Source: an uncultured Bradymonadales bacterium | GTDB lineage: Bacteria > Myxococcota_A > Bradymonadia > JAFGEP01 | Length of the DNA: 64,000 nucleotides | Direction: 5' to 3' | Assembly (NCBI GenBank): GCA_964503485.1 | Contig: CAZDBH010000001.1 | Span: 2,888-66,887, forward strand | Part shown: one piece after another, positions 1 through 64,000 of the stretch | Layout of the letters: every line of letters starts with the position of its first letter | Position numbering within the stretch: the stretch's first letter is position 1 | Notes under the pieces: model-generated | Told to the model about the DNA's origin: nothing | Databases searched by the model: none | What the model saw: the letters and a program-made list of their open reading frames with translations, nothing else | Position numbers and translations under genes: made by a program

Positions 1-406
1 AAAGACAGCAATACCGTCATGTTCAGACAAGGATGCGACTACATCGTCTTGAGTGCTCAACGGATTTGAGGCGCAGAGGCGCACCTCCGCACCTCCGGAA
101 GCTAGCGTTCTTACCAGCGCTGCGGTCTCAGCCGTCACATGCAGACATGCAGCGATTCGAATTCCAGCGAGCGGTTGTGACTCGCCGAATTGGGCACGAA
201 TGCTGTGGAGTGCCGGCATGTTTCTTTCCGCCCAGTGAATTCGGGTTCGTCCTCTTGTTTCTGAAGCGCTTTGTGTCTCGTGATTTTCAGATCGTTCCAT
301 CGCAGTGTTCCTCTACAAAGAAGGGTCGTGAGTGATGGCCTCAGTCTGGTTGGAGCCCGTTGATAAGTAAAATTGAAAAATCTTCTGTTACTGTTAAGTT
401 TTTCTT

Positions 407-1300
407 ATGAATTTGGGATTCAATCGACTCAAAGTCTTCTTCTATGTTTACCGAGAAGGCAGTGCCGTAGGAGCTGCTCGCGCTCTCCACGTCACGCAGC
501 CGGCCATCAGTCAGCACCTGAAGAAACTCGAGATGGAAGTCGCTACGCCACTGTTTACGCGGGTCCATCGACGCCTGGTGCCCACAGCGGCAGGTAACCA
601 ACTCTACGAGTTGGTCTCACCCTTCGTGGTGAAACTGGAGGCTGGGCTCCGAGCGATTCATCGCAGCCTAGACGAACCCTATGGCTTGGTTCGACTGGGA
701 GCGCCCGTCGAATTCGGGCAACGCTATCTGCCAAAGGTCTTTGCCGAGTTTCGAGAGTTGCACCCGGAGGTGACGTTTCATCTCGAGTTGGGACACCCGT
801 CGAAGCTGCTGGCAATGCTCCAGGACGGCCAGCTCGACTTCACGTTGGCGGACGTATTCTCGGACGCGAGAGCGAATCGAACCCTTTTTGACGTGCAGAC
901 CGTGTTCGAGGAATCGCTCATCCTGGTTGGGTCACCACGTCTTGTCGGTCGCGTAGCGATCAGCGAAGCACCGTTTATTGCTTATCGGCGGCACGCCCCC
1001 TCCCTTCGGAGTTGGTTTCGCAGGCATGTGGCGCCAGACACACCCGCGAACGCTGTCAAAATCGCATTGACCGTCGAGAGTGTCGCGGCCGCCATCGAGG
1101 GCGCCGTAAATCACCTCGGGCTGGCGGTCGTACCTTCCCACTTAGTGTCCGATGCACTTTCGGCGGGCACATTGGTCGAGGTGCAGACTGAGACGGCCGG
1201 CGAGATCAATCGAATCTCAATTGTTCAGCTGCAGGATAAGATTCCTACATTGACGGAGCGGACGTTCATTAAGTTCTGCCGCGGCGCACTCGCCTTCTAA
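407..1300 (+). CDS. LysR-family transcriptional regulator
   Basis: N-terminal HTH segment GSAVGAARALHVTQPAISQHLKKLE is typical of LysR regulators. The protein is about 300 aa, with a C-terminal substrate-binding-like region. Confidence 0.85.
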   Translation: MNLGFNRLKVFFYVYREGSAVGAARALHVTQPAISQHLKKLEMEVATPLFTRVHRRLVPTAAGNQLYELVSPFVVKLEAGLRAIHRSLDEPYGLVRLGAPVEFGQRYLPKVFAEFRELHPEVTFHLELGHPSKLLAMLQDGQLDFTLADVFSDARANRTLFDVQTVFEESLILVGSPRLVGRVAISEAPFIAYRRHAPSLRSWFRRHVAPDTPANAVKIALTVESVAAAIEGAVNHLGLAVVPSHLVSDALSAGTLVEVQTETAGEINRISIVQLQDKIPTLTERTFIKFCRGALAF

Positions 1301-1363
1301 GGCTGGCAGAAACTGGGCTTTCAGAGGAATAGTGTCTGAGTCGCTCGAGTTCAGGAGAGGTTA

Positions 1364-2326
1364 GTGGGAGGCAAAGTGACGAGGCAGCCAGAACGGAAGA
1401 GAAAGATCGCGGGCACTGGGCTCGCTTTTTTGTCTGGGGCACTACTCGTCTCGACACTGATTCCCATTCTGGAACCTGTGAACTGGCTCGTCGATCTCTT
1501 CGCCCACTTCCGATTTCAATACTTCTGGGCGGGGTTGATCCTGCTGTTGTTTGCCGGGCTCGCCAGGAGCCGTATGGCTCTCGGCCTATCGCTGGGTGCA
1601 GTGGTGGTGAATCTGGTGTTTCTGTGGCCACTGTGGTTTGGCTCGGGTCCATTCGACAGTGAGGATCCGCTCAAGATCCTGATATTCAACGTCAATGCGA
1701 CAAATCGTTCGTACGACGAGGTGTTGGACACGGTTCGCGACAGTGAAGCCCACATTGTTGTGATCCTGGAAGTCGATAGTGAGTGGGCTCTCGCCCTGAG
1801 CGAACTACAACCCGAATACGACGCGTCTTTCGAGGCCCGTCACGACAAGTTCGGTTCGGCCTTACTTTGGCGAATCCCACTCGAGGATCACGGGTTCGTG
1901 GAGTTGGCTCGGGTGGGTTTCCCAAGTCCTGAGGCTACGTTTCGCTGGCACGATCAGCAGATACACCTGCTGGGTGTCCACACCTTTCCACCTGTTGGTG
2001 GCGCTGCCACCAGACTTCGTGACGATCAACTGGCCTTCGCAGCGAGCTGGGCCCAGGAACAAACTGGGCACGTGATTGTTGCAGGTGACTTCAACACCAC
2101 TCCCTTCAGTCACAGTTTTGGGAAACTGCTCGAAGAGGGTGGGCTTCTCAACTCTCAGGTCGGTTTTGGGGTGCAGGCCTCTTGGCCAGCGGTGCCCAGC
2201 CCGTTCGGGATCCCCATCGATCACCTCGTTCACAGCGAGGGCCTGGCGACCGTGTCACGTCACCTGGGTCAATTCAGTGGGTCAGACCATCGCTCTCTAT
2301 TGGTCGAATTGGCGGTCGAGCAATGA
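1364..2326 (+). CDS. Membrane-anchored endonuclease/exonuclease/phosphatase (EEP) family protein
   Basis: Three predicted N-terminal TM helices precede EEP-like motifs (VVILEVD, VIVAGDFNTTPF, IDHLV..SDH). Confidence 0.6.
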   Translation: MGGKVTRQPERKRKIAGTGLAFLSGALLVSTLIPILEPVNWLVDLFAHFRFQYFWAGLILLLFAGLARSRMALGLSLGAVVVNLVFLWPLWFGSGPFDSEDPLKILIFNVNATNRSYDEVLDTVRDSEAHIVVILEVDSEWALALSELQPEYDASFEARHDKFGSALLWRIPLEDHGFVELARVGFPSPEATFRWHDQQIHLLGVHTFPPVGGAATRLRDDQLAFAASWAQEQTGHVIVAGDFNTTPFSHSFGKLLEEGGLLNSQVGFGVQASWPAVPSPFGIPIDHLVHSEGLATVSRHLGQFSGSDHRSLLVELAVEQ

Positions 2327-2348
2327 TCACGGCCCGTCGAGGTGCCGA

Positions 2349-2810
2349 TTACTGGCTCGATTCCGTGACACCGGCCTCTTTTCCTGTCTCGACGAAACGT
2401 CGCTCGGAGTCGGGCCGTGGACGTCTGCCCGAGTTGCCGACTGTTTTCCGGATCCGGGTTTCAGTCATTCGCCGGAATTTGAGCCGCTGCCTAAGCTGCG
2501 TCCAGAGTTGGGTTGCTGCCGCGTCCAGCGACTTGCCGCCCCAGTCAGTGACAAATTGCTCGAGATCAGCCCGAAGCCGATGGCCATCTGACTTTGAAGG
2601 CATGGGCGGCTTTGGCCGGCGGCTGACCCACTCCACCTGACGTGACGCGGTGTAGTGGCATTCGTCACAGGCCCAGAAATACTCGTCGCCATCATCGGCG
2701 ACCTCCCGAATGTGATACTCCTGCTGGGCGGTTCGAACCACCCCGTCGCATAGCGGGCAGTTCAACTGTGGCGGCTGTTCGCCATCGCGGCCTTTCGGTG
2801 GACCTGACAT
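2349..2810 (-). CDS. Hypothetical small protein with CxxC...CxxC zinc-ribbon-like motif
   Basis: ORF carries NCPLCDG ... ACDECHY cysteine pairs and lies convergent with the EEP gene. No family was recognised. Confidence 0.3.
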   Translation of the reverse strand: MSGPPKGRDGEQPPQLNCPLCDGVVRTAQQEYHIREVADDGDEYFWACDECHYTASRQVEWVSRRPKPPMPSKSDGHRLRADLEQFVTDWGGKSLDAAATQLWTQLRQRLKFRRMTETRIRKTVGNSGRRPRPDSERRFVETGKEAGVTESSQ

Positions 2811-2907
2811 GTGGCATATTGTCGTGGGCTATCTGCCCATAGTCCAGGCCTCGAGTCCGAGGTTTTCGCTTGCCCCCGATGCGGTCTCCGTTTAAGAAGG
2901 CAGCGCT

Positions 2908-3660
2908 ATGAGCGGTTCGAGCCTAGAACAAAAATTGGGACGCCAAATGGCGCGAGCGGTCATCGAACGAGATATGATCGCCGACGGTGACCGCATCATG
3001 GTGGCGGTGTCTGGGGGCAAAGATTCGTACGTGATGCTCAGACTGCTGCAGCGCATGCAGCGCATCGCTCCACTTCATTTCGACCTGGTTGCCTTTCATC
3101 TCGAGCAAGGCCAACCGGGCTTTCAGGTCGATCTCGTAGAAGAGCAACTCAAAGGAACTGGGGTTGAGTACGTCATTCATCGCCAGGATACGTACTCAAT
3201 AGTCAAAGAAAAGCTCGAGCCGACCCAGACAACGTGCAGCCTATGCTCTCGCCTGCGGCGGGGCATCTTGTACAACCAAGCCGAAAAGATGGAGTGCAAT
3301 AAGATTGCGCTTGGCCATCATCGAGATGATCTGATTCATACCTTGTTGATGAACGTCTTCTTCACTGGTCAAATCAAAACAATGGCTCCCCGACTCACGA
3401 GCGACGACGGACGAAACGTCGTGATCAGGCCGTTGGCCTATTGCTCGGAGGAAAAGATCCTCGAGTACGCCAATCTGGTTGGGTTTCGCGCCGCGCCCTG
3501 CACCTTGTGCACCAATCAAGACGGTCTCAAACGCAACATGGTCGCCGGATTGGTCGACCAATTGGCCCAGACCCATCCCGGTATCAAAGAGAGCATTTTC
3601 GCCAGCCTTCAGAACGTGCGAACCACGCACTTGCTAGACGATCGCCTGCCTTCGGTGTGA
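2908..3660 (+). CDS. ttcA: tRNA 2-thiocytidine biosynthesis protein TtcA (PP-loop ATPase)
   Basis: SGGKDS PP-loop motif plus CSLC...CTLC cysteine motifs and a length of about 250 aa, typical of TtcA. Confidence 0.85.
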   Translation: MSGSSLEQKLGRQMARAVIERDMIADGDRIMVAVSGGKDSYVMLRLLQRMQRIAPLHFDLVAFHLEQGQPGFQVDLVEEQLKGTGVEYVIHRQDTYSIVKEKLEPTQTTCSLCSRLRRGILYNQAEKMECNKIALGHHRDDLIHTLLMNVFFTGQIKTMAPRLTSDDGRNVVIRPLAYCSEEKILEYANLVGFRAAPCTLCTNQDGLKRNMVAGLVDQLAQTHPGIKESIFASLQNVRTTHLLDDRLPSV

Positions 3661-3729
3661 AAACTCGGGAAGCTTCTCAGTTCCGACGTTTTCAAGTATT
3701 TTTAGCACGAATTTACAGGTGCTTAAGAG

Positions 3730-5430
3730 ATGACGCAGGACAACAGTGCCAACATTACGAATGTAACCGGCGCTGCTGACGGCGGCTTGGGTATCATACC
3801 CCTGGGCGGTCTAGGCGAAGTGGGAATGAACTGCACCGTCTACGAGTTCGACGGGCAGCAGATCATGGTTGACTGCGGAATCAACTTTCCAGAGCAGGAT
3901 GACTATGGTGTTGATCACATCATCCCGTCCTTTGCCTACCTGCACCAGAGTGAGACTCGGCTGTCCGCCTGCGTCATTACCCATGGGCACGAAGACCATA
4001 TCGGCGCGATTCCATACCTTTTGCGTGAGTTCAATATCCCGATCTATGGAACGCCTCTGGCCCTCGCACTAATTGCTCGGCGCCTCAAAGAGCACGGCCT
4101 GTACGAGCACGCGACCCTCAACGAGATCTCGGCGGGCGATCGGTTGTCGCTGGGCTGCTTCGATGTCGAGTTCATTCACGTCAATCACAGCATTCCTCAA
4201 TCGACCTCGCTGGCGATCAAGACGCCTGTCGGTATGGTCGTCCACACCAGCGACTTCAAGGTAGACCACGCCCCGAGAAACGAACCACCGATCGACCTCG
4301 CTCGATTCGCCCAACTGGGTGACGAGGGTGTTTTGTGCCTGCTCAGCGACAGCACGAACGTCGGCAGAGACGGCTACACCCGAGGTGAGGGGGCCGTCGC
4401 TCTGTCGTTGGCAAAGCTCATCGAAGACGCTCCGGGTCGGGTCGTCGTTACCCTGTTTTCGTCGAGTCTCCACCGAATTCAGTCCCTACTGGATATTGCC
4501 CATCAGCAGGGCAAACACGTCCTGATGTTGGGCCGAAGCTTGCTTCGAAACCTAGAAGTTGGGCGTGAGCTCGGACTCATTCACTTGCCGTCCGAGGGGC
4601 TGCTCATCGAGCCGAACGAGCTCGAGGCCTTTTCGCACGACAAGATCATTGCCCTGACAACGGGAAGTCAGGGGGAACCACGAAGTGCTCTGACACGAAT
4701 CGCGATGGGCGACCACTCCCAATTCTACATCACGCCGGGCGACCTCGTAATCTACAGCAGTCGAGTCATTCCGGGTAACGAGGCTGCCATCAATCGGGTG
4801 ATCAATCACCTGTACCGCAAGGGTGCCGACGTTCGCCAATCGCACCAACACGAAGCCCATGCTTCGGGTCACGCCTGTCAGCAGGAACAGCGGCTGATTC
4901 TGAATTTGACTCGACCCCGGTTCTTCGTCCCACTTCATGGCGAGTATCGAATGCTGGCTCAACATGCCGCGATCGCCGATCAGTTGGGCGCTGAAAAGAC
5001 CTTCGTCATGGACAACGGTGAAGTCCTCGGCGTCTGGGAAGATGACGCTCAACGGTTGGGCAGGGTCGCGTCAGGAAGGGTACTGGTCGATGGCAAAGGC
5101 ACCGACGATCTCCCGAGTCCTGTGCTGCAAGACCGGAGGAAACTCGCTCGGACGGGGATCGTCGTCGCATGGCTTCTCTTGGACGGAAGCACCGGGGAGG
5201 TTGTGAGCGGTCCAAAGCTGCTGACTCAGGGTGTGTTGGGAATCAGTGACGGCGATGAATTGGTCGAAGACGCGTGCCGAGCGGCTCTTCAGGCTATCTC
5301 CGAACTCAAAGCGGAGAGTCGCAGTGAAGCAGCAGAGGTAGCCGAAACCATGCGGCGGGCTGTTAGGCGACTCTTCAACAAGACCATCGACTCCAAACCG
5401 GTGGTCGTCCCAATCGTGCACGAGCTTTAG
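3730..5430 (+). CDS. rnj: Ribonuclease J (metallo-beta-lactamase/beta-CASP RNase)
   Basis: HGHEDHIGA (HxHxDH) metallo-beta-lactamase motif, length of about 566 aa, beta-CASP region and the RNase J C-terminal domain. Confidence 0.85.
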   Translation: MTQDNSANITNVTGAADGGLGIIPLGGLGEVGMNCTVYEFDGQQIMVDCGINFPEQDDYGVDHIIPSFAYLHQSETRLSACVITHGHEDHIGAIPYLLREFNIPIYGTPLALALIARRLKEHGLYEHATLNEISAGDRLSLGCFDVEFIHVNHSIPQSTSLAIKTPVGMVVHTSDFKVDHAPRNEPPIDLARFAQLGDEGVLCLLSDSTNVGRDGYTRGEGAVALSLAKLIEDAPGRVVVTLFSSSLHRIQSLLDIAHQQGKHVLMLGRSLLRNLEVGRELGLIHLPSEGLLIEPNELEAFSHDKIIALTTGSQGEPRSALTRIAMGDHSQFYITPGDLVIYSSRVIPGNEAAINRVINHLYRKGADVRQSHQHEAHASGHACQQEQRLILNLTRPRFFVPLHGEYRMLAQHAAIADQLGAEKTFVMDNGEVLGVWEDDAQRLGRVASGRVLVDGKGTDDLPSPVLQDRRKLARTGIVVAWLLLDGSTGEVVSGPKLLTQGVLGISDGDELVEDACRAALQAISELKAESRSEAAEVAETMRRAVRRLFNKTIDSKPVVVPIVHEL

Positions 5431-5435
5431 TCCAC

Positions 5436-6284
5436 GTGTCGCAGCAAGACGTCACCTTACCGATTGCGCGAGTCCGCCTGTTCTCGGTGACTCAAGCCTT
5501 TGGTTGGGGTTACCTCACCACCGACTCAATATCCGTCGCCGCCGCAGGTGCAATGCCGTTGCCCCACTCGGTGGCAACTGTAGACCATCAGGATCGGGTG
5601 ATTGCCCAACATCGGGTTGACCAAGACTTGCACGCCCTGTCCGAATCGGAGCGCGGCCCATATTCGCTAAAGATTGGATTGTTGCCGAACCAGCCCAGCG
5701 TCGGGTGCGTGCGGAGCTTCCTACAAGAGCGCACCCCGTCGGTGGTCGTCGTTGACCCTGAGTTGGCGGATCGAAATGGCCGACCTCGAGTCTCGGAGAG
5801 GGTTGTCGAGGCGGTTCGAACCAACCTTGTCGGTAGCGCTGGCCTCATCGTGGTGAACGCAGCGGAGGCCGAACTTCTGACAATGAGGCCCGCGCCGAGC
5901 CCTACCGCGATGCGAGATGCTTGCAAAGCCATCTTCGACCTCGGAGCGCAGCAGGTTGTCGTCACGGGAGGACATCTCGACGGGTTTCCTCTCGACTACT
6001 TCTACGACGGTACCGGTTTCGAAGAACTTGGGGCCGATCGAATCGCGGTGGATGGCGACCTAAAGGGCGCTGGAGGGTTGTTTTCAGCTCTTGCAACGGC
6101 TCGGGTCGTTACGGGATCTGACCCGCTTCACGCCGTTCACTGGGCAAAACAACGTGTTTCGGTCGGCATCAGACATCGGGTCTTTCAAGGGGATTCGATC
6201 GCTTTTCGTGCCGACGGTTCGAGCGGGCGCACGCCCCAGAATGGTGCTTGGGTGCCCGATGTCCGGCAGGCGGTGAACCCGTGA
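5436..6284 (+). CDS. ThiD/PdxK-family (HMP-P kinase-like) ribokinase-fold protein, possibly divergent
   Basis: Collinear with ThiD at KIGLL, VVVDPEL, VVVTGGHLDG and GAGGLFSALATA (ThiD has KIGML, VLDTVM, VLMKGGHL and GTGCTLSAALAA). The N-terminal GG-AGI motif is degenerate. The stop overlaps the next gene start (GTGA). Confidence 0.5.
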   Translation: MSQQDVTLPIARVRLFSVTQAFGWGYLTTDSISVAAAGAMPLPHSVATVDHQDRVIAQHRVDQDLHALSESERGPYSLKIGLLPNQPSVGCVRSFLQERTPSVVVVDPELADRNGRPRVSERVVEAVRTNLVGSAGLIVVNAAEAELLTMRPAPSPTAMRDACKAIFDLGAQQVVVTGGHLDGFPLDYFYDGTGFEELGADRIAVDGDLKGAGGLFSALATARVVTGSDPLHAVHWAKQRVSVGIRHRVFQGDSIAFRADGSSGRTPQNGAWVPDVRQAVNP

Positions 6285-7756
6285 GCGCCAAAGAGCCAAC
6301 ACCACCCAGCCAGACGGGCGAGATTTCTGCGGCTCCCGCGGGGACCCGCTGGCGTGTCGTACGGCGATTCCGGCGCGAGGTCATCCTTGCGGGTATCGGC
6401 GGCATGTTCCTGATTCTCCTGTCGATCGAACGGCCCGCTGGGCTCTCGATGGACGGATGGAAGGCGTTGTGTCTGCTGGCATTCATTGTGACCTTGTGGG
6501 TCACGAACCTCATCCCCCTCGCCGTCAGCAGCCTGCTCGCCATCGCTGCGATTCCGCTGCTGGGACTGATGGAGGAGGGCGAAGCGTACGCCTACTTCGG
6601 GTCGAAAGTGGTCTTCTTCATCATGGGTGCATTTATCCTCGGAGCGGCGCTTGTCGGTTCAGGGCTCAGCACCCGTTTGGCGACTTGGGCTTTGACTCGA
6701 TTTGGAAAGACGCCTAGACGGCTGATCTTCACCTTCTTTGGTGTCGGCGCGTTGGGGTCAACCATCATGAGCGAACACGCCGTCGCCGCGATGCTCTTCC
6801 CGATCGCCATGAGTGTCAGTCGTAACATGGAATTGGCCACCGAGAATCGTCGTTACGGACGAACGCTTTTCATGGCGCTCGCCTGGGGCTGCATTGTTGG
6901 TGGCACAATGACGATCCTGGGCGGCGGTCGAGGTCCACTCGCGATCGGTATGCTCGAGGAGGCAACTAACGGTCAAATGACCGTTGGTTTCATGGAGTAC
7001 GTCGCCTTCGATCTGCCCCTGGTTATCTGGATGTTCTTTTTTGGCTTCCTGATGATCAAACGAAGTGGCGGTCTCAAGCAAGGCGAGGTCAACCCAGCAC
7101 GCGAGCGCCTGAAGACAAAACAGGGCAGGAGAGGAGAGGTCACCAACCGCGAATACGGTGTGGGCATTGTCATGGCCATTACCGTCGTTCTTTGGATCAT
7201 CCGGGGTCACGAGTGGGGCCTTGCGAATATCGCCATTATCTCGACGGCAGTACTCTTCGTTTTCGGCTGGATGACCTGGCGCGAGGTCGAGGATGGGGTC
7301 AACTGGGGCGTCATCTTGATGTACGGGGGCGCTATCTGCCTGGGCGCTGCGCTTCACAAATCGGGAGCCACCGTCTGGCTGACGGCTCCGCTGACCGACG
7401 GGGACTCACTCTCTCCTCAGTTGATTCTGTTCTGCTTGGCGGTCCTGTCGATGGTGTTGACCGAACTGATGAGCAACTCGGCAGTGATTGCTGTCTTGTT
7501 ACCGGTCGCCCTCGAATTGGGAGCGGCACGGGGCATCGACCTGCGTATCGTTACGATGACGATCGTGTTGCCGAGTAACTTCGCATTTGCATTCCCGATG
7601 GCGACCCCCGCCAACGCTCTGGCTTACTCTTCGGGTTTCCTCGACATGAAGACCATGGTAGTCCGTGGACTGCTAATGGACCTTCTGTGTTTGATTGGCT
7701 TCGGGTTGCTGTTATTCATCTACTGGCCTCTATTGGGCTACAGCATGGGGACGTGA
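6281..7756 (+). CDS. DASS/ArsB-NhaD superfamily anion permease
   Basis: Polytopic membrane protein with two hairpin Ser-Asn motifs (MSEHAVAA..P and MSNSAVIAVLLP / SNFAFAFPMATPANA) typical of divalent anion:Na+ symporters. The start was chosen at an in-frame GTG that overlaps the upstream stop. Confidence 0.55.
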   Translation: MSAKEPTPPSQTGEISAAPAGTRWRVVRRFRREVILAGIGGMFLILLSIERPAGLSMDGWKALCLLAFIVTLWVTNLIPLAVSSLLAIAAIPLLGLMEEGEAYAYFGSKVVFFIMGAFILGAALVGSGLSTRLATWALTRFGKTPRRLIFTFFGVGALGSTIMSEHAVAAMLFPIAMSVSRNMELATENRRYGRTLFMALAWGCIVGGTMTILGGGRGPLAIGMLEEATNGQMTVGFMEYVAFDLPLVIWMFFFGFLMIKRSGGLKQGEVNPARERLKTKQGRRGEVTNREYGVGIVMAITVVLWIIRGHEWGLANIAIISTAVLFVFGWMTWREVEDGVNWGVILMYGGAICLGAALHKSGATVWLTAPLTDGDSLSPQLILFCLAVLSMVLTELMSNSAVIAVLLPVALELGAARGIDLRIVTMTIVLPSNFAFAFPMATPANALAYSSGFLDMKTMVVRGLLMDLLCLIGFGLLLFIYWPLLGYSMGT

Positions 7757-8229
7757 TCGTTTTGAGTGTTTACCTCGTCACTTTGTCGAGCGAACGAGAC
7801 AGCGAGCTCCTTATTGAGCGCGCGCTGCACGACAGCGAGAAGGATTCCGCCAAACTCAGGGTGGTCTATGTCGTGATGCCTGCGGATGAGGCCAGCTTGG
7901 CCAAGCTTGGAGAGCAGGCCTGGGTGGGTCAGGCCCTTCTGGATGAGGCGACTCAAGAACTCAAACGCACTGCGCTCAAGGTGGCCATGGCGCGACTCGA
8001 AGAGATCTCTGAGTTGGCGAGAGAACGAGGCATCGACTGTTCGACCGATATCCTCGACGGGAATTTCGAGGTACTAACCCAATCGACAGCCTCAGATCGA
8101 CATGTTACTCGACTGTACGTCAACGGCAGAACCCGAGGCTTATTCAGCCGACTCTTTTTCGGGTCAGAGACAGCGCGCGTGGCGCAAGGTGCCGATTGTG
8201 AAGTAATCGTCGTCGAGGATGGAGTGTAA
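7753..8229 (+). CDS. Universal stress protein (UspA family)
   Basis: LRVVYVV...ARVAQGADCEVIVVE pattern of the UspA alpha/beta fold. A GTG start overlapping the permease stop (GTGA) was chosen; the ORF track start at 7687 overlaps the permease. Confidence 0.5.
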   Translation: MIVLSVYLVTLSSERDSELLIERALHDSEKDSAKLRVVYVVMPADEASLAKLGEQAWVGQALLDEATQELKRTALKVAMARLEEISELARERGIDCSTDILDGNFEVLTQSTASDRHVTRLYVNGRTRGLFSRLFFGSETARVAQGADCEVIVVEDGV

Positions 8230-8234
8230 TTCGT

Positions 8235-8687
8235 ATGTTTGGATATCTGCTCTTGTTTCACATCCTGTTCGCGTCGAGTTGGTGGGGTGTCCCGTTGGGG
8301 CTTCCCTCTCGGCTCAAACGAGCGCTGGCGGTCGATGGCAAAACCCTCCGGGCCGCCGCCGAAGACGCGAACCGTAGAGGCGCCATTGCTTCGGGCATGG
8401 GACTAATGACATTCGCAACGGGCCTGGGAATGGTCTTTAGTATCGGTGGTTTTGGATCGGTTGGACCCGAAATCCACGCAGCTATGACGATTGTTATCAT
8501 CATGTTGGCCCTAGGGCTGGCCGTCATGAAGCCGGGTGGGGCAAAGCTGTATGCGATGACCGATGACTGGAATGACAGCAAGACGGCTGAAGCAGAAGCC
8601 ATCATCAAGCGTCTGGCGATGGTCGGCGGCATCCTTCAGCTGCTTTGGGTCGGAACGTTGGTGTTGATGTTGTGGGGCCGCTTCTAG
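8235..8687 (+). CDS. Hypothetical membrane protein
   Basis: Four predicted TM segments; lies 6 bp downstream of usp in the same operon. Confidence 0.4.
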   Translation: MFGYLLLFHILFASSWWGVPLGLPSRLKRALAVDGKTLRAAAEDANRRGAIASGMGLMTFATGLGMVFSIGGFGSVGPEIHAAMTIVIIMLALGLAVMKPGGAKLYAMTDDWNDSKTAEAEAIIKRLAMVGGILQLLWVGTLVLMLWGRF

Positions 8688-8722
8688 GTCGAACAACCCA
8701 AGGCGGCGATTCCTGCCGTCAC

Positions 8723-10123
8723 CTAAGAGCGCAGTATTTCCTTCTCGAGATGAGCGACCGCTGAGCCGACCGTTTGATCGGATTCGACGAGGTCGCTGAT
8801 CTTACGGCAAGCAGCCAGCACGGTCGTGTGATCGCGACCGCCGAACTTTTCACCGAGCTGCGGATAGGAAAGGCCTGTCAGTCGCTTTGCCAAATACATG
8901 GCCAATTGGCGCGGCTTCGAGAAGGCGCGCTTGCGCTCTTTGCCTTTCATATCAGCGACACGAATCTGATAGTAGCTCGAGACGACCTTTTGGATGTGTT
9001 CGACACTGACGCGTCGATTGTCACCCTTGAGCAGTTGTTGCAGCAAACTCTTGGCCAGCTCCTTAGTGAGGCGCTTGTTGTTGAAGCCGCTGTAGGCGTG
9101 CAGACGAAGGAGCGCTCCCTCGATTTCGCGCACGTTGTCTCGAATGTGCTCTGCCAGGAAGAGGGCTACATCGGGAGTCAGTTCGAGGTTTAGGGCCTGT
9201 GCCTTTCGCTCGATAATCGCCAAACGCGTCTCGAGGGCCGGCGGTTGGATGTCGGCGATCAGGCCCCACTGAAAGCGTGAGCGAAGTCTGCTCTCGATAT
9301 CGCGCAAGTCTTGGGGCGTTCGATCGGAGGTGATGACGATCTGTTTGCCGGCCTGGTGGAGCGTGTTGAAGGTATGGAAGAACTCCTGTTTGGTGCTCTC
9401 TTTACCTGCCAGGAACTGAATATCATCGACGAGCAACACATCGACTTGATCGCGGTAGTACGCCCTGAAGGCCTTCATTTCACCGGCCTTGAGGTGCTCG
9501 ATCAGGCGATTCATGAAGTTTTCGGTCGTGGTGTAGTGGACGTTCAGCTTTGGATCGGCTCGAAGCAGTTCGATACCAACAGCGTTCAGAAGATGGGTTT
9601 TACCTAGACCAACTGCCCCATAGACGAAGAGCGGGTTATAGATGCACCCTGGATGGTTGAAGACAGTGCGACACGCCGCGTGAGCAAACTCATTGCTGTC
9701 ACCAACAACGAACGAATCAAACGAATACTGCAGCTTGAGACCACTGGCCAAAATACGTTCAGTCGGCGTTGGTTCTGCCGGTTGGATGGTCAGCGGTGGA
9801 TCGGTGAGAATCGAACGTTCATTCTGGCGTAGCTTTGGGATCGAATCGGGAACAGCGATACCGGGGCACTCTGTCTTGGCGAGCGGCTCATGGACGAGTT
9901 TTAGTTGAATCTCATCGCCTACGATACGCGTGAGATGGAGCCGAATGAGCTGAGCAAAGTTCCTTTCTATGAAGACGGCATCAAATTCATCATCGGCGAG
10001 CAAACAAAGTTCACTAGTTGTGAACTTTTGCGGTGTGAGCGGCCTGAACCAACGGTTGAACGTGGTCGCTGGTACTTTGGTTTGGATGGCAGCAAGAACA
10101 TCTTTCCAGTGTGCAATCATCAA
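8723..10123 (-). CDS. dnaA: Chromosomal replication initiator DnaA
   Basis: N-terminal WxxxLxxxxxxVPxxxFxxWxRPL, AAA+ Walker A GAVGLGKTHLLNA, DnaA signature VDVLLVDDIQFLAGKE, and a C-terminal DNA-binding domain. Confidence 0.95.
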   Translation of the reverse strand: MMIAHWKDVLAAIQTKVPATTFNRWFRPLTPQKFTTSELCLLADDEFDAVFIERNFAQLIRLHLTRIVGDEIQLKLVHEPLAKTECPGIAVPDSIPKLRQNERSILTDPPLTIQPAEPTPTERILASGLKLQYSFDSFVVGDSNEFAHAACRTVFNHPGCIYNPLFVYGAVGLGKTHLLNAVGIELLRADPKLNVHYTTTENFMNRLIEHLKAGEMKAFRAYYRDQVDVLLVDDIQFLAGKESTKQEFFHTFNTLHQAGKQIVITSDRTPQDLRDIESRLRSRFQWGLIADIQPPALETRLAIIERKAQALNLELTPDVALFLAEHIRDNVREIEGALLRLHAYSGFNNKRLTKELAKSLLQQLLKGDNRRVSVEHIQKVVSSYYQIRVADMKGKERKRAFSKPRQLAMYLAKRLTGLSYPQLGEKFGGRDHTTVLAACRKISDLVESDQTVGSAVAHLEKEILRS

Positions 10124-10927
10124 CTTCCTGGCCGAGCCGGTGGGTGGGTACCAGACAGATCCATCCGTCTCGTTGATTGTCCGTAATCAACGACAGTAGT
10201 ACCCGCCACACACTTCGTGTGTCGCAGTATTCAGATACGATGAAGCTCAAACAATCGAATGTGTCGCAACAGCGACTGACCGAATCCGATCGGTATTCGT
10301 CGCCATCCCCCGTCTTGCGCTCGCATTCGAATCAGTTTTCTTCTATGCGTGACGGAATCGGAAGCACAACGTCGTCATTAGGGAACCCCGCGTACCCAGG
10401 AATGCGACGTACTGCGTCTTCTCGAGTCCGAGAAACACGTTTTCAAAGAGGCTCGATAAACCGTTTACTCGTTTGAAAACCTGTGCTTAGGCAACTTTGA
10501 AGGGAGTGTTTTCCGCAGATCTACCCAAATGAACCAAACAGTCTGAACTGGGTAGCTCGCAGAGTGCTCTCTCCTCAACAGCCTCACACGCAACTTGCAA
10601 GCTAGAACATCAAAAATGGCTCGTCAACCGGTAATCGGCCATCTACATGAAATTTTAAGTGTATGATAAATAAGGTGAATTTTCCAAGTGCTGAAAAACG
10701 TTGCAGCTTTTTTCCTCGGCATTATTGGGACTCGATAAACGTAGGATTTTGTACGGAAAGTCGGTTGCCGAGCTCGCTGCCGAGCGAAAAATCACAAGTT
10801 GTGAGGTAGATCTTCACCCGCGCCATGCGGCCCACTAAGTACGGCTTTCTTCTGTGATTTCGTCGTCTTGTGTCGTGATCTCGAGAGATCTCAGGCCTGG
10901 CCCGGTCTGCGCGCCTCCCAAAATCGC

Positions 10928-10955
10928 TTGACATGGGTCGACGAGTGTCTATTTC
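10928..10955 (+). promoter_or_regulatory. Candidate sigma70-like promoter for groES (TTGACA-N16-TATTTC)
   Basis: A TTGACA hexamer and a weak -10 hexamer lie about 145 nt upstream of the groES ATG. No CIRCE inverted repeat was found. Confidence 0.25.
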
Positions 10956-11099
10956 TTTGCGCCGAATGAACCACCCTGCTTGGCGGCGATTTTTGTTGTC
11001 ATTTCACAGGAGTGGATTCTCTCGTTCCAGCATGAAGAAACAAGACTTTGGGAAGTGGTCACAGACCATTACGAGGCTTCCCCACACGGAGATATACGA

Positions 11100-11387
11100 A
11101 TGAACGTAAAACCATTGGGAGATCGAGTTCTAATTCGCAGGCTCGAGGAAGAGACGCGCAGCAAAGGTGGCATCATCATTCCTGATACCGCCAAAGAGAA
11201 GCCGATGCGCGGCGAAATCGTGGCGACAGGTCCAGGCGAACGAATCAAGGAAGGTGGCCGTCGACCCATGTCCGTGAAAGAGGGCGATACCGTCATCTTC
11301 GGAAAATACGCTGGAACCGAGGTAAAGGTTGATGGTGAGGACTACCTCCTCATTCGCGAAGACGAAATCTTCGCCGTCATCGATTGA
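11100..11387 (+). CDS. groES: Co-chaperonin GroES
   Basis: [35 protein letters not shown]... is the canonical GroES sequence. The true start is the internal ATG preceded by a GGAGA SD; the ORF track's upstream extension is not coding. Confidence 0.9.
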
Positions 11388-11446
11388 ACCAACCAAATCA
11401 TTAGCGGCCGTATCCTACGAGTTTCCGGTCCACTTAGGAGTTATAG

Positions 11447-13039
<1,593 letters not shown>

Positions 13040-13249
13040 GTTACTCCGCTCGGCGATGAATTCTCACGTCGAGTGGTTTTTCTCCCCTTCGAATTCCCAG
13101 TCTATACCCATACCAAGTGCAGCTACTGGTGTAGCCCAATCGGAGGATTGCGCCGCCTTGGCTATCGACTATTCACAGCTCCTGTGGCAAAACCTGTGGC
13201 CAGTCAGTGGATGACTTGGGGTGAATCTCGATGCGGTTTTTTGATCACC

Positions 13250-13415
13250 GATCATCCTGCAAAAAGGCAGCTTGTTATTCACATGATGACGCGTTGAAAG
13301 CGCTTGCTTTTTCAAGGCAATCTTAGTTTATTCACATGTTCACAGGCCCTACTACTACGACGAATAAATAACAAAAAGAAAGTTACTATTTATTCGTAGA
13401 TACACAGGAGCTCAG
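13250..13415. other. Putative oriC core / dnaN upstream region with DnaA boxes and AT-rich DUE-like segment
   Basis: Two exact TTATNCACA matches (TTATTCACA at 13275..13283 and 13328..13336). A weaker TGTTCACAG follows, then a very AT-rich 60 bp with a perfect 10-bp inverted repeat (CGAATAAATA at 13361..13370 and TATTTATTCG at 13387..13396) just before the dnaN start. Confidence 0.45.
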
Positions 13416-14534
13416 ATGCATATATCGATTGACGCAAAAACGCTTGCAGCTTCTCTATACAAGCTCCTAGGTGTCACCAACTCGAAAGGTCCACTGACTA
13501 TCGTCTCCAACGCCTTGTTAACTGCACGTGAGGACAACACCTTGCTGTTGGAAGCCACGGATCTCGAGGTCACAATCTCGACACGGCTGGAGTGCGAAGT
13601 AGACAAGCCAGGACAGCTTTGTCTGAACGCACACAATCTCTACAACGTAGTCAAAGGACTCAAAAACCAAAAAGCTGAGATTGGTGCTCTAGACAACCAC
13701 TGGGCCAAGCTCACATCAGGCGATGTGGACTGTCGAATCGTTGGCGTCCCCCCAGTTGAGTTTCCTAAACTGCCCGCCCTAGGCGAGCTTGCTTATTTCT
13801 CGATCGACACGAGCGCTCTACTCGAGATGGTCGAGCGCACCATCTTCTCGATTTCGACCGATGAGGGTCGCCCCAACTTGATGGGAGCGTATCTGGTCGC
13901 TCGCGACGATGGCCTGATGATGGTCTCTACCGACGGGCACCGATTGTCACGGGTCGCTCGTATAGCCAACGAGTCCGGTGGGTTGCCAAAGGAACTCGTG
14001 GACGGAATCATCATTCCCCGCAAGAGCTTGGCTGAGCTGAAGCGAACCGTTCAAGGTGACGTGCCTGTTATCGATACGGCGATTAGTGGCAACAACGCGG
14101 TGTTTCGTTTTGCCGATACCACGATCATGGTGCGTCTCGTCGACGCGACCTTTCCAGACTACACCCGGGTCATTCCCGAAGAGACGAAAGAACGCCAGGC
14201 TCGCGTGAACACCGCTGAGTTTGTCGAGAAGCTCAAGTTTGTCTCGCTGTTCTCGAACAGCCGAACGGGAAATGTGACGGTTCAGATCGACGGCGATATC
14301 CTACAGCTGTCTGCCAGTGACCCCGACAAGGGCGAAGGGAAAGAAGCTATGCCGGCTGCATACGTCGGTCCCACAGTTCAAGTCGGCTTCAACTACCGCT
14401 ATCTGTTGGATATCCTCAGTGTGCTTGATTCACCCGAGTTTCGCTTCCAGATTCTCGATGCGTATTCGGCCGCTCTCGTGCTGGACGGGGAGCGCGAAGA
14501 TGACCTGTTCCTCGTGATGCCAATGCGTCTATGA
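13416..14534 (+). CDS. dnaN: DNA polymerase III beta sliding clamp DnaN
   Basis: 372 aa with the three-domain beta-clamp pattern, sitting immediately upstream of recF. Confidence 0.9.
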   Translation: MHISIDAKTLAASLYKLLGVTNSKGPLTIVSNALLTAREDNTLLLEATDLEVTISTRLECEVDKPGQLCLNAHNLYNVVKGLKNQKAEIGALDNHWAKLTSGDVDCRIVGVPPVEFPKLPALGELAYFSIDTSALLEMVERTIFSISTDEGRPNLMGAYLVARDDGLMMVSTDGHRLSRVARIANESGGLPKELVDGIIIPRKSLAELKRTVQGDVPVIDTAISGNNAVFRFADTTIMVRLVDATFPDYTRVIPEETKERQARVNTAEFVEKLKFVSLFSNSRTGNVTVQIDGDILQLSASDPDKGEGKEAMPAAYVGPTVQVGFNYRYLLDILSVLDSPEFRFQILDAYSAALVLDGEREDDLFLVMPMRL

Positions 14535-14541
14535 GTTCTGA

Positions 14542-15666
14542 ATGATCATCACTCGTCTGAACCTGACCGACTTTCGAAACATTCGGTCAGGTGAGGTTCT
14601 GCCTCATCCCCATTTCAACATACTCTCAGGACATAACGGCGCCGGTAAGAGCAACGTGCTCGAAGCCATCTTCATCATGTCGAACGTCAAGTCGTTTCGT
14701 AGCGGAAAGAACGCTGATCTCGTCAATCTGAATAGCAAACAGGCTGAGATTCGACTCAAAGTAGACAGGTCTGGCGTTGGCAAAGATCTTCGGGTCGAAA
14801 TCGGGGAACGACGCAAGCGGTTCTGGATCAACGAAAACGCAATCAAGTCCTTTTCAGACTACGCCGGCGCCCTGCGAACCGTCATCTTCAGTCCGGCAGA
14901 TTTACGTCTGTTGCACGGTTCCTCAAAGGAACGTCGGGCCTTCATCGACCGTATCGTCTGCAACACTCAGCCGGTTCATTTGGTCGACCTTCAAAACTTC
15001 GAGACTGCGCTCAAGAGTCGCAATCAGCTTCTCAAGGACCCCCAACCGGATCGCATACTGCTCGACGCCTACACCGATCAGTTCTGTCCACTGGCCGCCC
15101 GGATCATCGCGCGTCGAAACCAAGTGCTCAGTGCGATTGAGCCAACGATCAGAGCGGTGTTCCACTCGATCTTCGCTCCAGGGTTCGATGTTCGGTGCCT
15201 CTATTTCTCGAAGTGGCGGACTGATCAGCCCAACGAAGCGAACTCAGATCTGCCTACGGTGGAACGAACAGAAGAGATACTGCGCGAGCACTTGGTTTCG
15301 ACACGGCACGCTGAGCGACGGGCCGGCTTCACGTTGGTGGGGCCTCACCGCGACGATATCAAAGTCTTCTTGAACGATCTTCCAACTCGCGAATACGCGT
15401 CACAAGGCCAAGCGCGAGCAATCGTCCTGGCGATGAAGATTACCGAGATTCGGTATATTGAAGAGGTCAACCGAGAGTGTCCGGTCTTGTTGCTCGATGA
15501 CGTGTCCAGTGAATTGGATCGGACTCGAAATGAACAGCTGTTTTCCTTCATCCGAGAGTTGAGCGCCCAGACTTTCATTACGACAACCGATCGTCGCTTT
15601 ATCGGTATTGAGGAAGACGTGGCTGAATGGGTACTCCGGGACGGGGAGCTGTCGGTCGTAGACTGA
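14542..15666 (+). CDS. recF: DNA replication and repair protein RecF
   Basis: Walker A GHNGAGKSNVLEAI, the SMC-like signature and a LLLDDV Walker B; canonical position after dnaN. Confidence 0.9.
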   Translation: MIITRLNLTDFRNIRSGEVLPHPHFNILSGHNGAGKSNVLEAIFIMSNVKSFRSGKNADLVNLNSKQAEIRLKVDRSGVGKDLRVEIGERRKRFWINENAIKSFSDYAGALRTVIFSPADLRLLHGSSKERRAFIDRIVCNTQPVHLVDLQNFETALKSRNQLLKDPQPDRILLDAYTDQFCPLAARIIARRNQVLSAIEPTIRAVFHSIFAPGFDVRCLYFSKWRTDQPNEANSDLPTVERTEEILREHLVSTRHAERRAGFTLVGPHRDDIKVFLNDLPTREYASQGQARAIVLAMKITEIRYIEEVNRECPVLLLDDVSSELDRTRNEQLFSFIRELSAQTFITTTDRRFIGIEEDVAEWVLRDGELSVVD

Positions 15667-15742
15667 AATCGATTCGTCGCAGAGAGGTTGCCACCAACAG
15701 GCGACCCGAGATACAACACCCGCACACAGCACACGGAGAGTC

Positions 15743-16510
15743 ATGATGGACGTCAAAGGTCTAACCGAGCGGTTTACGTCGGATAAGGTGCGACTAGCAC
15801 AATTGGGAGGGCTGTTGGCCTTCTCGGTGTTCTCACTTCTGGGAACACTTCTCGACGGCAGATTCATGAGCTTCTTGATTCTAGCCACCCTGGCCGCCTT
15901 TCTGTTTCTGACAATCGCACCGATCTATCTCGCGGCGATTACCGCGAGTGATTCCTCTCTTCCGAAGAGCGGACACATCAGTTTGCGTGCGGCAGAGGGG
16001 GCAGGGATGTCCGGCATCGCACTGACCGTAGCGATTCTGTGTATGGCTCTGGGCGTACTCTTTCAAGGTCTGAAACCCGACGTGGCCCCGGCTCTGGTGC
16101 ATTCATTCCTGGCGGTGTTTGTTCTCGGCGCCCAAGCAATGGTGTGTGCCGCCATCGCAGCTGGCGTAGGGCTGACAAACGTCTTGCGCAGTGCAGACGT
16201 AGTCCTGGAGTCTCCGCCACCACCGAAGCCCAAACCAGCTCCGCAGGCCTATCAGCAACCGGCAGACCAACAACAGGCCTATCAGCAGCAGCAACAGGCC
16301 TACGAGCAGCAACAACAGGCTTATCAGCAGCAACAACAGGCCTATCAGCAGCACCAGCAGGCCGCACCAGCCGCCGCCGCACCAGCGGCACCAGCGGCAC
16401 CAGCCGCCGCCGCACCGGCCGCCGATTCAGCTCAACCCCAGGTTCAACCACCAGCGTGGCCTGCCGAGGGCGGTAGCGATTCGACCGGTGGCGATCAATC
16501 GGGCAGCTAA
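15743..16510 (+). CDS. Membrane protein with Gln/Ala/Pro-rich low-complexity C-terminus
   Basis: Four predicted TM helices are followed by QAYQQQQQAYEQQQQAYQQQQQAYQQHQQ and PAAAAPAAPAAP repeats. It occupies the position where gyrB is usually found. Confidence 0.5.
   Translation: MMDVKGLTERFTSDKVRLAQLGGLLAFSVFSLLGTLLDGRFMSFLILATLAAFLFLTIAPIYLAAITASDSSLPKSGHISLRAAEGAGMSGIALTVAILCMALGVLFQGLKPDVAPALVHSFLAVFVLGAQAMVCAAIAAGVGLTNVLRSADVVLESPPPPKPKPAPQAYQQPADQQQAYQQQQQAYEQQQQAYQQQQQAYQQHQQAAPAAAAPAAPAAPAAAAPAADSAQPQVQPPAWPAEGGSDSTGGDQSGS
16244..16432 (+). repeat. Tandem CAG/CAA-rich about 21-bp repeats followed by GCC/CCA repeats (coding)
   Basis: gcctatcagcagcaacaacag units occur about five times, then ccagcggcaccagc units. 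They encode the QAYQQQQ and PAAAP tracts. Confidence 0.7.
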
Positions 16511-16521
16511 TCTAGGCAACT

Positions 16522-18162
16522 GTGATAGCCAAAGCGGCTCAGAACCTCGAACGAAGGCTAGTCAAATCGGTTCGGAAGTCGGTCGACGTCTCGAGACCCG
16601 ATCAGGTTGCCTCCTATCTAATCGACATTCTCTCAGGTCGTTTTCAACACGACTGGGCACCGAGTGGCCGGTGGACGCTCAAGCAGCTCAACGCCGTGAG
16701 TCGAGCCTACTCTCGCACCCGCTTCGGTGCAAAGTCGAAAGGGGCTTTCTACACGCCAGGTTGGGTCGCTGAACGTTTGGTCGGTCAGGTTACGGACTTC
16801 GGATGGCCGAGCGATCACGTGCTTGATCCGTCCTGTGGCGGCGGGTCCCTTTTACTGGCCGCCATTTCTGCCTTGAACCCATCCAGAGTTACTGGCTGGG
16901 ACACCGATAGGTCGGCGGTTCGACTGGCAAAAGCACTGCTGGAGTACTTCTGCGCCGATCAAAAGCGATCGGTCGAAATCGATCTTCGTTGTGCCGATCA
17001 ATTCGAGGCGGTTGCATCGGTTGGGAACATAGACCTGGTTCTGACCAATCCGCCCTACGGCACGGAGCTCAACGGCTGTGCCAAAGCCTTTGCCGAAACC
17101 CAACGTCTATGCGGCCGGGAACCGGACAAGTTCGCGTTGTCGCTGGAATTATTGCTGTCATTGAGTTGTCCAATAGCTGCGGTAGTACCAGACGTGATTC
17201 GAATGCAGCCCGAATACGAGGTATTGAGGCGGTACCTGACAAAAGAGCACCCGATCGACGCCATAGACAACCTAGAGTTCGGTTCGTTTCCAGAGGCAAC
17301 AGTCCAACCGACTCTGTTGTTCATTGGCCGAAAATCGAACGCTGAACTCTCAGTCCGGTTTTCGTCTCCCACTGAGACAGCAACAGCGGTTTCACGGGAA
17401 GCCATCTCATCTGATCGGCTCTGTCGCTGGCGGCGGAATGTTGGCCTGCTACAGCAGTATTGGGACGCGGATCATCGACCACTCGGTGAGATTGCCCAGT
17501 GCCATGAAGGGGTCCACACAGGCAACATTCGAGAGAAGCTGTTTACGTCAGACGCAAATGTCGATCATGCCCGGCCCCTATTGAAAGGTGCTGACGTGAC
17601 ACCGTTCGCCTTCGATTTTCGCGGTCGGTACGTGCGATATGACAAGGGGCTCATCGACCGAAGCGCAGGGGAGTACGCGTCGCTTAGGGACCCAGATATA
17701 TTCGAAGGTCCCAAACTGTTTAGCCGACAGACGAGCGACAGGTTGGTCGTGTGCTACGACGACGGCAATCTGGTGAGTGACAATACGCTTCACTCGATCA
17801 AGGTCAGGCAAGGGGAGACATATACTCTCGAGTGGCTCGCGCTGTACCTGAACTCCAGTTTGGCGACGGCCCTCTATCGGTTCGAGTCGGGGGAGGAGAA
17901 TCGACCGCTGCCCCAAATTAAACTCGTTCTCTTGAAACAGCTTCCAGTGCCTCGACCGAAGAACGACAAAGAAGCAGAAGCGCTGTTTCGAGAGACAGCC
18001 GAGGCGGCATCGACTGGAGCCCTCGATGACGCCACAATGAGGCGCATCGATCGATTTGTGTTTGACAGCTTTGGTGTGAAGGAGTCAGATAGATCACCGA
18101 TAATCGAAAGGGCGATGACCAAGCCGGTCAGAACTCAGCGACGAGAGCGTTTACCGCAATGA
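16522..18162 (+). CDS. N6-adenine DNA methyltransferase, Eco57I/TaqI-like gamma class, with TaqI_C-like target-recognition domain (orphan)
   Basis: The motif order is GAFYTP, then motif I LDPSCGGGSLL, then motif IV LVLTNPPYG (NPPY). The C-terminal region (LLKGADVTPFAFDFRGRYVRYD...IFEGPKLFSRQTS...) resembles the TaqI_C TRD. No endonuclease partner is adjacent. Confidence 0.75.
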   Translation: MIAKAAQNLERRLVKSVRKSVDVSRPDQVASYLIDILSGRFQHDWAPSGRWTLKQLNAVSRAYSRTRFGAKSKGAFYTPGWVAERLVGQVTDFGWPSDHVLDPSCGGGSLLLAAISALNPSRVTGWDTDRSAVRLAKALLEYFCADQKRSVEIDLRCADQFEAVASVGNIDLVLTNPPYGTELNGCAKAFAETQRLCGREPDKFALSLELLLSLSCPIAAVVPDVIRMQPEYEVLRRYLTKEHPIDAIDNLEFGSFPEATVQPTLLFIGRKSNAELSVRFSSPTETATAVSREAISSDRLCRWRRNVGLLQQYWDADHRPLGEIAQCHEGVHTGNIREKLFTSDANVDHARPLLKGADVTPFAFDFRGRYVRYDKGLIDRSAGEYASLRDPDIFEGPKLFSRQTSDRLVVCYDDGNLVSDNTLHSIKVRQGETYTLEWLALYLNSSLATALYRFESGEENRPLPQIKLVLLKQLPVPRPKNDKEAEALFRETAEAASTGALDDATMRRIDRFVFDSFGVKESDRSPIIERAMTKPVRTQRRERLPQ

Positions 18163-20030
18163 CAGACCAGCCACACCCCATGCTCCCGAAGGCCGGAGAT
18201 ATCCTGTTGGGGAGGTACGTCATTGAAGAGGTGCTCGGCGAGGGTGGTTTCGCAACAGTCTATCGGGGCCACCAGCTGGGGGTAGAGCGCACCGTCGCGA
18301 TCAAGTGCCTCGATCCGAGTTCTATCAACAAAGATCGTGGCGCAGCACAGCGGTTTACAAGCGAAGCCCGGGTTGCGAGTGGGTTAGAACACCCCAATAC
18401 CATCACCGTTTTCGACTATGGCCGAACCGAGAAGGGCATCCTCTTCCTGGTGATGGAATACGTCGACGGTGTGACACTCGAGACCTTGCTCGAGCGCGGT
18501 CCAGTGCAGCCTGAGCGGGCTGCCCACATAGTGAGACAGATCCTCCACAGCCTGCGGGAAGCCCACAGTCATCAAATCGTCCACCGCGATCTCAAGCCAT
18601 CAAACATTATGGTCTGCGACCGTGCCGGTGAAACCGATGTGGTCGTTGTGCTCGATTTCGGAATCGCGAAGGTCCTAACAGGTGAGAGTCCGATGGACAT
18701 CACCCGAAAGATGACTGGGCTAGACAAGATAATCGGTACACCGCGCTATATGTCGCCGGAGCAGATCCGTGGCAAGCAACTGACACCGGCTTCGGATGTC
18801 TATTCGGTGGGACTGATATTCTTCGAGCTGCTCACAGGTCAGCCGCTCATCGAGCATTCAGAGACCATGGTGGTGTTGAGCAAGCAACTCACACAGGCAC
18901 CGCTCGAACTCCCGAGAGATGGGAGTATCGAGCCCAAGTACCTCACCGTCTTGGAGCAGGCACTACAGAAGGAAGTCAGCAAGCGATTTCGGACGGTAAA
19001 CGAATTCCTGGGCGCCCTCGATGTGGCGCCTATGTACGTTTATAGCCCGGCCCAGATTCAAATGGCCGAGGCAGAAACCGTTCCCCTGGACCTAGACAAC
19101 ATCAAAGAAATGGTGGTCGCACAGCACGCAGCCAAGCAGGTGCAAGAGCGGCGACTGGACCCTGTAGTCATGCCCCGACCCGGGGTTGCGCCGAGCGCGC
19201 AGCCCGGAAACCGCAACATCGTTCTGTTGAATATTCTGCTGGCCTCTTTGTTGATTTTCCTGGGGATCATTTTCGGCGCAGTTGTTCTGCCCCGTCTTCT
19301 CAGTGACGGCCAGTCAGATCGAATCGTGTACGTCACCCAAGAAGGGGTGCAAGTCGAGCCACCAACCGGAGCACCCGAGTCAGGACGAGAGTCCCCACCG
19401 GTAACCGCACCCCTGCAGTCCTATCAGGTGGCTCACACACGCAGCATAGTGAACCGGGCACAAGTCGCGGCGATGACCGCGGCCAATCCTCTGAGATTCA
19501 CATTCATCGGATCGCCGGACGGTGTGTCACTCACGCTGGCAGGGGATACCATCGGCAATCAAGGTGAGGTCATCGCTATCCCCCCCGACCGGTTGCCCAA
19601 CGAAGTGGAAATCAGCGCAGACGGTTATTACTCGGATTGGGTGCTCGTCGCGGTCGACACGCCCCGCACAGTGGTATTCAACTTGAGGCCATTGGTCGCT
19701 GCGGCGACCCCCAACGATACAACGAGCACCCGTCGAACCGCTTCGAGCGATCGGGATAGGGAGCGATCCAGCAGAAGCCGCGAACGCAGCAGTCGATCAG
19801 AGCGCGACAGAGAGGAAGCCCCGGAAGAGTCCACTATTGGCCTGATCGATTTAGACCGGTCCCAAGGCGCTTCGGACGGCGATCGATCGAGCCGATCTTC
19901 GGCCTCGAGTTCTACCTCCACCAACTCGACCATCATCGCACCCATCGACGAGAGTCGGAGCAGTCGAAGTCGCTCACGTCAACGCGACGAAGAAGACGAA
20001 TCCGCGGCCAGTGCGTTTGAGCCTTTCTGA
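18159..20030 (+). CDS. Hanks-type Ser/Thr protein kinase, single-pass membrane, with Arg/Ser/Asp/Glu-rich tail
   Basis: LGEGGFATVYRG, VAIKCL, HRDLKPSNIMV, DFGIAK and GTPRYMSPEQ motifs; one TM segment (IVLLNILLASLLIFLGIIFGAVVL); the tail is RTASSDRDRERSSRSRERSSRSERDREE...SRSSRSRSRQRDEEDE. The start ATG overlaps the methyltransferase stop (ATGA). Confidence 0.85.
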   Translation: MTDQPHPMLPKAGDILLGRYVIEEVLGEGGFATVYRGHQLGVERTVAIKCLDPSSINKDRGAAQRFTSEARVASGLEHPNTITVFDYGRTEKGILFLVMEYVDGVTLETLLERGPVQPERAAHIVRQILHSLREAHSHQIVHRDLKPSNIMVCDRAGETDVVVVLDFGIAKVLTGESPMDITRKMTGLDKIIGTPRYMSPEQIRGKQLTPASDVYSVGLIFFELLTGQPLIEHSETMVVLSKQLTQAPLELPRDGSIEPKYLTVLEQALQKEVSKRFRTVNEFLGALDVAPMYVYSPAQIQMAEAETVPLDLDNIKEMVVAQHAAKQVQERRLDPVVMPRPGVAPSAQPGNRNIVLLNILLASLLIFLGIIFGAVVLPRLLSDGQSDRIVYVTQEGVQVEPPTGAPESGRESPPVTAPLQSYQVAHTRSIVNRAQVAAMTAANPLRFTFIGSPDGVSLTLAGDTIGNQGEVIAIPPDRLPNEVEISADGYYSDWVLVAVDTPRTVVFNLRPLVAAATPNDTTSTRRTASSDRDRERSSRSRERSSRSERDREEAPEESTIGLIDLDRSQGASDGDRSSRSSASSSTSTNSTIIAPIDESRSSRSRSRQRDEEDESAASAFEPF

Positions 20031-20058
20031 GTTCGGGCAATCCCTGTACAAGGACGAC

Positions 20059-20457
20059 ATGTCGGACGCGATCACAAATCAGCCATACTCTGAAGTTATC
20101 GGAATCAGCTTTTTCGCCTTCCACGGCGCCTATCCCGAAGAGAAAGAGAACGGACAAACGTTCACGGTGGATGTCGCACTATACGGAGACTTCGCCAACA
20201 GGGCAGAGTTCAGTGACGCGCTTGATGAGACCGTTGACTATGCAGCCGTCTGTCAAACTGTAATCAACATTGGTACAACGACCCGGGTCGATCTGTTGGA
20301 GCGCCTGGGAGCGCTGATGGCAGACGAACTGATCGCGAAGTTCCCAGTCACGTCAGTCACTGTATCGGTCTCAAAAAACCCGCCCGCAGGTGTGCCTGGT
20401 GACCCCAAGCGTTTTACGGTGAGGGTTCGCCGCAGCCGGCCGAGGTTGTTAGAGTGA
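20059..20457 (+). CDS. folB: Dihydroneopterin aldolase FolB-like
   Basis: IGISFFAFHGAYPEEKENGQTFTVDVAL resembles the FolB core (IGVLPEERELGQ..VVDLEL). Start chosen at the internal ATG (MSDAIT) downstream of the kinase stop. Confidence 0.6.
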   Translation: MSDAITNQPYSEVIGISFFAFHGAYPEEKENGQTFTVDVALYGDFANRAEFSDALDETVDYAAVCQTVINIGTTTRVDLLERLGALMADELIAKFPVTSVTVSVSKNPPAGVPGDPKRFTVRVRRSRPRLLE

Positions 20458-21866
20458 CGATGGACGGTCGCTCACTACCTCAACTCACCACCGAGATTCC
20501 TGGGCCGCTATCGCGCAAGTGGGTCGATTCGCTCTCGCGTACCGAGTGTCCAGCAATTACGGCGCGCCGCTCTCGACGATCAGAGGCGGGTGGTGTCGAC
20601 CAAGACCCGATTGTCTGGGAGGCAGGCAGTGGCGCAAACATTCGCGACGTCGACGGGAACGTCTATGTAGATATTACGTCATCGTTCGCTGTGGCGGGCA
20701 TAGGACACAGTCACCCTGTCGTCGCCGAAGCGGCCGCAGAGCAAGCGCGCACGCTTCCTCACGCAATGGGCGACGTCTATCCAGCCCGCGTGAAGATTGC
20801 TCTCGCCGAACGCCTTGCCCAAATCGCTCCGGGCGATCTCGAGGTATCGATATTCGGTATGTCGGGCGCGGAGTCGGTTGAGGCAGCCATCAAATCGGCG
20901 GTGATTTGCACAGGAAAGAGCACGATTGTCTCGTTCCAGGGCAGTTATCACGGACTCAGTCTCGGAGCGTTGGCCGTCACCGGCTACAGACGAGAATTCA
21001 AAGCACCATTCAAGGGGCAAATCGCCCAATTCGGTCGGCAGTTTCCGTTTCCGAACTGCTACCGGTGCCCGATCGGTCAGCAATATCCGGAATGCAACAC
21101 GGCCTGCCTCAACCCTCTTGTCGACGCCCTAGATAGCCCTGCAAGCGGTCTAGATGACGTGGCTGCGGTGCTTGTCGAGCCGATCCAAGGTAGAGGGGGA
21201 ATGGTCGTTCCCCCCGACGAATGGCTCGTCAAACTAGCGGAAGTGTGCAAAGCGCGCGGCATTCTGCTCATTTTCGACGAAATTTTCACGGGATTCGGAA
21301 GAACGGGCCGATGGTTCGCGGCTGACCACAGTGGAGTCGTGCCCGATCTAATGTGCCTTGGTAAGGCCCTTGGCGGTGGGTTTCCAATCAGTGCCGCGAT
21401 CGGAACCCGTGAGGTAATGGGCCACTGGGGACTATCAAAGGGGGAAGCCCTCCACACCAGCACCTTTTTGGGCAATCCCCTGGGTTGTGCGATGGCGCAG
21501 GCCGCCATCGGAGTGCTCACGGACGAACAACTGATCGAGCGCTCGGCCTCTTTGGAAACCACCATCCGCGGAGCCCTGAATCGATTGGCGGGCAAGCATG
21601 ATTCAATCGGGGATGTCCGGGGTCGGGGGACCATGTTTGGTGTGGAGTTCGTCTCTTCGCGCGAAGAAAAGACGCCCGATTCAACCACGGTCATGCGGCT
21701 GACACGGAGGCTTCTCGAACGTGGATTCTTGGTGCTCCCGGCGGGTGTTCATGGCAACATCCTAGGAATTACACCGCCCTTTGTCATAACCAACGAGCAA
21801 TTGAACGGGTTCTTCGAAGCCCTCGACGACGAGCTCCAACAGGTAGGAACGGGGCGACTCCGATGA
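20454..21866 (+). CDS. Class-III pyridoxal-phosphate aminotransferase
   Basis: LLIFDEIFTGFGRTGRWFA...CLGKALGGGFPISA PLP-lysine region. ATGA overlap with folB. Confidence 0.85.
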   Translation: MTMDGRSLPQLTTEIPGPLSRKWVDSLSRTECPAITARRSRRSEAGGVDQDPIVWEAGSGANIRDVDGNVYVDITSSFAVAGIGHSHPVVAEAAAEQARTLPHAMGDVYPARVKIALAERLAQIAPGDLEVSIFGMSGAESVEAAIKSAVICTGKSTIVSFQGSYHGLSLGALAVTGYRREFKAPFKGQIAQFGRQFPFPNCYRCPIGQQYPECNTACLNPLVDALDSPASGLDDVAAVLVEPIQGRGGMVVPPDEWLVKLAEVCKARGILLIFDEIFTGFGRTGRWFAADHSGVVPDLMCLGKALGGGFPISAAIGTREVMGHWGLSKGEALHTSTFLGNPLGCAMAQAAIGVLTDEQLIERSASLETTIRGALNRLAGKHDSIGDVRGRGTMFGVEFVSSREEKTPDSTTVMRLTRRLLERGFLVLPAGVHGNILGITPPFVITNEQLNGFFEALDDELQQVGTGRLR

Positions 21867-23026
21867 TTGGACTGTCACACCACGGCAGTCAGCTTCTCTC
21901 TCTGATGTTCCTGATTACTGTCTTCTCGGCTTGCGAGAGCCGAAGCGGGGCGCAGCCCGCGAATCCTCCACAGGCGCCACCCGAGAACCAGCCCGAGCCA
22001 CAATCGGAAACTGTGATCGCCGACCCGGTATGCAGTCCCGAGCTGAGGCGGTCGCAACACCGGGGGGTGTGCTATGCCCACAATTGGCAGCATGGCGGTC
22101 GTCGGGGTTATGGATCCGAAACCTCAGTCGCGTCGCTGCGAGAACTTCGTGAGATTGGAATCGATTGGGTGAGTATCACGCCGTTTGGTTGGCAACGCAG
22201 TCTAAGTTCTACCGAAATCTCAACCGTCACTTCGGTGGCGAGTGAGAACACCGATCGACTGAGGGCAACGGTAGCGCAAGCCCACGAATTGGGGATTCGG
22301 GTCATGATGAAGCCCCATCTTTGGTTGAGCTACTCAGAGTGGCGGGGCCACATCGATCCTGGCTCCCCAGAGGGGTGGGAGGATTGGTTTGCGAGCTACC
22401 AGTCGTTCATCCTCGGATACGCTCGCCTGTCACAGGAAATCGGCGCAGATATGTTCGTCGTCGGCGTCGAATTCAAGAGTTCGACAGCGACTCACCCCGA
22501 ACACTGGAGGCGTGTGATCGCCGCCGTTCGCGAGGTGTACGACGGGCCTGTGGTTTATGCGGCAAACTGGGATGAGGCTGAACTCATCACGTTTTGGGAC
22601 GCGTTGGACTTCATCGGGGTCCAGATGTTTGCCCCATTGTCTACAGAAGTCAGCCCCGCTCGTGACGAGTTGACCGAGTCGGCACGGGCCTACCTCGAGC
22701 GTTATAGAGCCATCTCGGAGCGATACGACAGGCCAGTAATTCTCACCGAAGTAGGCTACAAGTCGATCTCGGGAACGGCAATCTCTCCCTACGTTTGGCC
22801 CGAACACCTGGAACGTGACGCAACCGAACCGAACGAACAGGCGCAAGTCGACGCCTATTGCGCCATTTTGGAAACCTTTGGTGAGGCGGACTTCGTCAGC
22901 GGAATCTACTGGTGGAAGTGGTTCACCGATCCCGAGACAGATGAAGAGGACGAGACTGGTTTTAGTCCGCGCGGCAAGCTGGCAGAAGGTCTTCTAAGGT
23001 CATCCTATAGGGACTTTGTTCATTGA
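21863..23026 (+). CDS. Secreted TIM-barrel glycoside hydrolase-like lipoprotein
   Basis: Lipobox LITVFSAC. The motifs MKPHLWL, NWDE, ILTEVGY (candidate catalytic Glu) and GIYWWKW indicate a GH clan-A-like fold. ATGA overlap with the aminotransferase. Confidence 0.5.
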   Translation: MIGLSHHGSQLLSLMFLITVFSACESRSGAQPANPPQAPPENQPEPQSETVIADPVCSPELRRSQHRGVCYAHNWQHGGRRGYGSETSVASLRELREIGIDWVSITPFGWQRSLSSTEISTVTSVASENTDRLRATVAQAHELGIRVMMKPHLWLSYSEWRGHIDPGSPEGWEDWFASYQSFILGYARLSQEIGADMFVVGVEFKSSTATHPEHWRRVIAAVREVYDGPVVYAANWDEAELITFWDALDFIGVQMFAPLSTEVSPARDELTESARAYLERYRAISERYDRPVILTEVGYKSISGTAISPYVWPEHLERDATEPNEQAQVDAYCAILETFGEADFVSGIYWWKWFTDPETDEEDETGFSPRGKLAEGLLRSSYRDFVH

Positions 23027-23036
23027 ATCCAGCCGC

Positions 23037-23942
23037 TCACCGCCCGAGTTGAGTACCTGATCTCGTGCGGTTCGTTCGAGCGGTCCTACCTGAGACGGTC
23101 TCCCAACCGACCAGGCCGATCTTGCCCACTAGAATGAGCGCGACAAGCCAGGAGAGCAGGCTCGTGAGGAAATACCAGAGTGGTTTTCCACGTTTCACAA
23201 TCTCAAACTCGTCCACAAAGATGACCTCGCACGCTCCGCCTTCGCTATCGTCACGGCGGGTGCTCGTGGTTCGCCAGGAACCGGGATAAGAGGCCATCTG
23301 GTAGTTCACCAAGCTGCCGCGCACGCGCACCTGATCTCCGACCCGAACAGTCTCGATCAGGTCCCGAATGGCCTGGTTGTTTGTGACGAGGTGATTATTC
23401 GCGATCGCCCGTCCAGAAAATCGAATCCGAGACTGATACTGCCAGTAGCATGTGAACGACCCACTCCAGAACTCGACCTCTAGGTAGTCTTTCGATCGAA
23501 GGTTATCTCCCCAGATCACGCACAGGTCCTTGGTATCGACCGACGAACTGTCGTGATAGATGTCACCGAAACCATCTATGTCGTTGTGGCTGACGACCAG
23601 TCCCCACAATTCGTAGTCAGCTACAGGCTCGACGTCATACACAGTGTTTTCGTACTCGAACGAAAAAGGTACGCGCTCGGTCTCCACTTGAAGAGGCTCG
23701 TTGAGCATCGACTCTTGAAGCGTGCTCGGTTCCGGAAGCCCAGAGCGCATGAAGCGTGCGAAGACAGACGAACCGAATACGACCACGAGCAGTATTGTGA
23801 GGACCTTCTGAGTGCGGCGCAGCGAGGGGCGGCTGGGCTCAAATTGGGGCATCGGAGCGCTGGGACGCACGGGTTCGTTACCGTAGCTCGGTGGAAGATG
23901 GGCGGGAGGCGCAGAAAACTGATCCGGTCGAGGATCTTTCAC
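23037..23942 (-). CDS. Hypothetical membrane protein with Pro-rich N-terminus
   Basis: The Pro-rich cytoplasmic N-terminus is followed by a TM segment, an approximately 200-aa domain and a C-terminal TM. No family was recognised. Confidence 0.4.
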   Translation of the reverse strand: MKDPRPDQFSAPPAHLPPSYGNEPVRPSAPMPQFEPSRPSLRRTQKVLTILLVVVFGSSVFARFMRSGLPEPSTLQESMLNEPLQVETERVPFSFEYENTVYDVEPVADYELWGLVVSHNDIDGFGDIYHDSSSVDTKDLCVIWGDNLRSKDYLEVEFWSGSFTCYWQYQSRIRFSGRAIANNHLVTNNQAIRDLIETVRVGDQVRVRGSLVNYQMASYPGSWRTTSTRRDDSEGGACEVIFVDEFEIVKRGKPLWYFLTSLLSWLVALILVGKIGLVGWETVSGRTARTNRTRSGTQLGR

Positions 23943-24013
23943 GGGCCGATTTTACGTTTCCATTCGCGAAATGTCATGACCAATAGATTGATGATGCTTC
24001 CGCTCGAAATGGA

Positions 24014-24292
24014 GTGATAAAAATGTTCAGGAAATCAATTATGAGCTTACTTGTCGCCGCCGCACTGATGATGACGTTAATGTCAGGATGCGTGGTTCAC
24101 ACTCGCGCTCGGGTCGTCGATCCGGCACCGTCCCCCGTGGTAGTTACTCAACGGACAGCCCCTTGGCGGGTTCATCACCAGGGTCGATATCTGTACTATC
24201 GCAGCAACGGCTACTACCACTGGCGCGGTGGCCGCTGGGTGCGCGCAAACAGCGTCCCAACACATGTTGTGCACTTTCACGTGGCGGGCTGA
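24014..24292 (+). CDS. Small lipoprotein, His/Arg/Tyr-rich
   Basis: Signal and lipobox LMSGC are followed by a basic aromatic mature peptide (HHQGRYLYYRSNGYYHWRGGRWVR). Confidence 0.35.
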   Translation: MIKMFRKSIMSLLVAAALMMTLMSGCVVHTRARVVDPAPSPVVVTQRTAPWRVHHQGRYLYYRSNGYYHWRGGRWVRANSVPTHVVHFHVAG

Positions 24293-24296
24293 TCGG

Positions 24297-27200
24297 CTAT
24301 CTCGAGCGCTTCTTGCGGTGTCTCTTCTTCAGAACGGCGAATTTCGGCGGATGAGTCGTAGGTGACGGTGCTTCGTCGCTGGGTTCGACGAATTTTTCGG
24401 TGAGTTTGTCCGCGGAACTCTTCTGGCGGGCGTCTGTCGAAAGGCTGGAGTCAAAAGCCCAAACCTCTTCCGCCGCTGCATCCATCACTGGTACCTTTAA
24501 CGCTTCGCCAACCACTGGCGCCGTTTCCAAACCCGTTCCAGTGGCCAACGGACCTGCAGTTAGAGCGTTGGTTGCTGCCTCACCAAGCTGTTCGGTTGAC
24601 GGAGGCTCTAGTTCGAATGGCGCCACGAGTCTGTCCGCGGTGCCTTTGGCCATTACCTCCGTACTCAGTTCAAAGACCTCTTCTACGACTGCTTCGACCG
24701 ACGTCGGTGTTGGGTGAGGCGCTGGTCCGCTTGAACTCCCCGCAAGAGTTGGCGTCTCGAGGTTGGGAAGCGGCGGTAGTGTCAGATCAAATGCCAACCC
24801 GGTTGGCGTTAAGTCGCCATCTTGTCGACCACCCGCGAACGAATTGGCCGGATGTTGTGGAGGCGGAGGGGGCTCCTTGGATCGAGGCGGTGGCTCTTTG
24901 GGTGGTGGAGGTGGACCCGGAGCCTCTTGCCTCTTGGTTACCTGTTCGTGAATTCCCTTGGAAAACGGGTTGTTTCCAACAATATCACTCGAGTTCGGTG
25001 ATACAAACGCTTCAAGCAAGGTGTTGGCAGTTGATTGGTCGACGGTCAGCGTGACTTCATCCGCCCTGATTTCTCGGTCTGCAGGCTTCTCGACAGGTGC
25101 GGCCGGCATAAACTTGTCGAGCAGTTTGTCCGCTTCCTGCCGCCCTACCGTCCTCGTATTCTCTTCCTCGGTCGGATCGAACTCCGTGGCGTCAACTATC
25201 GGCGCTGCGGGTTGATTGGGTGGCTTGGTCTCATTCAGAGCGTCTGGCATGAAAGCGCTGAGAAGCTTGTCCGCCTCTCCCTTTGTGACTGTTCGCGTAT
25301 TGAGCTCTTCGTCGGCTCGAGCGGTCTCAGCGACGGTAGCAACCTCGGGTATTGGCTCCGGCGTAACGACCGGAAGCGACGTTGAGGACTCTTCGGGGAG
25401 AAACTGGTCTAGCAACGACCGAACTTTTGCTTTACCGACCGCTTTGGTTACTGGTTCTTCGTCTTCTTCGGCGAGCTTTCTCTTTTGTTCCACCGGCCGA
25501 TGTTCGTCGGTCGGCCTCTCTTCTCCGTCTTCTTCTTCGTCGTGCGTTTTCTCTGTATTCACCGGCCGATGTTCGCCGGTCGGCCCTTCTTCAGTTTCCT
25601 CATCCCGCAACGCGAGGGCCGCGGCTATGCGGTTTGCGGCTCGGTGCTCGCCAGTTGGCTTTTCGTCATCCCACGATGGGTGTTGGGTCGGGCCACCTGT
25701 CGTAGATTGTTCAGCGGAGGCGTTCTCTTCGGCCGCTGAGCCACCGAGCTGCAGTTTGGAGACCGCTGGTGGCCCAGCGGCAGGGGTTTCAAAGGCTTGC
25801 CGAGGCTGCGTATCGACAATTTCGATTGGGATATCGATTGTTTCGTCCGGCACGGCGGCATCAGGATCACTGATGCTCTCGATAACTGGAGGCGCGGACA
25901 TCGCCTCCCGAGGTTTTCCGAGACCGTCGAGTATCTCCCACTGCTTCCTGCTCAGCAGGACGTGGGCCTCGGCGGGAACCACTCCCTTAATCAAACCGTA
26001 GGTTTCTCGATTCGCGGGGTCGCTCAAGTCGACAATCCGGACATCCGTAGGATGGGTGCTGGGATCGAGTACCAGGAGAATGCTGGGTGCAAGTGGTTTG
26101 CCCAGCTCAACCTTCCCACCACCGGAAACGATGCCAAGCCAACCCTCTGTTGTTTCGACGGGAGTGCCGACTGGCAGATAGCCGAGGACCCTGGTGAGCA
26201 GTTTGAGGATCAGAGCTTCTCGGGGGGAGCGAACGTGCCGGACTAGCGCACCAAGCGCGAGTTCAGGTGCCCGTTGTGATTGTTTCCGGACGTCAAAACG
26301 AAGGGAGTTGATGTAGCGCCACACGACGGAAACGAGAAGCGAAAGGTCGCCAAGATCAGAACCATCTGGGAAGGCCGAGTTGACCTCAGGTGAGTACTGG
26401 GCAACTAACGATTCAAAGGACAGCACGAGTCGAGGAAGTGATTTTTCATGAAGTCGACCGAGAGCGGTGAGGACAACAGCGGAGGAAGCCGCCATTCGCA
26501 GTCGCTCTTCGTTGCTCAACCGAGGAATCGCCCGGATTTTACCGAGCTCACTCTCGGTCATACCGGCCACTCGCGGTCGGCCACAATCAGCCAACATGGC
26601 GCCCATGGCAGCAAGCGATAGGGTCTCTCGATCGTCAGTGACGGTGCGGGCAGCAGCGATGCTGAGAATAGCAGCGTTCACGGCACAGCCGGCATCATCG
26701 AACGATAGGTTTCGCATCGAGCCGACCCCGAGTGCGAGCCGGTTCTCGTCATCTGCCAGCTCAATCAGACCCTGCGAGATCCTCTTGAGCTGCTGAATCA
26801 TGACGTACTTGCCGTCTTTCAGATTCTCGTAGAGACGGCGAACGACGACGATTGCGGACGCATACTGATAGGCTAGCCGCTCTTGCTTGGTCCGCTTCCT
26901 ACGCGAACCCGCGATGTCTAGATCGACCCGTCGGAACCGAATAGAGGTACCGATATCGAGCTCGTCAGGACTTTTCCCACTGCCACTGGGGTTAGCGACT
27001 AGTGCAGCAAAGTCGGCGATGTCCTCGGGCCCGGTGCTGTCCTCAAAGACGATCTCGTTGACACCCAGTTTCTCGAGGCTCTCGCGAACCTCGGTTCCCA
27101 TTGCATAGACGGACTGAGGCGCCTTGAGATACTGGGTGCCGATCAGGATGCTCTGATGGAAGAAGAGGATTCTGGCTGACTGGTCTTCGATTTGATTGAC

Positions 27201-27347
27201 GGCCCGAATCGTCTCGCACAGCTGAGAGGAAGCCTTAGCGAAGGCTTCGTTTTCGGTATCGTGATAGGCGGCCAGACGAGAAACGCGGTACACCTGCTGA
27301 AGCAGCTTTGTGCCGAGGTCCCGTATTTGTCTGACCGATTCGCTCAT
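24297..27347 (-). CDS. Large (1016 aa) protein: N-terminal approximately 480-aa globular domain, central Glu/Pro/Thr-rich repeat region, poly-Pro segment, basic C-terminus
   Basis: The long ORF's start ATG shares one nucleotide with the upstream kinase stop. Internal repeats include NTRTV(T/G)(K/R)(G/Q)EADKLL..FMP and TGEHRxxN/PTDEHRPV. The segment PGPPPPPKEPPPRSKEPPPPP is poly-Pro, and the C-terminus ends KKRHRKKRSR. Confidence 0.6.
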   Translation of the reverse strand: MSESVRQIRDLGTKLLQQVYRVSRLAAYHDTENEAFAKASSQLCETIRAVNQIEDQSARILFFHQSILIGTQYLKAPQSVYAMGTEVRESLEKLGVNEIVFEDSTGPEDIADFAALVANPSGSGKSPDELDIGTSIRFRRVDLDIAGSRRKRTKQERLAYQYASAIVVVRRLYENLKDGKYVMIQQLKRISQGLIELADDENRLALGVGSMRNLSFDDAGCAVNAAILSIAAARTVTDDRETLSLAAMGAMLADCGRPRVAGMTESELGKIRAIPRLSNEERLRMAASSAVVLTALGRLHEKSLPRLVLSFESLVAQYSPEVNSAFPDGSDLGDLSLLVSVVWRYINSLRFDVRKQSQRAPELALGALVRHVRSPREALILKLLTRVLGYLPVGTPVETTEGWLGIVSGGGKVELGKPLAPSILLVLDPSTHPTDVRIVDLSDPANRETYGLIKGVVPAEAHVLLSRKQWEILDGLGKPREAMSAPPVIESISDPDAAVPDETIDIPIEIVDTQPRQAFETPAAGPPAVSKLQLGGSAAEENASAEQSTTGGPTQHPSWDDEKPTGEHRAANRIAAALALRDEETEEGPTGEHRPVNTEKTHDEEEDGEERPTDEHRPVEQKRKLAEEDEEPVTKAVGKAKVRSLLDQFLPEESSTSLPVVTPEPIPEVATVAETARADEELNTRTVTKGEADKLLSAFMPDALNETKPPNQPAAPIVDATEFDPTEEENTRTVGRQEADKLLDKFMPAAPVEKPADREIRADEVTLTVDQSTANTLLEAFVSPNSSDIVGNNPFSKGIHEQVTKRQEAPGPPPPPKEPPPRSKEPPPPPQHPANSFAGGRQDGDLTPTGLAFDLTLPPLPNLETPTLAGSSSGPAPHPTPTSVEAVVEEVFELSTEVMAKGTADRLVAPFELEPPSTEQLGEAATNALTAGPLATGTGLETAPVVGEALKVPVMDAAAEEVWAFDSSLSTDARQKSSADKLTEKFVEPSDEAPSPTTHPPKFAVLKKRHRKKRSR
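25491..25591. repeat. Direct 69-bp tandem duplication inside the large ORF
   Basis: caccggccgatgttcgtcggtcggcc recurs 69 bp downstream as caccggccgatgttcgccggtcggcc. It encodes the repeated EHRPV units. Confidence 0.6.
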
Positions 27348-30076
27348 CAGTGCACCAACCGCTGTTCGATTTCTGCGGTGACCTGTTGCGCAAGATCACG
27401 AAGTTCCTTTGATGTTCCCCAACGAGACTTGGCTGCTTGGCGGGTAGCGGCAAGCGCTTTTTCGCTGCAACCGACTGCGCCTAGGACCCTCAAACCGACG
27501 AATCGAGTGGCGTCTTTGCTCTTGTTTGACACAATACCCTGCCGTTTTATCAGCTCGAGTATCAGTTCCTCCGCTACGTTGGGGTTGATGGCGAAGAAGG
27601 CAAGGAGCGTCTGCTCCCGTTCATCTTCGGGTAGGGAATGAAACTCCGGATCTGCTATTCGGGGTCTCAGATAGCCGTCCATAGCCCGCACACATCGACC
27701 GCTCACGATTTTCAACAAGGAGATCCGAGCTGGTGAGCTGGGGCTCTCCATGAGGTGAATCATATCGGCGGCCGACTTGGGGTCGTCCAAATCGAGCCGC
27801 GCCTCGAGGGCTTGGTTTCGCACGCCAAGATATGGGCTCCGAGTTGCTTGTCGAAGGGTCGGAAGCGCCTGTTCGGGCGGTTGTTCCACGACGATTTCAA
27901 TAACTCGTCGAGCAAGTTCGGGTTTCGCCGTTCTGGCCAGATGCTGCAGCTGAGGTTCACACTGTTTGAAATGGCCTCCCAGATAAGCGATCAGAAGTGG
28001 GAGTAAATCGGGTGCATCGACCAGCGGAAGCGATTCGATAACCGTGGGTATAGCGCCAGCTCCCAAATCGTTGAACAGACGCACGATGCCGTCCAAAGAG
28101 CGCTGCTCTCCCTCTTCAGGCACTCGCCCGAGTCCGACCAGCAGTCCCTTGAGTGGTTCCCCGAACAGCATCTTGGTCGCGAGCGAGAACCGCTGCCTGT
28201 CGTCCAGATGATCAGTGAGGCCCTCATAGAGTTGGGACACGCCCTCGAATCGTCCCAGATGAATCCATCTCGAGATCATGTCCATCAAGGGCTCTTCGAC
28301 ATTGTTGACGTCACCGACGACACCGGCCTCCTTGAAGGCCTGCCCTACGACCGCGGGTAGTCGGGCCATCCATACGGCTGGTTTCTGAGCGAGTCCTTCG
28401 CTGAGTTCGGCTGTGGCTTCGGGGCTGAGGTCCCAAACCATGTCGACAACCTTCTGGTAGTTCTCCAGTCGGACCTGTCCGTCGACGCTGAGGCTCATAC
28501 CCTCTGCCTCGGAGTGCAGAACTCGCTCTCGGAGGCCATCGGAGGCCCCGTCTTTTTCGAGTGAAGACAGGATCTCGTCCTCGACCTGCTCCATCGCGGC
28601 CGACAGGGTGTTAAATCCCTCCAGCATGGCAATGTTCTCTAAAGGGCTCACAAGTTCGACCACGATATTCTCGAGGTTCTGTTCGAGAAAGATGGTCGAC
28701 AGATCGTCCTCGAGCTCTAGTTCGTCGGTTGGATCCAACAGAACCAATCGCAGTAGCTCGAGAACTTCGCCCTCGCTGACGCCTGAAAGAAAGGTGATCG
28801 TTCTGAATCCGCTGACAAAAAGGTTGTATGGGACATCATCAAAAGGAACTTCTGGTTCCCAAACCGGGGCTTCGATGGTATGCGGTGATATCCAGAGCTT
28901 GAGTAGCCCCTCGTTTTTAGCAAGTTCGTGGGTCAGCTGATCGAATAACTCTCTGTGCAGCCGGCTGGTTTCTTTGTGGCCCCAGCCGTAAGTACGCACG
29001 GTTCTGAGGACTCGCTCGATTGACTGAAAGAGGGCGATAGTACGCTCAATGGCGGGATCGGTGCCGCGATCTTTCTTGTTCTGAGTCAGGAAGTCAGTTT
29101 GGAGTTTTCTGCGCTGCGCTTCTTCCTTGAGTTCGTCCTCGCGCGCAAGCAGATCATCAACAGCGGCCGTCATTTCTTCAGCGCTGCCAAAACGATCTCG
29201 TCGCTCCCAAGCGAGCGCCTTGTTGACCCATTGAACGACTTCTATCGGCGTCTCAGGGGCAACCACCGCAAGAGAGCGAGCCGGAGTAGTCGCGGCGATG
29301 ATGAAGCTCTCGTCAGCGGTTTGACCGTCGTTGACTCGTTCGCCGGAAATCAACGCGAAGACCGTCGCCCCGATAGAAAACAAATCGGAGCGCTCATCGA
29401 GGTCAGCGACTCCCATTGCCTGTTCTGGAGCCATATAAGCAGGCGTACCAAGAATCGCGCCCTTTACCGCTACGTTGTCTGGCGCCCAACTAACTCGGCT
29501 CACGCCGAAGTCGAACAGCTTTGCTTGGCCCGTATTCGTGAGGAACAAGTTGGAGGGTTTCAGGTCGCGGTGAATCACTCCCTCTCGATGGCACGCTGCC
29601 AGAGGGCCGAGTATGTCGCGGATGATTCGCAGAGCAACTAGGAAGGGGAGTTTCTTATTGTGTTCCTTCCAATAATCTTCGACCGTCTGCCCTTCGAGCA
29701 ATTCCATGACCAAGAACGGTTCACCTCGGTGGGACACCCCCTGGTCGAGAATCTGTAGACAGTTCTCATGATTCACACGGCGTGAGATTTCGCGTTCCAG
29801 GGGAAACCGGTCACGCAAAATGTCCTGATGGTTCACATCCAAACGCATCAGTTTGATGGCTACGGGGCCGTCAGGACCGCTGGCCTCGAAGATCCCAGCC
29901 ATACCGCCGACGTCGATCAACCGCTTTAGGACGAGCCCGCCGGGCAGCGTTTCGCCCGCCCGCTGTTCGAATACAACTCTAGCTTTGTTCCGGGGTGCTC
30001 TTGGACTGTCACCCGACTGCTGATCAGCGCGATCCGCTCCGAGAGCCGTCGGGCTCGAGGTGACGAGGTCAGTCAT
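27347..30076 (-). CDS. Hanks-type Ser/Thr protein kinase with approximately 600-aa C-terminal helical-repeat domain
   Basis: GGMAGIFEA..VAIKLMR, HRDLKPSNLFL, DFGVSRV and GTPAYMAPEQ motifs. The long alpha-helical C-terminal region has no recognisable motif. Confidence 0.85.
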   Translation of the reverse strand: MTDLVTSSPTALGADRADQQSGDSPRAPRNKARVVFEQRAGETLPGGLVLKRLIDVGGMAGIFEASGPDGPVAIKLMRLDVNHQDILRDRFPLEREISRRVNHENCLQILDQGVSHRGEPFLVMELLEGQTVEDYWKEHNKKLPFLVALRIIRDILGPLAACHREGVIHRDLKPSNLFLTNTGQAKLFDFGVSRVSWAPDNVAVKGAILGTPAYMAPEQAMGVADLDERSDLFSIGATVFALISGERVNDGQTADESFIIAATTPARSLAVVAPETPIEVVQWVNKALAWERRDRFGSAEEMTAAVDDLLAREDELKEEAQRRKLQTDFLTQNKKDRGTDPAIERTIALFQSIERVLRTVRTYGWGHKETSRLHRELFDQLTHELAKNEGLLKLWISPHTIEAPVWEPEVPFDDVPYNLFVSGFRTITFLSGVSEGEVLELLRLVLLDPTDELELEDDLSTIFLEQNLENIVVELVSPLENIAMLEGFNTLSAAMEQVEDEILSSLEKDGASDGLRERVLHSEAEGMSLSVDGQVRLENYQKVVDMVWDLSPEATAELSEGLAQKPAVWMARLPAVVGQAFKEAGVVGDVNNVEEPLMDMISRWIHLGRFEGVSQLYEGLTDHLDDRQRFSLATKMLFGEPLKGLLVGLGRVPEEGEQRSLDGIVRLFNDLGAGAIPTVIESLPLVDAPDLLPLLIAYLGGHFKQCEPQLQHLARTAKPELARRVIEIVVEQPPEQALPTLRQATRSPYLGVRNQALEARLDLDDPKSAADMIHLMESPSSPARISLLKIVSGRCVRAMDGYLRPRIADPEFHSLPEDEREQTLLAFFAINPNVAEELILELIKRQGIVSNKSKDATRFVGLRVLGAVGCSEKALAATRQAAKSRWGTSKELRDLAQQVTAEIEQRLVH

Positions 30077-30272
30077 TGATTCTCAGATTGTCATGCGCCG
30101 CAACCGACTCCCTAACGGCTGTGGATGACGTGGACACAAGAGGTAGTCTAACAAAATGATCACGACACCAACAGATCAAAAGAATCCCAGCCCCACACGG
30201 TCCTGCCTGCAGCTATCGCAGAGGGTTCGCAGTTTGCGGGTCTTGCGTCTTACTTGAGTCGTCAGCGATCTG

Positions 30273-30288
30273 TTTCACGTGAAACAGA
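30273..30288. promoter_or_regulatory. Perfect 16-bp palindrome TGTTTCACGTGAAACA
   Basis: Seen directly; it lies 4 bp past the MepA-like stop and about 200 bp upstream of the kinase start codon. Confidence 0.3.
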
Positions 30289-30291
30289 GGC

Positions 30292-31329
30292 TTAGCGAGC
30301 GCCCCTGCAGCGAATATCTTCGGGTGTGCAGTCGAATCGGACATGCATGTGATCGTGATGTCCGGACGCAAATCGAATAATGCCGCGATTGTTGCGGTGG
30401 CGGCGAGGTCCATACTGAAAGACCTCGGCCAGAAAGGCAGGATGCTCTCCGATCGACTCGGCATGCTCGTAGAGTCGAATCTGAAGCGGCCGTGAGATGA
30501 AGACATAAGTGATGTCGTGTTGCGTGATCAAAGTGCGAAGGAACGCCCATGTTCTGGCGGCATCGAGTTCCTGTGGCCGTGTACGGGAAAATTCGGGAGG
30601 CTCAGTGGTGTTCTCGAAGTAGGTCAGATCTACATCTCGGCCACTTTGATGACTGCGGTGAGGCCGAAAGGGGCCGCCAGTGATCTTGCTCATATCCGCA
30701 ATCATCATGCCCTGGCCGCCCGGATACTCCTCCTGAACCACTCGCAGCGCATGCACGAGACCATCAATCGTTTGAGTCGCAGCAAACGCGAGTCGTTCAT
30801 TGCGTACGACCCAGCCGGTTCCGCTGGGCATGAGCTCACCATTGACGAGGCGACCCTGATTTGGACGGTACTGCGAGCGCGCCGGCCGTTCCGGATCATA
30901 TTGCCAAACGACCAGTTCGGTTCCGTCTTCGGCCCGGGCAAGGTCGACTCCCGGGTTCAGCTCAGCGAGCTCCGAGGTTCGTAGGTGCCAACGTCTTCGA
31001 AGGCCGAACACCGAGTGCTCTTCACCGACGATCGAGGTGACAGCTGGGTGTCGGGGACGATCCAAGATTGCTAGATTCTGTGCGAATGCGTGGGCATGGG
31101 CCCCCGCAGAGCGGCCGAGATCCTGAATCTCCAATGCAGTAAGAACAGGCTCCCAATCGACCTCTGCGGCCGGTGCTTCCTGGAGCCCATTCGATTCCGA
31201 GATGGCGCCAACGACAGCTTGCGACGGTACTTCGTTCTGAACCACGCCACTTGACGCAGAGAGCACAACGCCGGCTAAAACCGCCGCACAAATCGCAATC
31301 GACAAGATATGTATGAGGCGAATCTTCAA
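30292..31329 (-). CDS. Penicillin-insensitive murein endopeptidase MepA-like (LAS/M74 metallopeptidase)
   Basis: RSHQSGRDVDLTY and GHHDHMHVRF match the MepA and LAS zinc-ligand motifs (H-x-SHQ-x-G-x-D-x-D...HxH). The start was moved to a TTG preceding the signal-anchor (IRLIHILSIAICAAVLAG); the upstream 110 aa of the track ORF look non-coding. Confidence 0.6.
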   Translation of the reverse strand: MKIRLIHILSIAICAAVLAGVVLSASSGVVQNEVPSQAVVGAISESNGLQEAPAAEVDWEPVLTALEIQDLGRSAGAHAHAFAQNLAILDRPRHPAVTSIVGEEHSVFGLRRRWHLRTSELAELNPGVDLARAEDGTELVVWQYDPERPARSQYRPNQGRLVNGELMPSGTGWVVRNERLAFAATQTIDGLVHALRVVQEEYPGGQGMMIADMSKITGGPFRPHRSHQSGRDVDLTYFENTTEPPEFSRTRPQELDAARTWAFLRTLITQHDITYVFISRPLQIRLYEHAESIGEHPAFLAEVFQYGPRRHRNNRGIIRFASGHHDHMHVRFDCTPEDIRCRGAR

Positions 31330-31637
31330 GAAGTAACACGCGCTATTTCGAAAACGGACGACTCCAACGGAGAAGGACCATAACAAAAGAAGGCACGCCC
31401 GTCGACTCCTTTTTGCCTGCAATATCAGCCGGTTGACGCTGACGCCTTTTGTTCTAGGGAGATTCGGCTCTCGCCGACTGCGATCAAAACGTCGGAAAGG
31501 GCCGAGAAATCGTATGGCGAACAGAGTCCTAAGTCGTGCGAATTGCAATGAAATCGAAGCCCAACTAGACTGTCCGCCGTCCGAAGCGGTTACCTGACCT
31601 TCACACCGCAAAAATTCATTTCGATTCGGAGGACTCC

Positions 31638-34358
31638 TTGCGACCAAGGTTCCCAATATGGGCCGTGTTGATCACGCTCGTAGCCTGCAACACCATCGAT
31701 CCCCCAGCCAACCCGGACGTATCGTTCGACGTCGTGCAAGAGGTGGGTTCGCGCGCCGATGGCCAAGACGCCCTCGAGGACGACGAAGATTCGGATGAGG
31801 ATCTCGAGGATGATTCGCAGGCCAGCGAGTGCACCGTCGAGCAATGCGAAATTGACGGTGAATGCTACGACAATGAAACAGCCAATCCGGACAATCCGTG
31901 CGAGGTCTGCCAGCTGCTGAGTGACCCTTTTTCATGGACTGCCGACGACAGCGCGAGCTGCGATGATGGCGACGCCTGCACAGTAGGTGACGCGTGCTTC
32001 GAGGGATCTTGTTCGGCGCTTGTGTTGACCTGTGAAGACGGCAACCCGTGTACAACAGACATTTGCGATGCCGACACGGGCGAGTGCACCAACGAACCCA
32101 CCTCAGGATCAAGCTGTGAGGACGGCAACCCATGCACGATCGGTGATACCTGCGTCGCCGGCACTTGCGAAGCCGGTTCGGGTGTTGCCCCTTGCAACGA
32201 TGGCAATGTGTGCACGGCTGATTCGTGCGACAGTCTCGAGGGCTGTGTCCACGAGCCATTGACCGATATCAGTTGCGACGACGGCAACCAGTGCACTGTC
32301 GGGGACTCCTGTCAGGCCGGGTTCTGTGTGGCAGGCGACGAAGAGATGGCCTGCGACGACGAGGATCTTTGCACCGTCGACGGATGCGATAGGCTACGCG
32401 GCTGCGTCTACACCTCGGTTGCACACCTTTGTGTCGACGAGAACCCCTGCACTGACGAAGCGTGCGACCCAGAAACAGGCTGCGTGTTCCCCTCGAATGA
32501 TGAGTTCTGCGATGACTCGAACGCCTGCACCGAAGGTGATCAGTGCACGGAAGGCGCCTGCCTCGGTTCCTCGGTCGACGTAACTGGGGACGTTTGCAAC
32601 GTGTTGAGCTGTGACCCGGATCTCGGGGTCTCGGTCCAGTACACAGACCTACCCTGTAGCGACTCGAACGCCTGTACCGTCGGCGACGTCTGCTCCTCGG
32701 GTGACTGCATCTCAGGTGCCGACGAGCCCGACTGCGACGACAAGAACATCTGTACCGACGACGACTGCGATCCTCAGGACGGCTGCACCCACGAAGACAA
32801 CACCGACGACTGCAACGACAACGATGCGTGCACCGAAGACGACATCTGTGGCGACGGGACCTGCGAAGGCCAGGAGATCGAATGTGACGACAACAATGCG
32901 TGTACCCGCAACGGATGTAACTCGTTCACAGGATGTGACTACGATTTGATCGTGAGCAGCACCTGCCGACCCCAGTTTACAGACATCTACCCCGCGCGGG
33001 CAGCCACGATTCAAGGCATTCGTCGAGCCATAACGGTGAGGGGCACGGTGCAAAGCGGGGCCGGCGACATCACGTCGTTGCTCTTGAACGGGGTCGAGCT
33101 AGCAGTTGCTGAGGATGGCAGCTTCTCCCACCAAATGACCCCTCTGGTGGGCGGAAACATCTTGGTCTTCGAAGCCACCGATTCGTGGGGCACGACCCGC
33201 AAACGGGTGCAGTCATTTCTCTGGTCACGTCAGTACCGCACGCCAACGGAGCCCAAGATCGGCATGGTGACCGAAGGCTTGGGGATCTTCCTCAGTGAGG
33301 ATGTCCTGGACGACGGCGAGAGGGAGTCACCACCGAATGACTTCGCGGGAATCTTCGAATTGGTGATGGCCTCAATCGACATGATGGACGCGATCAGCAA
33401 CCCAGTCGTCTCAACGTGGGCATACGACGTTCATATTCAGTCGATTAGCTACGAAGACCCGTCGGTGTATTTGGATCCCAACGATGGTCATTTGACGTTG
33501 ACCATTGTCATGGACAAACGAATCAACCCCGAGAGCAACGTTCGTTTTCGGGCCGGCCTGTATGTGGACACGCTGTGGGACGAATACGGATCGTTCACGG
33601 CCACCAGGGTGACGATCACGGCAAATGTGGTGCTGAGCGTCGATTCAAACCACAACATCGTCGCCACCGTCGCGGACGACGATATCAGTGTCGTCGTTAC
33701 CGGCGGGGACTTCAGTTTCGACGGTGTGATCGTCGACGCAATCGCCAGTCTCTTCAACAACTCGTTGGTCAGCACAATTGAGACTCAGTTCGAGTCGGCC
33801 ATCAAGAACCAAATCGAACCGATTCTAGAAGATGCGCTCGGCGGCCTCGCCTTCGATCAGGTTATTCCCTTTCCAAAACTGAGCGACCCCGACAGCAGTA
33901 TCGACGTGCGTTTGGTGACCGACTTCGAAGAGGTTGATGTAGCAGAGGCGGGTATCACCTTCATTGAGCGGGCCGGGGCCTACGCTGACGACGTCAACAG
34001 CTACGACAATCGCGGAGCAATGGGCCGGTCGGGTTGCGCGTTGGGCTCACAGACTTTGCCAATGCACGATGACGCTGTGCTGGAGCTGGCCTTGCCGGAC
34101 GATCTCTTGAACCAGTTGCTGTACTCGGCGTGGCAGGGGGGAATGCTCGAGTTCGATATTCCCCCCGAGATGTTGGGCGACATCGACTTGCCGGCCGGAG
34201 TCAGCGATCTCACCCTCGTGGCGAGCGGAATGCTCCAGCCAACTGCCGCCGACTGCAATCCGGACGGAGAACTACGCCTTCATCGGCGACCTGAGGGTAG
34301 ATGCCTCGATGCGAGTCATTGGCTCGCCGCTCGATGTCGTGATTTATGCGTCGTTTGA
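31638..34358 (+). CDS. Secreted lipoprotein with about 20 Myxococcus-type Cys-rich repeats (C-x-DGN-x-CT-x-D-x-C) plus approximately 550-aa C-terminal domain; frame continues in +1 (34270..34677)
   Basis: Lipobox LITLVAC, the acidic linker DEDSDEDLEDD, and repeats such as CEDGNPCTTDICDADTGEC and CDDGNQCTVGDSCQAGFC. The reading frame is apparently interrupted near 34262..34272 and the same protein continues in the +1 frame to 34677. Confidence 0.7.
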   Translation: MRPRFPIWAVLITLVACNTIDPPANPDVSFDVVQEVGSRADGQDALEDDEDSDEDLEDDSQASECTVEQCEIDGECYDNETANPDNPCEVCQLLSDPFSWTADDSASCDDGDACTVGDACFEGSCSALVLTCEDGNPCTTDICDADTGECTNEPTSGSSCEDGNPCTIGDTCVAGTCEAGSGVAPCNDGNVCTADSCDSLEGCVHEPLTDISCDDGNQCTVGDSCQAGFCVAGDEEMACDDEDLCTVDGCDRLRGCVYTSVAHLCVDENPCTDEACDPETGCVFPSNDEFCDDSNACTEGDQCTEGACLGSSVDVTGDVCNVLSCDPDLGVSVQYTDLPCSDSNACTVGDVCSSGDCISGADEPDCDDKNICTDDDCDPQDGCTHEDNTDDCNDNDACTEDDICGDGTCEGQEIECDDNNACTRNGCNSFTGCDYDLIVSSTCRPQFTDIYPARAATIQGIRRAITVRGTVQSGAGDITSLLLNGVELAVAEDGSFSHQMTPLVGGNILVFEATDSWGTTRKRVQSFLWSRQYRTPTEPKIGMVTEGLGIFLSEDVLDDGERESPPNDFAGIFELVMASIDMMDAISNPVVSTWAYDVHIQSISYEDPSVYLDPNDGHLTLTIVMDKRINPESNVRFRAGLYVDTLWDEYGSFTATRVTITANVVLSVDSNHNIVATVADDDISVVVTGGDFSFDGVIVDAIASLFNNSLVSTIETQFESAIKNQIEPILEDALGGLAFDQVIPFPKLSDPDSSIDVRLVTDFEEVDVAEAGITFIERAGAYADDVNSYDNRGAMGRSGCALGSQTLPMHDDAVLELALPDDLLNQLLYSAWQGGMLEFDIPPEMLGDIDLPAGVSDLTLVASGMLQPTAADCNPDGELRLHRRPEGRCLDASHWLAARCRDLCVV

Positions 34359-34677
34359 GGGCGGCCTCGAGCTCTCCGCAGGGGACGGCGAAGTCAACCT
34401 GTCGATGACCGACATCAGCCAACTCGAAACCGAGGTTACTGTTCAACAAGACTCGCTGGTCAGCCTCGAGTCGGAGTTCGAGGCACTGATCGCAGAGAGC
34501 CTGGTTCCCGCTCTGCTGGGCGCCCTTGGTGGAGACACACTTGGTGGATTCCCCCTACCTGAGATCGACTTGAGCGGAACAGTCGAAGGTGTCCCAGAAG
34601 GGACGGTAATCGCGATCGAGCCCGAGGACGTGTTCCGGGAAGCCGGAAACAGCTTCGTCCAGGGAGGTCTGCGTTGA
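34270..34677 (+). pseudogene. Downstream +1-frame continuation of the preceding Cys-repeat lipoprotein (apparent 1-nt deletion: frameshift or sequencing error)
   Basis: The frame-0 sequence ..AADCNPDGE reads naturally into the frame +1 sequence NYAFIGDLRVDASMRVIGSPLDVV.... A one-base insertion in ggagaac would restore a single 1013-aa ORF. Confidence 0.5.
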
Positions 34678-36644
34678 AAATACGACCCACCTTTCTGGTA
34701 ATGCTGACCATGTTGTTGTCCGCAGCCTGCCAATTCGACACTACGGAGCCGCCCCATCGAAGCGCGGTCCAAGTTGATTCGGGTTCCGGAGACCTCAATG
34801 ATCCCGATTTGTCGACGTTGCCAGACGAGGACGCAGACGATGTCTCGGCCGACAGCGAAGACCTGCAAGAGATGCTCTGCACCGAGGACGCTGATTGCGC
34901 CGACATGTTGGAGTGCACGTCCGAGAGCTGCAACACCGAGACTGGATTGTGCGAACGAGCTGTCGAGTCGGGAACGTGCTTGATCAACAACGTCTGCTAT
35001 GCGAGTGGTGATTCACACCCATCCGATCCCTGCTCTGCCTGCGATTCCAGCGAGCCAGGGACTTGGTCAGGTAAACAAGAGGGCGCCGCCTGCGATGACG
35101 GCAGCCTCTGCACGATTGGAACGACCTGCACCGAGGGGCTCTGCATCGGACTAGCAGTCGAGTGCGAGGACGCCAACGGCTGCACCAGCAACGAGTGTGA
35201 TCCGACCACAGGATGCATCTTCCCCCCCGCAAACGAAGGCGAGAGCTGTGATGATGGCAACGAGTGCACCCTGACCGATACCTGTCGAGAGGGACGTTGT
35301 TTTGGCACGACCCGAGACTGTGACGACGAGGACGTGTGCACCGACGATGCCTGCGATCCTGAGTCGGGATGCGTCAACGTCTTCAACACGGCGCCGTGTA
35401 GCGACGACGATGCCTGTACCGAGTTCGATGTCTGTTCCGAAGGGGTTTGCATTCCAGGTGACGAACCGAACTGCAACGATGGAAACATCTGTACCATCGA
35501 CGGCTGCGATGAGGTCGCCGGCTGCTTCCATCTCGTAAAGAACGACCCGTGCTGTGTTGGGAACACCTCGGTATGCGACGATGGCAACCCATGTACTGAC
35601 GACCTGTGCAACGATTCAGGCGGTTGCGATCGGGTAAACAACGACGCGGCCTGCGACGACCAAAACGCCTGCACAGAAGCGGATTCATGTGTCGAAGGGG
35701 CCTGCGGTGGCGCTGAACGAACCTGCGTAGACACCAACGAATGTACCGACGACACCTGCAACCCAGCGACAGGTTGCCTATTCATTCCCCTCAATGGCGA
35801 TAGCTACAGCTGCACTGACGGTTTCGACTGCACCGAAGACGACGTGTGTGTCGAAGGAAGCTGCCAAGGGGACGATTCCGCCTGTGTATGCGAGCCGGAA
35901 TTCCACGAACCGGCCGCGAAACTGACACTCCTGGCGATCGGAGCCGGTGGCCACCCGGGTGAAGCGCTCGATCTGGACGGTGACCCGACGACCTGCTCCC
36001 CCGAGACCGATTGCAGCGAAGGGCGCAACAACGCCCTCGGCATTCTGGCCGGCATCGTCAACCCACCCATGACGGAGAGTGTTCAAGATGGTTCGGTCAT
36101 GTTGGTCCTCGAATTCAGGGACTACGACCGCAATCCATTCGAACTGGCGGTCTACAGCGGTGAGCTGGACACGAGCAATGCGGACTGCGATCACCTTTCT
36201 GAACAATGTGACTATTGGGTGTCTGCAGACGGTATGGACCCCACCTGCGAGCCGGCGGTCAGCATGGCGGCAACTCGTTCGGGTGATCGGGTTTTCGCCG
36301 GTGGGCGTGGAACCGAGTTCCCGTTTGAAGTGCCTTTTGGAGAGTCGACCTTAACTCTTACGCTCTACGACGTCATCTTCGAGGGAACGGTCACCGAGAG
36401 CGACAGTGAGTTCGCGAGTATTAGCGGCATCCTGGCGGGTGCGGTAACGCGAGGCGAATTGTTGGCAGCGATCGAGGGGCTCGACGCCGACTCGCTGCCT
36501 TTCTCTCCCGACTCCATCGCTTCGCTGTTGAATACCGTAGTAGTCGACGACATCGACACCGATGGAACGGGCGAGCCCAACGCTGCATCGATCGCGATCA
36601 AGATGGAAGGAATCCCGGCCATAATCACCGGACTCGCCGAGTAA
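34674..36644 (+). CDS. Paralogous secreted lipoprotein with Myxococcus-type Cys-rich repeats and distinct C-terminal domain
   Basis: TTG start overlapping the previous stop (TTGA); lipobox LLSAAC; acidic linker DEDADDVSADSEDLQEM; repeats such as CDDGSLCTIGTTCTEGLC and CDDGNECTLTDTCREGRC. Confidence 0.7.
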   Translation: MKIRPTFLVMLTMLLSAACQFDTTEPPHRSAVQVDSGSGDLNDPDLSTLPDEDADDVSADSEDLQEMLCTEDADCADMLECTSESCNTETGLCERAVESGTCLINNVCYASGDSHPSDPCSACDSSEPGTWSGKQEGAACDDGSLCTIGTTCTEGLCIGLAVECEDANGCTSNECDPTTGCIFPPANEGESCDDGNECTLTDTCREGRCFGTTRDCDDEDVCTDDACDPESGCVNVFNTAPCSDDDACTEFDVCSEGVCIPGDEPNCNDGNICTIDGCDEVAGCFHLVKNDPCCVGNTSVCDDGNPCTDDLCNDSGGCDRVNNDAACDDQNACTEADSCVEGACGGAERTCVDTNECTDDTCNPATGCLFIPLNGDSYSCTDGFDCTEDDVCVEGSCQGDDSACVCEPEFHEPAAKLTLLAIGAGGHPGEALDLDGDPTTCSPETDCSEGRNNALGILAGIVNPPMTESVQDGSVMLVLEFRDYDRNPFELAVYSGELDTSNADCDHLSEQCDYWVSADGMDPTCEPAVSMAATRSGDRVFAGGRGTEFPFEVPFGESTLTLTLYDVIFEGTVTESDSEFASISGILAGAVTRGELLAAIEGLDADSLPFSPDSIASLLNTVVVDDIDTDGTGEPNAASIAIKMEGIPAIITGLAE

Positions 36645-36651
36645 GTCGCCG

Positions 36652-36669
36652 GGCTGTCTAGCGACAGCC
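36652..36669. terminator. Hairpin GGCTGTC-tagc-GACAGCC between convergent genes
   Basis: Perfect 7-bp stem seen directly; it overlaps the minus-gene stop codon and is a possible bidirectional terminator. Confidence 0.3.
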
Positions 36670-37659
36670 TTCGGATAGTTCGGCTCCGTGCTGGGTCGCC
36701 AACGCGCCAGTCTGCACCCGCAAGGACTCACACGTATCTTCCATCCCGGCCGCCGCCGCGACCTCACACGCCGATTGAAACGCGGTACCAGCATTATCAA
36801 TACCGGCTACGGCGGGAATGGTCCCCAACTCGTCACAACATGACTGCAGACGCAAGCATTCAGGGCCGACTTCGCCACCACGAGCAATGCGCATCGCCGT
36901 TACCTGTTCGATCAGTCTTCGCTGTGTCTCAGCGTTGTCCTCGAGTTGTCCGGCTAGGTTGTCCAGCGATCGCTCGAGACTGTGACTGTTTTCCTCGATC
37001 GCGTCCTCGAGATGTTCGGCTTGGACAATTGCAGCCTCAGAAATGCTGTCAGCTTGCTGGGTCACCTCCACAGCAAGCGCCAGAAGCTGAGGATCGACCG
37101 TTGTGCCGATTTGACCGGCCAGGGCTGGGATGTCGACCTGACCCTCTTCCAGCTGCCCCTCGAGCTGTCCAAGTACGGCGTTGAGCTCGCTGCCGCCTTG
37201 CTCGAGCCCTCGGGCGAGGTCCTGGAGCTGCTCCTGGTGCTCGATAAGCTCCTGCGCCAGCGCCGTGTTGAGCTCTGCAAGGTCGACTTGAGGGGCTCCA
37301 AGGGTCTGTTGGACCATCCTCTCCAGACTTTCACCTCGGGCCTGTTGCTGACCAGCAGCCAGCTCGAGGTTCTCGTCATCCTTTTCGTCTGTTTGTTCGA
37401 GCGCAACGGCAGCGGGTTGGACAGCCCGTTCCGGCGAATTCGCCGCGCTAGGCGGAAAATGGGTATTCGCCCCGGGTTCCTGATTTCGATGCCCTTCGCC
37501 CGAGTTGTCCTCGTTCGATTCGGTGTTGTTGGATTCCTCGGCCTCTTCTTCAGTCCCTTCAGCCTCGGAGCTTTCCTCCCCAGATTTGGAACAGGCGGCG
37601 CAAACTAGTAGCACTGAAAGTAGGACTATCCACAGTAATCGACTCATCGTTCTCTCCAT
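36658..37659 (-). CDS. Secreted coiled-coil lipoprotein with acidic N-terminal linker and Cys-containing C-terminus
   Basis: Lipobox LLVCAAC; the acidic linker SGEESSEAEGTEEEAEESNNTESNED; a long heptad-like Leu/Glu/Gln region; six Cys residues in the last 70 aa. Confidence 0.5.
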   Translation of the reverse strand: MERTMSRLLWIVLLSVLLVCAACSKSGEESSEAEGTEEEAEESNNTESNEDNSGEGHRNQEPGANTHFPPSAANSPERAVQPAAVALEQTDEKDDENLELAAGQQQARGESLERMVQQTLGAPQVDLAELNTALAQELIEHQEQLQDLARGLEQGGSELNAVLGQLEGQLEEGQVDIPALAGQIGTTVDPQLLALAVEVTQQADSISEAAIVQAEHLEDAIEENSHSLERSLDNLAGQLEDNAETQRRLIEQVTAMRIARGGEVGPECLRLQSCCDELGTIPAVAGIDNAGTAFQSACEVAAAAGMEDTCESLRVQTGALATQHGAELSEGCR

Positions 37660-38117
37660 TCGCCTCGGTTTTCAGGCGCGACTATACTGCGGGCTGCCAA
37701 AGGGAGCCAGCGAAAGTGGAAGTACCGGGGTGTGTGCTACCTGAAAGTCGATGCGCGGTGGTCCGCCGAGGCGCGGGGAGTCACCTTGAGCCGACGGACC
37801 ACCGTTAACTTGCTGCCTAGGGGGAGCAACAAGAACGCAGCGATGCCCGAGACCGATGGCCACGGGACGCCTGAGATTCATAGTTCAAATCGACGAGGGA
37901 CGCGGAGTTCGGTTACCAACCAAACTGAGTATTACATGCCAAACTTCCGGCGATCCTTCAAGCACCCATCTAGCCCAACTGGCGGGAACACGCTGTGCCC
38001 AATGGCTGAACGATCTGCCGCCAAGCGATCTCTGGTTCGATGAAGCCATTTTACGAATCAAATTCCGAGGGGTCCGGGTCAGGGGAGCGGAGTTCAGCAC
38101 AACTCGAGAGAAGATTC

Positions 38118-40034
38118 ATGGGAAGAAGCCGTCGTTCGTTGCTAAACAGCCTTGTCATACCGGTCACTCTACTCCTCGCCGCGGCCTGCTCGGGTGACTC
38201 GAGCGGATCTCACGACAATACAGACTCCGATACGTCGATTCAGCTCGATGGGGAGGCTGACACCACGCCGGATGCTGGCGTTCCGGATGAGGGTGAACCC
38301 GACGAAAGCGCACCGGACGCGAACAATCCCGACGAGGATGCTCCCGACGCGATAAACGACAACGGCGACGACATCGCTGAAGATGTCACACCGGACAGCT
38401 CTGAGCCCGACAGCGACCAGCGAGATTGGGACAGCACGGATACGGGCGAGCCGCTAGACAAGCCGACGATCGCGAACACCGTCCTCCACGATTGCGAAAC
38501 AATCTCGGAAGCGCGCACGAACTCCTCTGCGCGGTCGTGCGGCATTTCGTTGTCAGCATCCGAGGCTCAGGGTGGAAACTATACGACATCTCCGGTCATT
38601 GCGGGTGACTACGTGGTGATGGTGGGTCACTACAAGGTCGAGAGCTGCGATGGGTCCTGCCTTCATCACTCCCACATACACGGTCTCCACGTGGATACAC
38701 ACGAGCTCGTCGAACTCGTCGAAGGCGCCGGGCCTGCAGAAGGGACGCCCCAGATCCAGGGCAACTACCTCTATCACGCATCGACTGGCAGCGATGTGAT
38801 GAGGATATTCGACATCCGAACGTTCGAGGACGTCTCGGCCTTCGACTACGATAGCAGCGCAACGGGAATGGTGGGCGCGATCGAAACCGGAATGGACTCG
38901 TCTGGGGTATTGATCAACCACGGCGAGCCCCTCTTCTACTTTGGCACCTACAATACCCCCGCCGCTCGCTCCGGCAACTGCAACAACAACCGAGACTATC
39001 CGCCCAACAACGCGAACCCGTACTGTGGGTCTCTGTATGCTATCAACCAGCAAGGTGAAATCGTCCACAGCATGGATGTGACGGAGGACAACGGCTCCCT
39101 CCCCTTTCGGACCTGGGTGGGTGCAGGCGTAGCTAGTGACGGTGTCGGTCTCTTCGTTGGTGGTGCGCCCTCACACTGGGGCCCCAATAGCGGCATCAAT
39201 GGCGACTTGGATGGCGATGACGACCGGGATGTGACCGGTGCCTGTGCTGTCGTCAAAGTCGATCTCGATCTCGATACGATCCTGGCGGTCGACGATCCCG
39301 GCGTGGACGGCTGCAACCTGGCGCGAGAGCCCTACGAAGACGCCGTCTCGGGCGAGATCGTGCTCGATGATGTCAACGAGGCGCTCTGGGTTCAGTGGAG
39401 CGGGCCCGTCGAAATCGACGAGGACGGCAATGCCCAGACCTACGTTCGGCGCTACGACACCGATCTCAATGTGTTGTGCACCGCCAGATTCCAGTACACA
39501 CCACGTGGTGGTCAACGGGGCCCTCTGACGTGGGAGGACGTCAACTACTCGCCTGCCGGCTACTATATGGCACCGACCGGCGACGCCGACGGGACCGCAT
39601 ATGTCCTCTTCCAAAACATGGGCAACACGCCAATCGACACCACCATTTACTCGGTAACAGACACCGGTGGAGAGGATTGCGAGGTGCAGGAACTCATCAC
39701 GCGCCAAGGGCGCGCACTTCATAGTCCCACCCTGGTGAGCACCTCTGAAGGGGAGTACGTTCTCTTTGCGGTGGACAGTAAGCTGCTCTTCGTGGCTCGG
39801 GACTCAGGTTCGGTCGCGCTGGAGGTTCCTCTGGCGGGCGATGCGTCTGTCATGGGAACACCGACCCTCCACGAAGGGGAAATCTACGTTTTTGCGACCG
39901 ACGGCTCTATCAGTTGGATCGAAGATCCAATTGTGAATGGCCAGCCAGTCGACATGTATGGCGATCGTGGGCTCGCACCGTGGCCGCGCTATCGACGCAC
40001 AAACAGTGGAAACGCGTTGCTTCCTATTGAGTGA
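38118..40034 (+). CDS. Secreted lipoprotein with PQQ-like beta-propeller repeats and acidic Pro/Asp/Glu-rich linker
   Basis: Lipobox LLLAAACSG; the linker PDEGEPDESAPDANNPDEDAPD; and repeated Y-V-L-F-A-(V/T)-D-(G/S) blades (EYVLFAVDSKLLFVARDSG, EIYVFATDGSISWIED). Confidence 0.55.
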   Translation: MGRSRRSLLNSLVIPVTLLLAAACSGDSSGSHDNTDSDTSIQLDGEADTTPDAGVPDEGEPDESAPDANNPDEDAPDAINDNGDDIAEDVTPDSSEPDSDQRDWDSTDTGEPLDKPTIANTVLHDCETISEARTNSSARSCGISLSASEAQGGNYTTSPVIAGDYVVMVGHYKVESCDGSCLHHSHIHGLHVDTHELVELVEGAGPAEGTPQIQGNYLYHASTGSDVMRIFDIRTFEDVSAFDYDSSATGMVGAIETGMDSSGVLINHGEPLFYFGTYNTPAARSGNCNNNRDYPPNNANPYCGSLYAINQQGEIVHSMDVTEDNGSLPFRTWVGAGVASDGVGLFVGGAPSHWGPNSGINGDLDGDDDRDVTGACAVVKVDLDLDTILAVDDPGVDGCNLAREPYEDAVSGEIVLDDVNEALWVQWSGPVEIDEDGNAQTYVRRYDTDLNVLCTARFQYTPRGGQRGPLTWEDVNYSPAGYYMAPTGDADGTAYVLFQNMGNTPIDTTIYSVTDTGGEDCEVQELITRQGRALHSPTLVSTSEGEYVLFAVDSKLLFVARDSGSVALEVPLAGDASVMGTPTLHEGEIYVFATDGSISWIEDPIVNGQPVDMYGDRGLAPWPRYRRTNSGNALLPIE

Positions 40035-40174
40035 CCCCGCCAACCAATCGCTGCTGACCGGCCGCGGGCACATGATCTAACTCGGTTTCGACACAGTCGC
40101 CTGAAATTTTTGGGTTCGGCAACAAGATCGCCGATTTGTTTCATGAAGGTCATTCGGCAGTAGCGAGAAACAGC

Positions 40175-49648: not shown

Positions 49649-50461
49649 ATGACTCAAATGGCTACTCCAACACACTCAGACTCAAATACGCCGGGCCCAG
49701 ACGATCTCTTCGACCGCCCAGCAACCAATCCCCAGGGTGAATCGAACAGCAGGAGACTGCTGAGCGAGGTCCTGGCTGAAACGGGCCGGGAAGCACAGCA
49801 CGAAGAGCAGGCCGCCCGATCCGAACTGGCGCGATATCGCGAAGCCTGCCACCGCCGACAGGTGGCAGCCGACGTAGAGCGCAAAGAGGCAGTGCAGGAG
49901 TCATTTCGGCGGGAGCTTCGGCGTCAGCGCCGCGCCGCGACCATGCGAACGAGAGAACTGGCCGCGCTGCTGGGAGAGCCGAATCAGACGATTTCGGCCG
50001 TCACGAGGCCCTCAGGCGAGTTCTACGCGACTGCCATAGCCCCAAAAGTGGTACCTGAACGGCGTGGTGCTCGGCCAGCTCGAACCAAGGGGCCGTGGGT
50101 GCTGGGTTCGCTTGCAGCAGTTCTTCTTGCGACGTTGCTCATCCCCTCAGTGGTTTCTGGTTCCACGCCAATGCTTGGCGCTCCCTTGGCGAAACAGAGC
50201 GTTCAGATGGCCCAACCGGCAAGTTCCAATCTGCAAGCAGTCGGCGTAGTGCTCGTGGCGGAGACCGATTCCGTGGCTACATCCGAGACAAGCGAGAGCG
50301 AGGACCGTTCATCATCCCGTCGCGACAGGCGCCGTAGCCGTCAAAACAGCGAAGTCCGGACCGAACATCCGGACGGCGTTGCTGGGCACCAGAGCGAGAG
50401 AACGGTTCTCGAGGACATTTCCCTAGACGGAAGCGACATATTCAGCCGCGGAAGCGAATAG
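49649..50461 (+). CDS. Hypothetical membrane protein (Arg-rich cytoplasmic N-terminal, one TM, Ser-rich C-terminal)
   Basis: ORF with a charged helical N-terminal region, the TM VLGSLAAVLLATLLIPSVV and a Ser/Asp-rich tail. Confidence 0.35.
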   Translation: MTQMATPTHSDSNTPGPDDLFDRPATNPQGESNSRRLLSEVLAETGREAQHEEQAARSELARYREACHRRQVAADVERKEAVQESFRRELRRQRRAATMRTRELAALLGEPNQTISAVTRPSGEFYATAIAPKVVPERRGARPARTKGPWVLGSLAAVLLATLLIPSVVSGSTPMLGAPLAKQSVQMAQPASSNLQAVGVVLVAETDSVATSETSESEDRSSSRRDRRRSRQNSEVRTEHPDGVAGHQSERTVLEDISLDGSDIFSRGSE

Positions 50462-50479
50462 GCCGAGTCGGCGCTTGCA

Positions 50480-51142
50480 GTGAACGAATGGCTGAAGCAG
50501 AATGCGCCCAGCTCTGCTGCCAACCGGAAGTCCACAAATATGACAAGCCAGACCCTGACACTCGACGATCTCATGGGCATGAAATCCAAAGCCCTTCGAG
50601 CTGTGATGGATGCAGGCCACCCTTTGGACGAATCCGTCTTGGCCGACTCCCAATACCTCGGTGTTGATCTCAGCCTGCCCGGCTTCATGCGCAAGATTCT
50701 GTGGCACACCTTTCGGAAGTGTTTCCACCGTGACCCAGAGAGCAACGTGCTGCGCGGCTGGAACGTCAAGATGGAGCAGCATGGTATCGATGGTCCCGCG
50801 GTTCCGCTGACCGACAGAAAGGAACGACAGGTGACCTTCGGGCACTACCATGTGAAATCTGCCGAGAACGTGAAATTCCCGAAAGGGTGGAAGGGGCCGA
50901 ACTTTCTCGACTACACAGCGGCCGGTAACAAGTTCCTCGATATGGCCAGACTCGGTTACACACCATTAATCGCGGTCAATGAGGGTTCCAGCGAATTACT
51001 CCTAGGCTGGGAGATCTTCAAACTAGGTCCTCTGTTTCTGCCCTTGCCGCTTTTTTGGGCGTTGCGACGGCAGGGTCCTCTCGAGGTGGTTGTTCCGGTG
51101 CCGAAACCAAAATCGGTTCCCAGGCCACAGCTGACCGAATAG
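50480..51142 (+). CDS. Hypothetical protein
   Basis: 220-aa ORF of coding-like composition; no motif recognised. Confidence 0.4.
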   Translation: MNEWLKQNAPSSAANRKSTNMTSQTLTLDDLMGMKSKALRAVMDAGHPLDESVLADSQYLGVDLSLPGFMRKILWHTFRKCFHRDPESNVLRGWNVKMEQHGIDGPAVPLTDRKERQVTFGHYHVKSAENVKFPKGWKGPNFLDYTAAGNKFLDMARLGYTPLIAVNEGSSELLLGWEIFKLGPLFLPLPLFWALRRQGPLEVVVPVPKPKSVPRPQLTE

Positions 51143-51293
51143 ATCGCGCAGCGACCAGTTTTCAACTGCGGAATTCGTGAGTCAAAAACCAGCGTTCATG
51201 CGCCTGAGAGACGAATCCGGCTTGACATTATGGGCTCCTTGGTAGAGGACTACCGGAACTTGAAATAGGACCGAAATTTACAGCGAGAAGGCT

Positions 51294-53075
51294 GTGAGCG
51301 CAGACAAAAAGAATCCCGAAACACCGAGTACCGTCGTCGTTCGCAAGAAGACGGGCGAGACTGACATTGCTTCAACGGATGACGCAGCCAATCCCGACAC
51401 GATCGTCGCACAACCGGCGTTGAGTCCGATACCAAAGGTTGCAGCCGAGCCGGCGTCCAGCACCGAAGCGCCTGCTGCCGAGGCCGAAGCGGCACCAGAA
51501 GCGCCCGCAGCCGAAGCCGTTACCGCCGCACCAGAGGCACCTGCCGTCGAAGCCACTCCCGAGCCCGAACCGGTCGCGCCGAAACAAGCCCCAGAGTCCG
51601 AACCCAAATCGAGCCCAGCCCATGCGGCTGCACCCGTGTTGGAAGACAAGGACGAGGAGCTCGACTTCGCTGCAATGCTGGGCAACACCGCCACGGAGCA
51701 AGTCGAGCAGGGAATGATCATCACGGGGAGTCTCGTGGCAGTCTCAGGTGAATGGGCCTTTGTCGATTTGGGCGGAAAGACCGAGGGTCTTCTTGCCGTG
51801 TCAGAGATCAAGGACAAGGAAGGCAACCTGACGGTAGGTATCGGTGAGGCAGTTGAGGCGTTCGTTGTCTCGACCCGCGGTGGTGAAGTCAAACTGTCCA
51901 AGTCGCTGAGTCAGAGCATTCGCGACTACGAGTCGCTACGTGACGTGTACGAAGGCCGGCTGCCCGTCGACGGACGGGTCGTTGGTACAAACAAGGGTGG
52001 ATACGAGGTGATGGTTGCCGGAAGACGCGCCTTCTGCCCCGTCAGCCAAATGGACACTGCGTTCACCGAAGATCCCGAAGTTCACGTCGGAAAGACCTAC
52101 AGCTTTCGCATTACGCAGATGGACGGAAAGGGCAAACGGGTTGTCCTCTCCCGCGCAGCCATCCTCCGCGAGGAGCAACAACGACGACGGGAGGAGCTTC
52201 GAGACCAACTAGAGGTCGGCGCTATCCTGAATGGCGAGGTCAAATCGGTTCAAGACTACGGCGCATTCGTCGATATCGGTGGAATTGAAGGCCTGTGTCA
52301 CGTCAGTGAATTGTCATGGCGCCGAGTTGAGCATCCATCTGAAATCGTGTCTGTTGGCGATCACGTCGAAGTGAAGGTCCTGGGCATCAAGAAGACCGAG
52401 AAAGGAGATCGAATCTCGCTCAGCCTGCGAGCTTCCCAGCCCCACCCGTGGGTTGCTGTGGGCACCAAGTTCGTGGTGGGTGAGACCTACGATGGTAAGG
52501 TGACGCGCTTGCAGCCCTTCGGTGCATTCGTCGAAATCGGACCAGGCATCGAAGGTCTGGTTCATGTCAGCGAAATGTCCTGGGAGAAGCGGATCAATCA
52601 TCCGAGTGAGCTTCTCGAAGAAGGTCAGGAGATTCGTGTCTACCTCAAGAGCATCGATGAAGAACGACAGCGCATCGGTCTGAGCATCAAGGCGCTCGCA
52701 TCCGATCCCTGGTCGGATGCCGCTGAACGCTACGGTGTGGGCATCGCCGTCAAGGGAACGGTCGAGAAAATCGAGTCCTTCGGCATCTTCTTGCAGATCG
52801 AGGGCGGAATCACAGCGCTCATTCCAGGCAGCGAAACCGGTGTAGAAGGCGGCGACATGCGCCGGAAATTCAAACCGGGCCAGGAGCTATCGGGCACCGT
52901 TCTATCCATCGACCCATCAGCACGCCGTATGAGCGTCAGCCTCAAATCCGCTGCCGAAGCGCAGAATATGGCGGAGGTCCGAGAGTACATGAAGGGCCAG
53001 AAGGCTGCTGACGGCGGTGGCAAGAAGGGTTTCGGTACGCTGGGTGACCTGTTTGCCGACCGGCTGAAGAAGTAA
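51294..53075 (+). CDS. rpsA: 30S ribosomal protein S1 with Ala/Pro/Glu-rich N-terminal extension
   Basis: Five S1 domains (for example GAFVDIGGIEGLCHVSEL, GAFVEIGPGIEGLVHVSEM). GTG start with an AGAAGG SD; the first about 130 aa are low-complexity (PEAPAAEA...). Confidence 0.85.
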   Translation: MSADKKNPETPSTVVVRKKTGETDIASTDDAANPDTIVAQPALSPIPKVAAEPASSTEAPAAEAEAAPEAPAAEAVTAAPEAPAVEATPEPEPVAPKQAPESEPKSSPAHAAAPVLEDKDEELDFAAMLGNTATEQVEQGMIITGSLVAVSGEWAFVDLGGKTEGLLAVSEIKDKEGNLTVGIGEAVEAFVVSTRGGEVKLSKSLSQSIRDYESLRDVYEGRLPVDGRVVGTNKGGYEVMVAGRRAFCPVSQMDTAFTEDPEVHVGKTYSFRITQMDGKGKRVVLSRAAILREEQQRRREELRDQLEVGAILNGEVKSVQDYGAFVDIGGIEGLCHVSELSWRRVEHPSEIVSVGDHVEVKVLGIKKTEKGDRISLSLRASQPHPWVAVGTKFVVGETYDGKVTRLQPFGAFVEIGPGIEGLVHVSEMSWEKRINHPSELLEEGQEIRVYLKSIDEERQRIGLSIKALASDPWSDAAERYGVGIAVKGTVEKIESFGIFLQIEGGITALIPGSETGVEGGDMRRKFKPGQELSGTVLSIDPSARRMSVSLKSAAEAQNMAEVREYMKGQKAADGGGKKGFGTLGDLFADRLKK

Positions 53076-53088
53076 TCAATCGCTCCCG

Positions 53089-55329
53089 TTAGAATCGACT
53101 GTCAACACTGAACGCGACGCCAAGACCGGGTGCATCGGTTCCACTTGCGTACAATCGGTACTGCTGATTGGCCAGGTTGGAAAGCGACAGGCGCAGAGCG
53201 GTGTGCTCGCCGATGTCGTAGCCCACCCGCAGCCCGAGATCAAACCATGCTTCGCCTCCGGTGCACTCTTCGCCGACCTCGGTTTGCAGTAGGCCAGGAA
53301 ACTCCGCGGAGCCACATATTCTGAGATCGTCCTTGTCTCCACCGCTCAACTGGTCCTGGGCGGCAGCTCCTTTGATGACCAGATCGGCGAATAGACGATA
53401 ACCTTCCGACTCCCATCGGAAAGCGCCCAGCCAACGCAACGGTGGAACTCTCCGAGCCGGTTCGGTTTCCCCGTCCGAGGTCACGTCACCCTGAATCCAG
53501 GCCGTGTTGCCCCGAACTGAAAATCCGGCGGGAAGATTGAAGACAATGCCCGCTTCGATGCCCGCGTAGACTGCCTCATCCGCATTGATGCGGGTGCGAA
53601 CTTCAGTTCCATCAATCTCAGTTTGACCGTCTAGAGTGGCCTCCTCACGGGTAATGAGGTCATCAATCAGTGTATAGAACCCAGCCAGCTCGAGCTCGAT
53701 GGCGCTGTAACGCAAACGGCCCCCGACCTCAAAGTCGTTCGAGGTTTCGGGCCCGAGTTCGTTGTTCGGGACTTCGAAAAAATTGCCGGTGTCACCGAGC
53801 AGCGTCGTTTCCTGCAGATTAGGTGCCCTAAACCCCTGGGACCAACCGGCAAAGTAGGTCATGTGCGAGCGATCTGTGACCGCCAGCCGGGCGTCGCCCG
53901 AGAAAGCGACGAACTGGTAACCCACGTCCCCCAAACCGGGTACATCCGGAGCGGCGGCACGTGTGTAGTCCAACCGGCCGCCCAAAGTTGGATTCAGGAC
54001 CCACTCTTCTCCGAGCGACACCTCGTAGTCCGATCGAACGAATGCACCCAGCCGACTGTAGTCCGATCCGTCCGAGAAGTTCCCCCGGTCCTGCGGGTCG
54101 GCTTCTAGCGCTTCGGGATCACTCGGATCGACTTCATCCGGCTTGTTGTAGTTGGTTTGAGTCGAGCCGACGAGCGAGTGGTAGGCGTCCAAGCCCCAGG
54201 TGAAGGTCAACTCTTCCAGCGGTGTGCGACTTAGGACCGACAGAGAGGTCCCCAGCGTGAGCACATCGTCGTCGAGCACCCGCAGGCGCCGAATCGCATC
54301 AAAACTCCCAGCGAGGCAGCCGTCGATGTCAGTCGTTGTATTGATTGATTCGCCATCCTCTTCAAAACCATGCACGTCGCTGGTCGCGCAATCGTGTCGG
54401 TTAACCAGCTCGCGCTGGTGGTTGACGCTCAAGGTACCGGTGACCTCCTCGAAGGCGCCTGAGCCCCAGTGGTTGATCCGCAGGTAGGTAAGCAAGTTGT
54501 CGTTGTCGTAGGCCCGGAAGTTGCTGTTGGCAAGACGATCGACTCGTCCCGCGTCGACGATCTGGAGGCCAAACGCGTTGAGACTGATCTCTGTTTCGGG
54601 TTGAGGCAGAAACGCCAGCCGCACATGAGCGCTGCGCTGTTGATACTCACTAGCTGGGACGACGTCATCAGGTGTGTTCAGCTCGCCGAAGAAACTGGCC
54701 GATCCGCCGGCTAAGAACGACCACTGGTCGTTACTCCAACCGAACTCGGGCGCTACCGAGAACCCGGTATCTACGCTTTGGAAAGAAGCTCGTCCGCCTC
54801 CGGTCCAACCCCTGCCAAAAAAGAACCCGCGCGGAACCAGGTGGATTACCCCGCCCATGGCGTCGCTGCCGTACAGAGCTGCTCCTGAACCGCGCAACAC
54901 CTCGATTCGATCGAGGACGTTGGCGTCGAATAGATTGAGGTATTGGTTCGGCCCGGTACGGAAGGTCCCGTTGTTGAATCGAACCCCGTCGAAAACGATC
55001 AGGTTGCCCGGACCGACCTGGCCTCGCATGATTGGCGCACCAGCCCCTCGATTCGTTGATTGGGTGTGCACACCCAGCTCCTCGTCGAGCAAATCGCCGA
55101 TGGTATTCGCTGGCCGCTCGGCCATCTCGCCGGAATCAACCAGACCGGCACTTCGCGCACTCTCGAAAACAGCCTCTTCATGCCGCGATCCGACGACCAC
55201 CGAACTGTAGTCATCCGACTCGTCTGGGGATAATTCTGGAGCGGTCTCGTCTTGAGCCCAGCTCACGCTCGGAGTCCAGAACATCGCCAAGAGGAGCGAT
55301 GTTGAGATTAGTCGTTTGTAGTTAGTCAT
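53089..55329 (-). CDS. TonB-dependent outer-membrane receptor
   Basis: Signal peptide, the plug-domain motif VLRGSGAALYGSDAMGGVIHLV, an approximately 600-aa beta-barrel, and a C-terminal aromatic residue (SVDSRF). Confidence 0.85.
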   Translation of the reverse strand: MTNYKRLISTSLLLAMFWTPSVSWAQDETAPELSPDESDDYSSVVVGSRHEEAVFESARSAGLVDSGEMAERPANTIGDLLDEELGVHTQSTNRGAGAPIMRGQVGPGNLIVFDGVRFNNGTFRTGPNQYLNLFDANVLDRIEVLRGSGAALYGSDAMGGVIHLVPRGFFFGRGWTGGGRASFQSVDTGFSVAPEFGWSNDQWSFLAGGSASFFGELNTPDDVVPASEYQQRSAHVRLAFLPQPETEISLNAFGLQIVDAGRVDRLANSNFRAYDNDNLLTYLRINHWGSGAFEEVTGTLSVNHQRELVNRHDCATSDVHGFEEDGESINTTTDIDGCLAGSFDAIRRLRVLDDDVLTLGTSLSVLSRTPLEELTFTWGLDAYHSLVGSTQTNYNKPDEVDPSDPEALEADPQDRGNFSDGSDYSRLGAFVRSDYEVSLGEEWVLNPTLGGRLDYTRAAAPDVPGLGDVGYQFVAFSGDARLAVTDRSHMTYFAGWSQGFRAPNLQETTLLGDTGNFFEVPNNELGPETSNDFEVGGRLRYSAIELELAGFYTLIDDLITREEATLDGQTEIDGTEVRTRINADEAVYAGIEAGIVFNLPAGFSVRGNTAWIQGDVTSDGETEPARRVPPLRWLGAFRWESEGYRLFADLVIKGAAAQDQLSGGDKDDLRICGSAEFPGLLQTEVGEECTGGEAWFDLGLRVGYDIGEHTALRLSLSNLANQQYRLYASGTDAPGLGVAFSVDSRF

Positions 55330-56044
55330 TTTTCAACCAGGGCTTGTATTTCATCGCCTCAGAAATATGGATGAAGAGGCCCTCAGCTTCGGATAGGAGA
55401 ACGCCGTTATGGCTGCATCGACCCTTTGTGTAGATCTTGCGGCCCTCTACACGCTCGGTCCACGCTTCGAAGGTTAGCTCCTGATGGAGCGGTGTTGGCT
55501 TTCTATAGTGAATGGTCAAACTCGCGGTGGGGCCACCGGTCGCTCCTGCAATATTTGCTATGGCGAGCAGCTGATCGTAGACCCCCGCGATAATCGAGCC
55601 GTGCAGACATTGGTTGGGCCCCTCGTACGCTTCGCCAAAACTGGCCCGTCCGATCAGTTTTGAGTCCACAAACTCGAGTTCCACAGGAGGCGCCATCGGG
55701 TGGTAGTAGCCTGTAATCGGGCTGTAGGGTAGCACCGCGTTGGGTTGGTCGATCTCGAAGGGGCCAAACTTGTCCATTGGCTTACCTACAGCCAGGGCTT
55801 TTGCGTGCTCCAGCGCGCGATCGAGGTCTTCTTCCAGCACTTCGAGATCCCCGATCGAACCAGAGAGCTGAACCGATGCGTCCACGAGGTCTCGCAGCTG
55901 GCCCACTACACGTCTGATTACTGCTTTTGAGTCGGTTCCCAATTCGTTGGTCCTGTGGTCTGCAACTCGCCCTGCCTTTGCCGGCGGCAGTTTTACCGGA
56001 CCGGCCTGAAAGGACAAGAGGCTCGATCCAATGTGCTCGAACAC
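55322..56044 (-). CDS. Hotdog-fold thioesterase (PaaI-like)
   Basis: GPNQCLHGSIIAGVYDQLLAIANIAG resembles the PaaI and 4HBT core. Its stop overlaps the TBDR start. Confidence 0.5.
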   Translation of the reverse strand: MFEHIGSSLLSFQAGPVKLPPAKAGRVADHRTNELGTDSKAVIRRVVGQLRDLVDASVQLSGSIGDLEVLEEDLDRALEHAKALAVGKPMDKFGPFEIDQPNAVLPYSPITGYYHPMAPPVELEFVDSKLIGRASFGEAYEGPNQCLHGSIIAGVYDQLLAIANIAGATGGPTASLTIHYRKPTPLHQELTFEAWTERVEGRKIYTKGRCSHNGVLLSEAEGLFIHISEAMKYKPWLKND

Positions 56045-56113
56045 CTTTTGCGCTTTTGCGCTTTACCCGGGGGGCATTCGCTGGTACCCGCTAGTCATCA
56101 AGGGAGGGTCCCA

Positions 56114-56380
56114 ATGACAGCCCAAAAACAAACACCCGTGAGCGCTATTCTCCTCATACTGTTGGGGGCAGCCATGTTGGTCGGTGCACTGGTCGGCACA
56201 GTCATGCTTTTCGAAGCCGCCCAGAACGCGACTGATCTCTACAGTTCGAGGAGCCCAAACGTCCCCGGTGCTCTGAGTTTTCTCCCGCTCCTCGTTCTCT
56301 ATATCGGGGGTGGCCTCGCGCTGGGTTACGGGCTCTTCCTGCGGCCGGCAAAGAGCAAACCACCGACAGCGACCTCTTGA
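56114..56380 (+). CDS. Small two-TM membrane protein
   Basis: A strong GGAGGG SD sits 6 nt before the ATG; two hydrophobic helices (ILLILLGAAMLVGALVG, LLVLYIGGGLALGYGLFL). Confidence 0.4.
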   Translation: MTAQKQTPVSAILLILLGAAMLVGALVGTVMLFEAAQNATDLYSSRSPNVPGALSFLPLLVLYIGGGLALGYGLFLRPAKSKPPTATS

Positions 56381-56388
56381 CCGGCCGG

Positions 56389-56640
56389 CTAGCGCTCCCA
56401 CGCCTTTGGGCGGCGGTACCGGGACTGGATTCCCAACAGGACGTTGTTGCATTCCTCGAATCGGTTGCGCACAAGGAGCTTCTCGACGGCATCCAAGTCC
56501 ATAACGAGCCATTCCGGCCAGATCAGTTTGCGCAGTTCGCCGAACAGGGCGTTGGCGTTTTTCAGCCGGCTTTCTGCAACTTCTGCTTGGAGCGCACCGA
56601 TCATATCCTGGAACTGCTGTGAGGCGTAATCATTGCTCAT
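56389..56640 (-). CDS. Small hypothetical protein (83 aa), translationally coupled to upstream ORF
   Basis: The ATG overlaps the stop of the 56637..57464 ORF (ATGA). No motif was recognised. Confidence 0.35.
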   Translation of the reverse strand: MSNDYASQQFQDMIGALQAEVAESRLKNANALFGELRKLIWPEWLVMDLDAVEKLLVRNRFEECNNVLLGIQSRYRRPKAWER

Positions 56641-57464
56641 GCTGATACCTCCCCGACAAGCATTCGCAGCTCCGAGACCGAACACTCGAAAAGCTCGACA
56701 TCTGGCGACCCAGCCAGCCGAAGGACGTCATCCTCAACCAAGATGAAGGACTCTGAACCGGCTGACTCGGCAACGTGGTCCGGTTTGCACTCGAATGTCG
56801 CGGGTGGTCGATCGGCCCGCCGGTTGGCAGTTAGCAGAAGGTACCAGTCGTCATTTGTGCGGGCTACCGACGCGTTTTCGAAGCAGGAGAAGAAGTAGAG
56901 TAGGTCGTCTCGGGCCTCTGGGGCGACGGTGTCCGCGGGGATATCGAAAGCAAGCGTTGCAAGAACGTTGAAGACCACGTCCTCACCTTGAAGTTCAGTC
57001 GGATCTGGCAACGGGCCGGGCGCCTTTTGGATCCGATCTCGAAACGCGGCCCAGCGTGAAGCGTCCAACCGACACACTTCTCTCGGTGACGAGGATTGGT
57101 GCCACCGATACCAACACGGCTCTGGCGAGAACTCGACGCAGACCCTGGGACGAGTCGGCTGTTCAAAGAGTGTGCAACGATAGTCAGTCCGGTCCAGTTT
57201 GCTACACGGCGTAATGAAACCGATAGCGTACTCAGCATCCTCACCGATCCAGGCCAACATCGACTCGTACCTCATGTATTCCTCGATGGCATCGAGATCC
57301 TCCTGACCTTCGATGGTGTCCTTCTCGAGCAACAGATACCAACAACAAGGGGCAGAACATGGTGCGCATGGATTTGCCGGTGGCACCACCTCGGCGAGTT
57401 GGGTCCCGATACTTGCGTGGGTACTGAACCAAGGCGGCTGCCCGTATTTTGGCGTGAGAAACAC
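56637..57464 (-). CDS. Hypothetical Cys/Trp-containing protein
   Basis: 275-aa ORF in the gor-prsW operon; no motif recognised. Confidence 0.4.
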   Translation of the reverse strand: MFLTPKYGQPPWFSTHASIGTQLAEVVPPANPCAPCSAPCCWYLLLEKDTIEGQEDLDAIEEYMRYESMLAWIGEDAEYAIGFITPCSKLDRTDYRCTLFEQPTRPRVCVEFSPEPCWYRWHQSSSPREVCRLDASRWAAFRDRIQKAPGPLPDPTELQGEDVVFNVLATLAFDIPADTVAPEARDDLLYFFSCFENASVARTNDDWYLLLTANRRADRPPATFECKPDHVAESAGSESFILVEDDVLRLAGSPDVELFECSVSELRMLVGEVSA

Positions 57465-57533
57465 GTGCCTGATCTAGCGTATTCGTTCGTGTCGGCCAAG
57501 GAAAAGAACGTTTGGTTCAACCTGCTGGCCAGG

Positions 57534-58499
57534 CTACCCTAGGATTGTTCGCAACTCGCCCCGGTATCGCTGGATGTCCCGCTCCACTCGGCCACCAGAC
57601 TTCCCAGAAAGTCGCTGCTGATGTTTCCGAAACGCGAGCATCGTGGCGGCGGCCACGTACCGTTTGCGGTTTCCGGAGGGACTAAACCAGTCCGATCGTC
57701 TCCGTTTTCGCCAGGATGAGATGATCGCAGGGTGAGCAGCGGGAACGACGCCGGCCTGCGCCTCTTCGGTCAGCTCTTCGAGAATGACCCTGCGCTCCTG
57801 GGCCAAGCTCCTCAAGGTGAGTATAAAAAGCAAGGTGCACAACAGAGGAATGAGTGCGAGCGCCGCCATTTGGGAGAAGCCCCCACCCACTCTGAAGACG
57901 AGCGCCCCGTTGAAGAGCGCATGGATGGCCATTGCTCCCAGCAACCCGGCCACCATAGCCCGAAGAATCGTCCCGCTACCGCGGTGTCGAGCCCAACCCA
58001 GGGCCGCTCCGAGCAGTGCCGAGGCCGAGCTGTGCATGAGCGCAGTGAACAGGCCCCTGATCCACACCAACTGCCACCATAGCGTCTCACCGCCCTCGTT
58101 GTAGGCCTGAAGGAAGTAGAGAAAATTCTCAGTGGCGGCGAAGCCCAGCCCGGTCGCGGCGCCGTAAAGCAGCCCGTCGGTCATGTTATCGAAGGACATC
58201 GAGGCCAGCAGAAGGACGAGGATCAGTCCTTTGGCGGGTTCCTCAGTCACCGGCGCCACGAAACTGGCGGCAATCTGGTGCGAGGTGATGTCCAATGCGC
58301 TGATCAACACCTGAGAAGCGATGATTCCACCCAAAATAGCGAGCGTTCCCCCGTATATGAACGTGAGGATCAAGAGCCAGGCAGGCTCCCGCTCGTATCG
58401 GTCGAGCCACCAAAAGAAGCTGATGTAGCAGACGATCGGAGCGATCGCAGCCAGGGCTGAGAACAATATCAGACTTTCACTCATTGGGGCTCTCGCCAA
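57534..58499 (-). CDS. PrsW-family intramembrane glutamic protease
   Basis: Polytopic membrane protein with a PVTEEPAKG (EExxK) motif and an IHALFNG (FxxxH) motif, as in PrsW and the CPBP-related family. Confidence 0.6.
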   Translation of the reverse strand: MARAPMSESLILFSALAAIAPIVCYISFFWWLDRYEREPAWLLILTFIYGGTLAILGGIIASQVLISALDITSHQIAASFVAPVTEEPAKGLILVLLLASMSFDNMTDGLLYGAATGLGFAATENFLYFLQAYNEGGETLWWQLVWIRGLFTALMHSSASALLGAALGWARHRGSGTILRAMVAGLLGAMAIHALFNGALVFRVGGGFSQMAALALIPLLCTLLFILTLRSLAQERRVILEELTEEAQAGVVPAAHPAIISSWRKRRRSDWFSPSGNRKRYVAAATMLAFRKHQQRLSGKSGGRVERDIQRYRGELRTILG

Positions 58500-58666
58500 T
58501 ACGCAGGGTCACATCCTACCCGAACCGGTCTGAGCCGACGAGTAGGAGTGGGAATCCAATGTTGTTTCAGGCGTCAAGCGCCTCCCCCCTTCGGAGGTTG
58601 TTGAAAAGGGATCGTGGGGATCGACGTATCGTTACGTCGACCCTGGCCACCTTCGAGTCGGAAGGC

Positions 58667-60022
58667 TCACATGAGCACAAACTCCTCTGCCGACGAGGGG
58701 TGAACAGCGACGGTTGCGTCGAAATCGGCTTTGGTCGCTCCCATCTTGAGCGCAACGCCGAAGCCTTGAATGATTTCTGGTGCGTCATCTCCAATCATGT
58801 GGCAACCGAGCACTCGATCGGATTCCCCATCAACTAGGAGTTTCATCAATGTTGTCGGTTTTTGGTCAGACTCCAGGGGGGTGTAGAGCATCGGCCTGAA
58901 GCGGGAGCGGTGCACCTGTACTCGATCTCCATATTGCTGCCGAGCCTCCAGCTCAGTCAGTCCGACCGTGCCGATTGGCGGCATCGAGAAAACCGCGGTC
59001 GGGATGTTGTCGTAGGAGACGGGTGCCCGCTTCTGGGCGAAGACGCGGTCCGCCACGTTCCGCCCCATTTTGATCGCCACGGGTGTCAAATTGGCGCGGT
59101 TGATTACGTCGCCGACGGCGTAGATATGCGGCACGGAGGTTACGTGATCCTCATCGACGATTATCTCGCTTCGCGACCCGATCTTGATTCCAATTTCGTC
59201 GAGTCCGAGTTTTTGGGTGTTGGGTCGGCGCCCGATCGCGTAACAAACCGTCATAGAGCCCGACTCCCGATGCTCACCATGCTCATCGGCAAACTCGATG
59301 GTGAGATCGTCCCCGCTGCCGGTAATCCGCTCGACCACTGCGCCCAGGTGCAACTCGACACCTTGTTTGGTCAACGCAGCGGCCAACTCGTCCGAGAGAT
59401 CATTGTCGAACGTGCGCAACAACCTCGAACGCACCAACATCGATACCCGTGACCCGAGAGCTGCGAAGATACTGGCAAACTCGACGGCGATATAGCCGCC
59501 ACCGACGATGACCAGATGTTCTGGAAGCTGCTTCAGCTTCCAGATGCCATCCGAGGTGATGCAGTGTTGTGAGCCAGCGATCGGCGGCGTCATCGGATGC
59601 CCACCGGTTGCGATCATGATGTGCTCGGCGCGATAGGTTGTTCCGGCCACCTCCACTTCGTGGGGTCCGACGAGGCGACCTCGACCTATAAGCAGGTCGA
59701 CGCCGGCGTTTTTCAACCACTTCTGGTGAAGCACCTCGAGCCGCGCAACCTCGTTGTCTCGCATCGCGACCAGGTGCTCCCAACTGTGCTCGCGATTCAC
59801 GTGAGCCCAACCATATCCCTCGGCCAACTGCGATTGCTTGCCGAGGGCGGCGCCGTAGTACATCAACTTCTTTGGCACGCAGCCGCGGATAACGCATGTC
59901 CCACCGACCCGGGAATCCTCGACTATTGCGACCTTTGCGCCATGCGCAGCAGCCCGTTTTGCGCTGGCCAAGCCACCGCTTCCGGCGCCGAGCACGATAA
60001 AGTCATAATTCAAGCTACTCAT
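58667..60022 (-). CDS. gor: Glutathione-disulfide reductase (class-I pyridine nucleotide-disulfide oxidoreductase)
   Basis: FAD motif GAGSGG, redox-active GGTCVIRGCVPKKLM, and the C-terminal HPSSAEEFV dimerisation/His-Glu signature. Confidence 0.75.
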   Translation of the reverse strand: MSSLNYDFIVLGAGSGGLASAKRAAAHGAKVAIVEDSRVGGTCVIRGCVPKKLMYYGAALGKQSQLAEGYGWAHVNREHSWEHLVAMRDNEVARLEVLHQKWLKNAGVDLLIGRGRLVGPHEVEVAGTTYRAEHIMIATGGHPMTPPIAGSQHCITSDGIWKLKQLPEHLVIVGGGYIAVEFASIFAALGSRVSMLVRSRLLRTFDNDLSDELAAALTKQGVELHLGAVVERITGSGDDLTIEFADEHGEHRESGSMTVCYAIGRRPNTQKLGLDEIGIKIGSRSEIIVDEDHVTSVPHIYAVGDVINRANLTPVAIKMGRNVADRVFAQKRAPVSYDNIPTAVFSMPPIGTVGLTELEARQQYGDRVQVHRSRFRPMLYTPLESDQKPTTLMKLLVDGESDRVLGCHMIGDDAPEIIQGFGVALKMGATKADFDATVAVHPSSAEEFVLM

Positions 60023-60173
60023 CTTAGTCCCCTGCTATCGTTCTGGGGAGTGTACGCGTCTGAACCCAAACAAGTCACCTGTTGGGACCGCAGAATGTGG
60101 CCAGATCCTTGACCGTGGAATGGCGTTCCTGTCTCATCGGTTCCATGCGTACCTTCCGAATCCTGGAGCGAAC

Positions 60174-64000: not shown

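Follow-up and report, generated by a model that had tools for sequence, protein, structure and literature searches.

The segment between groEL and dnaN (13136-13415) of the window, i.e. the whole 64-kb stretch of DNA analysed here from an uncultured Bradymonadales-related lineage, is very probably the DnaA-assembly and unwinding module of the replication origin, of the monopartite BUS type, and the odd gene order in which it is embedded appears to result from a later inversion of the adjacent block. A sequence-only reading of this DNA had likewise placed oriC upstream of dnaN and away from dnaA. This placement, as opposed to one in the dnaA-groES spacer, is supported by the BUS anatomy of the segment, its clade-wide conservation, the selection acting on it after the inversion, and the box-free nature of the alternative spacer. 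The skew check was confined to the 64-kb window and showed no switch at either site, and hence the support for oriC is comparative rather than direct.

Gene order and the probable inversion of the dnaA-groEL block

The genes were identified through NCBIfam profile matches, all five of which lie above the curated cut-offs. The full-length initiator DnaA, with domains I-IV, is encoded on the minus strand (8723-10123; TIGR00362, 517 bits against a cut-off of 344), and is followed on the plus strand by groES (11100-11387; NF001531, 136 bits), groEL (11447-13039; NF009488, 842 bits), dnaN (13416-14534; TIGR00663, 233 bits against a cut-off of 138; ribosome-binding site AGGAG at 13406-13410), and recF (14542-15666; TIGR00611, 319 bits), in agreement with the positions given earlier. 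In a PDB sequence search the window DnaA matches B. subtilis DnaA best (chain 8btg_A, E=3e-108), and the DNA-binding signature of domain IV, PRQ...FGGRDHTTV, is conserved.

Seven relatives with 54-69% identical DnaA proteins (L083, L085, L086, L087, L088, L089 and L090) display the order dnaA followed by dnaN, and groESL is located divergently upstream of dnaA in all five of them with enough flanking sequence, as well as on the short contig L084. An inverted arrangement of dnaA, the spacer, groES and groEL was observed only in the window and in a sister species (96% DnaA identity), whose layout was assembled independently in two assemblies (L081 and L082). A contig search with DnaA recovered distant genomes only (at most 43% identity); these were used solely as outgroups, and in none of them does groEL lie less than 10 kb from dnaA. 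The ancestral order of the clade is likely to have been groESL transcribed leftward and divergently from a rightward dnaA, followed by oriC, dnaN and recF. From this state a 4.4-kb block comprising dnaA, the 976-bp spacer, groES and groEL (about 8.69-13.13 kb) appears to have been inverted in the lineage of the window and its sister species, and this flip accounts for the odd gene order. With one breakpoint just downstream of dnaA and the other just upstream of oriC, the flip left the origin next to dnaN and made dnaA point away. The right-hand breakpoint zone coincides with the 3' flank of groEL (13040-13135), where a weak hairpin with a T-run (13054-13081) resembles a terminator, and from about 13136 onwards the sequence is homologous to the dnaA-dnaN spacers of the canonical relatives L089, L090 and L083 (alignment A2). 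The inversion is best viewed as a recent, secondary event and an ordinary rearrangement. The presence of a heat-shock operon within the origin cluster, previously singled out as unusual, is a genuine feature of the layout, but groESL was not inserted there; its divergent association with dnaA is probably ancestral, and the block was inverted as a whole.

Anatomy and conservation of the module upstream of dnaN

Exact matches to TTATNCACA occur only twice in the 64 kb, both as TTATTCACA, at 13275-13283 and 13328-13336. At least two exact TTATNCACA boxes were obtained in 16 of 100 shuffles of the window, and it is therefore not their count but their clustering that is remarkable: the interval 13102-13406 contains nine boxes with at most two mismatches, as against about 1.2 expected from the window-wide density. 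Thus, the two boxes that had been regarded as the sole clear ones are indeed the only exact TTATNCACA sites, but they are accompanied by further degenerate boxes. The sequence-only reading had made no mention of the DnaA-trios, which are the decisive element, of the overlapping second box at 13336-13344, or of the reverse array at 13183-13214.

The left edge of the module bears an ATCGAC motif, a DnaA-box-like variant (13164-13169, plus strand) present in eight of nine sequences, which is followed by a plus-strand box with one mismatch, CTATTCACA (13169-13177), found only in the window and L081. Further downstream lies a distal array of three degenerate boxes in reverse orientation (13183-13214, minus strand; core CCTGTGGCAAAACCTGTGG), with TGTGG starts at 13183, 13195 and 13206, i.e. 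a phasing of 12 and 11 nt. Its T-G-T-G and T-G-T-G-G columns are invariant over seven lineages (alignment A1), and the boxes at 13183 and 13206 are two-mismatch boxes. The middle box at 13275-13283 (plus strand) is one of the exact sites, and a CACA-ending box occupies the same position in the relatives (A2). The proximal tandem pair on the plus strand, TTATTCACA at 13328-13336 and ATGTTCACA at 13336-13344, is equivalent to box 6/7 of B. subtilis, and its pattern ..CACA-n-n-..CACAG is retained in all lineages of A1. The TCGA/ATCGAC motif of the left edge was also considered as a target of the conserved TaqI_C-type methyltransferase encoded downstream of recF; this candidate was set aside because TCGA is neither depleted nor enriched (observed-to-expected ratio 1.06) and because nnATCGACA is better taken for a degenerate DnaA box.

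The tandem boxes are separated from the trios by a GC cluster, GGCC (13345-13348, plus strand), which takes the form GGCC, GCCC or GGAC in the relatives. The DnaA-trios themselves span 13349-13363 on the minus strand, where the top-strand series CTA CTA CTA (CGA CGA) corresponds to three copies of 3'-GAT-5'. The three consensus trios, CTACTACTA at 13349-13357, are unique in the 64 kb (0.03 expected), and the CTA trios number four to five in L081, L089, L090 and L087. Box and trios are oriented to each other as in the published BUS tables and as in the dnaA-dnaN trio CACCTACTACTATTACTACTA of C. difficile. Next comes a putative AT-rich unwinding element (13361-13400) with the inverted repeat CGAATAAATA (13361-13370) and TATTTATTCG (13387-13396). 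This repeat, noted earlier at 13361-13396, falls in the least stable 30-mer of the entire window (13363-13393, directly after the trios), which is 87% A+T and about 5 standard deviations from the mean. In most lineages an inverted repeat able to form a hairpin, of differing sequence, occupies this position.

The same succession of elements, namely ATCGAC, the TGTGG-N7-TGTGG array, the middle box, the tandem boxes, the GC cluster, CTA trios, the AT-rich inverted repeat and the dnaN ATG, is seen upstream of dnaN in the eight other lineage sequences, and the module as a whole (13136-13415, plus strand) can be aligned to the dnaA-dnaN spacers of the relatives (A1, A2). The first trio is situated 63-69 nt from the dnaN start in six of the seven sequences, the window included, in which the rule search found trios, and 95 nt from it in L087. 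Between the window and L081 the module is 89.3% identical, as against 59-64% in the adjacent 13040-13135, 81% over aligned positions of the dnaA-groES spacer, 82% in the coding DNA of dnaN and groEL, and 50-60% at third codon positions. Bases of the trios and of the AT-rich segment rank among those best conserved. The difference between the module and the third codon positions indicates that the former has been under strong purifying selection since the inversion.

The module conforms to all the BUS search rules of Pelliciari et al. 2021, whose definition includes about 4 bp of GC-rich gap. TTATTCACA at 13328-13336 shows one mismatch to TTATCCACA (up to two are allowed), and ATGTTCACA, with three mismatches to TTATCCACA, serves as the optional tandem box (up to four mismatches, no more than 3 bp away). 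These proximal boxes overlap by 1 nt (an 8-nt register), which is slightly tighter than the published separation of 0-3 nt. The box-to-trio spacer TGTTCACAGGCC is 12 bp long and includes the GC gap (published range 0-16 bp, mode 13), at least three trios of the form 3'-NAN-5' (consensus 3'-GAT-5') lie downstream of the box on the strand opposite to TTATCCACA, and an easily melted AT-rich stretch, 13363-13393, comes after them. Three distant relatives (L083, L086 and L088) fall outside the strict rule because their box has more than two mismatches or only two trios are present; this, like the overlap of the proximal boxes, counts against the assignment. As for the more general criterion of a conserved linkage of oriC to dnaA and/or dnaN, the module is positioned upstream of dnaN in all nine lineage sequences.

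This anatomy suggests a route by which DnaA could bind at 13136-13415, unwind it and fire the origin. DnaA-ATP would dock via domain IV on the proximal tandem boxes (13328-13344), and its local concentration would be raised, probably by looping, with the help of the middle box at 13275 and the phased reverse boxes of the distal array (13183-13214). From there the oligomer would reach past the GGCC cluster, engage the 3'-GAT-5' trios of the minus strand (13349-13357) via domain III, and stretch and open the 87% A+T segment at 13361-13400, where the helicase is predicted to load, some 20-60 bp before the dnaN start.

The closest counterpart is the incC/BUS part of the B. subtilis oriC (Richardson 2016 and 2019; Pelliciari 2021 and 2023), which shares with the window module the location directly upstream of dnaN, the oriented tandem boxes, the GC cluster of about 4 bp, the 3'-GAT-5' trios followed by an AT-rich element, and the distal boxes further upstream in opposite orientation. 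Unlike in B. subtilis, dnaA is no longer the upstream neighbour in the window, the two proximal boxes share 1 nt, the canonical trios number only three and give way to CGA CGA, and a second box cluster upstream of dnaA is lacking. The bipartite origins of B. subtilis (incAB+incC), H. pylori and C. difficile (oriC1/oriC2) have their unwinding part downstream of dnaA, as in the canonical relatives, and the window trio is nearly identical to that of C. difficile oriC2; in contrast to these systems, none of the lineages has a box cluster upstream of dnaA. No second cluster was found on the other side of dnaA, either in the window's groES-dnaA spacer or in that of seven relatives, suggesting that the origin is continuous and not bipartite. 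Cyanobacteria, such as Anabaena PCC 7120 and Synechococcus elongatus PCC 7942, have oriC by dnaN and dnaA elsewhere according to Ori-Finder/DoriC analyses (PMC4009838). The window resembles them in this respect but differs in that the separation is only 3.3 kb, in that it goes back to a local inversion still recoverable by comparison with sister lineages, and in the box sequence (TTATNCACA versus the cyanobacterial TTTTCCACA).

The dnaA-groES spacer and alternative placements of the origin

The 976-bp spacer between dnaA and groES (10124-11099) has the appearance of a divergent promoter region and not of an origin. As had been stated, it is devoid of clear DnaA boxes: none with at most one mismatch is found in the spacer of the window, and the homologous spacers of seven relatives contain none save single one-mismatch matches in L081/L082 and L087. 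Boxes with up to two mismatches number six, as against about 3.9 expected, which corresponds to background density. On the minus strand, a promoter-like element directed towards dnaA (10601-10627) consists of the -35-like GGTTGACG, 15 nt and TCTAGC; GTTGAC is invariant in all seven aligned spacers (alignment A3), and the proposed promoter role would imply a dnaA leader of about 480 nt. Upstream of it is an AT-rich block (10644-10674), which ranks second in instability among the 30-mers of the window and adjoins no DnaA boxes. It abuts the invariant TTGACG hexamer and overlaps a sigma-70-like match on the minus strand (TTCACC-16-TAAAAT, 10679-10652), and hence reads as a promoter element of the UP-element or second-promoter type. 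A groES promoter-like element can be read on the plus strand at 10928-10955 (TTGACA, 16 nt, TATTTC), and TGTCAAG...ATAG-CAC is conserved in the spacers of the relatives (A3). The inter-promoter region of about 330 bp contains a further conserved motif, GGTGAAGATC-N4-TCAC, at 10792-10818. The CIRCE inverted repeat TTAGCACTC-N9-GAGTGCTAA has no match with up to three mismatches in the window, and control of groESL by HrcA/CIRCE is accordingly not indicated. An Rfam search of 8000-16000 yielded no matches at E<=1, so that no known RNA accounts for the length of the spacer. The small ORF at 10722-10934 (minus strand), called as a gene in L081, was rejected as its protein is not conserved, with only a 14-aa stretch matching, which overlies a conserved DNA motif. 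About 157 nt of the spacer (about 10370-10530) are missing from L081 and are not repeated in the window or at other loci, suggesting no obvious mobile element.

Against this background, we consider it very unlikely that this spacer houses the origin, or half of a bipartite one in the style of B. subtilis, H. pylori or C. difficile. An origin at this location would let the forks copy dnaA, groESL and dnaN in their direction of transcription and avoid head-on transcription of groESL, and the spacer is long, fairly conserved and harbours the aforementioned unstable 30-mer. Nevertheless, the lack of boxes extends to the relatives, trios are absent given that CTACTACTA is present only at 13349, and the unstable block is better explained by its promoter context. 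Raw and strand-corrected GC3 skew in the 64-kb window display no origin-type switch at 13.35 kb, and none at 10.6 kb either. The GC3-skew regression at 13.35 kb gave a side term of -0.035 +/- 0.021, weakly of the wrong sign, in a window that is short and has a recently inverted left flank. From an origin at 13.35 kb the leftward fork would run head-on against the transcription of groEL, groES and at least another 8 kb of plus-strand genes, and such an origin is mildly disfavoured on this count.

The absence of a skew switch from the window would also fit a different interpretation, in which the boxes upstream of dnaN are a relic, or serve dnaN-recF as a region for DnaA-dependent regulation or titration, with the active origin outside the window. 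DnaA doubles as a transcription factor, and in B. subtilis it occupies clusters of boxes away from oriC, as described in two reports (PMC3245932, PMC2533591), and after the inversion dnaN needs a promoter of its own, necessarily in or near this region; a search and inspection by eye of 13040-13415 revealed no convincing sigma-70 promoter for dnaN. This interpretation appears improbable, since an operator needs neither a GC cluster, nor oriented consensus trios, nor an AT-rich segment at a fixed distance, all of which are conserved across the clade, with the trios and AT-rich segment ranking so high in the comparison with L081. Moreover, origins adjoining dnaN are the rule in many phyla. That the layout is merely an artefact, produced by a chimeric groEL-dnaN join, has a negligible likelihood. 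The source is metagenomic, and misjoins at repeats can mimic inversions, but four independent metagenome assemblies from different samples show 100% identity across the 376-bp groEL-dnaN junction, which argues against misassembly; the same layout recurs in both assemblies of the second species, and neither inverted nor other repeats were found at the breakpoints. Metagenomes in which this population occurs include JGI 3300009008 and 3300008954 and ENA ERZ23498639 and ERZ23498660.

Implications

In the inverted lineage groESL transcription runs towards oriC, with the terminator-like site about 100 bp from the first box. One may speculate, with little expectation of it being correct, that groESL and dnaA are co-regulated via their shared conserved region and that heat-shock transcription of groESL into oriC modulates firing. 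If true, heat shock could alter origin firing by read-through or positive supercoiling, and the inversion would constitute a natural experiment in transcription-origin coupling, with a head-on conflict at the origin.

On the whole, placing oriC at the dnaN-upstream module does not reveal a new mechanism of initiation. The combination of oriC by dnaN with dnaA elsewhere is already known from cyanobacteria. It does provide a confident origin assignment for an uncultured Bradymonadales-related lineage. An ancestral origin between dnaA and dnaN followed by relocation of dnaA has been proposed in a review (PMC4009838), and a step only postulated in reviews now appears to be visible, with a small inversion taking dnaA away while the selected unwinding module stays with dnaN. 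Origin predictors anchored on dnaA would search the wrong spacer in this genome.

The DnaA-trio anatomy upstream of dnaN

Gene calls at the locus, checked against NCBIfam, bear out the order read from the sequence alone, with dnaA (8723-10123) on the minus strand and groES (11100-11387), groEL (11447-13039), dnaN (13416-14534) and recF (14542-15666) on the plus strand. Full-length DnaA is encoded here (among solved structures, chain 8btg_A of B. subtilis DnaA is closest, E=3e-108), and it retains the domain IV recognition signature PRQ...FGGRDHTTV, the conservation of which implies that canonical DnaA-box specificity is to be expected. Exact TTATNCACA boxes occur only twice in the 64 kb, starting at 13275 and 13328, precisely the pair that had been noted. 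They are part of a group of 9 boxes with ≤2 mismatches within 13102-13406, against ~1.2 expected from the window-wide density. The proximal box (13328-13336) is overlapped by a second, ATGTTCACA (13336-13344), the sequence rightward from 13328 reading TTATTCACA-TG-TTCACAG-GGCC... To the left of the middle box at 13275 lie three degenerate, reverse-oriented boxes with TGTGG cores starting at 13183, 13195 and 13206, and hence phased at 12 and 11 nt. In B. subtilis incC the distal boxes are functional whichever way they point and at distances that vary, probably via a loop, and the proximal pair has a fixed orientation (PMC6669920). An ATCGAC(A) motif (13164-13169; equivalents in L081, L083, L085 and L087-L090) marks the left edge of the region and, in 8 of the 9 lineage sequences, precedes the first TGTGG box by 7-20 nt. 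It probably represents a degenerate DnaA box (nnATCGACA); an alternative reading as a methylation site found no support.

The decisive feature, overlooked in the sequence-only reading, is the DnaA-trio anatomy. A GC cluster, GGCC (13345-13348), is followed by CTA CTA CTA (13349-13357), CGA CGA, and a stretch of 87% A+T extending to the dnaN ribosome-binding site AGGAG (13406-13410). CTACTACTA occurs once in the window against 0.03 expected, and its opposite strand presents three 3'-GAT-5' units matching the consensus DnaA-trio. Published rules for the basal unwinding system (BUS) specify a box with ≤2 mismatches, which a tandem box with ≤4 may accompany, a distance of ≤16 bp (mode 13) between box and trios that takes in a ~4-bp GC gap, and at least 3 NAN trios (PMC8287927); the region 13328-13357 agrees with all of them, its spacer being 12 bp. 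The orientation of the trios relative to the box also agrees with that in the supplementary tables of the same study, namely AATAGGTGT...(C)GGG-GATGATGAT in complement notation (PMC8287927), and with the C. difficile trio between dnaA and dnaN, 5'-CACCTACTACTATTACTACTATGA-3'.

Directly after the trios lies the least stable 30-mer of the whole window (13363-13393; -1.01 kcal/mol per step versus a mean of -1.50, sd 0.10). The AT-rich inverted repeat reported here is likewise present, with the arms CGAATAAATA/TATTTATTCG at 13361-13370 and 13387-13396. Most lineages have a hairpin-forming repeat at the same site (shuffle z-scores -0.8 to -4.0), its structure being kept and its sequence varying (window 13361-13396; L083 11872-11901; L087 11603-11635; L089 2024-2058). 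In L081, from a sister species, the arms reach into the last trio (CTACGAATAAATAAC / GTTA..TATTTATTCGTAG), so that the top strand reads TAG in the distal arm. The repeat could help unwinding or helicase loading, serve as the site of a dimeric regulator, or form a stem-loop in the dnaN 5'-UTR; no clear candidate for a dnaN promoter was found upstream (13040-13415).

Inversion of the dnaA-groESL block and conservation of the module

The closest named DnaA homologues come from MAGs labelled Bradymonadales (54%) or Myxococcales (52%) and from Lujinxingia (47%). Gene-order comparison of retrieved contigs encoding the closest DnaAs showed the canonical dnaA->dnaN(->recF) order in seven lineages whose DnaA is 54-69% identical (L083 and L085-L090). 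A divergent groEL<-groES pair lies upstream of dnaA in all five with enough flank, as well as in the short contig L084, with a spacer of 600-790 bp (L083 9355-10000; L085 9281-10000; L086 9215-10000; L087 9267-10000; L088 9401-10000). With the 976-bp window spacer (10124-11099) counted, the pair occurs at 600-980 bp in every relative with DnaA at least 54% identical and enough flank. In 80 more distant genomes groEL is never found within 10 kb of dnaA, and the groESL<>dnaA arrangement is therefore a clade trait. The order dnaA(-)|groES groEL dnaN recF is confined to the window and its sister species (L081/L082; DnaA 96% identical in protein and 84% in nucleotide sequence), and this layout represents a recent inversion of the entire [dnaA-spacer-groES-groEL] block. 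groESL did not enter an origin cluster by insertion; its divergent pairing with dnaA is ancestral in the clade. In the wider group, a Bradymonadaceae MAG with a 44% identical DnaA (L091 10001-17106) shows another non-canonical layout, with dnaA followed on the same strand by rpmH-rnpA-yidC-...-mnmE and neither dnaN nor groEL within 10 kb.

On the left flank, ATP_bind_3, RNase J, Phos_pyr_kin and Na_sulph_symp are likewise inverted relative to L083 and L085, so that at least two inversions with a shared breakpoint, or one complex event, are required; a search for repeats at the breakpoints found none. This block (407-8687) also holds Usp and a 150-aa ORF. As a consequence, nearly all genes within 13 kb left of the origin face it. 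An origin at 13.35 kb would send its leftward fork head-on into groESL and into most of the left 13 kb.

Upstream of dnaN, every lineage shows the same succession (ATCGAC, CCTGTGGCAAAACCTGTGG, middle box, tandem ..CACA..CACAG, GC cluster, CTA trios, AT-rich inverted repeat, dnaN ATG), irrespective of whether the upstream neighbor is dnaA (canonical) or groEL (window, L081). The distance from the first trio to the dnaN start is 63-69 nt in 6 of 7 sequences with a rule-search match, the window included, and 95 nt in L087. Homology of the window to the canonical dnaA-dnaN spacers begins at ~13136; the preceding 96 nt are part of the inverted block and carry a weak terminator-like hairpin of groEL. 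The resulting 280-bp module (13136-13415) is 89.3% identical between the window and L081, versus 82% for groEL/dnaN coding DNA, 50-60% for third codon positions and 59-64% for 13040-13135, pointing to strong purifying selection after the inversion. Four independent assemblies agree exactly on the groEL-dnaN junction.

The dnaA-groES spacer as an alternative site

An origin, or half of a bipartite one, might instead be sought in the dnaA-groES spacer, where an AT-rich block (10644-10674) creates the second stability minimum of the window. This placement is poorly supported, since the spacer lacks trios and well-matched boxes and its conserved blocks are promoter-like. Its 6 boxes with ≤2 mismatches are at background (~3.9 expected) and none has ≤1 mismatch, with essentially none in 7 relatives; searches of the window spacer also found no trios, CIRCE or Rfam family. 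The conserved blocks are read as two putative divergent promoters, namely a groES promoter-like TTGACA-16-TATTTC (10928-10955) and, toward dnaA, an invariant GGTTGACG (10622-10627, minus strand), which the AT-rich block precedes. A conserved GGTGAAGATC-N4-TCAC (10792-10818), including the palindrome TCACAAGTTGTGA, lies between them.

Among the conserved promoter-like elements GGTTGACG alone faces dnaA, and the ~480 nt between it and the dnaA start (10123-10627, minus strand) imply an unusually long predicted dnaA leader. This putative leader has hairpin-prone segments, such as TCGTTGATT...AATCAACGA at 10170-10193, with no Rfam match. A segment of ~157 nt (~10370-10530), with internal inverted repeats ACACGTTTTCAAA/TTTGAAAACCTGT, is absent from the sister species L081 and has no copy elsewhere in the window or loci. 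A perfect 14-nt inverted repeat pairs the groES -35 region (10930-10943, GACATGGGTCGACG) with groES coding sequence (11259-11272), with ~0.05 such pairs expected by chance in the 4.9-kb region.

Origin assignment and flanking features

GC skew is uninformative in this short window with its recently inverted left flank, the raw profile and the strand-corrected GC3 regression alike lacking an origin-type switch at either site (13.35 and 10.6 kb). The least stable 50-mer (360-424, 80% A+T), intergenic near the left end, has no DnaA-box cluster and is probably a promoter region. gyrB does not follow recF; its place is taken by a clade-conserved cluster (15743-20030; same order in L082, L083, L085, L086 and L088) of an unknown protein of 190-270 aa, an N6-adenine methyltransferase (16522-18162) that carries a TaqI_C domain and, at 18159-20030, a Ser/Thr kinase. 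Matches to the MADS and BREX defense models are weak, and a housekeeping role is favored by the stable synteny of the cluster beside the origin.

The BUS anatomy, the conservation of the module and the box-poor dnaA-groES spacer together uphold the proposal that oriC lies upstream of dnaN rather than beside dnaA. They support a continuous, BUS-type candidate oriC at the standard site, which would have remained with dnaN through the inversion. Among described systems B. subtilis incC comes closest, and the window oriC is no new origin architecture. An oriC that is linked to dnaN but not to dnaA is also a well-known outcome in cyanobacteria, for which the proposed history is a dnaA-dnaN origin in the ancestor and a later relocation of dnaA (PMC4009838). 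The window captures, at small scale, this proposed step of dnaA relocation.

Follow-up and report, generated by a model that had tools for sequence, protein, structure and literature searches.

A conserved gene trio confined to one clade

Analysis of a 64,000-nucleotide stretch of DNA (here called the window) revealed three adjacent genes, encoding a small membrane protein, a solitary gamma-class N6-adenine DNA methyltransferase (MTase), and a membrane-anchored Hanks-type Ser/Thr kinase, whose families are all confined to one uncultured Bradymonadales-related clade. The trio has the appearance of an inherited gene set with a housekeeping or epigenetic function rather than of a phage defense system, and its three genes are probably co-transcribed. 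The explanation that we favor, with confidence that is about evenly balanced, is that the trio is a lineage-specific, vertically inherited cassette near oriC and that the MTase methylates a fixed motif of the host for a housekeeping or epigenetic purpose. Features of the locus are given in Table 1.

Table 1. Features of the trio and its surroundings (positions are those of the window)
Feature	Position	Strand	Details and basis
dnaA	8723-10123	-	
groES	11100-11387		
groEL	11447-13039		
oriC-like region	13160-13400	.	upstream of dnaN; CCTGTGG repeats, TTATTCACA boxes, AT-rich tract
Clade-specific small membrane protein	15743-16510	+	255 aa; translation, hydropathy segments
Solitary gamma-class N6-adenine DNA MTase	16522-18162	+	546 aa, GTG start; Pfam, fold matches
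MTase catalytic core motifs	16747-17058	+	read from translation
MTase FYTP	16747-16758	+	GAFYTP, aa 74-79
MTase motif I	16819-16863	+	VLDPSCGGGSLLLAA, aa 100-114
MTase NPPY	17047-17058	+	NPPYG, aa 176-180
MTase TaqI_C-type target recognition domain (TRD)	17476-17955	+	aa 319-478; Pfam TaqI_C
ATGA overlap, MTase stop/kinase start	18159-18162	+	sequence
Membrane-anchored Hanks-type Ser/Thr kinase	18159-20030	+	623 aa; Pfam Pkinase 1.3e-51
Cytoplasmic kinase domain	18216-18992	+	aa 20-278; Pfam Pkinase, conserved catalytic residues
Kinase single transmembrane (TM) segment	19206-19310	+	aa ~350-384; Kyte-Doolittle scan
Kinase small seven-strand beta domain, predicted extracytoplasmic	19491-19688	+	aa 445-510; AF2
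Kinase R/S/D/E-rich disordered tail, after beta domain	19701-20027	+	
FolB	20011-20457	+	Pfam
Class-III aminotransferase	20454-21866	+	Pfam
GH113	21863-23026	+	Pfam

Eight lineages were compared: the window, L001, L002, L005, L034, L035, L037, and L041. An earlier note on this DNA had described the MTase and kinase as a pair, had named a lack of joint conservation as evidence against its proposal, and had missed the membrane protein gene upstream. We found the membrane protein, MTase, and kinase genes adjacent, with the last two on the same strand, in all eight lineages, which are phylogenetically related and not independent observations.

The phyletic range of each of the three families is very narrow and coincides with that of the other two. 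Ten MTase orthologs were found in 5.8 billion clusters, and an exhaustive HMMER search of 1.84 billion representatives returned only four MTase ortholog clusters, at 680 to 800 bits, with the next match at 315 bits. Only about seven full-length orthologs of the kinase were recovered, all in the same clade, and the search with the membrane protein family gave five hits, found only in this clade. The nearest MTase outgroup, P0144, has no adjacent kinase, and in cultured Persicimonas the kinase match was at the domain level only and lay at an unrelated locus.

The MTase resembles CamA and M.BseCI in fold

The earlier note had described an Eco57I/TaqI-like gamma-class MTase with FYTP, motif I, and NPPY motifs and a TaqI_C-like TRD, and this description held. 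The reading frame is intact, the motifs are present in the translation, and both Pfam families exceeded their cutoffs (N6_Mtase, 39.3 bits against 20.4; TaqI_C, 53.2 bits over aa 352 to 476 against 26.5). In the ortholog alignment (A1), residues D102, P103, C105, G106, and G108, as well as N176, P177, P178, and G180, were invariant or nearly so, with Y or F at position 179. A Foldseek search with the full-length AF2 model (mean pLDDT, 86.5) gave CamA of Clostridioides difficile (PDB 7lni; TM 0.67) and M.BseCI (7qw5; TM 0.65) as the best matches, followed by BrxX and M.TaqI. A PDB profile search placed M.BseCI first (1.8e-17) and also returned HsdM and CamA. We class the MTase as a monomeric enzyme of the M.TaqI/M.BseCI/CamA type, and homology points to 6mA activity on DNA and to an epigenetic role.

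The NPPY-type amino-methyltransferases include HemK/PrmC, RlmL, and METTL5, and the MTase gave weak NCBIfam and PDB matches to PrmC/HemK, rRNA methyltransferases, and METTL5 via the Rossmann/NPPY core. However, these matches were far under the family cutoffs and covered the core only, whereas the DNA-recognition domain passes its own cutoff and the structures that the full-length model fits best are those of DNA MTases with bound DNA. That the substrate is RNA or protein rather than DNA is extremely unlikely.

The earlier note had also called the MTase an orphan within an undescribed architecture. No cognate endonuclease was found within about 10 kb of the MTase in the eight lineages, and literature searches for the architecture returned nothing; therefore, both labels stand as far as tested. 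Mean pairwise identity among the eight MTase orthologs was 63% in the TRD, 47% in the catalytic domain, and 22 to 28% elsewhere, and the TRD is the best-conserved part of the MTase across the clade. Given this conservation and the lack of a partner nuclease, the MTase most likely methylates one fixed host motif. In the proposed mechanism, the MTase would bind SAM through motif I, recognize its site by means of the TaqI_C domain at its C terminus, and flip the target adenine into the NPPY pocket. Methylation of a single chromosomal motif of the host would then serve replication, repair, or gene regulation and not self-protection, a role for which Dam, CcrM, and CamA are possible analogues.

The MTase might instead belong to a conventional Type II restriction-modification (R-M) system with its endonuclease encoded elsewhere, or be the functionless surviving half of a decayed one. 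Outside the clade, it is most closely related to R-M enzymes of the Eco57I/MmeI/TaqI_C type and to Type IIG enzymes, its top PADLOC match was a generic Type II MTase model (4.6e-24), and the metagenome assemblies are incomplete and fragmentary and may have missed an unlinked restriction enzyme. However, the R and M genes of a Type II system are nearly always neighbors, and the search of the eight lineages described above found no such gene within about 10 kb; a small unannotated gene at 23037-23942 encodes a 2-TM membrane protein that is not nuclease-like. Unlike R-M systems, which turn over, the MTase is kept at one syntenic site down to 64% DnaN identity. Its intact catalytic motifs and a dN/dS of about 0.13 against the closest lineage, indicative of purifying selection, argue against decay. 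We consider an R-M origin of this kind very unlikely. Two observations speak against the explanation that we favor: the MTase evolves faster than its housekeeping neighbors (74% identity to the closest lineage against 85 to 88%), and its identity to the other lineages is flat, at 45 to 51%, and does not track that of DnaN (64 to 80%).

CamA, the best full-length fold match, is likewise a solitary gamma-class N6-adenine MTase of similar size (~550 to 580 aa), in which the catalytic domain comes first and the recognition domain is C-terminal. Like the MTase, it belongs to the core genes of a single lineage, is seldom found outside it, and has no associated nuclease (PMC8187626). Sequence identity between the two is 15 to 16%, and thus the target motif of CamA is not transferable; a sporulation role has been shown experimentally for CamA, whereas the role of the MTase is predicted. 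Literature searches found no report of CamA paired with a kinase or membrane protein. M.BseCI and M.TaqI share with the MTase the motif order X, I, IV, and then TRD, the NPPY catalytic loop, and the TaqI_C recognition domain, but they are partnered with cognate endonucleases, whereas the MTase is solitary in eight lineages and syntenic in a housekeeping region. Dam and CcrM are alike in concept: each is a lineage-wide solitary N6-adenine MTase that has a regulatory role and methylates a fixed motif. They belong to other structural classes (alpha and beta), and neither family was among the NCBIfam matches of the MTase.

The kinase and the small membrane protein

A Hanks kinase with a cytoplasmic domain, one TM segment, and an extracytoplasmic tail had been proposed in the earlier note, and our analysis bore this out: the Pkinase domain is followed by a TM segment that matches an AF2 helix at aa 352 to 382, with the C-terminal part beyond it. 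Residues K49, H142-R143-D144, D166-F-G168, and G193-T-P..P200-E201 are invariant (alignments A3 and A4), and the kinase is, as read from its sequence, catalytically intact. The seven strands of the beta domain were modeled with per-block AF2 pLDDT values of 82 to 92 (aa 441 to 510), and residues F449, G451, P453, G466, L479-P480, and E484 are conserved. The domain is PEGA-like by eye, though it gave no match to Pfam PEGA. The control by the kinase that the earlier note had suggested, a regulatory link from the kinase to the MTase, would be plausible given their adjacency. A second, unrelated Hanks kinase is encoded in the window at 27347-30076, 7 kb away.

The membrane protein gene lies between recF and the MTase gene and is the first of the trio. 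Its product has about four TM helices followed by a P/Q-rich low-complexity tail with QQAYQQ repeats, and it had no match in Pfam, NCBIfam, or PADLOC. The family (~200 aa, with four TM helices and a P/Q-rich tail) is found directly upstream of the MTase in every lineage compared (alignment A2).

Junctions within the trio are unbroken

The trio is part of a tightly packed, co-directional string, dnaN-recF-[trio]-folB-aminotransferase-GH113, with four consecutive overlaps (MTase/kinase, 4 nt; kinase/folB, 20 nt; folB/aminotransferase, 4 nt; aminotransferase/GH113, 4 nt). The ATGA overlap reported in the earlier note is present, but the translational coupling read from it had been given too much weight. 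Across the orthologous loci, the interval between the MTase and kinase genes varies between -4 and +114 nt, with the overlap recurring in L034 and gaps of 6 to 114 nt in the remaining lineages; therefore, the pair is conserved but its translational coupling is not.

These observations bear on a further explanation, in which the MTase is a fixed orphan, the kinase and membrane protein are unrelated to it, and their adjacency is slowly decaying ancestral gene order in a compact, operon-like string. Since the eight lineages are related, the adjacency seen in all of them could reflect synteny passed on by descent, with no functional tie between the genes. Junctions from dnaN to GH113 are all overlapping or tiny, and so the packing is not specific to the MTase-kinase pair, the spacing of which varies. 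Hanks kinases are also abundant in genomes of the clade, and the presence of two within 64 kb raises the chance of a fortuitous neighbor. Against this, neither junction inside the trio is broken in the eight lineages, and the only other junction of which this is true is dnaN-recF. The flanks, by contrast, have been rearranged: the recF-membrane protein junction is lost in L002, a gene is inserted at the flank of the trio in L005, and FolB and GH113 are variably present (FolB absent in L002 and L035, GH113 in L001 and L002). In all seven lineages with this region visible, the aminotransferase is encoded downstream of the kinase. The shared narrow distribution of the three families also speaks against chance, as does the L005 kinase, which has ~five TM helices, a different C-terminal architecture, and 33% kinase-domain identity, yet the slot beside the MTase still holds a membrane Hanks kinase. 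We regard fortuitous adjacency as somewhat unlikely, though tenable.

Comparison with methylation-based defense systems

The earlier note had raised a Pgl/BREX type 2-like or minimal defense pair. Such a minimal system against phage would be a reduced form of Pgl/BREX type 2 or would resemble MADS; the MTase would mark self DNA, and the kinase, on sensing phage, would halt growth or trigger abortive infection. Both Pgl (PglX/PglW; PMC4365076, PMC12839542) and MADS (mad2 and mad6; bioRxiv 10.1101/2023.03.30.534895) do encode an adenine MTase alongside a Ser/Thr kinase, and the catalytic and TRD region of BrxX/PglX is a fold relative of the MTase. PADLOC gave a partial mad2 match for the MTase (1.4e-18) and PD-T4-6 and mad6 matches for the kinase. 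However, the unrelated kinase at 27347-30076 scored equally well on PD-T4-6 and mad6, and therefore those matches are generic to the kinase fold. Two distant TRD relatives, in L027 and L061, adjoin kinase-TPR proteins; one of them has an SNF2/HKD helicase as a further neighbor, and its surroundings resemble a defense island.

The differences from both systems are substantial. NCBIfam scores were far under the cutoffs (PglX, 17.7 against 500; PglW, 90 against 990; MAD2, 31 against 720; MAD6, 156 against 460). PglX has about 1,200 aa, against 546 for the MTase, and PglW has 1,400 to 1,600 aa, against 623 for the kinase, which is of the membrane receptor type and lacks the NERD nuclease, wHTH, and iSTAND modules that define PglW, a protein that also contains a pseudokinase (PMC12839542). 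PglZ and BrxC/PglY, which define Pgl/BREX type 2, are absent from the window and the orthologous loci, as are a nuclease and MAD7/8; the scan of ORFs in the window turned up neither a restriction endonuclease nor PglY or PglZ, in keeping with the earlier note. MADS is an eight-gene operon (mad1-8) in a defense hotspot, with MAD6, -7, and -8 mandatory (bioRxiv 10.1101/2023.03.30.534895), and no other mad genes occur here. Pgl/BREX type 2 sits in variable defense islands, whereas the trio locus is core and syntenic, with housekeeping flanks, native composition (GC3 0.60, against 0.60 to 0.66 in neighbors), and no signs of mobile elements. The TRD is conserved and not diversifying, and tblastn returned nothing from phages, while its plasmid matches did not exceed 32% identity. 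A defense role is quite unlikely.

Origin context

The oriC-like region lies ~3.1 kb upstream of the MTase. The earlier note had placed the pair beside dnaA-dnaN-recF; dnaN and recF are upstream, with the membrane protein gene intervening, but dnaA runs in the opposite orientation, with groES and groEL between it and dnaN, and thus the layout is not a colinear dnaA-dnaN-recF. The origin-proximal epigenetic module suggested in that note would be compatible with the data, and proximity to oriC invites the analogy with Dam and CcrM; this proximity is not universal, however, as the origin context of the trio is lost in L002. The oriC-like motif ACCTGTGGCAAAACCTGTG(G) recurs in four of five further lineages that were inspected, with a variant in L001, and CACAGG is enriched 16- to 39-fold in the oriC-like region.

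Sequence and predicted fold of the methyltransferase

Translation of the methyltransferase gene placed GAFYTP at residues 74 to 79 (FYTP at 76 to 79), a SAM-binding loop (motif I), VLDPSCGGGSLLLAA, at residues 100 to 114, NPPYG at residues 176 to 180 (NPPY at 176 to 179) and a target recognition domain (TRD) at residues 319 to 478. These elements follow the order of the gamma class, namely, motif X (FxTP), motif I (the glycine-rich SAM loop), motif IV (NPPY/F/W) and a C-terminal TRD, and the motifs are kept in the ortholog alignment. Pfam recognized N6_Mtase at 39.3 bits (cut-off, 20.4) and TaqI_C at 53.2 bits (cut-off, 26.5). Together with hydropathy and AlphaFold modeling, these analyses confirmed the earlier note in its account of the motifs and domains of the methyltransferase, the membrane kinase and the ATGA overlap.

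The AlphaFold model (mean pLDDT, 86.5) superposed over its full length on DNA-bound CamA (TM score, 0.67) and DNA-bound M.BseCI (0.65), followed by BrxX and M.TaqI, the last with a target-normalized TM score of 0.72 to 0.75. Searched against the PDB, a profile of the orthologs matched M.BseCI (1.8e-17), type I HsdM subunits and CamA. On the basis of these profile matches and of the full-length superposition on CamA and M.BseCI, the protein is predicted to be a two-domain, gamma-class, monomeric-type DNA adenine methyltransferase that methylates N6. Matches to the protein and RNA methyltransferases PrmC/HemK and METTL5 were also found, confined to the shared core and far under the family cut-offs, so that this identity is very unlikely. 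A place in the Dam (alpha-class) or CcrM (beta-class) family was rejected: neither was among the NCBIfam and Pfam matches, and the motif order is that of the gamma class. M.BseCI is the known enzyme nearest in sequence. In kind, the best counterpart is CamA, an orphan, lineage-specific methyltransferase of Clostridioides difficile that shares the fold (PMC8187626).

The adjacent kinase and the small membrane protein

The adjacent gene encodes an intact membrane receptor-type Hanks Ser/Thr kinase (eSTK). Pfam placed a Pkinase domain at residues 20 to 278 (1.3e-51, 175.9 bits), and K49, H142-R143-D144, D166-F-G168 and GTPxYMxPE are invariant across the kinase orthologs, so that the Hanks-type catalytic Lys, HRD, DFG and activation-loop/P+1 motifs are all intact. 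A single hydrophobic span (approximately residues 350 to 384) is followed by a seven-strand beta domain modeled with confidence by AlphaFold (residues 445 to 510) and a disordered tail rich in R, S, D and E; the full-length model had an overall pLDDT of 57, too low for a fold search. The likeness of the ectodomain to PEGA is an impression only, since Pfam gave no PEGA match even at an E value of 10.

The gene preceding the methyltransferase encodes a small membrane protein. Its C-terminal end (window positions 16240 to 16420) consists of tandem QQ(A/Q)YQQ repeats and then an Ala/Pro-rich run, and an alignment of orthologs from eight lineages showed the P/Q-rich tail in all of them, with variable length.

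The three genes are conserved together

Ten orthologs of the methyltransferase, with 42 to 50% identity, were found among 5.8 billion clusters, the next relatives lying near 25% identity. When 1.84 billion representatives were searched exhaustively with HMMER, four ortholog representatives were recovered at 680 to 800 bits, and scores then dropped to 315 bits, at the nearest outgroup protein, which has no kinase alongside. Metagenome contigs yielded no orthologs, only relatives at no more than 32% identity, and a scan of genome contigs for more loci returned a single ortholog. The phyletic spread of the kinase and of the membrane protein is as narrow as that of the methyltransferase: there were approximately seven full-length kinase orthologs, beyond which matches were at the level of the kinase domain only, and five matches to the membrane protein, all within the clade. 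In cultured Persicimonas, the kinase matched at domain level only, in an unrelated locus.

Genomic context was available for seven further lineages (loci L001, L002, L005/L006, L034, L035, L037/L038 and L040/L041; L001 is from the Bradymonadales MAG GCA_016931535 and L005/L006 is from GCA_046766295). The earlier note had named conservation of the methyltransferase-kinase pair in other genomes as the test of its proposal, and the two genes proved to be adjacent in all seven. In each, the order membrane protein, methyltransferase, Hanks kinase is found on a single strand, making eight of eight with the window. The surroundings are less constant. The dnaN and recF genes lie upstream of the trio in six lineages, and L002 instead has genes for DUF3108, DUF1302 and infC; FolB is absent from L002 and L035 and has been pushed away by an inserted gene in L005; and GH113 is absent from L001 and L002. 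Since the trio is intact in all eight lineages while its flanks vary, it acts as a unit that is more stable than its surroundings, with the qualification that the lineages are related and the observations are therefore not independent.

One partner kinase departs from this pattern. At L005 (positions 2670 to 4367, GCA_046766295), the kinase beside the methyltransferase has approximately five C-terminal transmembrane helices instead of one transmembrane span and a beta ectodomain, and its kinase-domain identity is approximately 33%, versus 58 to 69% for the other lineages. This represents either an in-place replacement or fast remodeling.

Gene layout and the putative origin

Features of the window discussed in the text, with coordinates
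Feature	Coordinates	Strand	Length	Remarks
dnaA	8723-10123	-
groES	11100-11387	+
groEL	11447-13039	+
Spacer upstream of dnaN	13040-13415		376 bp	oriC-like at 13160-13400
dnaN	13416-14534	+		Starts a compact co-directional string ending at the GH113 gene
Membrane protein gene	15743-16510		255 aa	Between recF and the methyltransferase gene; approximately four TM helices and a P/Q-rich tail
Methyltransferase	16522-18162	+	546 aa
Membrane kinase	18159-20030	+	623 aa	ATG overlapped by the methyltransferase TGA (ATGA)
Large protein	24297-27347	-	1016 aa	One-base overlap with the second kinase
Second Hanks kinase	27347-30076	-	909 aa
CTDC-repeat protein	31638-34358	+		Pfam 3.2e-30
CTDC-repeat protein	34674-36644	+		Pfam 1.8e-17
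TSP1-repeat protein	40136-43723	+	1195 aa	Pfam 9.9e-172

The pair had been described as lying beside dnaA-dnaN-recF. This holds for dnaN and recF, which are upstream, but not for dnaA, which is on the minus strand and separated from dnaN by groES and groEL; the membrane protein gene, moreover, intervenes between recF and the methyltransferase. The block of dnaA(-), groES(+) and groEL(+) before dnaN is inverted in the window (8723 to 13039) and in its closest relative, L040 (3137 to 7292), the arrangement in L001 (2360 to 6354), L034 (2689 to 6754) and L037 (540 to 4645) being groEL(-), groES(-), dnaA(+), dnaN(+). As the block is inverted and an oriC-like spacer is still beside dnaN, dnaA has been uncoupled from dnaN.

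The ATGA overlap had been read as translational coupling of methyltransferase and kinase. The overlap is present, but four successive junctions overlap in the string running from dnaN to GH113, this being one of them, and it does not set the pair apart. Downstream of the kinase, in the window (20011 to 23026) and in orthologous loci, we observed conserved genes for FolB, a class III aminotransferase, DUF7107 (in some lineages) and GH113, and the junctions in the window overlap by 20, 4 and 4 nucleotides. The overlap with the kinase gene is thus not specific to the methyltransferase. The FolB-aminotransferase-GH113 cluster may constitute a pathway of its own.

The spacer upstream of dnaN contains TTATTCACA boxes, an AT-rich tract and repeats of CCTGTGG. 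Of the five other lineages examined, four share the motif ACCTGTGGCAAAACCTGTG(G) upstream of dnaN and L001 has a variant; the motif may be a clade-specific version of the DnaA box. CACAGG is enriched 16- to 39-fold in the oriC-like region. Taken together, the boxes, repeats, AT-rich tract, recurring motif and CACAGG enrichment indicate that oriC probably lies approximately 3.1 kb upstream of the methyltransferase. When k-mers enriched in this region were searched for a methylation motif, only the DnaA-box-like CCTGTGG/TTATTCACA and AT-rich words emerged, and a promoter and terminator scan of positions 13000 to 24500 gave counts no better than those from shuffled sequence. The link of the trio to the origin may be historical; in L002, the trio sits away from dnaN-recF.

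The measurements point away from defense

The earlier note had also considered a Pgl/BREX-like or minimal defense pair. PglX is an approximately 1,200-aa methyltransferase (PMC12839542, PMC4365076), and PglW comprises 1,400 to 1,600 aa with a NERD nuclease, pseudokinase, kinase, wHTH and iSTAND (PMC12839542). The PADLOC PglX model did match our methyltransferase (E value of 6e-4 over approximately 110 residues), but the protein has 546 aa and scored 17.7 bits against the NCBIfam BREX_1_MTaseX cut-off of 500. The kinase scored 90 bits with BREX_PglW (cut-off, 990); its 623 aa comprise only one kinase domain, one transmembrane span and an ectodomain. The search of the window and the orthologous loci revealed neither a PglZ phosphatase nor a BrxC/PglY ATPase. 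With these partners and PglX- and PglW-type proteins absent, membership of BREX type 2/Pgl was rejected.

MADS is an eight-gene operon in which MAD6, MAD7 and MAD8 are mandatory (bioRxiv 10.1101/2023.03.30.534895). Scores were 155.7 bits for MAD6 (cut-off, 460) and 31.1 bits for MAD2 (cut-off, 720), and no other mad genes were seen among the scanned neighbors or at the orthologous loci; this membership was rejected as well. The strong PADLOC match of the kinase to PD-T4-6 (6.8e-79) and its mad6 match may reflect the Hanks fold only, because the unrelated second Hanks kinase of the window matches the same models equally (PD-T4-6, 1.3e-66).

The genes around the methyltransferase are recF and those for the membrane protein, kinase, FolB, aminotransferase and GH113, and no restriction nuclease was found near it, either in the window (Pfam and PADLOC, larger ORFs) or among the called genes of the seven orthologous loci. 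An unannotated 301-aa neighbor, considered as a hidden nuclease, is a protein with two transmembrane spans. The claim that there is no cognate endonuclease is thus upheld for the scanned ORFs of the window and the seven orthologous loci, all of them MAG fragments.

A mobile origin was also rejected. A tblastn search of 50,697 phage records gave no match to the methyltransferase, and its plasmid matches were distant (haloarchaeal and Enterococcus), at no more than 32% identity. The scanned ORFs contained no integrase-type or nuclease domain, and the window contained no tRNA or Rfam elements. The GC3 of the gene (0.60) is native in comparison with its neighbors (0.60 to 0.66).

The pattern of conservation within the protein bears on the same question. 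In restriction-modification and BREX methyltransferases, diversification of the TRD is typical. Here, no region is better conserved than the TRD: its mean pairwise identity is 63%, versus 47% in the catalytic domain and 22 to 28% in the termini and linker. This reverses the restriction-modification and BREX pattern and agrees with what would be expected of an orphan enzyme with a fixed motif. Compared with the closest lineage, L041, the methyltransferase is 74% identical with a dN/dS of approximately 0.13, whereas RecF, the kinase and the aminotransferase are 85 to 87% identical with dN/dS values of 0.03 to 0.07, all of these ratios being rough because dS in this comparison is saturated (>1). 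The methyltransferase is under purifying selection, yet evolves faster than these three proteins.

With native composition, no nuclease or other defense partner among the scanned genes, scores below the cut-offs, no phage match and a conserved TRD, everything measured points away from defense, and the adjacency of a methyltransferase and a kinase is by itself no sign of a BREX- or MADS-like system.

A separate arrangement was seen among distant TRD relatives. At L027 (1581 to 10572; a Bacteroidales MAG) and L061 (38 to 3059), genes for long Eco57I- or type IIG-like methyltransferases stand immediately before those for cytoplasmic kinase-TPR proteins of approximately 570 to 580 aa, and at L027 an SNF2/HKD helicase precedes both genes. 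This arrangement, present in only 2 of 60 distant loci, differs from the Bradymonadales trio and is unrelated to it; it is probably defensive and may be an undescribed methyltransferase-kinase defense arrangement.

A candidate orphan methyltransferase with a possible kinase partner

The best-supported reading of these sequence comparisons is that the methyltransferase is an orphan with an epigenetic role. By analogy with its family, the enzyme would bind SAM and flip the target adenine into the NPPY pocket, its TaqI_C domain would read a fixed site, and the host chromosome would be methylated for a regulatory or housekeeping purpose, as with CamA, Dam and CcrM. Each of these lineage-wide orphan enzymes controls replication, repair, the cell cycle or development. 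Bradymonadales-like bacteria are predatory and poorly studied, and for them this protein would be the first candidate of the Dam/CcrM/CamA type. Our literature search found nothing relevant on Bradymonadales methyltransferases or on a link between an orphan methyltransferase and a Hanks kinase. The clade-specific orphan methyltransferase is new, and its conserved three-gene context is undescribed.

The invariant adjacency and shared phyletic distribution make it plausible but unproven, and at this stage speculative, that the kinase regulates the methyltransferase, perhaps with the four-helix protein. We consider it rather improbable that the trio goes further and forms a signal-to-epigenome module, in which the receptor kinase and its four-helix partner would sense an envelope or prey-contact cue, the kinase would phosphorylate or otherwise control the methyltransferase, and methylation at origin-proximal or regulatory sites would follow the signal. 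If true, it would provide a direct link from an eSTK to DNA methylation; to our knowledge, none is known in bacteria. The constant association of the methyltransferase with a membrane kinase and a small membrane protein offers a concrete, testable hypothesis for how signals from outside could be relayed to the epigenome. Should the pairing reflect inherited gene order only, the locus adds one more clade-specific orphan methyltransferase.

Other genes of the window

Kinases are evidently common in this genome: a second Hanks kinase is encoded on the minus strand, next to a large protein for which no Pfam or PADLOC match was found. Further along, Dictyostelium CTDC cysteine-rich repeats are present in two large proteins, and another protein contains approximately 11 thrombospondin type 1 (TSP1/spondin) repeats, which are adhesion repeats of animal type and unusual for a bacterium.

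Follow-up and report, generated by a model that had tools for sequence, protein, structure and literature searches.

The window (the whole stretch of 64,000 nucleotides that was analysed, from an uncultured Bradymonadales bacterium) carries two minus strand open reading frames that share a single base. The upstream gene (27347..30076, minus strand, ATG start) encodes a Hanks-type Ser/Thr kinase of 909 aa. The downstream gene (24297..27347, minus strand, ATG start), called the partner gene here, encodes a protein of 1016 aa predicted to consist of a pseudo-HD-GYP head and a disordered tail. On the coding strand the junction reads ...GTG CAC TGATG AGC. A single A, at window position 27347 (27347..27347, minus strand), serves as the final base of the kinase TGA stop codon and as the initial base of the partner ATG start codon, forming a translational-coupling junction. 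Both reading frames and their 1 nt overlap had been reported in the first-pass annotation and are confirmed here, with TGATG as the junction. Because exact copies of both genes are carried on five metagenome contigs and an exhaustive search of representative sequences returned hundreds of homologues, the kinase and partner genes are not chance open reading frames.

The kinase and its C-terminal region

Residues 68-296 of the kinase (29189..29875, minus strand) match the Pfam Pkinase family (PF00069) with a score of 111.7 bits (cut-off 31.7). The catalytic signature is intact, comprising VGGMAGIF (56-63), VAIK (72-75), HRDLKPSN (169-176), DFG (189-191) and TPAYMAPE (211-218), so that the VAIK, HRD, DFG and APE elements are all present. 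A sequence scan of both proteins found no transmembrane-like segment in either the kinase or the partner; hydrophobic segments occur only inside folded domains, ruling out a membrane-anchored receptor kinase. Judging from its sequence, the protein is apparently a soluble, catalytically competent Hanks-type kinase.

The catalytic domain is followed by a long helical C-terminal part, as had been noted before, and the whole of it (approximately residues 340-909, about 570 aa) is conserved in alignments. Its first portion, from approximately residue 340 to 700 (27977..29059, minus strand), includes the near-invariant motifs WEPxxPFDDxPYNLFxSGFR (406-425) and LDPxxxLExEDDLxTxF (447-463). This family-specific region of about 360 aa has no Pfam or PDB match, and all of the homologues found for it are fused to a kinase domain. 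It is followed by PBS-lyase-type HEAT repeats at residues 710-783 (27728..27949, minus strand; Pfam HEAT_2, E-value: 4e-6), and the helical region extends past this match to the C-terminus. The HEAT_2 score is 27.4 bits for the window kinase fragment and 26.2 bits for the full protein, versus a cut-off of 27.7. HEAT_2 matches are present in 13 of 15 kinase orthologues, and the kinase family profile matches alphaRep HEAT proteins (E-value: 5e-10). The HEAT assignment thus appears sound at the level of the kinase family and is marginal for the window kinase alone.

Among better known kinases, Mycobacterium tuberculosis PknG is a soluble Hanks-type kinase with TPR repeats, and the myxobacterial kinome is expanded. 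Like PknG, the window kinase is cytoplasmic, with a canonical core and a C-terminal protein-interaction domain, apparently of the repeat type. Unlike PknG-type kinases, it has the family-specific region preceding its HEAT repeats and a translationally coupled partner gene.

The partner head

The first-pass annotation had described the N-terminal 480 aa or so of the partner as globular. This head can now be assigned to a family. Three parts are distinguished. Residues 1-150 (26898..27347, minus strand) form an alpha/beta subdomain in the AF2 model; in profile comparisons this segment had no match to DUF3391, REC or any other family. Profile and fold comparisons place a degenerate HD-GYP (HD_5-like) helical core at approximately residues 155-390 (26178..26885, minus strand). 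A small beta-domain (LPVGTPVETTEGWLGIV...) follows at approximately residues 392-456 (25980..26174, minus strand); AF2 places strands at residues 396-440, and the domain is homologous to the C-terminal extension of HD-GYP proteins of the DUF3391 type.

The partner protein itself has no Pfam match at an E-value of 0.1 or below, HD_5 included, and no NCBIfam or PADLOC match. Word-indexed homologue searches recovered no more than 3, 5 and 8 proteins, and the family became visible through the exhaustive search of representatives. Sub-threshold HD_5 matches were obtained for 9 of 27 family members (best E-value: 1.8e-5, below 27.2 bits). When the partner family profile was compared using hhalign with P0152, a genuine DUF3391+HD_5 protein (98.5 bits for HD_5), the two aligned with a probability of 97.8% (E-value: 1.3e-12) over window protein residues 211-448, and the alignment runs through the small beta-domain. 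The best PDB profile match of the family is the HD-GYP protein V-cGAP3 (5z7c, E-value: 0.004), and Bd1817 (3tm8, E-value: 1.7) is also among the matches. Coatomer matches in the PDB, obtained with a profile from a shallow alignment, were dismissed as chance. An AF2 model of the head alone, built from a 27-sequence alignment, has an overall pLDDT of 84.7 and supersedes a model from a 4-sequence alignment (pLDDT 41.7). Its top Foldseek match in the PDB is the HD-GYP domain of PA4781 (4r8z; probability 0.99, target TM-score 0.53), with an E-value of 0.11 and a query TM-score of 0.27, the latter being low because the query has three domains. The HD-GYP assignment therefore comes mainly from the profile comparisons. 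Based on these comparisons of sequence profiles and predicted fold, we identify the partner head as a strongly diverged HD-GYP domain (Pfam HD_5, PF13487) with a small beta-domain.

The catalytic positions of HD-GYP proteins were counted over 227 sequences of the partner family. Ala (Ala219 in the window protein) takes the first His position in 212 of the 227. In the HD motif, no more than 67 sequences retain the His, and the window protein has Ala253-Asp254. In place of HHE, the family has [YF]-E-A and the window protein F-E-S, and GYP is absent. Specifically, DDAGCAVN (217-224) stands in the window protein for the first-His helix, LADCGRPR (252-259) for the HD motif and SFESLV (310-315) for HHE...GYP. 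The region of the GYP motif (HHExxDGxGYP) reads SFESLVAQYSPEVNSAFPDG in the window protein, with a family consensus of YEAxW...LGPLYGG. The family also lacks the final Asp of the HD-GYP metal site, along with the first His and the His pair of HHE. Other polar residues of the pocket are strongly conserved: D217 is found in 220 of the 227 sequences, D254 in 211 and E312 in 222, while R257, R259 and R306 are each kept in 176 to 216. An Arg occupies pocket position 221 in 164 members. Because the His ligands for metal and HHE...GYP have been lost family-wide, the head is read as a pseudo-phosphodiesterase, most likely a non-catalytic binding domain, although the conserved Asp/Glu/Arg pocket might conceivably support a different reaction despite the missing His ligands.

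Relative to the HD-GYP phosphodiesterases PA4781 (4r8z), V-cGAP3 (5z7c) and RpfG, the partner has a homologous helical HD core and beta-domain, and the helices with the former metal ligands come in the same order; the closest HD-GYP architecture is DUF3391-HD_5 with a C-terminal beta extension. In contrast to these enzymes, the partner lacks the His ligands and HHE...GYP, begins with a 150 aa subdomain that is neither DUF3391 nor REC, and has both a tail of 536 aa, predicted to be disordered, and an obligate gene mate encoding a Hanks-type kinase. Bdellovibrio Bd1817 (3tm8) and Pseudomonas aeruginosa PA2572 are HD-GYP relatives without GYP that are regarded as regulators, not catalysts. These two proteins differ from the partner head in retaining a metal site or an input domain of the REC type; they are single-gene units without a disordered tail or kinase partner, and their sequence similarity to the partner is marginal.

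The partner tail and conservation of the pair

Residues 481-1016 of the partner (24300..25907, minus strand) form an acidic Pro/Glu/Thr-rich tail (E 12.3%, P 12.7%, D 6.2%; 99 D+E versus 52 K+R) without a Pfam domain match. Tail length and sequence differ between partner homologues. The earlier suggestion that the second half of the protein is disordered and motif-bearing fits this composition, and the tail is probably disordered. The acidic repeats, poly-proline tract and poly-basic C-terminus that had been reported were all located within it.

Three tandem acidic repeats of about 24 aa, each with PTGEHR or PTDEHR, lie at residues 563-635 (25443..25661, minus strand). The TGEHR/TDEHR repeats begin at residues 565, 590 and 613, and are underlain by a DNA tandem repeat with a period of 69 bp at 25462-25592. 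The tail also has six short linear motifs of the form [ST]-T-x-[VA]-x(4,5)-A-[DN]-x-L-[LVT]-x-x-F-[LMVE] (24378..25454, minus strand), at residues 632-653, 682-703, 729-750, 764-785, 894-915 and 969-990. The repeats first described as NTRTVxxxEADKLLxxFMP are therefore real, but there are six copies instead of two. The family tails contain the motif core, LLxx[FY][LVMI], 96 times, compared with 6.9 +/- 2.6 times for shuffled tails (approximately 14-fold). With an HMM of the six copies in the window protein, only close relatives were matched, and no Thr-LLxxF motif was detected with the broader core pattern in the J-domain tails of the Sorangium type; therefore, the output of the tail may differ between clades.

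The poly-proline tract, PPPPPKEPPPRSKEPPPPP, spans residues 812-830 (24858..24914, minus strand) and coincides with a 21 bp DNA repeat at 24865-24914. Runs of at least four Pro were found in 44 of 124 partner-family tails, and no reader domain for such a tract (SH3, GYF or profilin-like) was identified in the kinase or the neighbouring genes. The SH3/PPII-binding-like character suggested earlier would have its basis in this proline tract. The protein ends with PKFAVL and the polybasic sequence KKRHRKKRSR (residues 1001-1016, the latter spanning 1007-1016; 24300..24347, minus strand). A PKFAVLK(R/K)-basic ending is also present in one close relative (P0007) and absent from four others (P0001-P0003 and P0006).

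In the Polyangia orthologues, the tails end in TPR repeats. TPR repeats were detected in 33 of 37 such tails and a DnaJ J-domain in 14 of 37 (about 38%; best J-domain E-value: 6e-16), the J-domain preceding the TPR repeats in P0017 and in the protein of Sorangium So ce56. In the window partner, neither a J-domain nor TPR was matched even at an E-value of 0.1, and inspection of the tails of its closest relatives (P0001-P0007) revealed neither. Public annotations of partner orthologues are "hypothetical", "DnaJ domain-containing protein" or "CbpA".

The first-pass annotation had proposed looking for the gene pair elsewhere, and the outcome of doing so is strongly positive. In Myxococcota genomes (Sorangium, Labilithrix, Minicystis, Polyangiaceae and Bradymonadia, with GTDB taxonomy; Myxococcia lay outside the scan), 76 loci were found. 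These were counted with another alignment; a scan with the close-relative alignment returned no loci. A homologue of the kinase C-terminal domain is encoded immediately upstream on the same strand at 63 of 65 testable loci, and at the other two a kinase domain is found there. At 67 of 70 loci, the stop codon of the kinase gene and the start codon of the partner gene overlap (by 4 nt in 62 and by 1 nt in five), and at one further locus of the 70 they abut. Metagenome relatives keep the pair at 25-56% identity.

The genes flanking the pair vary by lineage while the pair itself stays fixed; a third conserved gene was ruled out, as the flanks differ in every lineage. Neighbours of the pair include the housekeeping genes groEL, dnaN and recF. 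Many Sorangium genomes carry a single copy at a similar chromosomal position (approximately 1.1 to 2.1 Mb), and the pair appears to be vertically inherited. These results support the view that both genes function as one unit, conserved in at least two classes of Myxococcota. Two observations had been named beforehand as jointly telling against the first-pass annotation, namely a match of the N-terminal domain to a well-characterised enzyme family and a lack of synteny elsewhere. The head does match an enzyme family, but the pair is syntenic; with only one of the two observations made, the earlier finding therefore stands. A description of a kinase/pseudo-HD-GYP pair was not found in the open-access literature searched.

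Possible functions of the pair

We moderately favour a model in which the two proteins form a co-translated module of kinase and pseudo-enzyme scaffold, with the tail as output platform and candidate substrate. The overlap of stop and start codons would cause the kinase and partner to be co-translated in fixed proportion, and the C-terminal domain of the kinase would dock onto the pseudo-HD-GYP head. This head would derive from a DUF3391-type HD-GYP phosphodiesterase and would now act as the binding domain of the scaffold, while its dead pocket (D217/D254/E312 with R257, R259 and R306) may still bind a ligand resembling a nucleotide and gate kinase activity. The kinase would then phosphorylate the tail, which is plausible as a substrate, the candidate site being the conserved Thr that opens each motif, and phosphorylation would alter the set of recruited partners. 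In the window protein the output platform would consist of the six Thr-containing amphipathic motifs, the poly-proline tract and the basic C-terminus, and in the Polyangia of TPR repeats with or without a J-domain.

Several other explanations were considered, two of which centre on the head. It could be a second-messenger receptor that senses c-di-GMP, cGAMP or a related nucleotide and switches the kinase allosterically, the tail being accessory. This explanation, which we consider rather unlikely, overlaps with the scaffold model and differs in making ligand sensing the core function. Degenerate GGDEF/EAL domains often serve as c-di-GMP receptors, the head is homologous to cyclic-dinucleotide phosphodiesterases, and its polar pocket (D217, D254, E312, R257, R259, R306) has outlived the loss of the His ligands. 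However, with GYP and every His ligand gone, the geometry for substrate binding may also have been lost, and no gene for a diguanylate cyclase or other cyclase is linked to the pair in the loci examined. It is very doubtful that the head has kept metal-dependent phosphohydrolase activity, for instance as a protein phosphatase or an atypical phosphodiesterase, and antagonizes or complements the kinase as PstP opposes PknB. The HD superfamily fold is present, a single metal might in principle be bound by the near-invariant D217, D254 and E312, and 67 of 227 members retain the HD dyad; yet the family as a whole has lost the first His, both His of HHE and the final Asp, the window protein has Ala-Asp for His-Asp, 164 of 227 members have an Arg in the pocket at position 221, and the partner falls below every Pfam HD threshold.

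The remaining explanations draw on the tail, the kinase or the gene order. The ancestral partner may have been a kinase-regulated co-chaperone or adaptor that brought DnaK/Hsp70 (via its J-domain) and TPR clients to the kinase or, conversely, the kinase to them; the window lineage would then have exchanged J-domain and TPR repeats for short linear motifs with the same recruiting role. The frequency of these domains in the Polyangia orthologues (TPR 33/37, J-domain 14/37), some annotated "DnaJ domain-containing protein" or "CbpA", is in its favour. Eukaryotic p58IPK/DNAJC3, which combines TPR with a J-domain, is a binding partner and regulator of the kinases PKR and PERK, and the Polyangia partners resemble it in having TPR, often a J-domain, and a genetic tie to a kinase. 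The bacterial proteins differ from p58IPK in carrying a pseudo-HD-GYP head, and the window partner differs further in lacking both TPR and J-domain; the analogy is architectural only, with no homology beyond generic domains. We judge this explanation unlikely, as the window partner and its closest relatives (P0001-P0007) show neither domain, only about 38% of the scanned Polyangia tails have a J-domain, and the universally conserved head would be left without a role. An anti-phage system centred on a Ser/Thr kinase, like PD-T4-6, MADS or BREX PglW, is highly improbable. The kinase domain does match PADLOC PD-T4-6 (E-value: 1e-66), mad6 (E-value: 1e-46) and NCBIfam antiphage_MADS6 (130 bits), but these matches are limited to the generic catalytic domain (kinase residues ~40-330) and lie far below the curated cut-offs (130 versus 460 bits for MAD6, 53.5 versus 990 for PglW). 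Furthermore, the partner has no PADLOC match, and the pair lies among housekeeping genes as a single, apparently vertical copy in Sorangium, unlike defence islands. A defence-system identity was rejected on the basis of the kinase-domain-only matches and this housekeeping context. Chance adjacency of unrelated genes that overlap by accident has a negligible probability: short stop/start overlaps are frequent in compact bacterial genomes, but here adjacency, order, strand and overlap persist down to 25% protein identity in at least two Myxococcota classes, and the pair is constant while its flanking genes change. The locus counts effectively refute it.

The favoured model of a co-translated kinase and pseudo-enzyme scaffold can be extended, although we regard the extension as quite unlikely. 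The dead head would be a nucleotide receptor that gates the kinase, the motif Thr residues would become multiply phosphorylated, and the tail would act as a recruitment switch, engaging DnaK via the J-domain/TPR in the Polyangia. If true, this would link c-di-GMP-type signalling, in a direct and hard-wired manner, to Ser/Thr phosphorylation and to chaperone or effector targeting in at least two Myxococcota classes.

The partner head is most likely a previously unannotated pseudo-enzyme derived from HD-GYP cyclic-dinucleotide phosphodiesterases, and raises the possibility that an HD-GYP domain has been recycled into a non-catalytic signalling module. To our knowledge, such a role is well known for degenerate GGDEF/EAL domains and barely documented for HD-GYP. 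Myxobacteria encode hundreds of eukaryote-like kinases, and we know of almost none with an assigned partner or substrate. One kinase family now has a fixed, coupled partner from Sorangium to Bradymonadia-like lineages, and the pair is present in the culturable Sorangium cellulosum So ce56, Labilithrix luteola and Minicystis rosea.

Genomic setting and conservation of the gene pair

The first-pass annotation described a Ser/Thr kinase gene overlapping a downstream gene by a single nucleotide, and translation of the window bears this out. Both ORFs lie on the minus strand: the kinase (27347..30076) is 909 aa in length and its partner (24297..27347) 1016 aa. As the coding-strand junction reads GTG CAC TGATG AGC, the kinase stop codon ends and the partner ATG begins on one and the same base, position 27347. 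No transmembrane-like segment was found in either protein.

The pair lies 9-16 kb from groEL (11447-13039), dnaN (13416-14534) and recF (14542-15666), all on the plus strand and above NCBIfam cut-offs. This is an ordinary chromosome setting that looks like core chromosome and is possibly origin-proximal. The immediate flanks (20011-23026, plus strand, and 30292-31656, minus strand) encode a FolB-like protein, a class-III aminotransferase, a GH113 glycoside hydrolase and an M74 (MepA-like) murein endopeptidase. In other lineages, not one of these genes is kept beside the pair. Two large proteins with Dicty_CTDC (Dictyostelium-type Cys-rich) repeats, one of them also carrying a glucodextranase-B-like domain, are encoded at 31638-34358 and 34674-36644 (plus strand); secretion or a surface location is probable for both. 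The first kinase gene of the window (18159-20030, plus strand; 623 aa, Pkinase 175.9 bits) also overlaps a neighbour, sharing 4 nt with the upstream gene (16522-18162, plus strand) for an N6-adenine DNA methyltransferase that has a TaqI_C specificity domain. These two genes, also present on identical metagenome contigs, show weak, below-cut-off likeness to MADS (mad2, E-value: 1e-18; mad6, E-value: 5e-66, kinase domain only), and could be an orphan methyltransferase-kinase unit or what is left of a defence system linked to methylation.

In metagenome relatives of the partner (56%, 41-47%, approximately 31% and 25% identity), the upstream gene shares the strand in every case and either overlaps the partner gene or lies close to it. 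It encodes a full 880-928-aa kinase wherever the contig extends far enough, and on two cut contigs (loci L007 and L011) the upstream fragment has the same kinase C-terminal domain. Scanning GTDB with a single genome for each species identified 76 partner loci, all from Myxococcota, including many Sorangium (So ce56 among them), Labilithrix luteola, Minicystis rosea, Byssovorax, Polyangiaceae MAGs and one Bradymonadia MAG. This search for a conserved gene pair was strongly positive, with the kinase C-terminal domain directly upstream (by tblastn) in 63 of the 65 loci with enough upstream sequence and a kinase domain in the other two. Of 70 loci, 62 have the kinase stop codon overlapping an in-frame partner start by 4 nt (A/GTGA) and five by 1 nt; in one the two genes abut. 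Adjacency is universal, with stop/start overlap in these 67 of the 70 loci. Because the genes flanking the pair differ between lineages, the pair is a two-gene module. The closest GTDB match by identity (46% over residues 7-313) is locus L088 of an uncultured delta proteobacterium MAG (CAWHDJ010000013.1), where the partner frame seems broken: the match begins 392 nt past the kinase stop codon and its ORF terminates prematurely, which may reflect a pseudogene or a frameshift in the assembly.

An HD-GYP-derived head without catalytic residues

The partner protein has no match in Pfam, NCBIfam or PADLOC, and a word-indexed search found only three relatives. When 1.8 billion cluster representatives were searched exhaustively with a profile, 232 proteins were recovered at E <1e-30 and 1208 at E <1e-3; in all matches listed the head domain is N-terminal and followed by a tail, for a total length of up to 1615 aa. 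The globular N-terminus of approximately 480 aa noticed in the first-pass annotation is predicted to be folded, and this head can now be recognised as an HD-GYP relative by both profile and fold. A profile of 27 diverse heads yielded a confident AF2 model (pLDDT 84.7, pTM 0.69) and, as its best PDB sequence match, the HD-GYP phosphodiesterase V-cGAP3 (5z7c, E-value: 0.004), with Bd1817 also listed; nine of the 27 sequences show sub-threshold matches to HD_5, the Pfam HD-GYP domain. Using hhalign, residues 211-448 align with a bona fide DUF3391+HD_5 protein (98.5 bits on HD_5) at 97.8% probability (E-value: 1.3e-12), across a small beta-domain C-terminal to the HD core. In Foldseek, the model comes closest in the PDB to the HD-GYP domain of PA4781 (probability 0.99, target TM-score 0.53); the E-value of this match is weak (0.11), a consequence of the three-subdomain query. 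An alpha/beta subdomain without family assignment makes up residues 1-150.

Although homologous to HD-GYP phosphodiesterases, the head lacks their defining residues. Of 227 family sequences aligned to the head profile, 212 have Ala in place of the first metal-binding His, 164 have Arg next to it (Cys in the window protein) and only 67 keep the HD dyad His (Ala253-Asp254 in the window protein). The HHExxDGxGYP motif is replaced by [YF]-E-A-x-W...LGPLYGG, or SFESLV... in the window protein. As these residues are lost, classification of the partner as an HD-GYP phosphodiesterase was rejected. Almost invariant are D217, D254, E312, R257, R259 and R306, which suggests that a polar pocket is kept without a di- or tri-metal centre. 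From these substitutions, we infer that the head is an HD-GYP-derived, catalytically dead pseudo-enzyme. HD-GYP phosphodiesterases and the few degenerate HD-GYP proteins, Bd1817 and PA2572, are among the nearest known proteins.

Kinase C-terminal region and partner tail

Pfam Pkinase covers kinase residues 68-296 (111.7 bits; cut-off 31.7), and the glycine loop, VAIK, HRDLKPSN, DFG and TPAYMAPE motifs are intact; judged by sequence, the protein is apparently soluble and catalytically competent. Residues ~340-909 are kept in every partner kinase examined, down to approximately 25% identity. In its final part, the long helical C-terminal domain reported earlier matches PBS-lyase-type HEAT repeats at the level of the family (HEAT_2 in 13/15 orthologues; alphaRep proteins matched by the kinase-family profile, E-value: 5e-10) and marginally in the window kinase itself (27.4 bits; HEAT_2 cut-off 27.7). 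The first ~360 aa of this region match nothing known, contain the near-invariant motifs WEPxxPFDDxPYNLFxSGFR and (acidic) LDPxxxLExEDDLxTxF, and are fused to a kinase domain in all homologues found. Also among the nearest known proteins are soluble Hanks kinases that end in helical repeats, PknG for example.

The partner tail (residues 481-1016) is motif-bearing and probably disordered. It is Glu/Pro-rich as first described (12.3% Glu, 12.7% Pro; 99 acidic versus 52 basic residues), and the TGEHR repeats, poly-Pro tract and basic C-terminus were all located; the NTRTVxxxEADKLLxxFMP-type repeats are also present, in six copies (T-x-V...ADKLLxxF) rather than two. Tails of the window protein and its closest relatives carry such repeated acidic amphipathic motifs, preceded in the window clade by a conserved Thr. 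There are 96 occurrences of the core LLxx[FY][LVMI], spread over 59/123 family tails, versus 6.9 +/- 2.6 in shuffled tails. Both the proline tract (residues 812-830; 24865-24914, 21-bp unit, 2.4 copies) and the three PTGEHR/PTDEHR repeats (25462-25592, 69-bp unit, 1.9 copies, 82% match) are recent DNA tandem duplications, so the tail is evolving by local repeat expansion. The extreme C-terminus (24300-24347), PKFAVLKKRHRKKRSR, recurs as PKFAVLKRRPRKRKRSPKDS in P0007, a close relative with a 51% identical head domain; this PKFAVLK-polybasic ending, which other close relatives lack (their last residues are acidic), may be a membrane- or nucleic-acid-binding patch.

TPR repeats occur at the C-termini of 33 of the 37 Polyangia orthologues scanned and a DnaJ J-domain in 14, often preceding the TPR, with a Pro/Ala-rich linker of 700-1400 aa upstream. 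One example among loci L013-L087 is L046:8118-9167 (Sorangium cellulosum So ce56, NC_010162.1, ~1.2135-1.2177 Mb). Neither domain was found in the window protein or its closest relatives by Pfam scan and inspection of tails. Orthologues are named "DnaJ domain-containing", "CbpA" or "hypothetical" at NCBI and JGI; for those with a J-domain, public annotation names this domain only and leaves the N-terminal pseudo-HD-GYP head unannotated. The tail is variable, and would be the output end of the module.

Possible roles of the module

On balance, we favour a model in which kinase and partner would be produced at a constant ratio and associate in a complex. The family-specific kinase C-terminal domain would be the obvious docking module, and the tail a recruitment platform that is probably phosphorylated at several sites, the motif Thr being the candidate phospho-acceptor. 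A nucleotide-like ligand may bind in the conserved Asp/Glu/Arg pocket of the head; that the partner is purely a second-messenger receptor is conceivable, if unlikely. The J-domain/TPR ends of Polyangia orthologues prompt a reading as a kinase-regulated co-chaperone, and p58IPK, a TPR + J-domain kinase regulator, offers a likeness by analogy only; we regard this reading as rather improbable.

It is more doubtful still that the head is an active phosphohydrolase opposing the kinase, given the loss of the defining residues. A role in defence is very improbable: with groEL, dnaN and recF nearby, the setting is ordinary chromosome rather than a defence island, and the kinase matches PADLOC and MADS models only through its generic catalytic domain, with scores far below cut-offs. 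Chance adjacency of the two genes is hardly credible beside the 63 loci described here.

No pairing of a Hanks kinase with an HD-GYP-like protein is described in the open-access literature searched, and we rate the pair, for which a scaffold-type complex remains our preferred model, as a widely conserved, uncharacterised module of kinase and pseudo-enzyme. It provides a defined partner for one myxobacterial kinase family, and its pseudo-HD-GYP head points to a non-catalytic role of the HD-GYP domain.

Follow-up and report, generated by a model that had tools for sequence, protein, structure and literature searches.

Two adjacent genes on the plus strand, A and B, make up a conserved operon that probably (at a rough probability of 0.6) provides a stalk-mounted lipid-handling module and its partner protein, in a role like that of TipA/TipB. 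The genes lie in a window of 64,000 nucleotides, the whole stretch of DNA that was analysed, from an uncultured Bradymonadales bacterium. Each protein is predicted to start with an N-terminal lipid anchor and a disordered acidic linker, to continue with a long stalk and to carry its functional head at the distal C-terminal end.

Layout of the two genes and the broken frame of A

The coordinates of the features are collected in Table 1. As judged from the translations, both genes encode very acidic lipoproteins, rich in disulphides, in which the lipobox, assigned by pattern, is followed by an acidic linker, a cysteine stalk and a head. The lipobox context ...ITLVAC of A fits the pattern [LVI][ASTVI][GAS]C, and candidate lipoboxes were found in all homologues of A (for example LLGC, VGAC, LVAC, TVAC, FLGC and SAGC). 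The corresponding ...LLSAAC of B is less canonical at position -3; its orthologues have LTAC, VVGC, PAGC, APAC, GAGC, SIGC, VVSC or LAAC. A scan for sigma-70 promoters upstream of A found nothing.

Table 1. Positions of the features of genes A and B in the window
Feature	Position	Strand	Basis
Shine-Dalgarno GGAGG (31628-31632), 5-nt spacer, TTG start of A (31638-31640)	31628..31640	+	direct sequence reading
A, predicted lipoprotein signal peptide MRPRFPIWAVLITLVAC, lipobox LVAC, Cys17	31638..31688	+	translation, pattern-based
A, acidic low-complexity linker, aa 18-64, 18 D/E, 1 K/R	31689..31829	+	
A, Cys-rich stalk, aa 65-444, 56 Cys	31830..32969	+	PF00526, unit parse
A, predicted Ig-like beta-sandwich, aa 445-530	32970..33227	+	AF2 model residues 1-86, pLDDT >90
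A, predicted double-TULIP (BPI/LBP/CETP-like) head, aa 531-1013 of the repaired protein	33228..34674	+	AF2, Foldseek
Frameshift site in A, 2-bp (CT) deletion within CTCT	34278..34281	+	alignment of the window with L038
Junction: Shine-Dalgarno GGGAGG (34662-34667), TTG start of B (34674-34676), TGA stop of the restored A frame (34675-34677)	34662..34677	+	
B, predicted signal peptide MKIRPTFLVMLTMLLSAAC, lipobox-like SAAC, Cys19	34674..34730	+	translation, pattern-based
B, Cys-rich stalk, aa 69-403, 51 Cys, same CY..PC..C module as A	34878..35882	+	PF00526, unit parse
B, C-terminal tip domain, aa 404-656, predicted beta-rich with three helices	35883..36641	+	AF2
B, tip motif GEALDLDGD	35958-35984	+	conserved acidic, family alignments
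B, tip motif G.(D/N)N.L	36021-36041	+	conserved acidic, family alignments
B, sub-clade motif GTxFPFxxPF	36303-36338	+	family alignments
B, tip motif DIDTDG....AAS	36546-36590	+	conserved acidic, family alignments

The original prediction had placed B at 34674..36644, which was confirmed; this ORF encodes 656 aa. It also had A run from 31638 to 34677, a span of 3,040 nt that is not a multiple of three. In the window, the ORF that begins at 31638 ends with the TGA at 34356-34358 after 906 aa; the last 132 codons are in the +1 frame, and the double-TULIP head is split over two reading frames. When the window was aligned with the metagenome contig L038 as the reference, the two differed over 3,477 nt by nothing but a 2-bp gap, a deletion that turns CGCCTCTTCATC into CGCCTTCATC at about 34279/34280. 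Otherwise-identical metagenome contigs carry an intact A gene of 1,013 aa. The intact proteins P0169, P0174 and P0175 read ELRLFIGDL at the frameshift site, and a single ORF was found in 26 of the 26 homologous loci that cover this region. The annotation is corrected accordingly: A is one gene, split in the deposited assembly by a 2-bp indel, which could be a true mutation or could have arisen in the assembly. In the case of a true deletion, the protein made from A would, by the model, be missing the larger part of its C-terminal TULIP lobe (model residues ~438-569).

A programmed +1 ribosomal frameshift at CUU-C, similar to that of prfB, was considered in place of damage. The shift at CUU C looks superficially like the prfB case and a GGAG lies upstream. 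The Shine-Dalgarno-like spacing at the prfB frameshift site is 3 nt, however, whereas the GGAG is 8 nt away here, and no stop or rare codon occupies the A site. Since the otherwise-identical contigs are in frame with two extra bases and the homologous loci all have a single ORF, the programmed event is extremely improbable and was rejected in favour of the 2-bp deletion.

The repeat family and the stalks

The two genes had been described as tandem paralogues, each packed with 15-20 copies of the Myxococcus cysteine-rich repeat with three disulphides per unit. The dense cysteine-rich repeats in two adjacent plus-strand genes were found again, far beyond chance by their E-values, but they belong to another family. 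In Pfam, the repeats matched PF00526 (Dicty_CTDC) with 104 bits (E 3.2e-30) for A and 63.3 bits (E 1.8e-17) for B, both above the gathering cutoff of 27 bits, with six stretches in A and five in B. PF00526 is also precomputed on the homologues. The NCBIfam model TIGR02232 (cutoff 20.8 bits) gave zero matches to A or B, whole or as the stalk alone, even at E<=10, whereas a canonical TIGR02232 repeat scored 142.3 bits in the same library. The repeats are of the "Dictyostelium" type and not of the Myxococcus type. Dicty_CTDC is a repeat of slime-mould extracellular matrix proteins. PF00526 is listed among the families without a solved structure (PMC8078820).

The parse into units gave 12 canonical units and one degenerate unit (aa 320-339) for A, spread over aa 108-433, and 10 canonical units and one degenerate unit (~11) for B. 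The stalk of A opens with a module of the form C..C.....CY...P..PC..C...W (aa 65-100). Each unit consists of a core of 18-19 aa and a linker of 6-11 aa (about 24-27 aa) and has four cysteines, which allows at most two disulphides and not three. Two sub-types of the unit, C-x5-C-x5-C-x4-C and C-x5-C-x4-C-x5/6-C, mostly alternate. Outside the lipobox, A and B have 58 cysteines each, an even number in both. The span 31827-35895 that had been given as the repeat region also takes in the entire non-repeat head of A (32970-34674).

The N-terminal halves of A and B are indeed paralogous, with collinear stalks of 36% identity (E 2e-51); the C-terminal regions differ, and the term paralogues holds for the N-terminal halves only. 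A search for tandem repeats at the DNA level found none, and the units are therefore old and diverged. Stalk length and cysteine number are kept across orthologues of 40-50% identity, at about 380 aa and 56 Cys in A and about 335 aa and 51 Cys in B. In this way, the "Dictyostelium" repeats in bacteria can be given a likely role, that of a rigid spacer.

Compared with the 24-aa cysteine repeat of the Dictyostelium proteins EcmA and EcmB, the units share the period of about 24 aa, the four cysteines and a score above the gathering threshold. They differ in the bacterial host, in the two mostly alternating sub-types and in forming the stalk of lipoproteins with distinct heads. With TIGR02232 they share an acidic, cysteine-rich character, a CDDGN-like core and a frequent occurrence in Myxococcota. 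The local C-D-D-G-N resemblance, the Myxococcota relatives and the N-terminal paralogy all speak for two paralogues of Myxococcus-type repeats with unknown C-terminal domains. Against this stand the unmatched HMM with its working control, the assignment to PF00526, the length of the 4-Cys units compared with the 38 positions of the TIGR02232 model, and a head of A that is recognisable as a double TULIP. The TIGR02232 identity is refuted by the first two of these, and the reading as a whole is highly improbable. By the refuting conditions that had been named with the original prediction, its central identification fails: the repeats fall into a different known family, and the fold of the C-terminal domain of A alters how the pair is read.

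The heads of A and B

The C-terminal domains had been called different and unrecognised. They do differ, and neither has a Pfam or NCBIfam match; modelling with AlphaFold followed by Foldseek showed that the head of A is nevertheless recognisable. The AF2 model (pLDDT 83.7, pTM 0.83) predicts an Ig-like domain and then a double TULIP of the BPI/LBP/CETP-like fold, with a duplicated order of secondary structure that corresponds to two back-to-back TULIP lobes. In Foldseek, BPI, LBP and CETP were matched with a probability of 1.00 over ~520 columns at E-values of 7e-19 to 6e-17, with BPI at E 7e-19 (1ewf) and TM-scores of 0.61-0.63 (1bp1, TM 0.63). P47, OrfX2, SPLUNC1 and YceB were also among the matches, and no TipA entry was among the PDB matches listed for the head by fold or by sequence. 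The sequence identity to BPI/LBP/CETP is 10-12%. The Pfam families LBP_BPI_CETP (PF01273) and LBP_BPI_CETP_C (PF02886) did not match A at E<=0.1, and a profile search of the head against the PDB gave nothing significant, with LBP as the top match at E 0.27. The Ig-like domain scored 25.2 bits against Pfam Glucodextran_B, just below the cutoff, and PF09136 is precomputed on homologues. A conserved cysteine pair lies in the C-terminal lobe at aa 800/873. By analogy of the predicted fold, A may have a hydrophobic tube that binds lipids.

LPS binding by BPI depends on its cationic N-terminal lobe. The TULIP head of A has a net charge of -65, with 20 K/R in 483 aa, which counts against BPI-style LPS binding. 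This bears on the proposal that A is a BPI-like weapon that attaches to the LPS of prey cells and makes their outer membrane permeable, with B targeting A, and that the pair serves killing and not lipid trafficking. BPI is the best structural match of the head, TipA destabilises bilayers with a suggested BPI-like action (bioRxiv 10.1101/2025.09.09.675085), some relatives are Bradymonadia, and the cultured Bradymonadales are predators (PMC7188933). However, a lipid-anchored A would not be freely secreted, and together with the acidic head this makes the weapon unlikely.

The tip domain of B (253 aa) was modelled with very high confidence (pLDDT 95.6, pTM 0.90). Compared with the PDB, its fold had no match at E<=1e-3, with no C2, ExsB or phospholipase A2 among the 50 matches listed, and a search by sequence gave nothing significant. 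Pfam was also searched with 34 members of the family to which this domain belongs, and no family was found. A remote homology of the B head to the TULIP was rejected when hhalign of the two profiles aligned only the cysteine repeats, at a probability of 34%. The motifs of the DxDxDG type in the B head are putative Ca2+ sites.

The B-domain family comprises at least 454 representative clusters. Of 149 representatives, 134 end with the domain at their very C-terminus, and Cys4 repeats are present in 82 of the 105 representatives with long N-terminal regions. The domain also tips Big_7 and MopE-repeat stalks as well as Ig and FG-GAP proteins, and it can be repeated in tandem, with 12 copies in P0019. 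Three loci (L031, L035 and L036) have the domain with no TULIP gene nearby. We conclude from the TULIP-free loci and the tandem arrays that the B domain is not a dedicated TULIP adaptor.

These associations resemble those of an adhesin module and, with the slime-mould matrix proteins in which Dicty_CTDC is typical, would fit structural or adhesive matrix proteins: the repeats would form a cross-linked scaffold like EcmA/EcmB, and the heads would bind polysaccharide, protein or a surface but transfer no lipids. In line with this, a gene 3.4 kb downstream encodes a protein that has 11 TSP1 repeats. Within family A, however, conservation is highest in the TULIP head and not in the stalk, and homologues with a short stalk retain the Ig and TULIP domains with just one or two repeats. 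Moreover, lipids or hydrophobic molecules serve as the ligands of known TULIP folds. A matrix function is therefore rather unlikely, and lipid handling by A is the preferred reading.

Distribution of the pair and comparison with known systems

The 4-nt TTGA overlap of the two genes, which had been taken to suggest co-translation, was found as described at 34674-34677. In eight orthologous loci in which the junction was read, the genes overlap by 4 nt or are separated by 1-11 nt, and the tight coupling is thus kept. In the window, however, the frameshift makes ribosomes on A stop 316 nt before B. The pair is present again at no fewer than 10 loci of Myxococcota or metagenomes, with B directly after A in nine (L001-L005, L007, L008, L022 and L028) and after a gap of 268 nt in L040. 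Among 185,579 species genomes, 27 loci were found, with the pair at eight of these. The homologues of A with a short stalk have no B, and a conserved alternative partner adjoining them was not detected. No conserved neighbours were found beyond A and B: the kinase, the M74 peptidase and the downstream genes of the window are not syntenic with the related loci. With a few weak outliers excepted, every named relative belongs to the Myxococcota or the deltaproteobacterial MAGs. The phylum derived from the repeats in the original prediction was thus right, but for the wrong reason, since the repeat identity fails.

The distribution also bears on a housekeeping function, in which the stalks would span the cell's own periplasm and the TULIP would carry lipids or lipoproteins of the same cell back and forth between its inner and its outer membrane. 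Both proteins are predicted lipoproteins and all their cysteines can pair in an oxidising periplasm. The stalk length is kept as in a periplasmic ruler, the E. coli TULIP lipoprotein YceB is among the fold matches, and the length of the TipA dimer has been compared with periplasm-spanning transporters (bioRxiv 10.1101/2025.09.09.675085). Yet the spread of the genes is patchy, their flanks are not syntenic and A tolerates disruption in the assembly, which is atypical of essential envelope machinery. We regard this function as quite unlikely.

In the preferred reading of a stalked lipid-handling pair, the stalks would space the two heads at a fixed distance from the membrane that holds the anchors. 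A would pick up or hand over lipids via its predicted hydrophobic tube, and B, as the partner of A, may dock the pair on a target envelope or gate the TULIP. The pair plausibly serves the handling of lipids at prey contact in a Myxococcota predator, functionally analogous to TipA/TipB of Bdellovibrio. A more specific proposal, tentative and somewhat doubtful, is that A and B are a Myxococcota-specific, independently evolved counterpart of TipA/TipB. The lipid tube and a Ca2+-dependent tip would then each rise above the cell surface on a disulphide-knotted stalk whose length is conserved, for contact-dependent docking on the prey envelope and the extraction or insertion of lipids. If this were true, the B domain, with no Pfam entry and a fold not yet in the PDB, would represent a new class of stalk-tip binding module.

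The characterisation of bacterial double TULIPs has just begun, with TipA/TipB as the first with structures. The locus bears on how predators, or bacteria generally, move lipids between cells. It would add a second, architecturally different double-TULIP solution across several Myxococcota lineages, which is lipid-anchored, has a long stalk of conserved length and comes with a stalked partner. The B head in turn draws attention to a large family of uncharacterised domains, which is modelled very confidently and has no relative among known folds.

Like the eukaryotic BPI, LBP and CETP, the head of A has a predicted two-lobe tubular fold that aligns over the full length. It differs from them by its strongly acidic character, by the mounting on an Ig domain, a cysteine stalk and a lipid anchor, by the lack of a Pfam match and by the cysteine pair in the C-terminal lobe. 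P47 and OrfX2 of Clostridium botulinum and YceB are bacterial TULIPs as well (E 1.8e-8, 5e-6 and 2e-3, respectively), but these matches are much weaker than BPI (TM 0.14-0.47), and the domain numbers and the gene context, such as neurotoxin clusters, differ.

TipA (bd2538) of Bdellovibrio bacteriovorus is a double TULIP that is opened by TipB, whose gene (bd2539) overlaps by 4 nt (bioRxiv 10.1101/2025.09.09.675085). TipA is a soluble homodimer with no cysteine stalk and no reported lipobox, whereas A and B are predicted lipoproteins whose stalks measure about 335-380 aa. The partner TipB, a small sandwich of the C2-like type, does not bind Ca2+ or membranes. B, in contrast, has 656 aa and a head of 253 aa with motifs of the DxDxDG type and no C2 or other PDB fold match. 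Double TULIPs fused to additional beta-sandwich domains have been reported (bioRxiv 10.1101/2025.09.09.675085), and the Ig-like sandwich of A likewise directly precedes its TULIP. In both systems a secreted BPI-like double TULIP is encoded immediately upstream of a beta-rich partner with a 4-nt overlap, and both occur in predatory or predator-related lineages.

Gene structure and frameshift of A

The ORF listing placed the partner gene B exactly where it had been predicted and confirmed its 4-nt overlap (TTGA) with the upstream gene A. A itself could not be kept as a single frame over 31638..34677, a span of 3,040 nt, since the frame opened by its start codon ends early and the last codons lie in the +1 frame.

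Coordinates of the features in the window and in two retrieved loci
Feature	Sequence	Position	Strand	Remarks
A, start codon TTG	window	31638	+	strong Shine-Dalgarno GGAGG, 31628-31632
A, frame opened by TTG	window	31638-34358	+	906 aa
A, last 132 codons	window	to TGA 34675-34677	+	+1 frame
2-nt gap to L038	window	~34279/34280		
First position of L039	window	34282		2-3 nt past the indel
B, whole gene from start codon TTG at 34674	window	34674..36644	+	656 aa; strong Shine-Dalgarno GGGAGG, 34662-34667
M74 (MepA-like) peptidase	window	30292-31656	-	mechanical ORF, reaches TTG at 31656, overlapping the start of A
Thrombospondin type-1 ORF	window	40076-43720	+	1,215 codons stop to stop
A-family variant	L021	1965-6089		
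Adjacent A-like genes	L026	7044-9941 and 9934-12576		together 7044-12576

In homologues of the C-terminal region of A, one uninterrupted ORF runs on past the site of the shift. A cluster look-up returned intact, near-identical proteins from metagenomes (P0169 with 1,003 aa, P0174 and P0175), and these read ...CNPDGELRLFIGDLRVDAS... at the frameshift site. Over 3,477 nt, the retrieved contig L038 differed from the window by a single 2-nt gap, where L038 has CGCCTCTTCATC and the window has CGCCTTCATC. A second metagenome contig, L039, matches the window at 100% identity and starts just past this indel, which would be consistent with co-existing alleles that break the assembly there or with sequencing errors recurring systematically at CTCT. 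A real deletion would deprive the product of A of most of its C-terminal TULIP lobe, and translation of A would terminate 316 nt short of B. The data can be explained without a programmed +1 shift, and this reading was rejected as unsupported.

A and B have as neighbours two opposite-strand genes, for a Ser/Thr kinase and an M74 peptidase, and a convergent gene without assignment. Since the Pfam match of the peptidase ORF is confined to the C-terminal 180 aa, its true start is probably far downstream, and the intergenic region ahead of A then probably measures about 300-400 nt. No sigma-70-like promoter was found in the region ahead of A. At 3.4 kb downstream of B, a large ORF encodes 11 thrombospondin type-1 repeats (PF19028 557 bits, PF00090 289 bits), with a lipobox-like start, MISFSRTTVVRLLCALILPITSSC, and a Cys-rich tail with repeated CGCNGPCG.DE.C motifs after the repeats. 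This repeat is chiefly known as an adhesive domain of metazoans and apicomplexans.

Lipoprotein signals and cysteine stalks

A lipoprotein-type signal opens both proteins (A, ...ITLVAC; B, ...LLSAAC), and an acidic linker leads from it to the Cys stalk; the orthologues have canonical lipoboxes. Each mature protein contains an even number of cysteines, exactly 58 without that of the lipobox. Both are extremely acidic, with 203 D/E versus 33 K/R in A and 138 versus 18 in B, and net charges of about -170 and -120 for the mature proteins. A saline habitat or heavy binding of divalent cations may be the reason.

The repeats occupy residues 65-444 of A and 69-403 of B, and each unit has four cysteines. 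Two sub-types alternate for the most part: C-x5-C-x5-C-x4-C ('CxDGNxCTxGDxCxxGxC') and C-x5-C-x4-C-x5/6-C ('CxDxNxCTxDxCDPxxGC'). The A stalk comprises 12 canonical units and a degenerate one, the B stalk 10 canonical units and one more upstream of a 'CY..P..PC..C..W' module common to A and B. The original prediction of 15-20 copies with three disulphides per unit was thus too high on both counts. No tandem repeat was found in A or B at the DNA level.

The repeats had been assigned to the Myxococcus cysteine-rich family TIGR02232. When A, B and the stalks alone were searched against NCBIfam, nothing was returned even at E<=10, whereas a canonical Myxococcus repeat written as a positive control scored 142 bits on TIGR02232. 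Pfam instead assigned them to PF00526 (Dicty_CTDC); A scored 104 bits (E 3e-30) and B 63 bits (E 2e-17) at a cutoff of 27. The repeats are real, but they belong to a different known family, an outcome that the original prediction had itself named as its refutation. Over the whole stretch from signal peptide to stalk, A and B are collinear with 36% identity (E 2e-51); the predicted paralogy holds for these N-terminal halves and not beyond them. Stalk length is conserved among paired orthologues of only 40-50% identity (A about 380 aa, 56 Cys; B about 335 aa, 51 Cys).

The head domains of A and B

Both C-terminal domains had been described as unrecognised. An AF2 model of residues 445-1013 of repaired A, with 17 homologues in the input (pLDDT 83.7, pTM 0.83), showed an Ig-like sandwich and then two helix-sheet-helix lobes. 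Foldseek against the PDB matched BPI (1ewf E 7e-19, 1bp1 2.6e-17; TM 0.61-0.63 normalised to BPI), LBP (4m4d) and CETP (2obd), the bacterial toxin-cluster proteins botulinum P47 and OrfX2, and SPLUNC1/BPIFA1, YceB and JHBP. The Pfam search of A gave no match to LBP_BPI_CETP and a profile search of the head against the PDB reached LBP only at E 0.27, so the TULIP relationship is invisible to sequence methods. A BPI-like killing role for A is quite improbable: the predicted fold resembles that of BPI, but BPI is cationic, whereas the A head has a net charge of -65.

In a variant of the A family, represented by L021 and by protein P0016, about 280 additional Cys-rich residues separate the two TULIP lobes (residues 839-1118, inserted between HMM positions 437/431). 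In P0016 this insert holds CxxC-rich modules; in L021 no B gene follows. On L026, a complete metagenome-assembled chromosome, two adjacent genes weakly match the A-type Ig-plus-TULIP profile, which would make them distant double-TULIP-like paralogues in tandem.

For B the description stands. Its AF2 model (pLDDT 95.6, pTM 0.90) is beta-rich with three helices, and Foldseek against the PDB gave nothing at E<=1e-3 (best TbpB, E 0.023, TM <=0.35). Neither the PDB sequence search nor Pfam on 34 family members gave a match, and profile comparison with TULIP showed no similarity. An exhaustive HMMER search retrieved 454 representative clusters at E<=1e-3. Of 149 family representatives, 134 have the domain at their very C-terminus; long N-terminal regions occur in 105, with Cys4 repeats in 82 of these, and other proteins carry Big_7/Big_13, FG-GAP or MopE-type repeats. 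Further architectures came from P0019, P0021, P0070, P0062 and P0147: 12 tandem B-type domains in one 4,804-aa protein, and B-type tips ending stalks built from 'putative metal-binding' repeats of the MopE type (18 and 11 copies) or from Big_7 Ig domains with FG-GAP. One tip is thus carried by different stalk types, and the domain has the character of a tip module borne by long stalks. The 34-sequence alignment conserves G.PGEALD.D.DP.TC.P...CS.G.DN.L and DID.DGDG..DAASIG. The B head carries acidic DxDxDG-type motifs, a pattern associated with Ca2+ sites, which suggests putative Ca2+ sites there.

Distribution of the pair and comparison with TipA/TipB

Among the species-representative genomes scanned, 27 loci have A-type heads. 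The loci named by taxon were Myxococcota or deltaproteobacterial MAGs save for a few weak outliers, and included Bradymonadia, Nannocystaceae, Polyangiales and Paraliomyxa miuraensis. Identity reached 45% at best, so the window's species is absent from the representatives. In L001-L005, L007, L008 and L022, a B-type gene with a lipobox directly follows A, and the two genes overlap by 4 nt or lie 1-11 nt apart; the pair also occurs in the metagenome locus L028 and, across 268 nt, in L040. Since no flanking gene is shared between the window and the related loci, A-B is a self-contained two-gene unit. A homologues with only 1-2 repeats (650-750 aa) had no B gene, and L031, L035 and L036 have the B domain without a nearby TULIP gene.

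We conclude that the finding is real, although the repeats are of another family than first assigned. A-B represents an architecture that is new among the bacterial double-TULIP systems, themselves recognised only recently, and the locus also reveals an uncharacterised tip-domain family, the B head. Most likely, A displays a putatively lipid-binding head on its stalk and cooperates with a putatively Ca2+-binding B head that would dock or gate, plausibly at an interface between cells or with a cell envelope. Bradymonadales in culture are predators (PMC7188933). It is unlikely that the stalked proteins have an adhesive or matrix role, and lipid transport within the cell's own envelope by A-B is improbable.

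The nearest described system to the A-B pair is TipA/TipB of Bdellovibrio. There, a downstream gene overlaps tipA by 4 nt, and its product, a beta-sandwich adaptor, opens the TULIP; TipA itself binds both lipids and membranes, and double TULIPs with fused extra beta-domains were noted (bioRxiv 10.1101/2025.09.09.675085). A-B, too, combines a TULIP gene with an overlapping partner. However, the A-B pair is lipid-anchored and stalk-mounted, and the B head has neither a C2 nor a TipB-like fold. Because of these differences, we treat A-B as probably TipA/TipB-like in its working but not as a member of that system.
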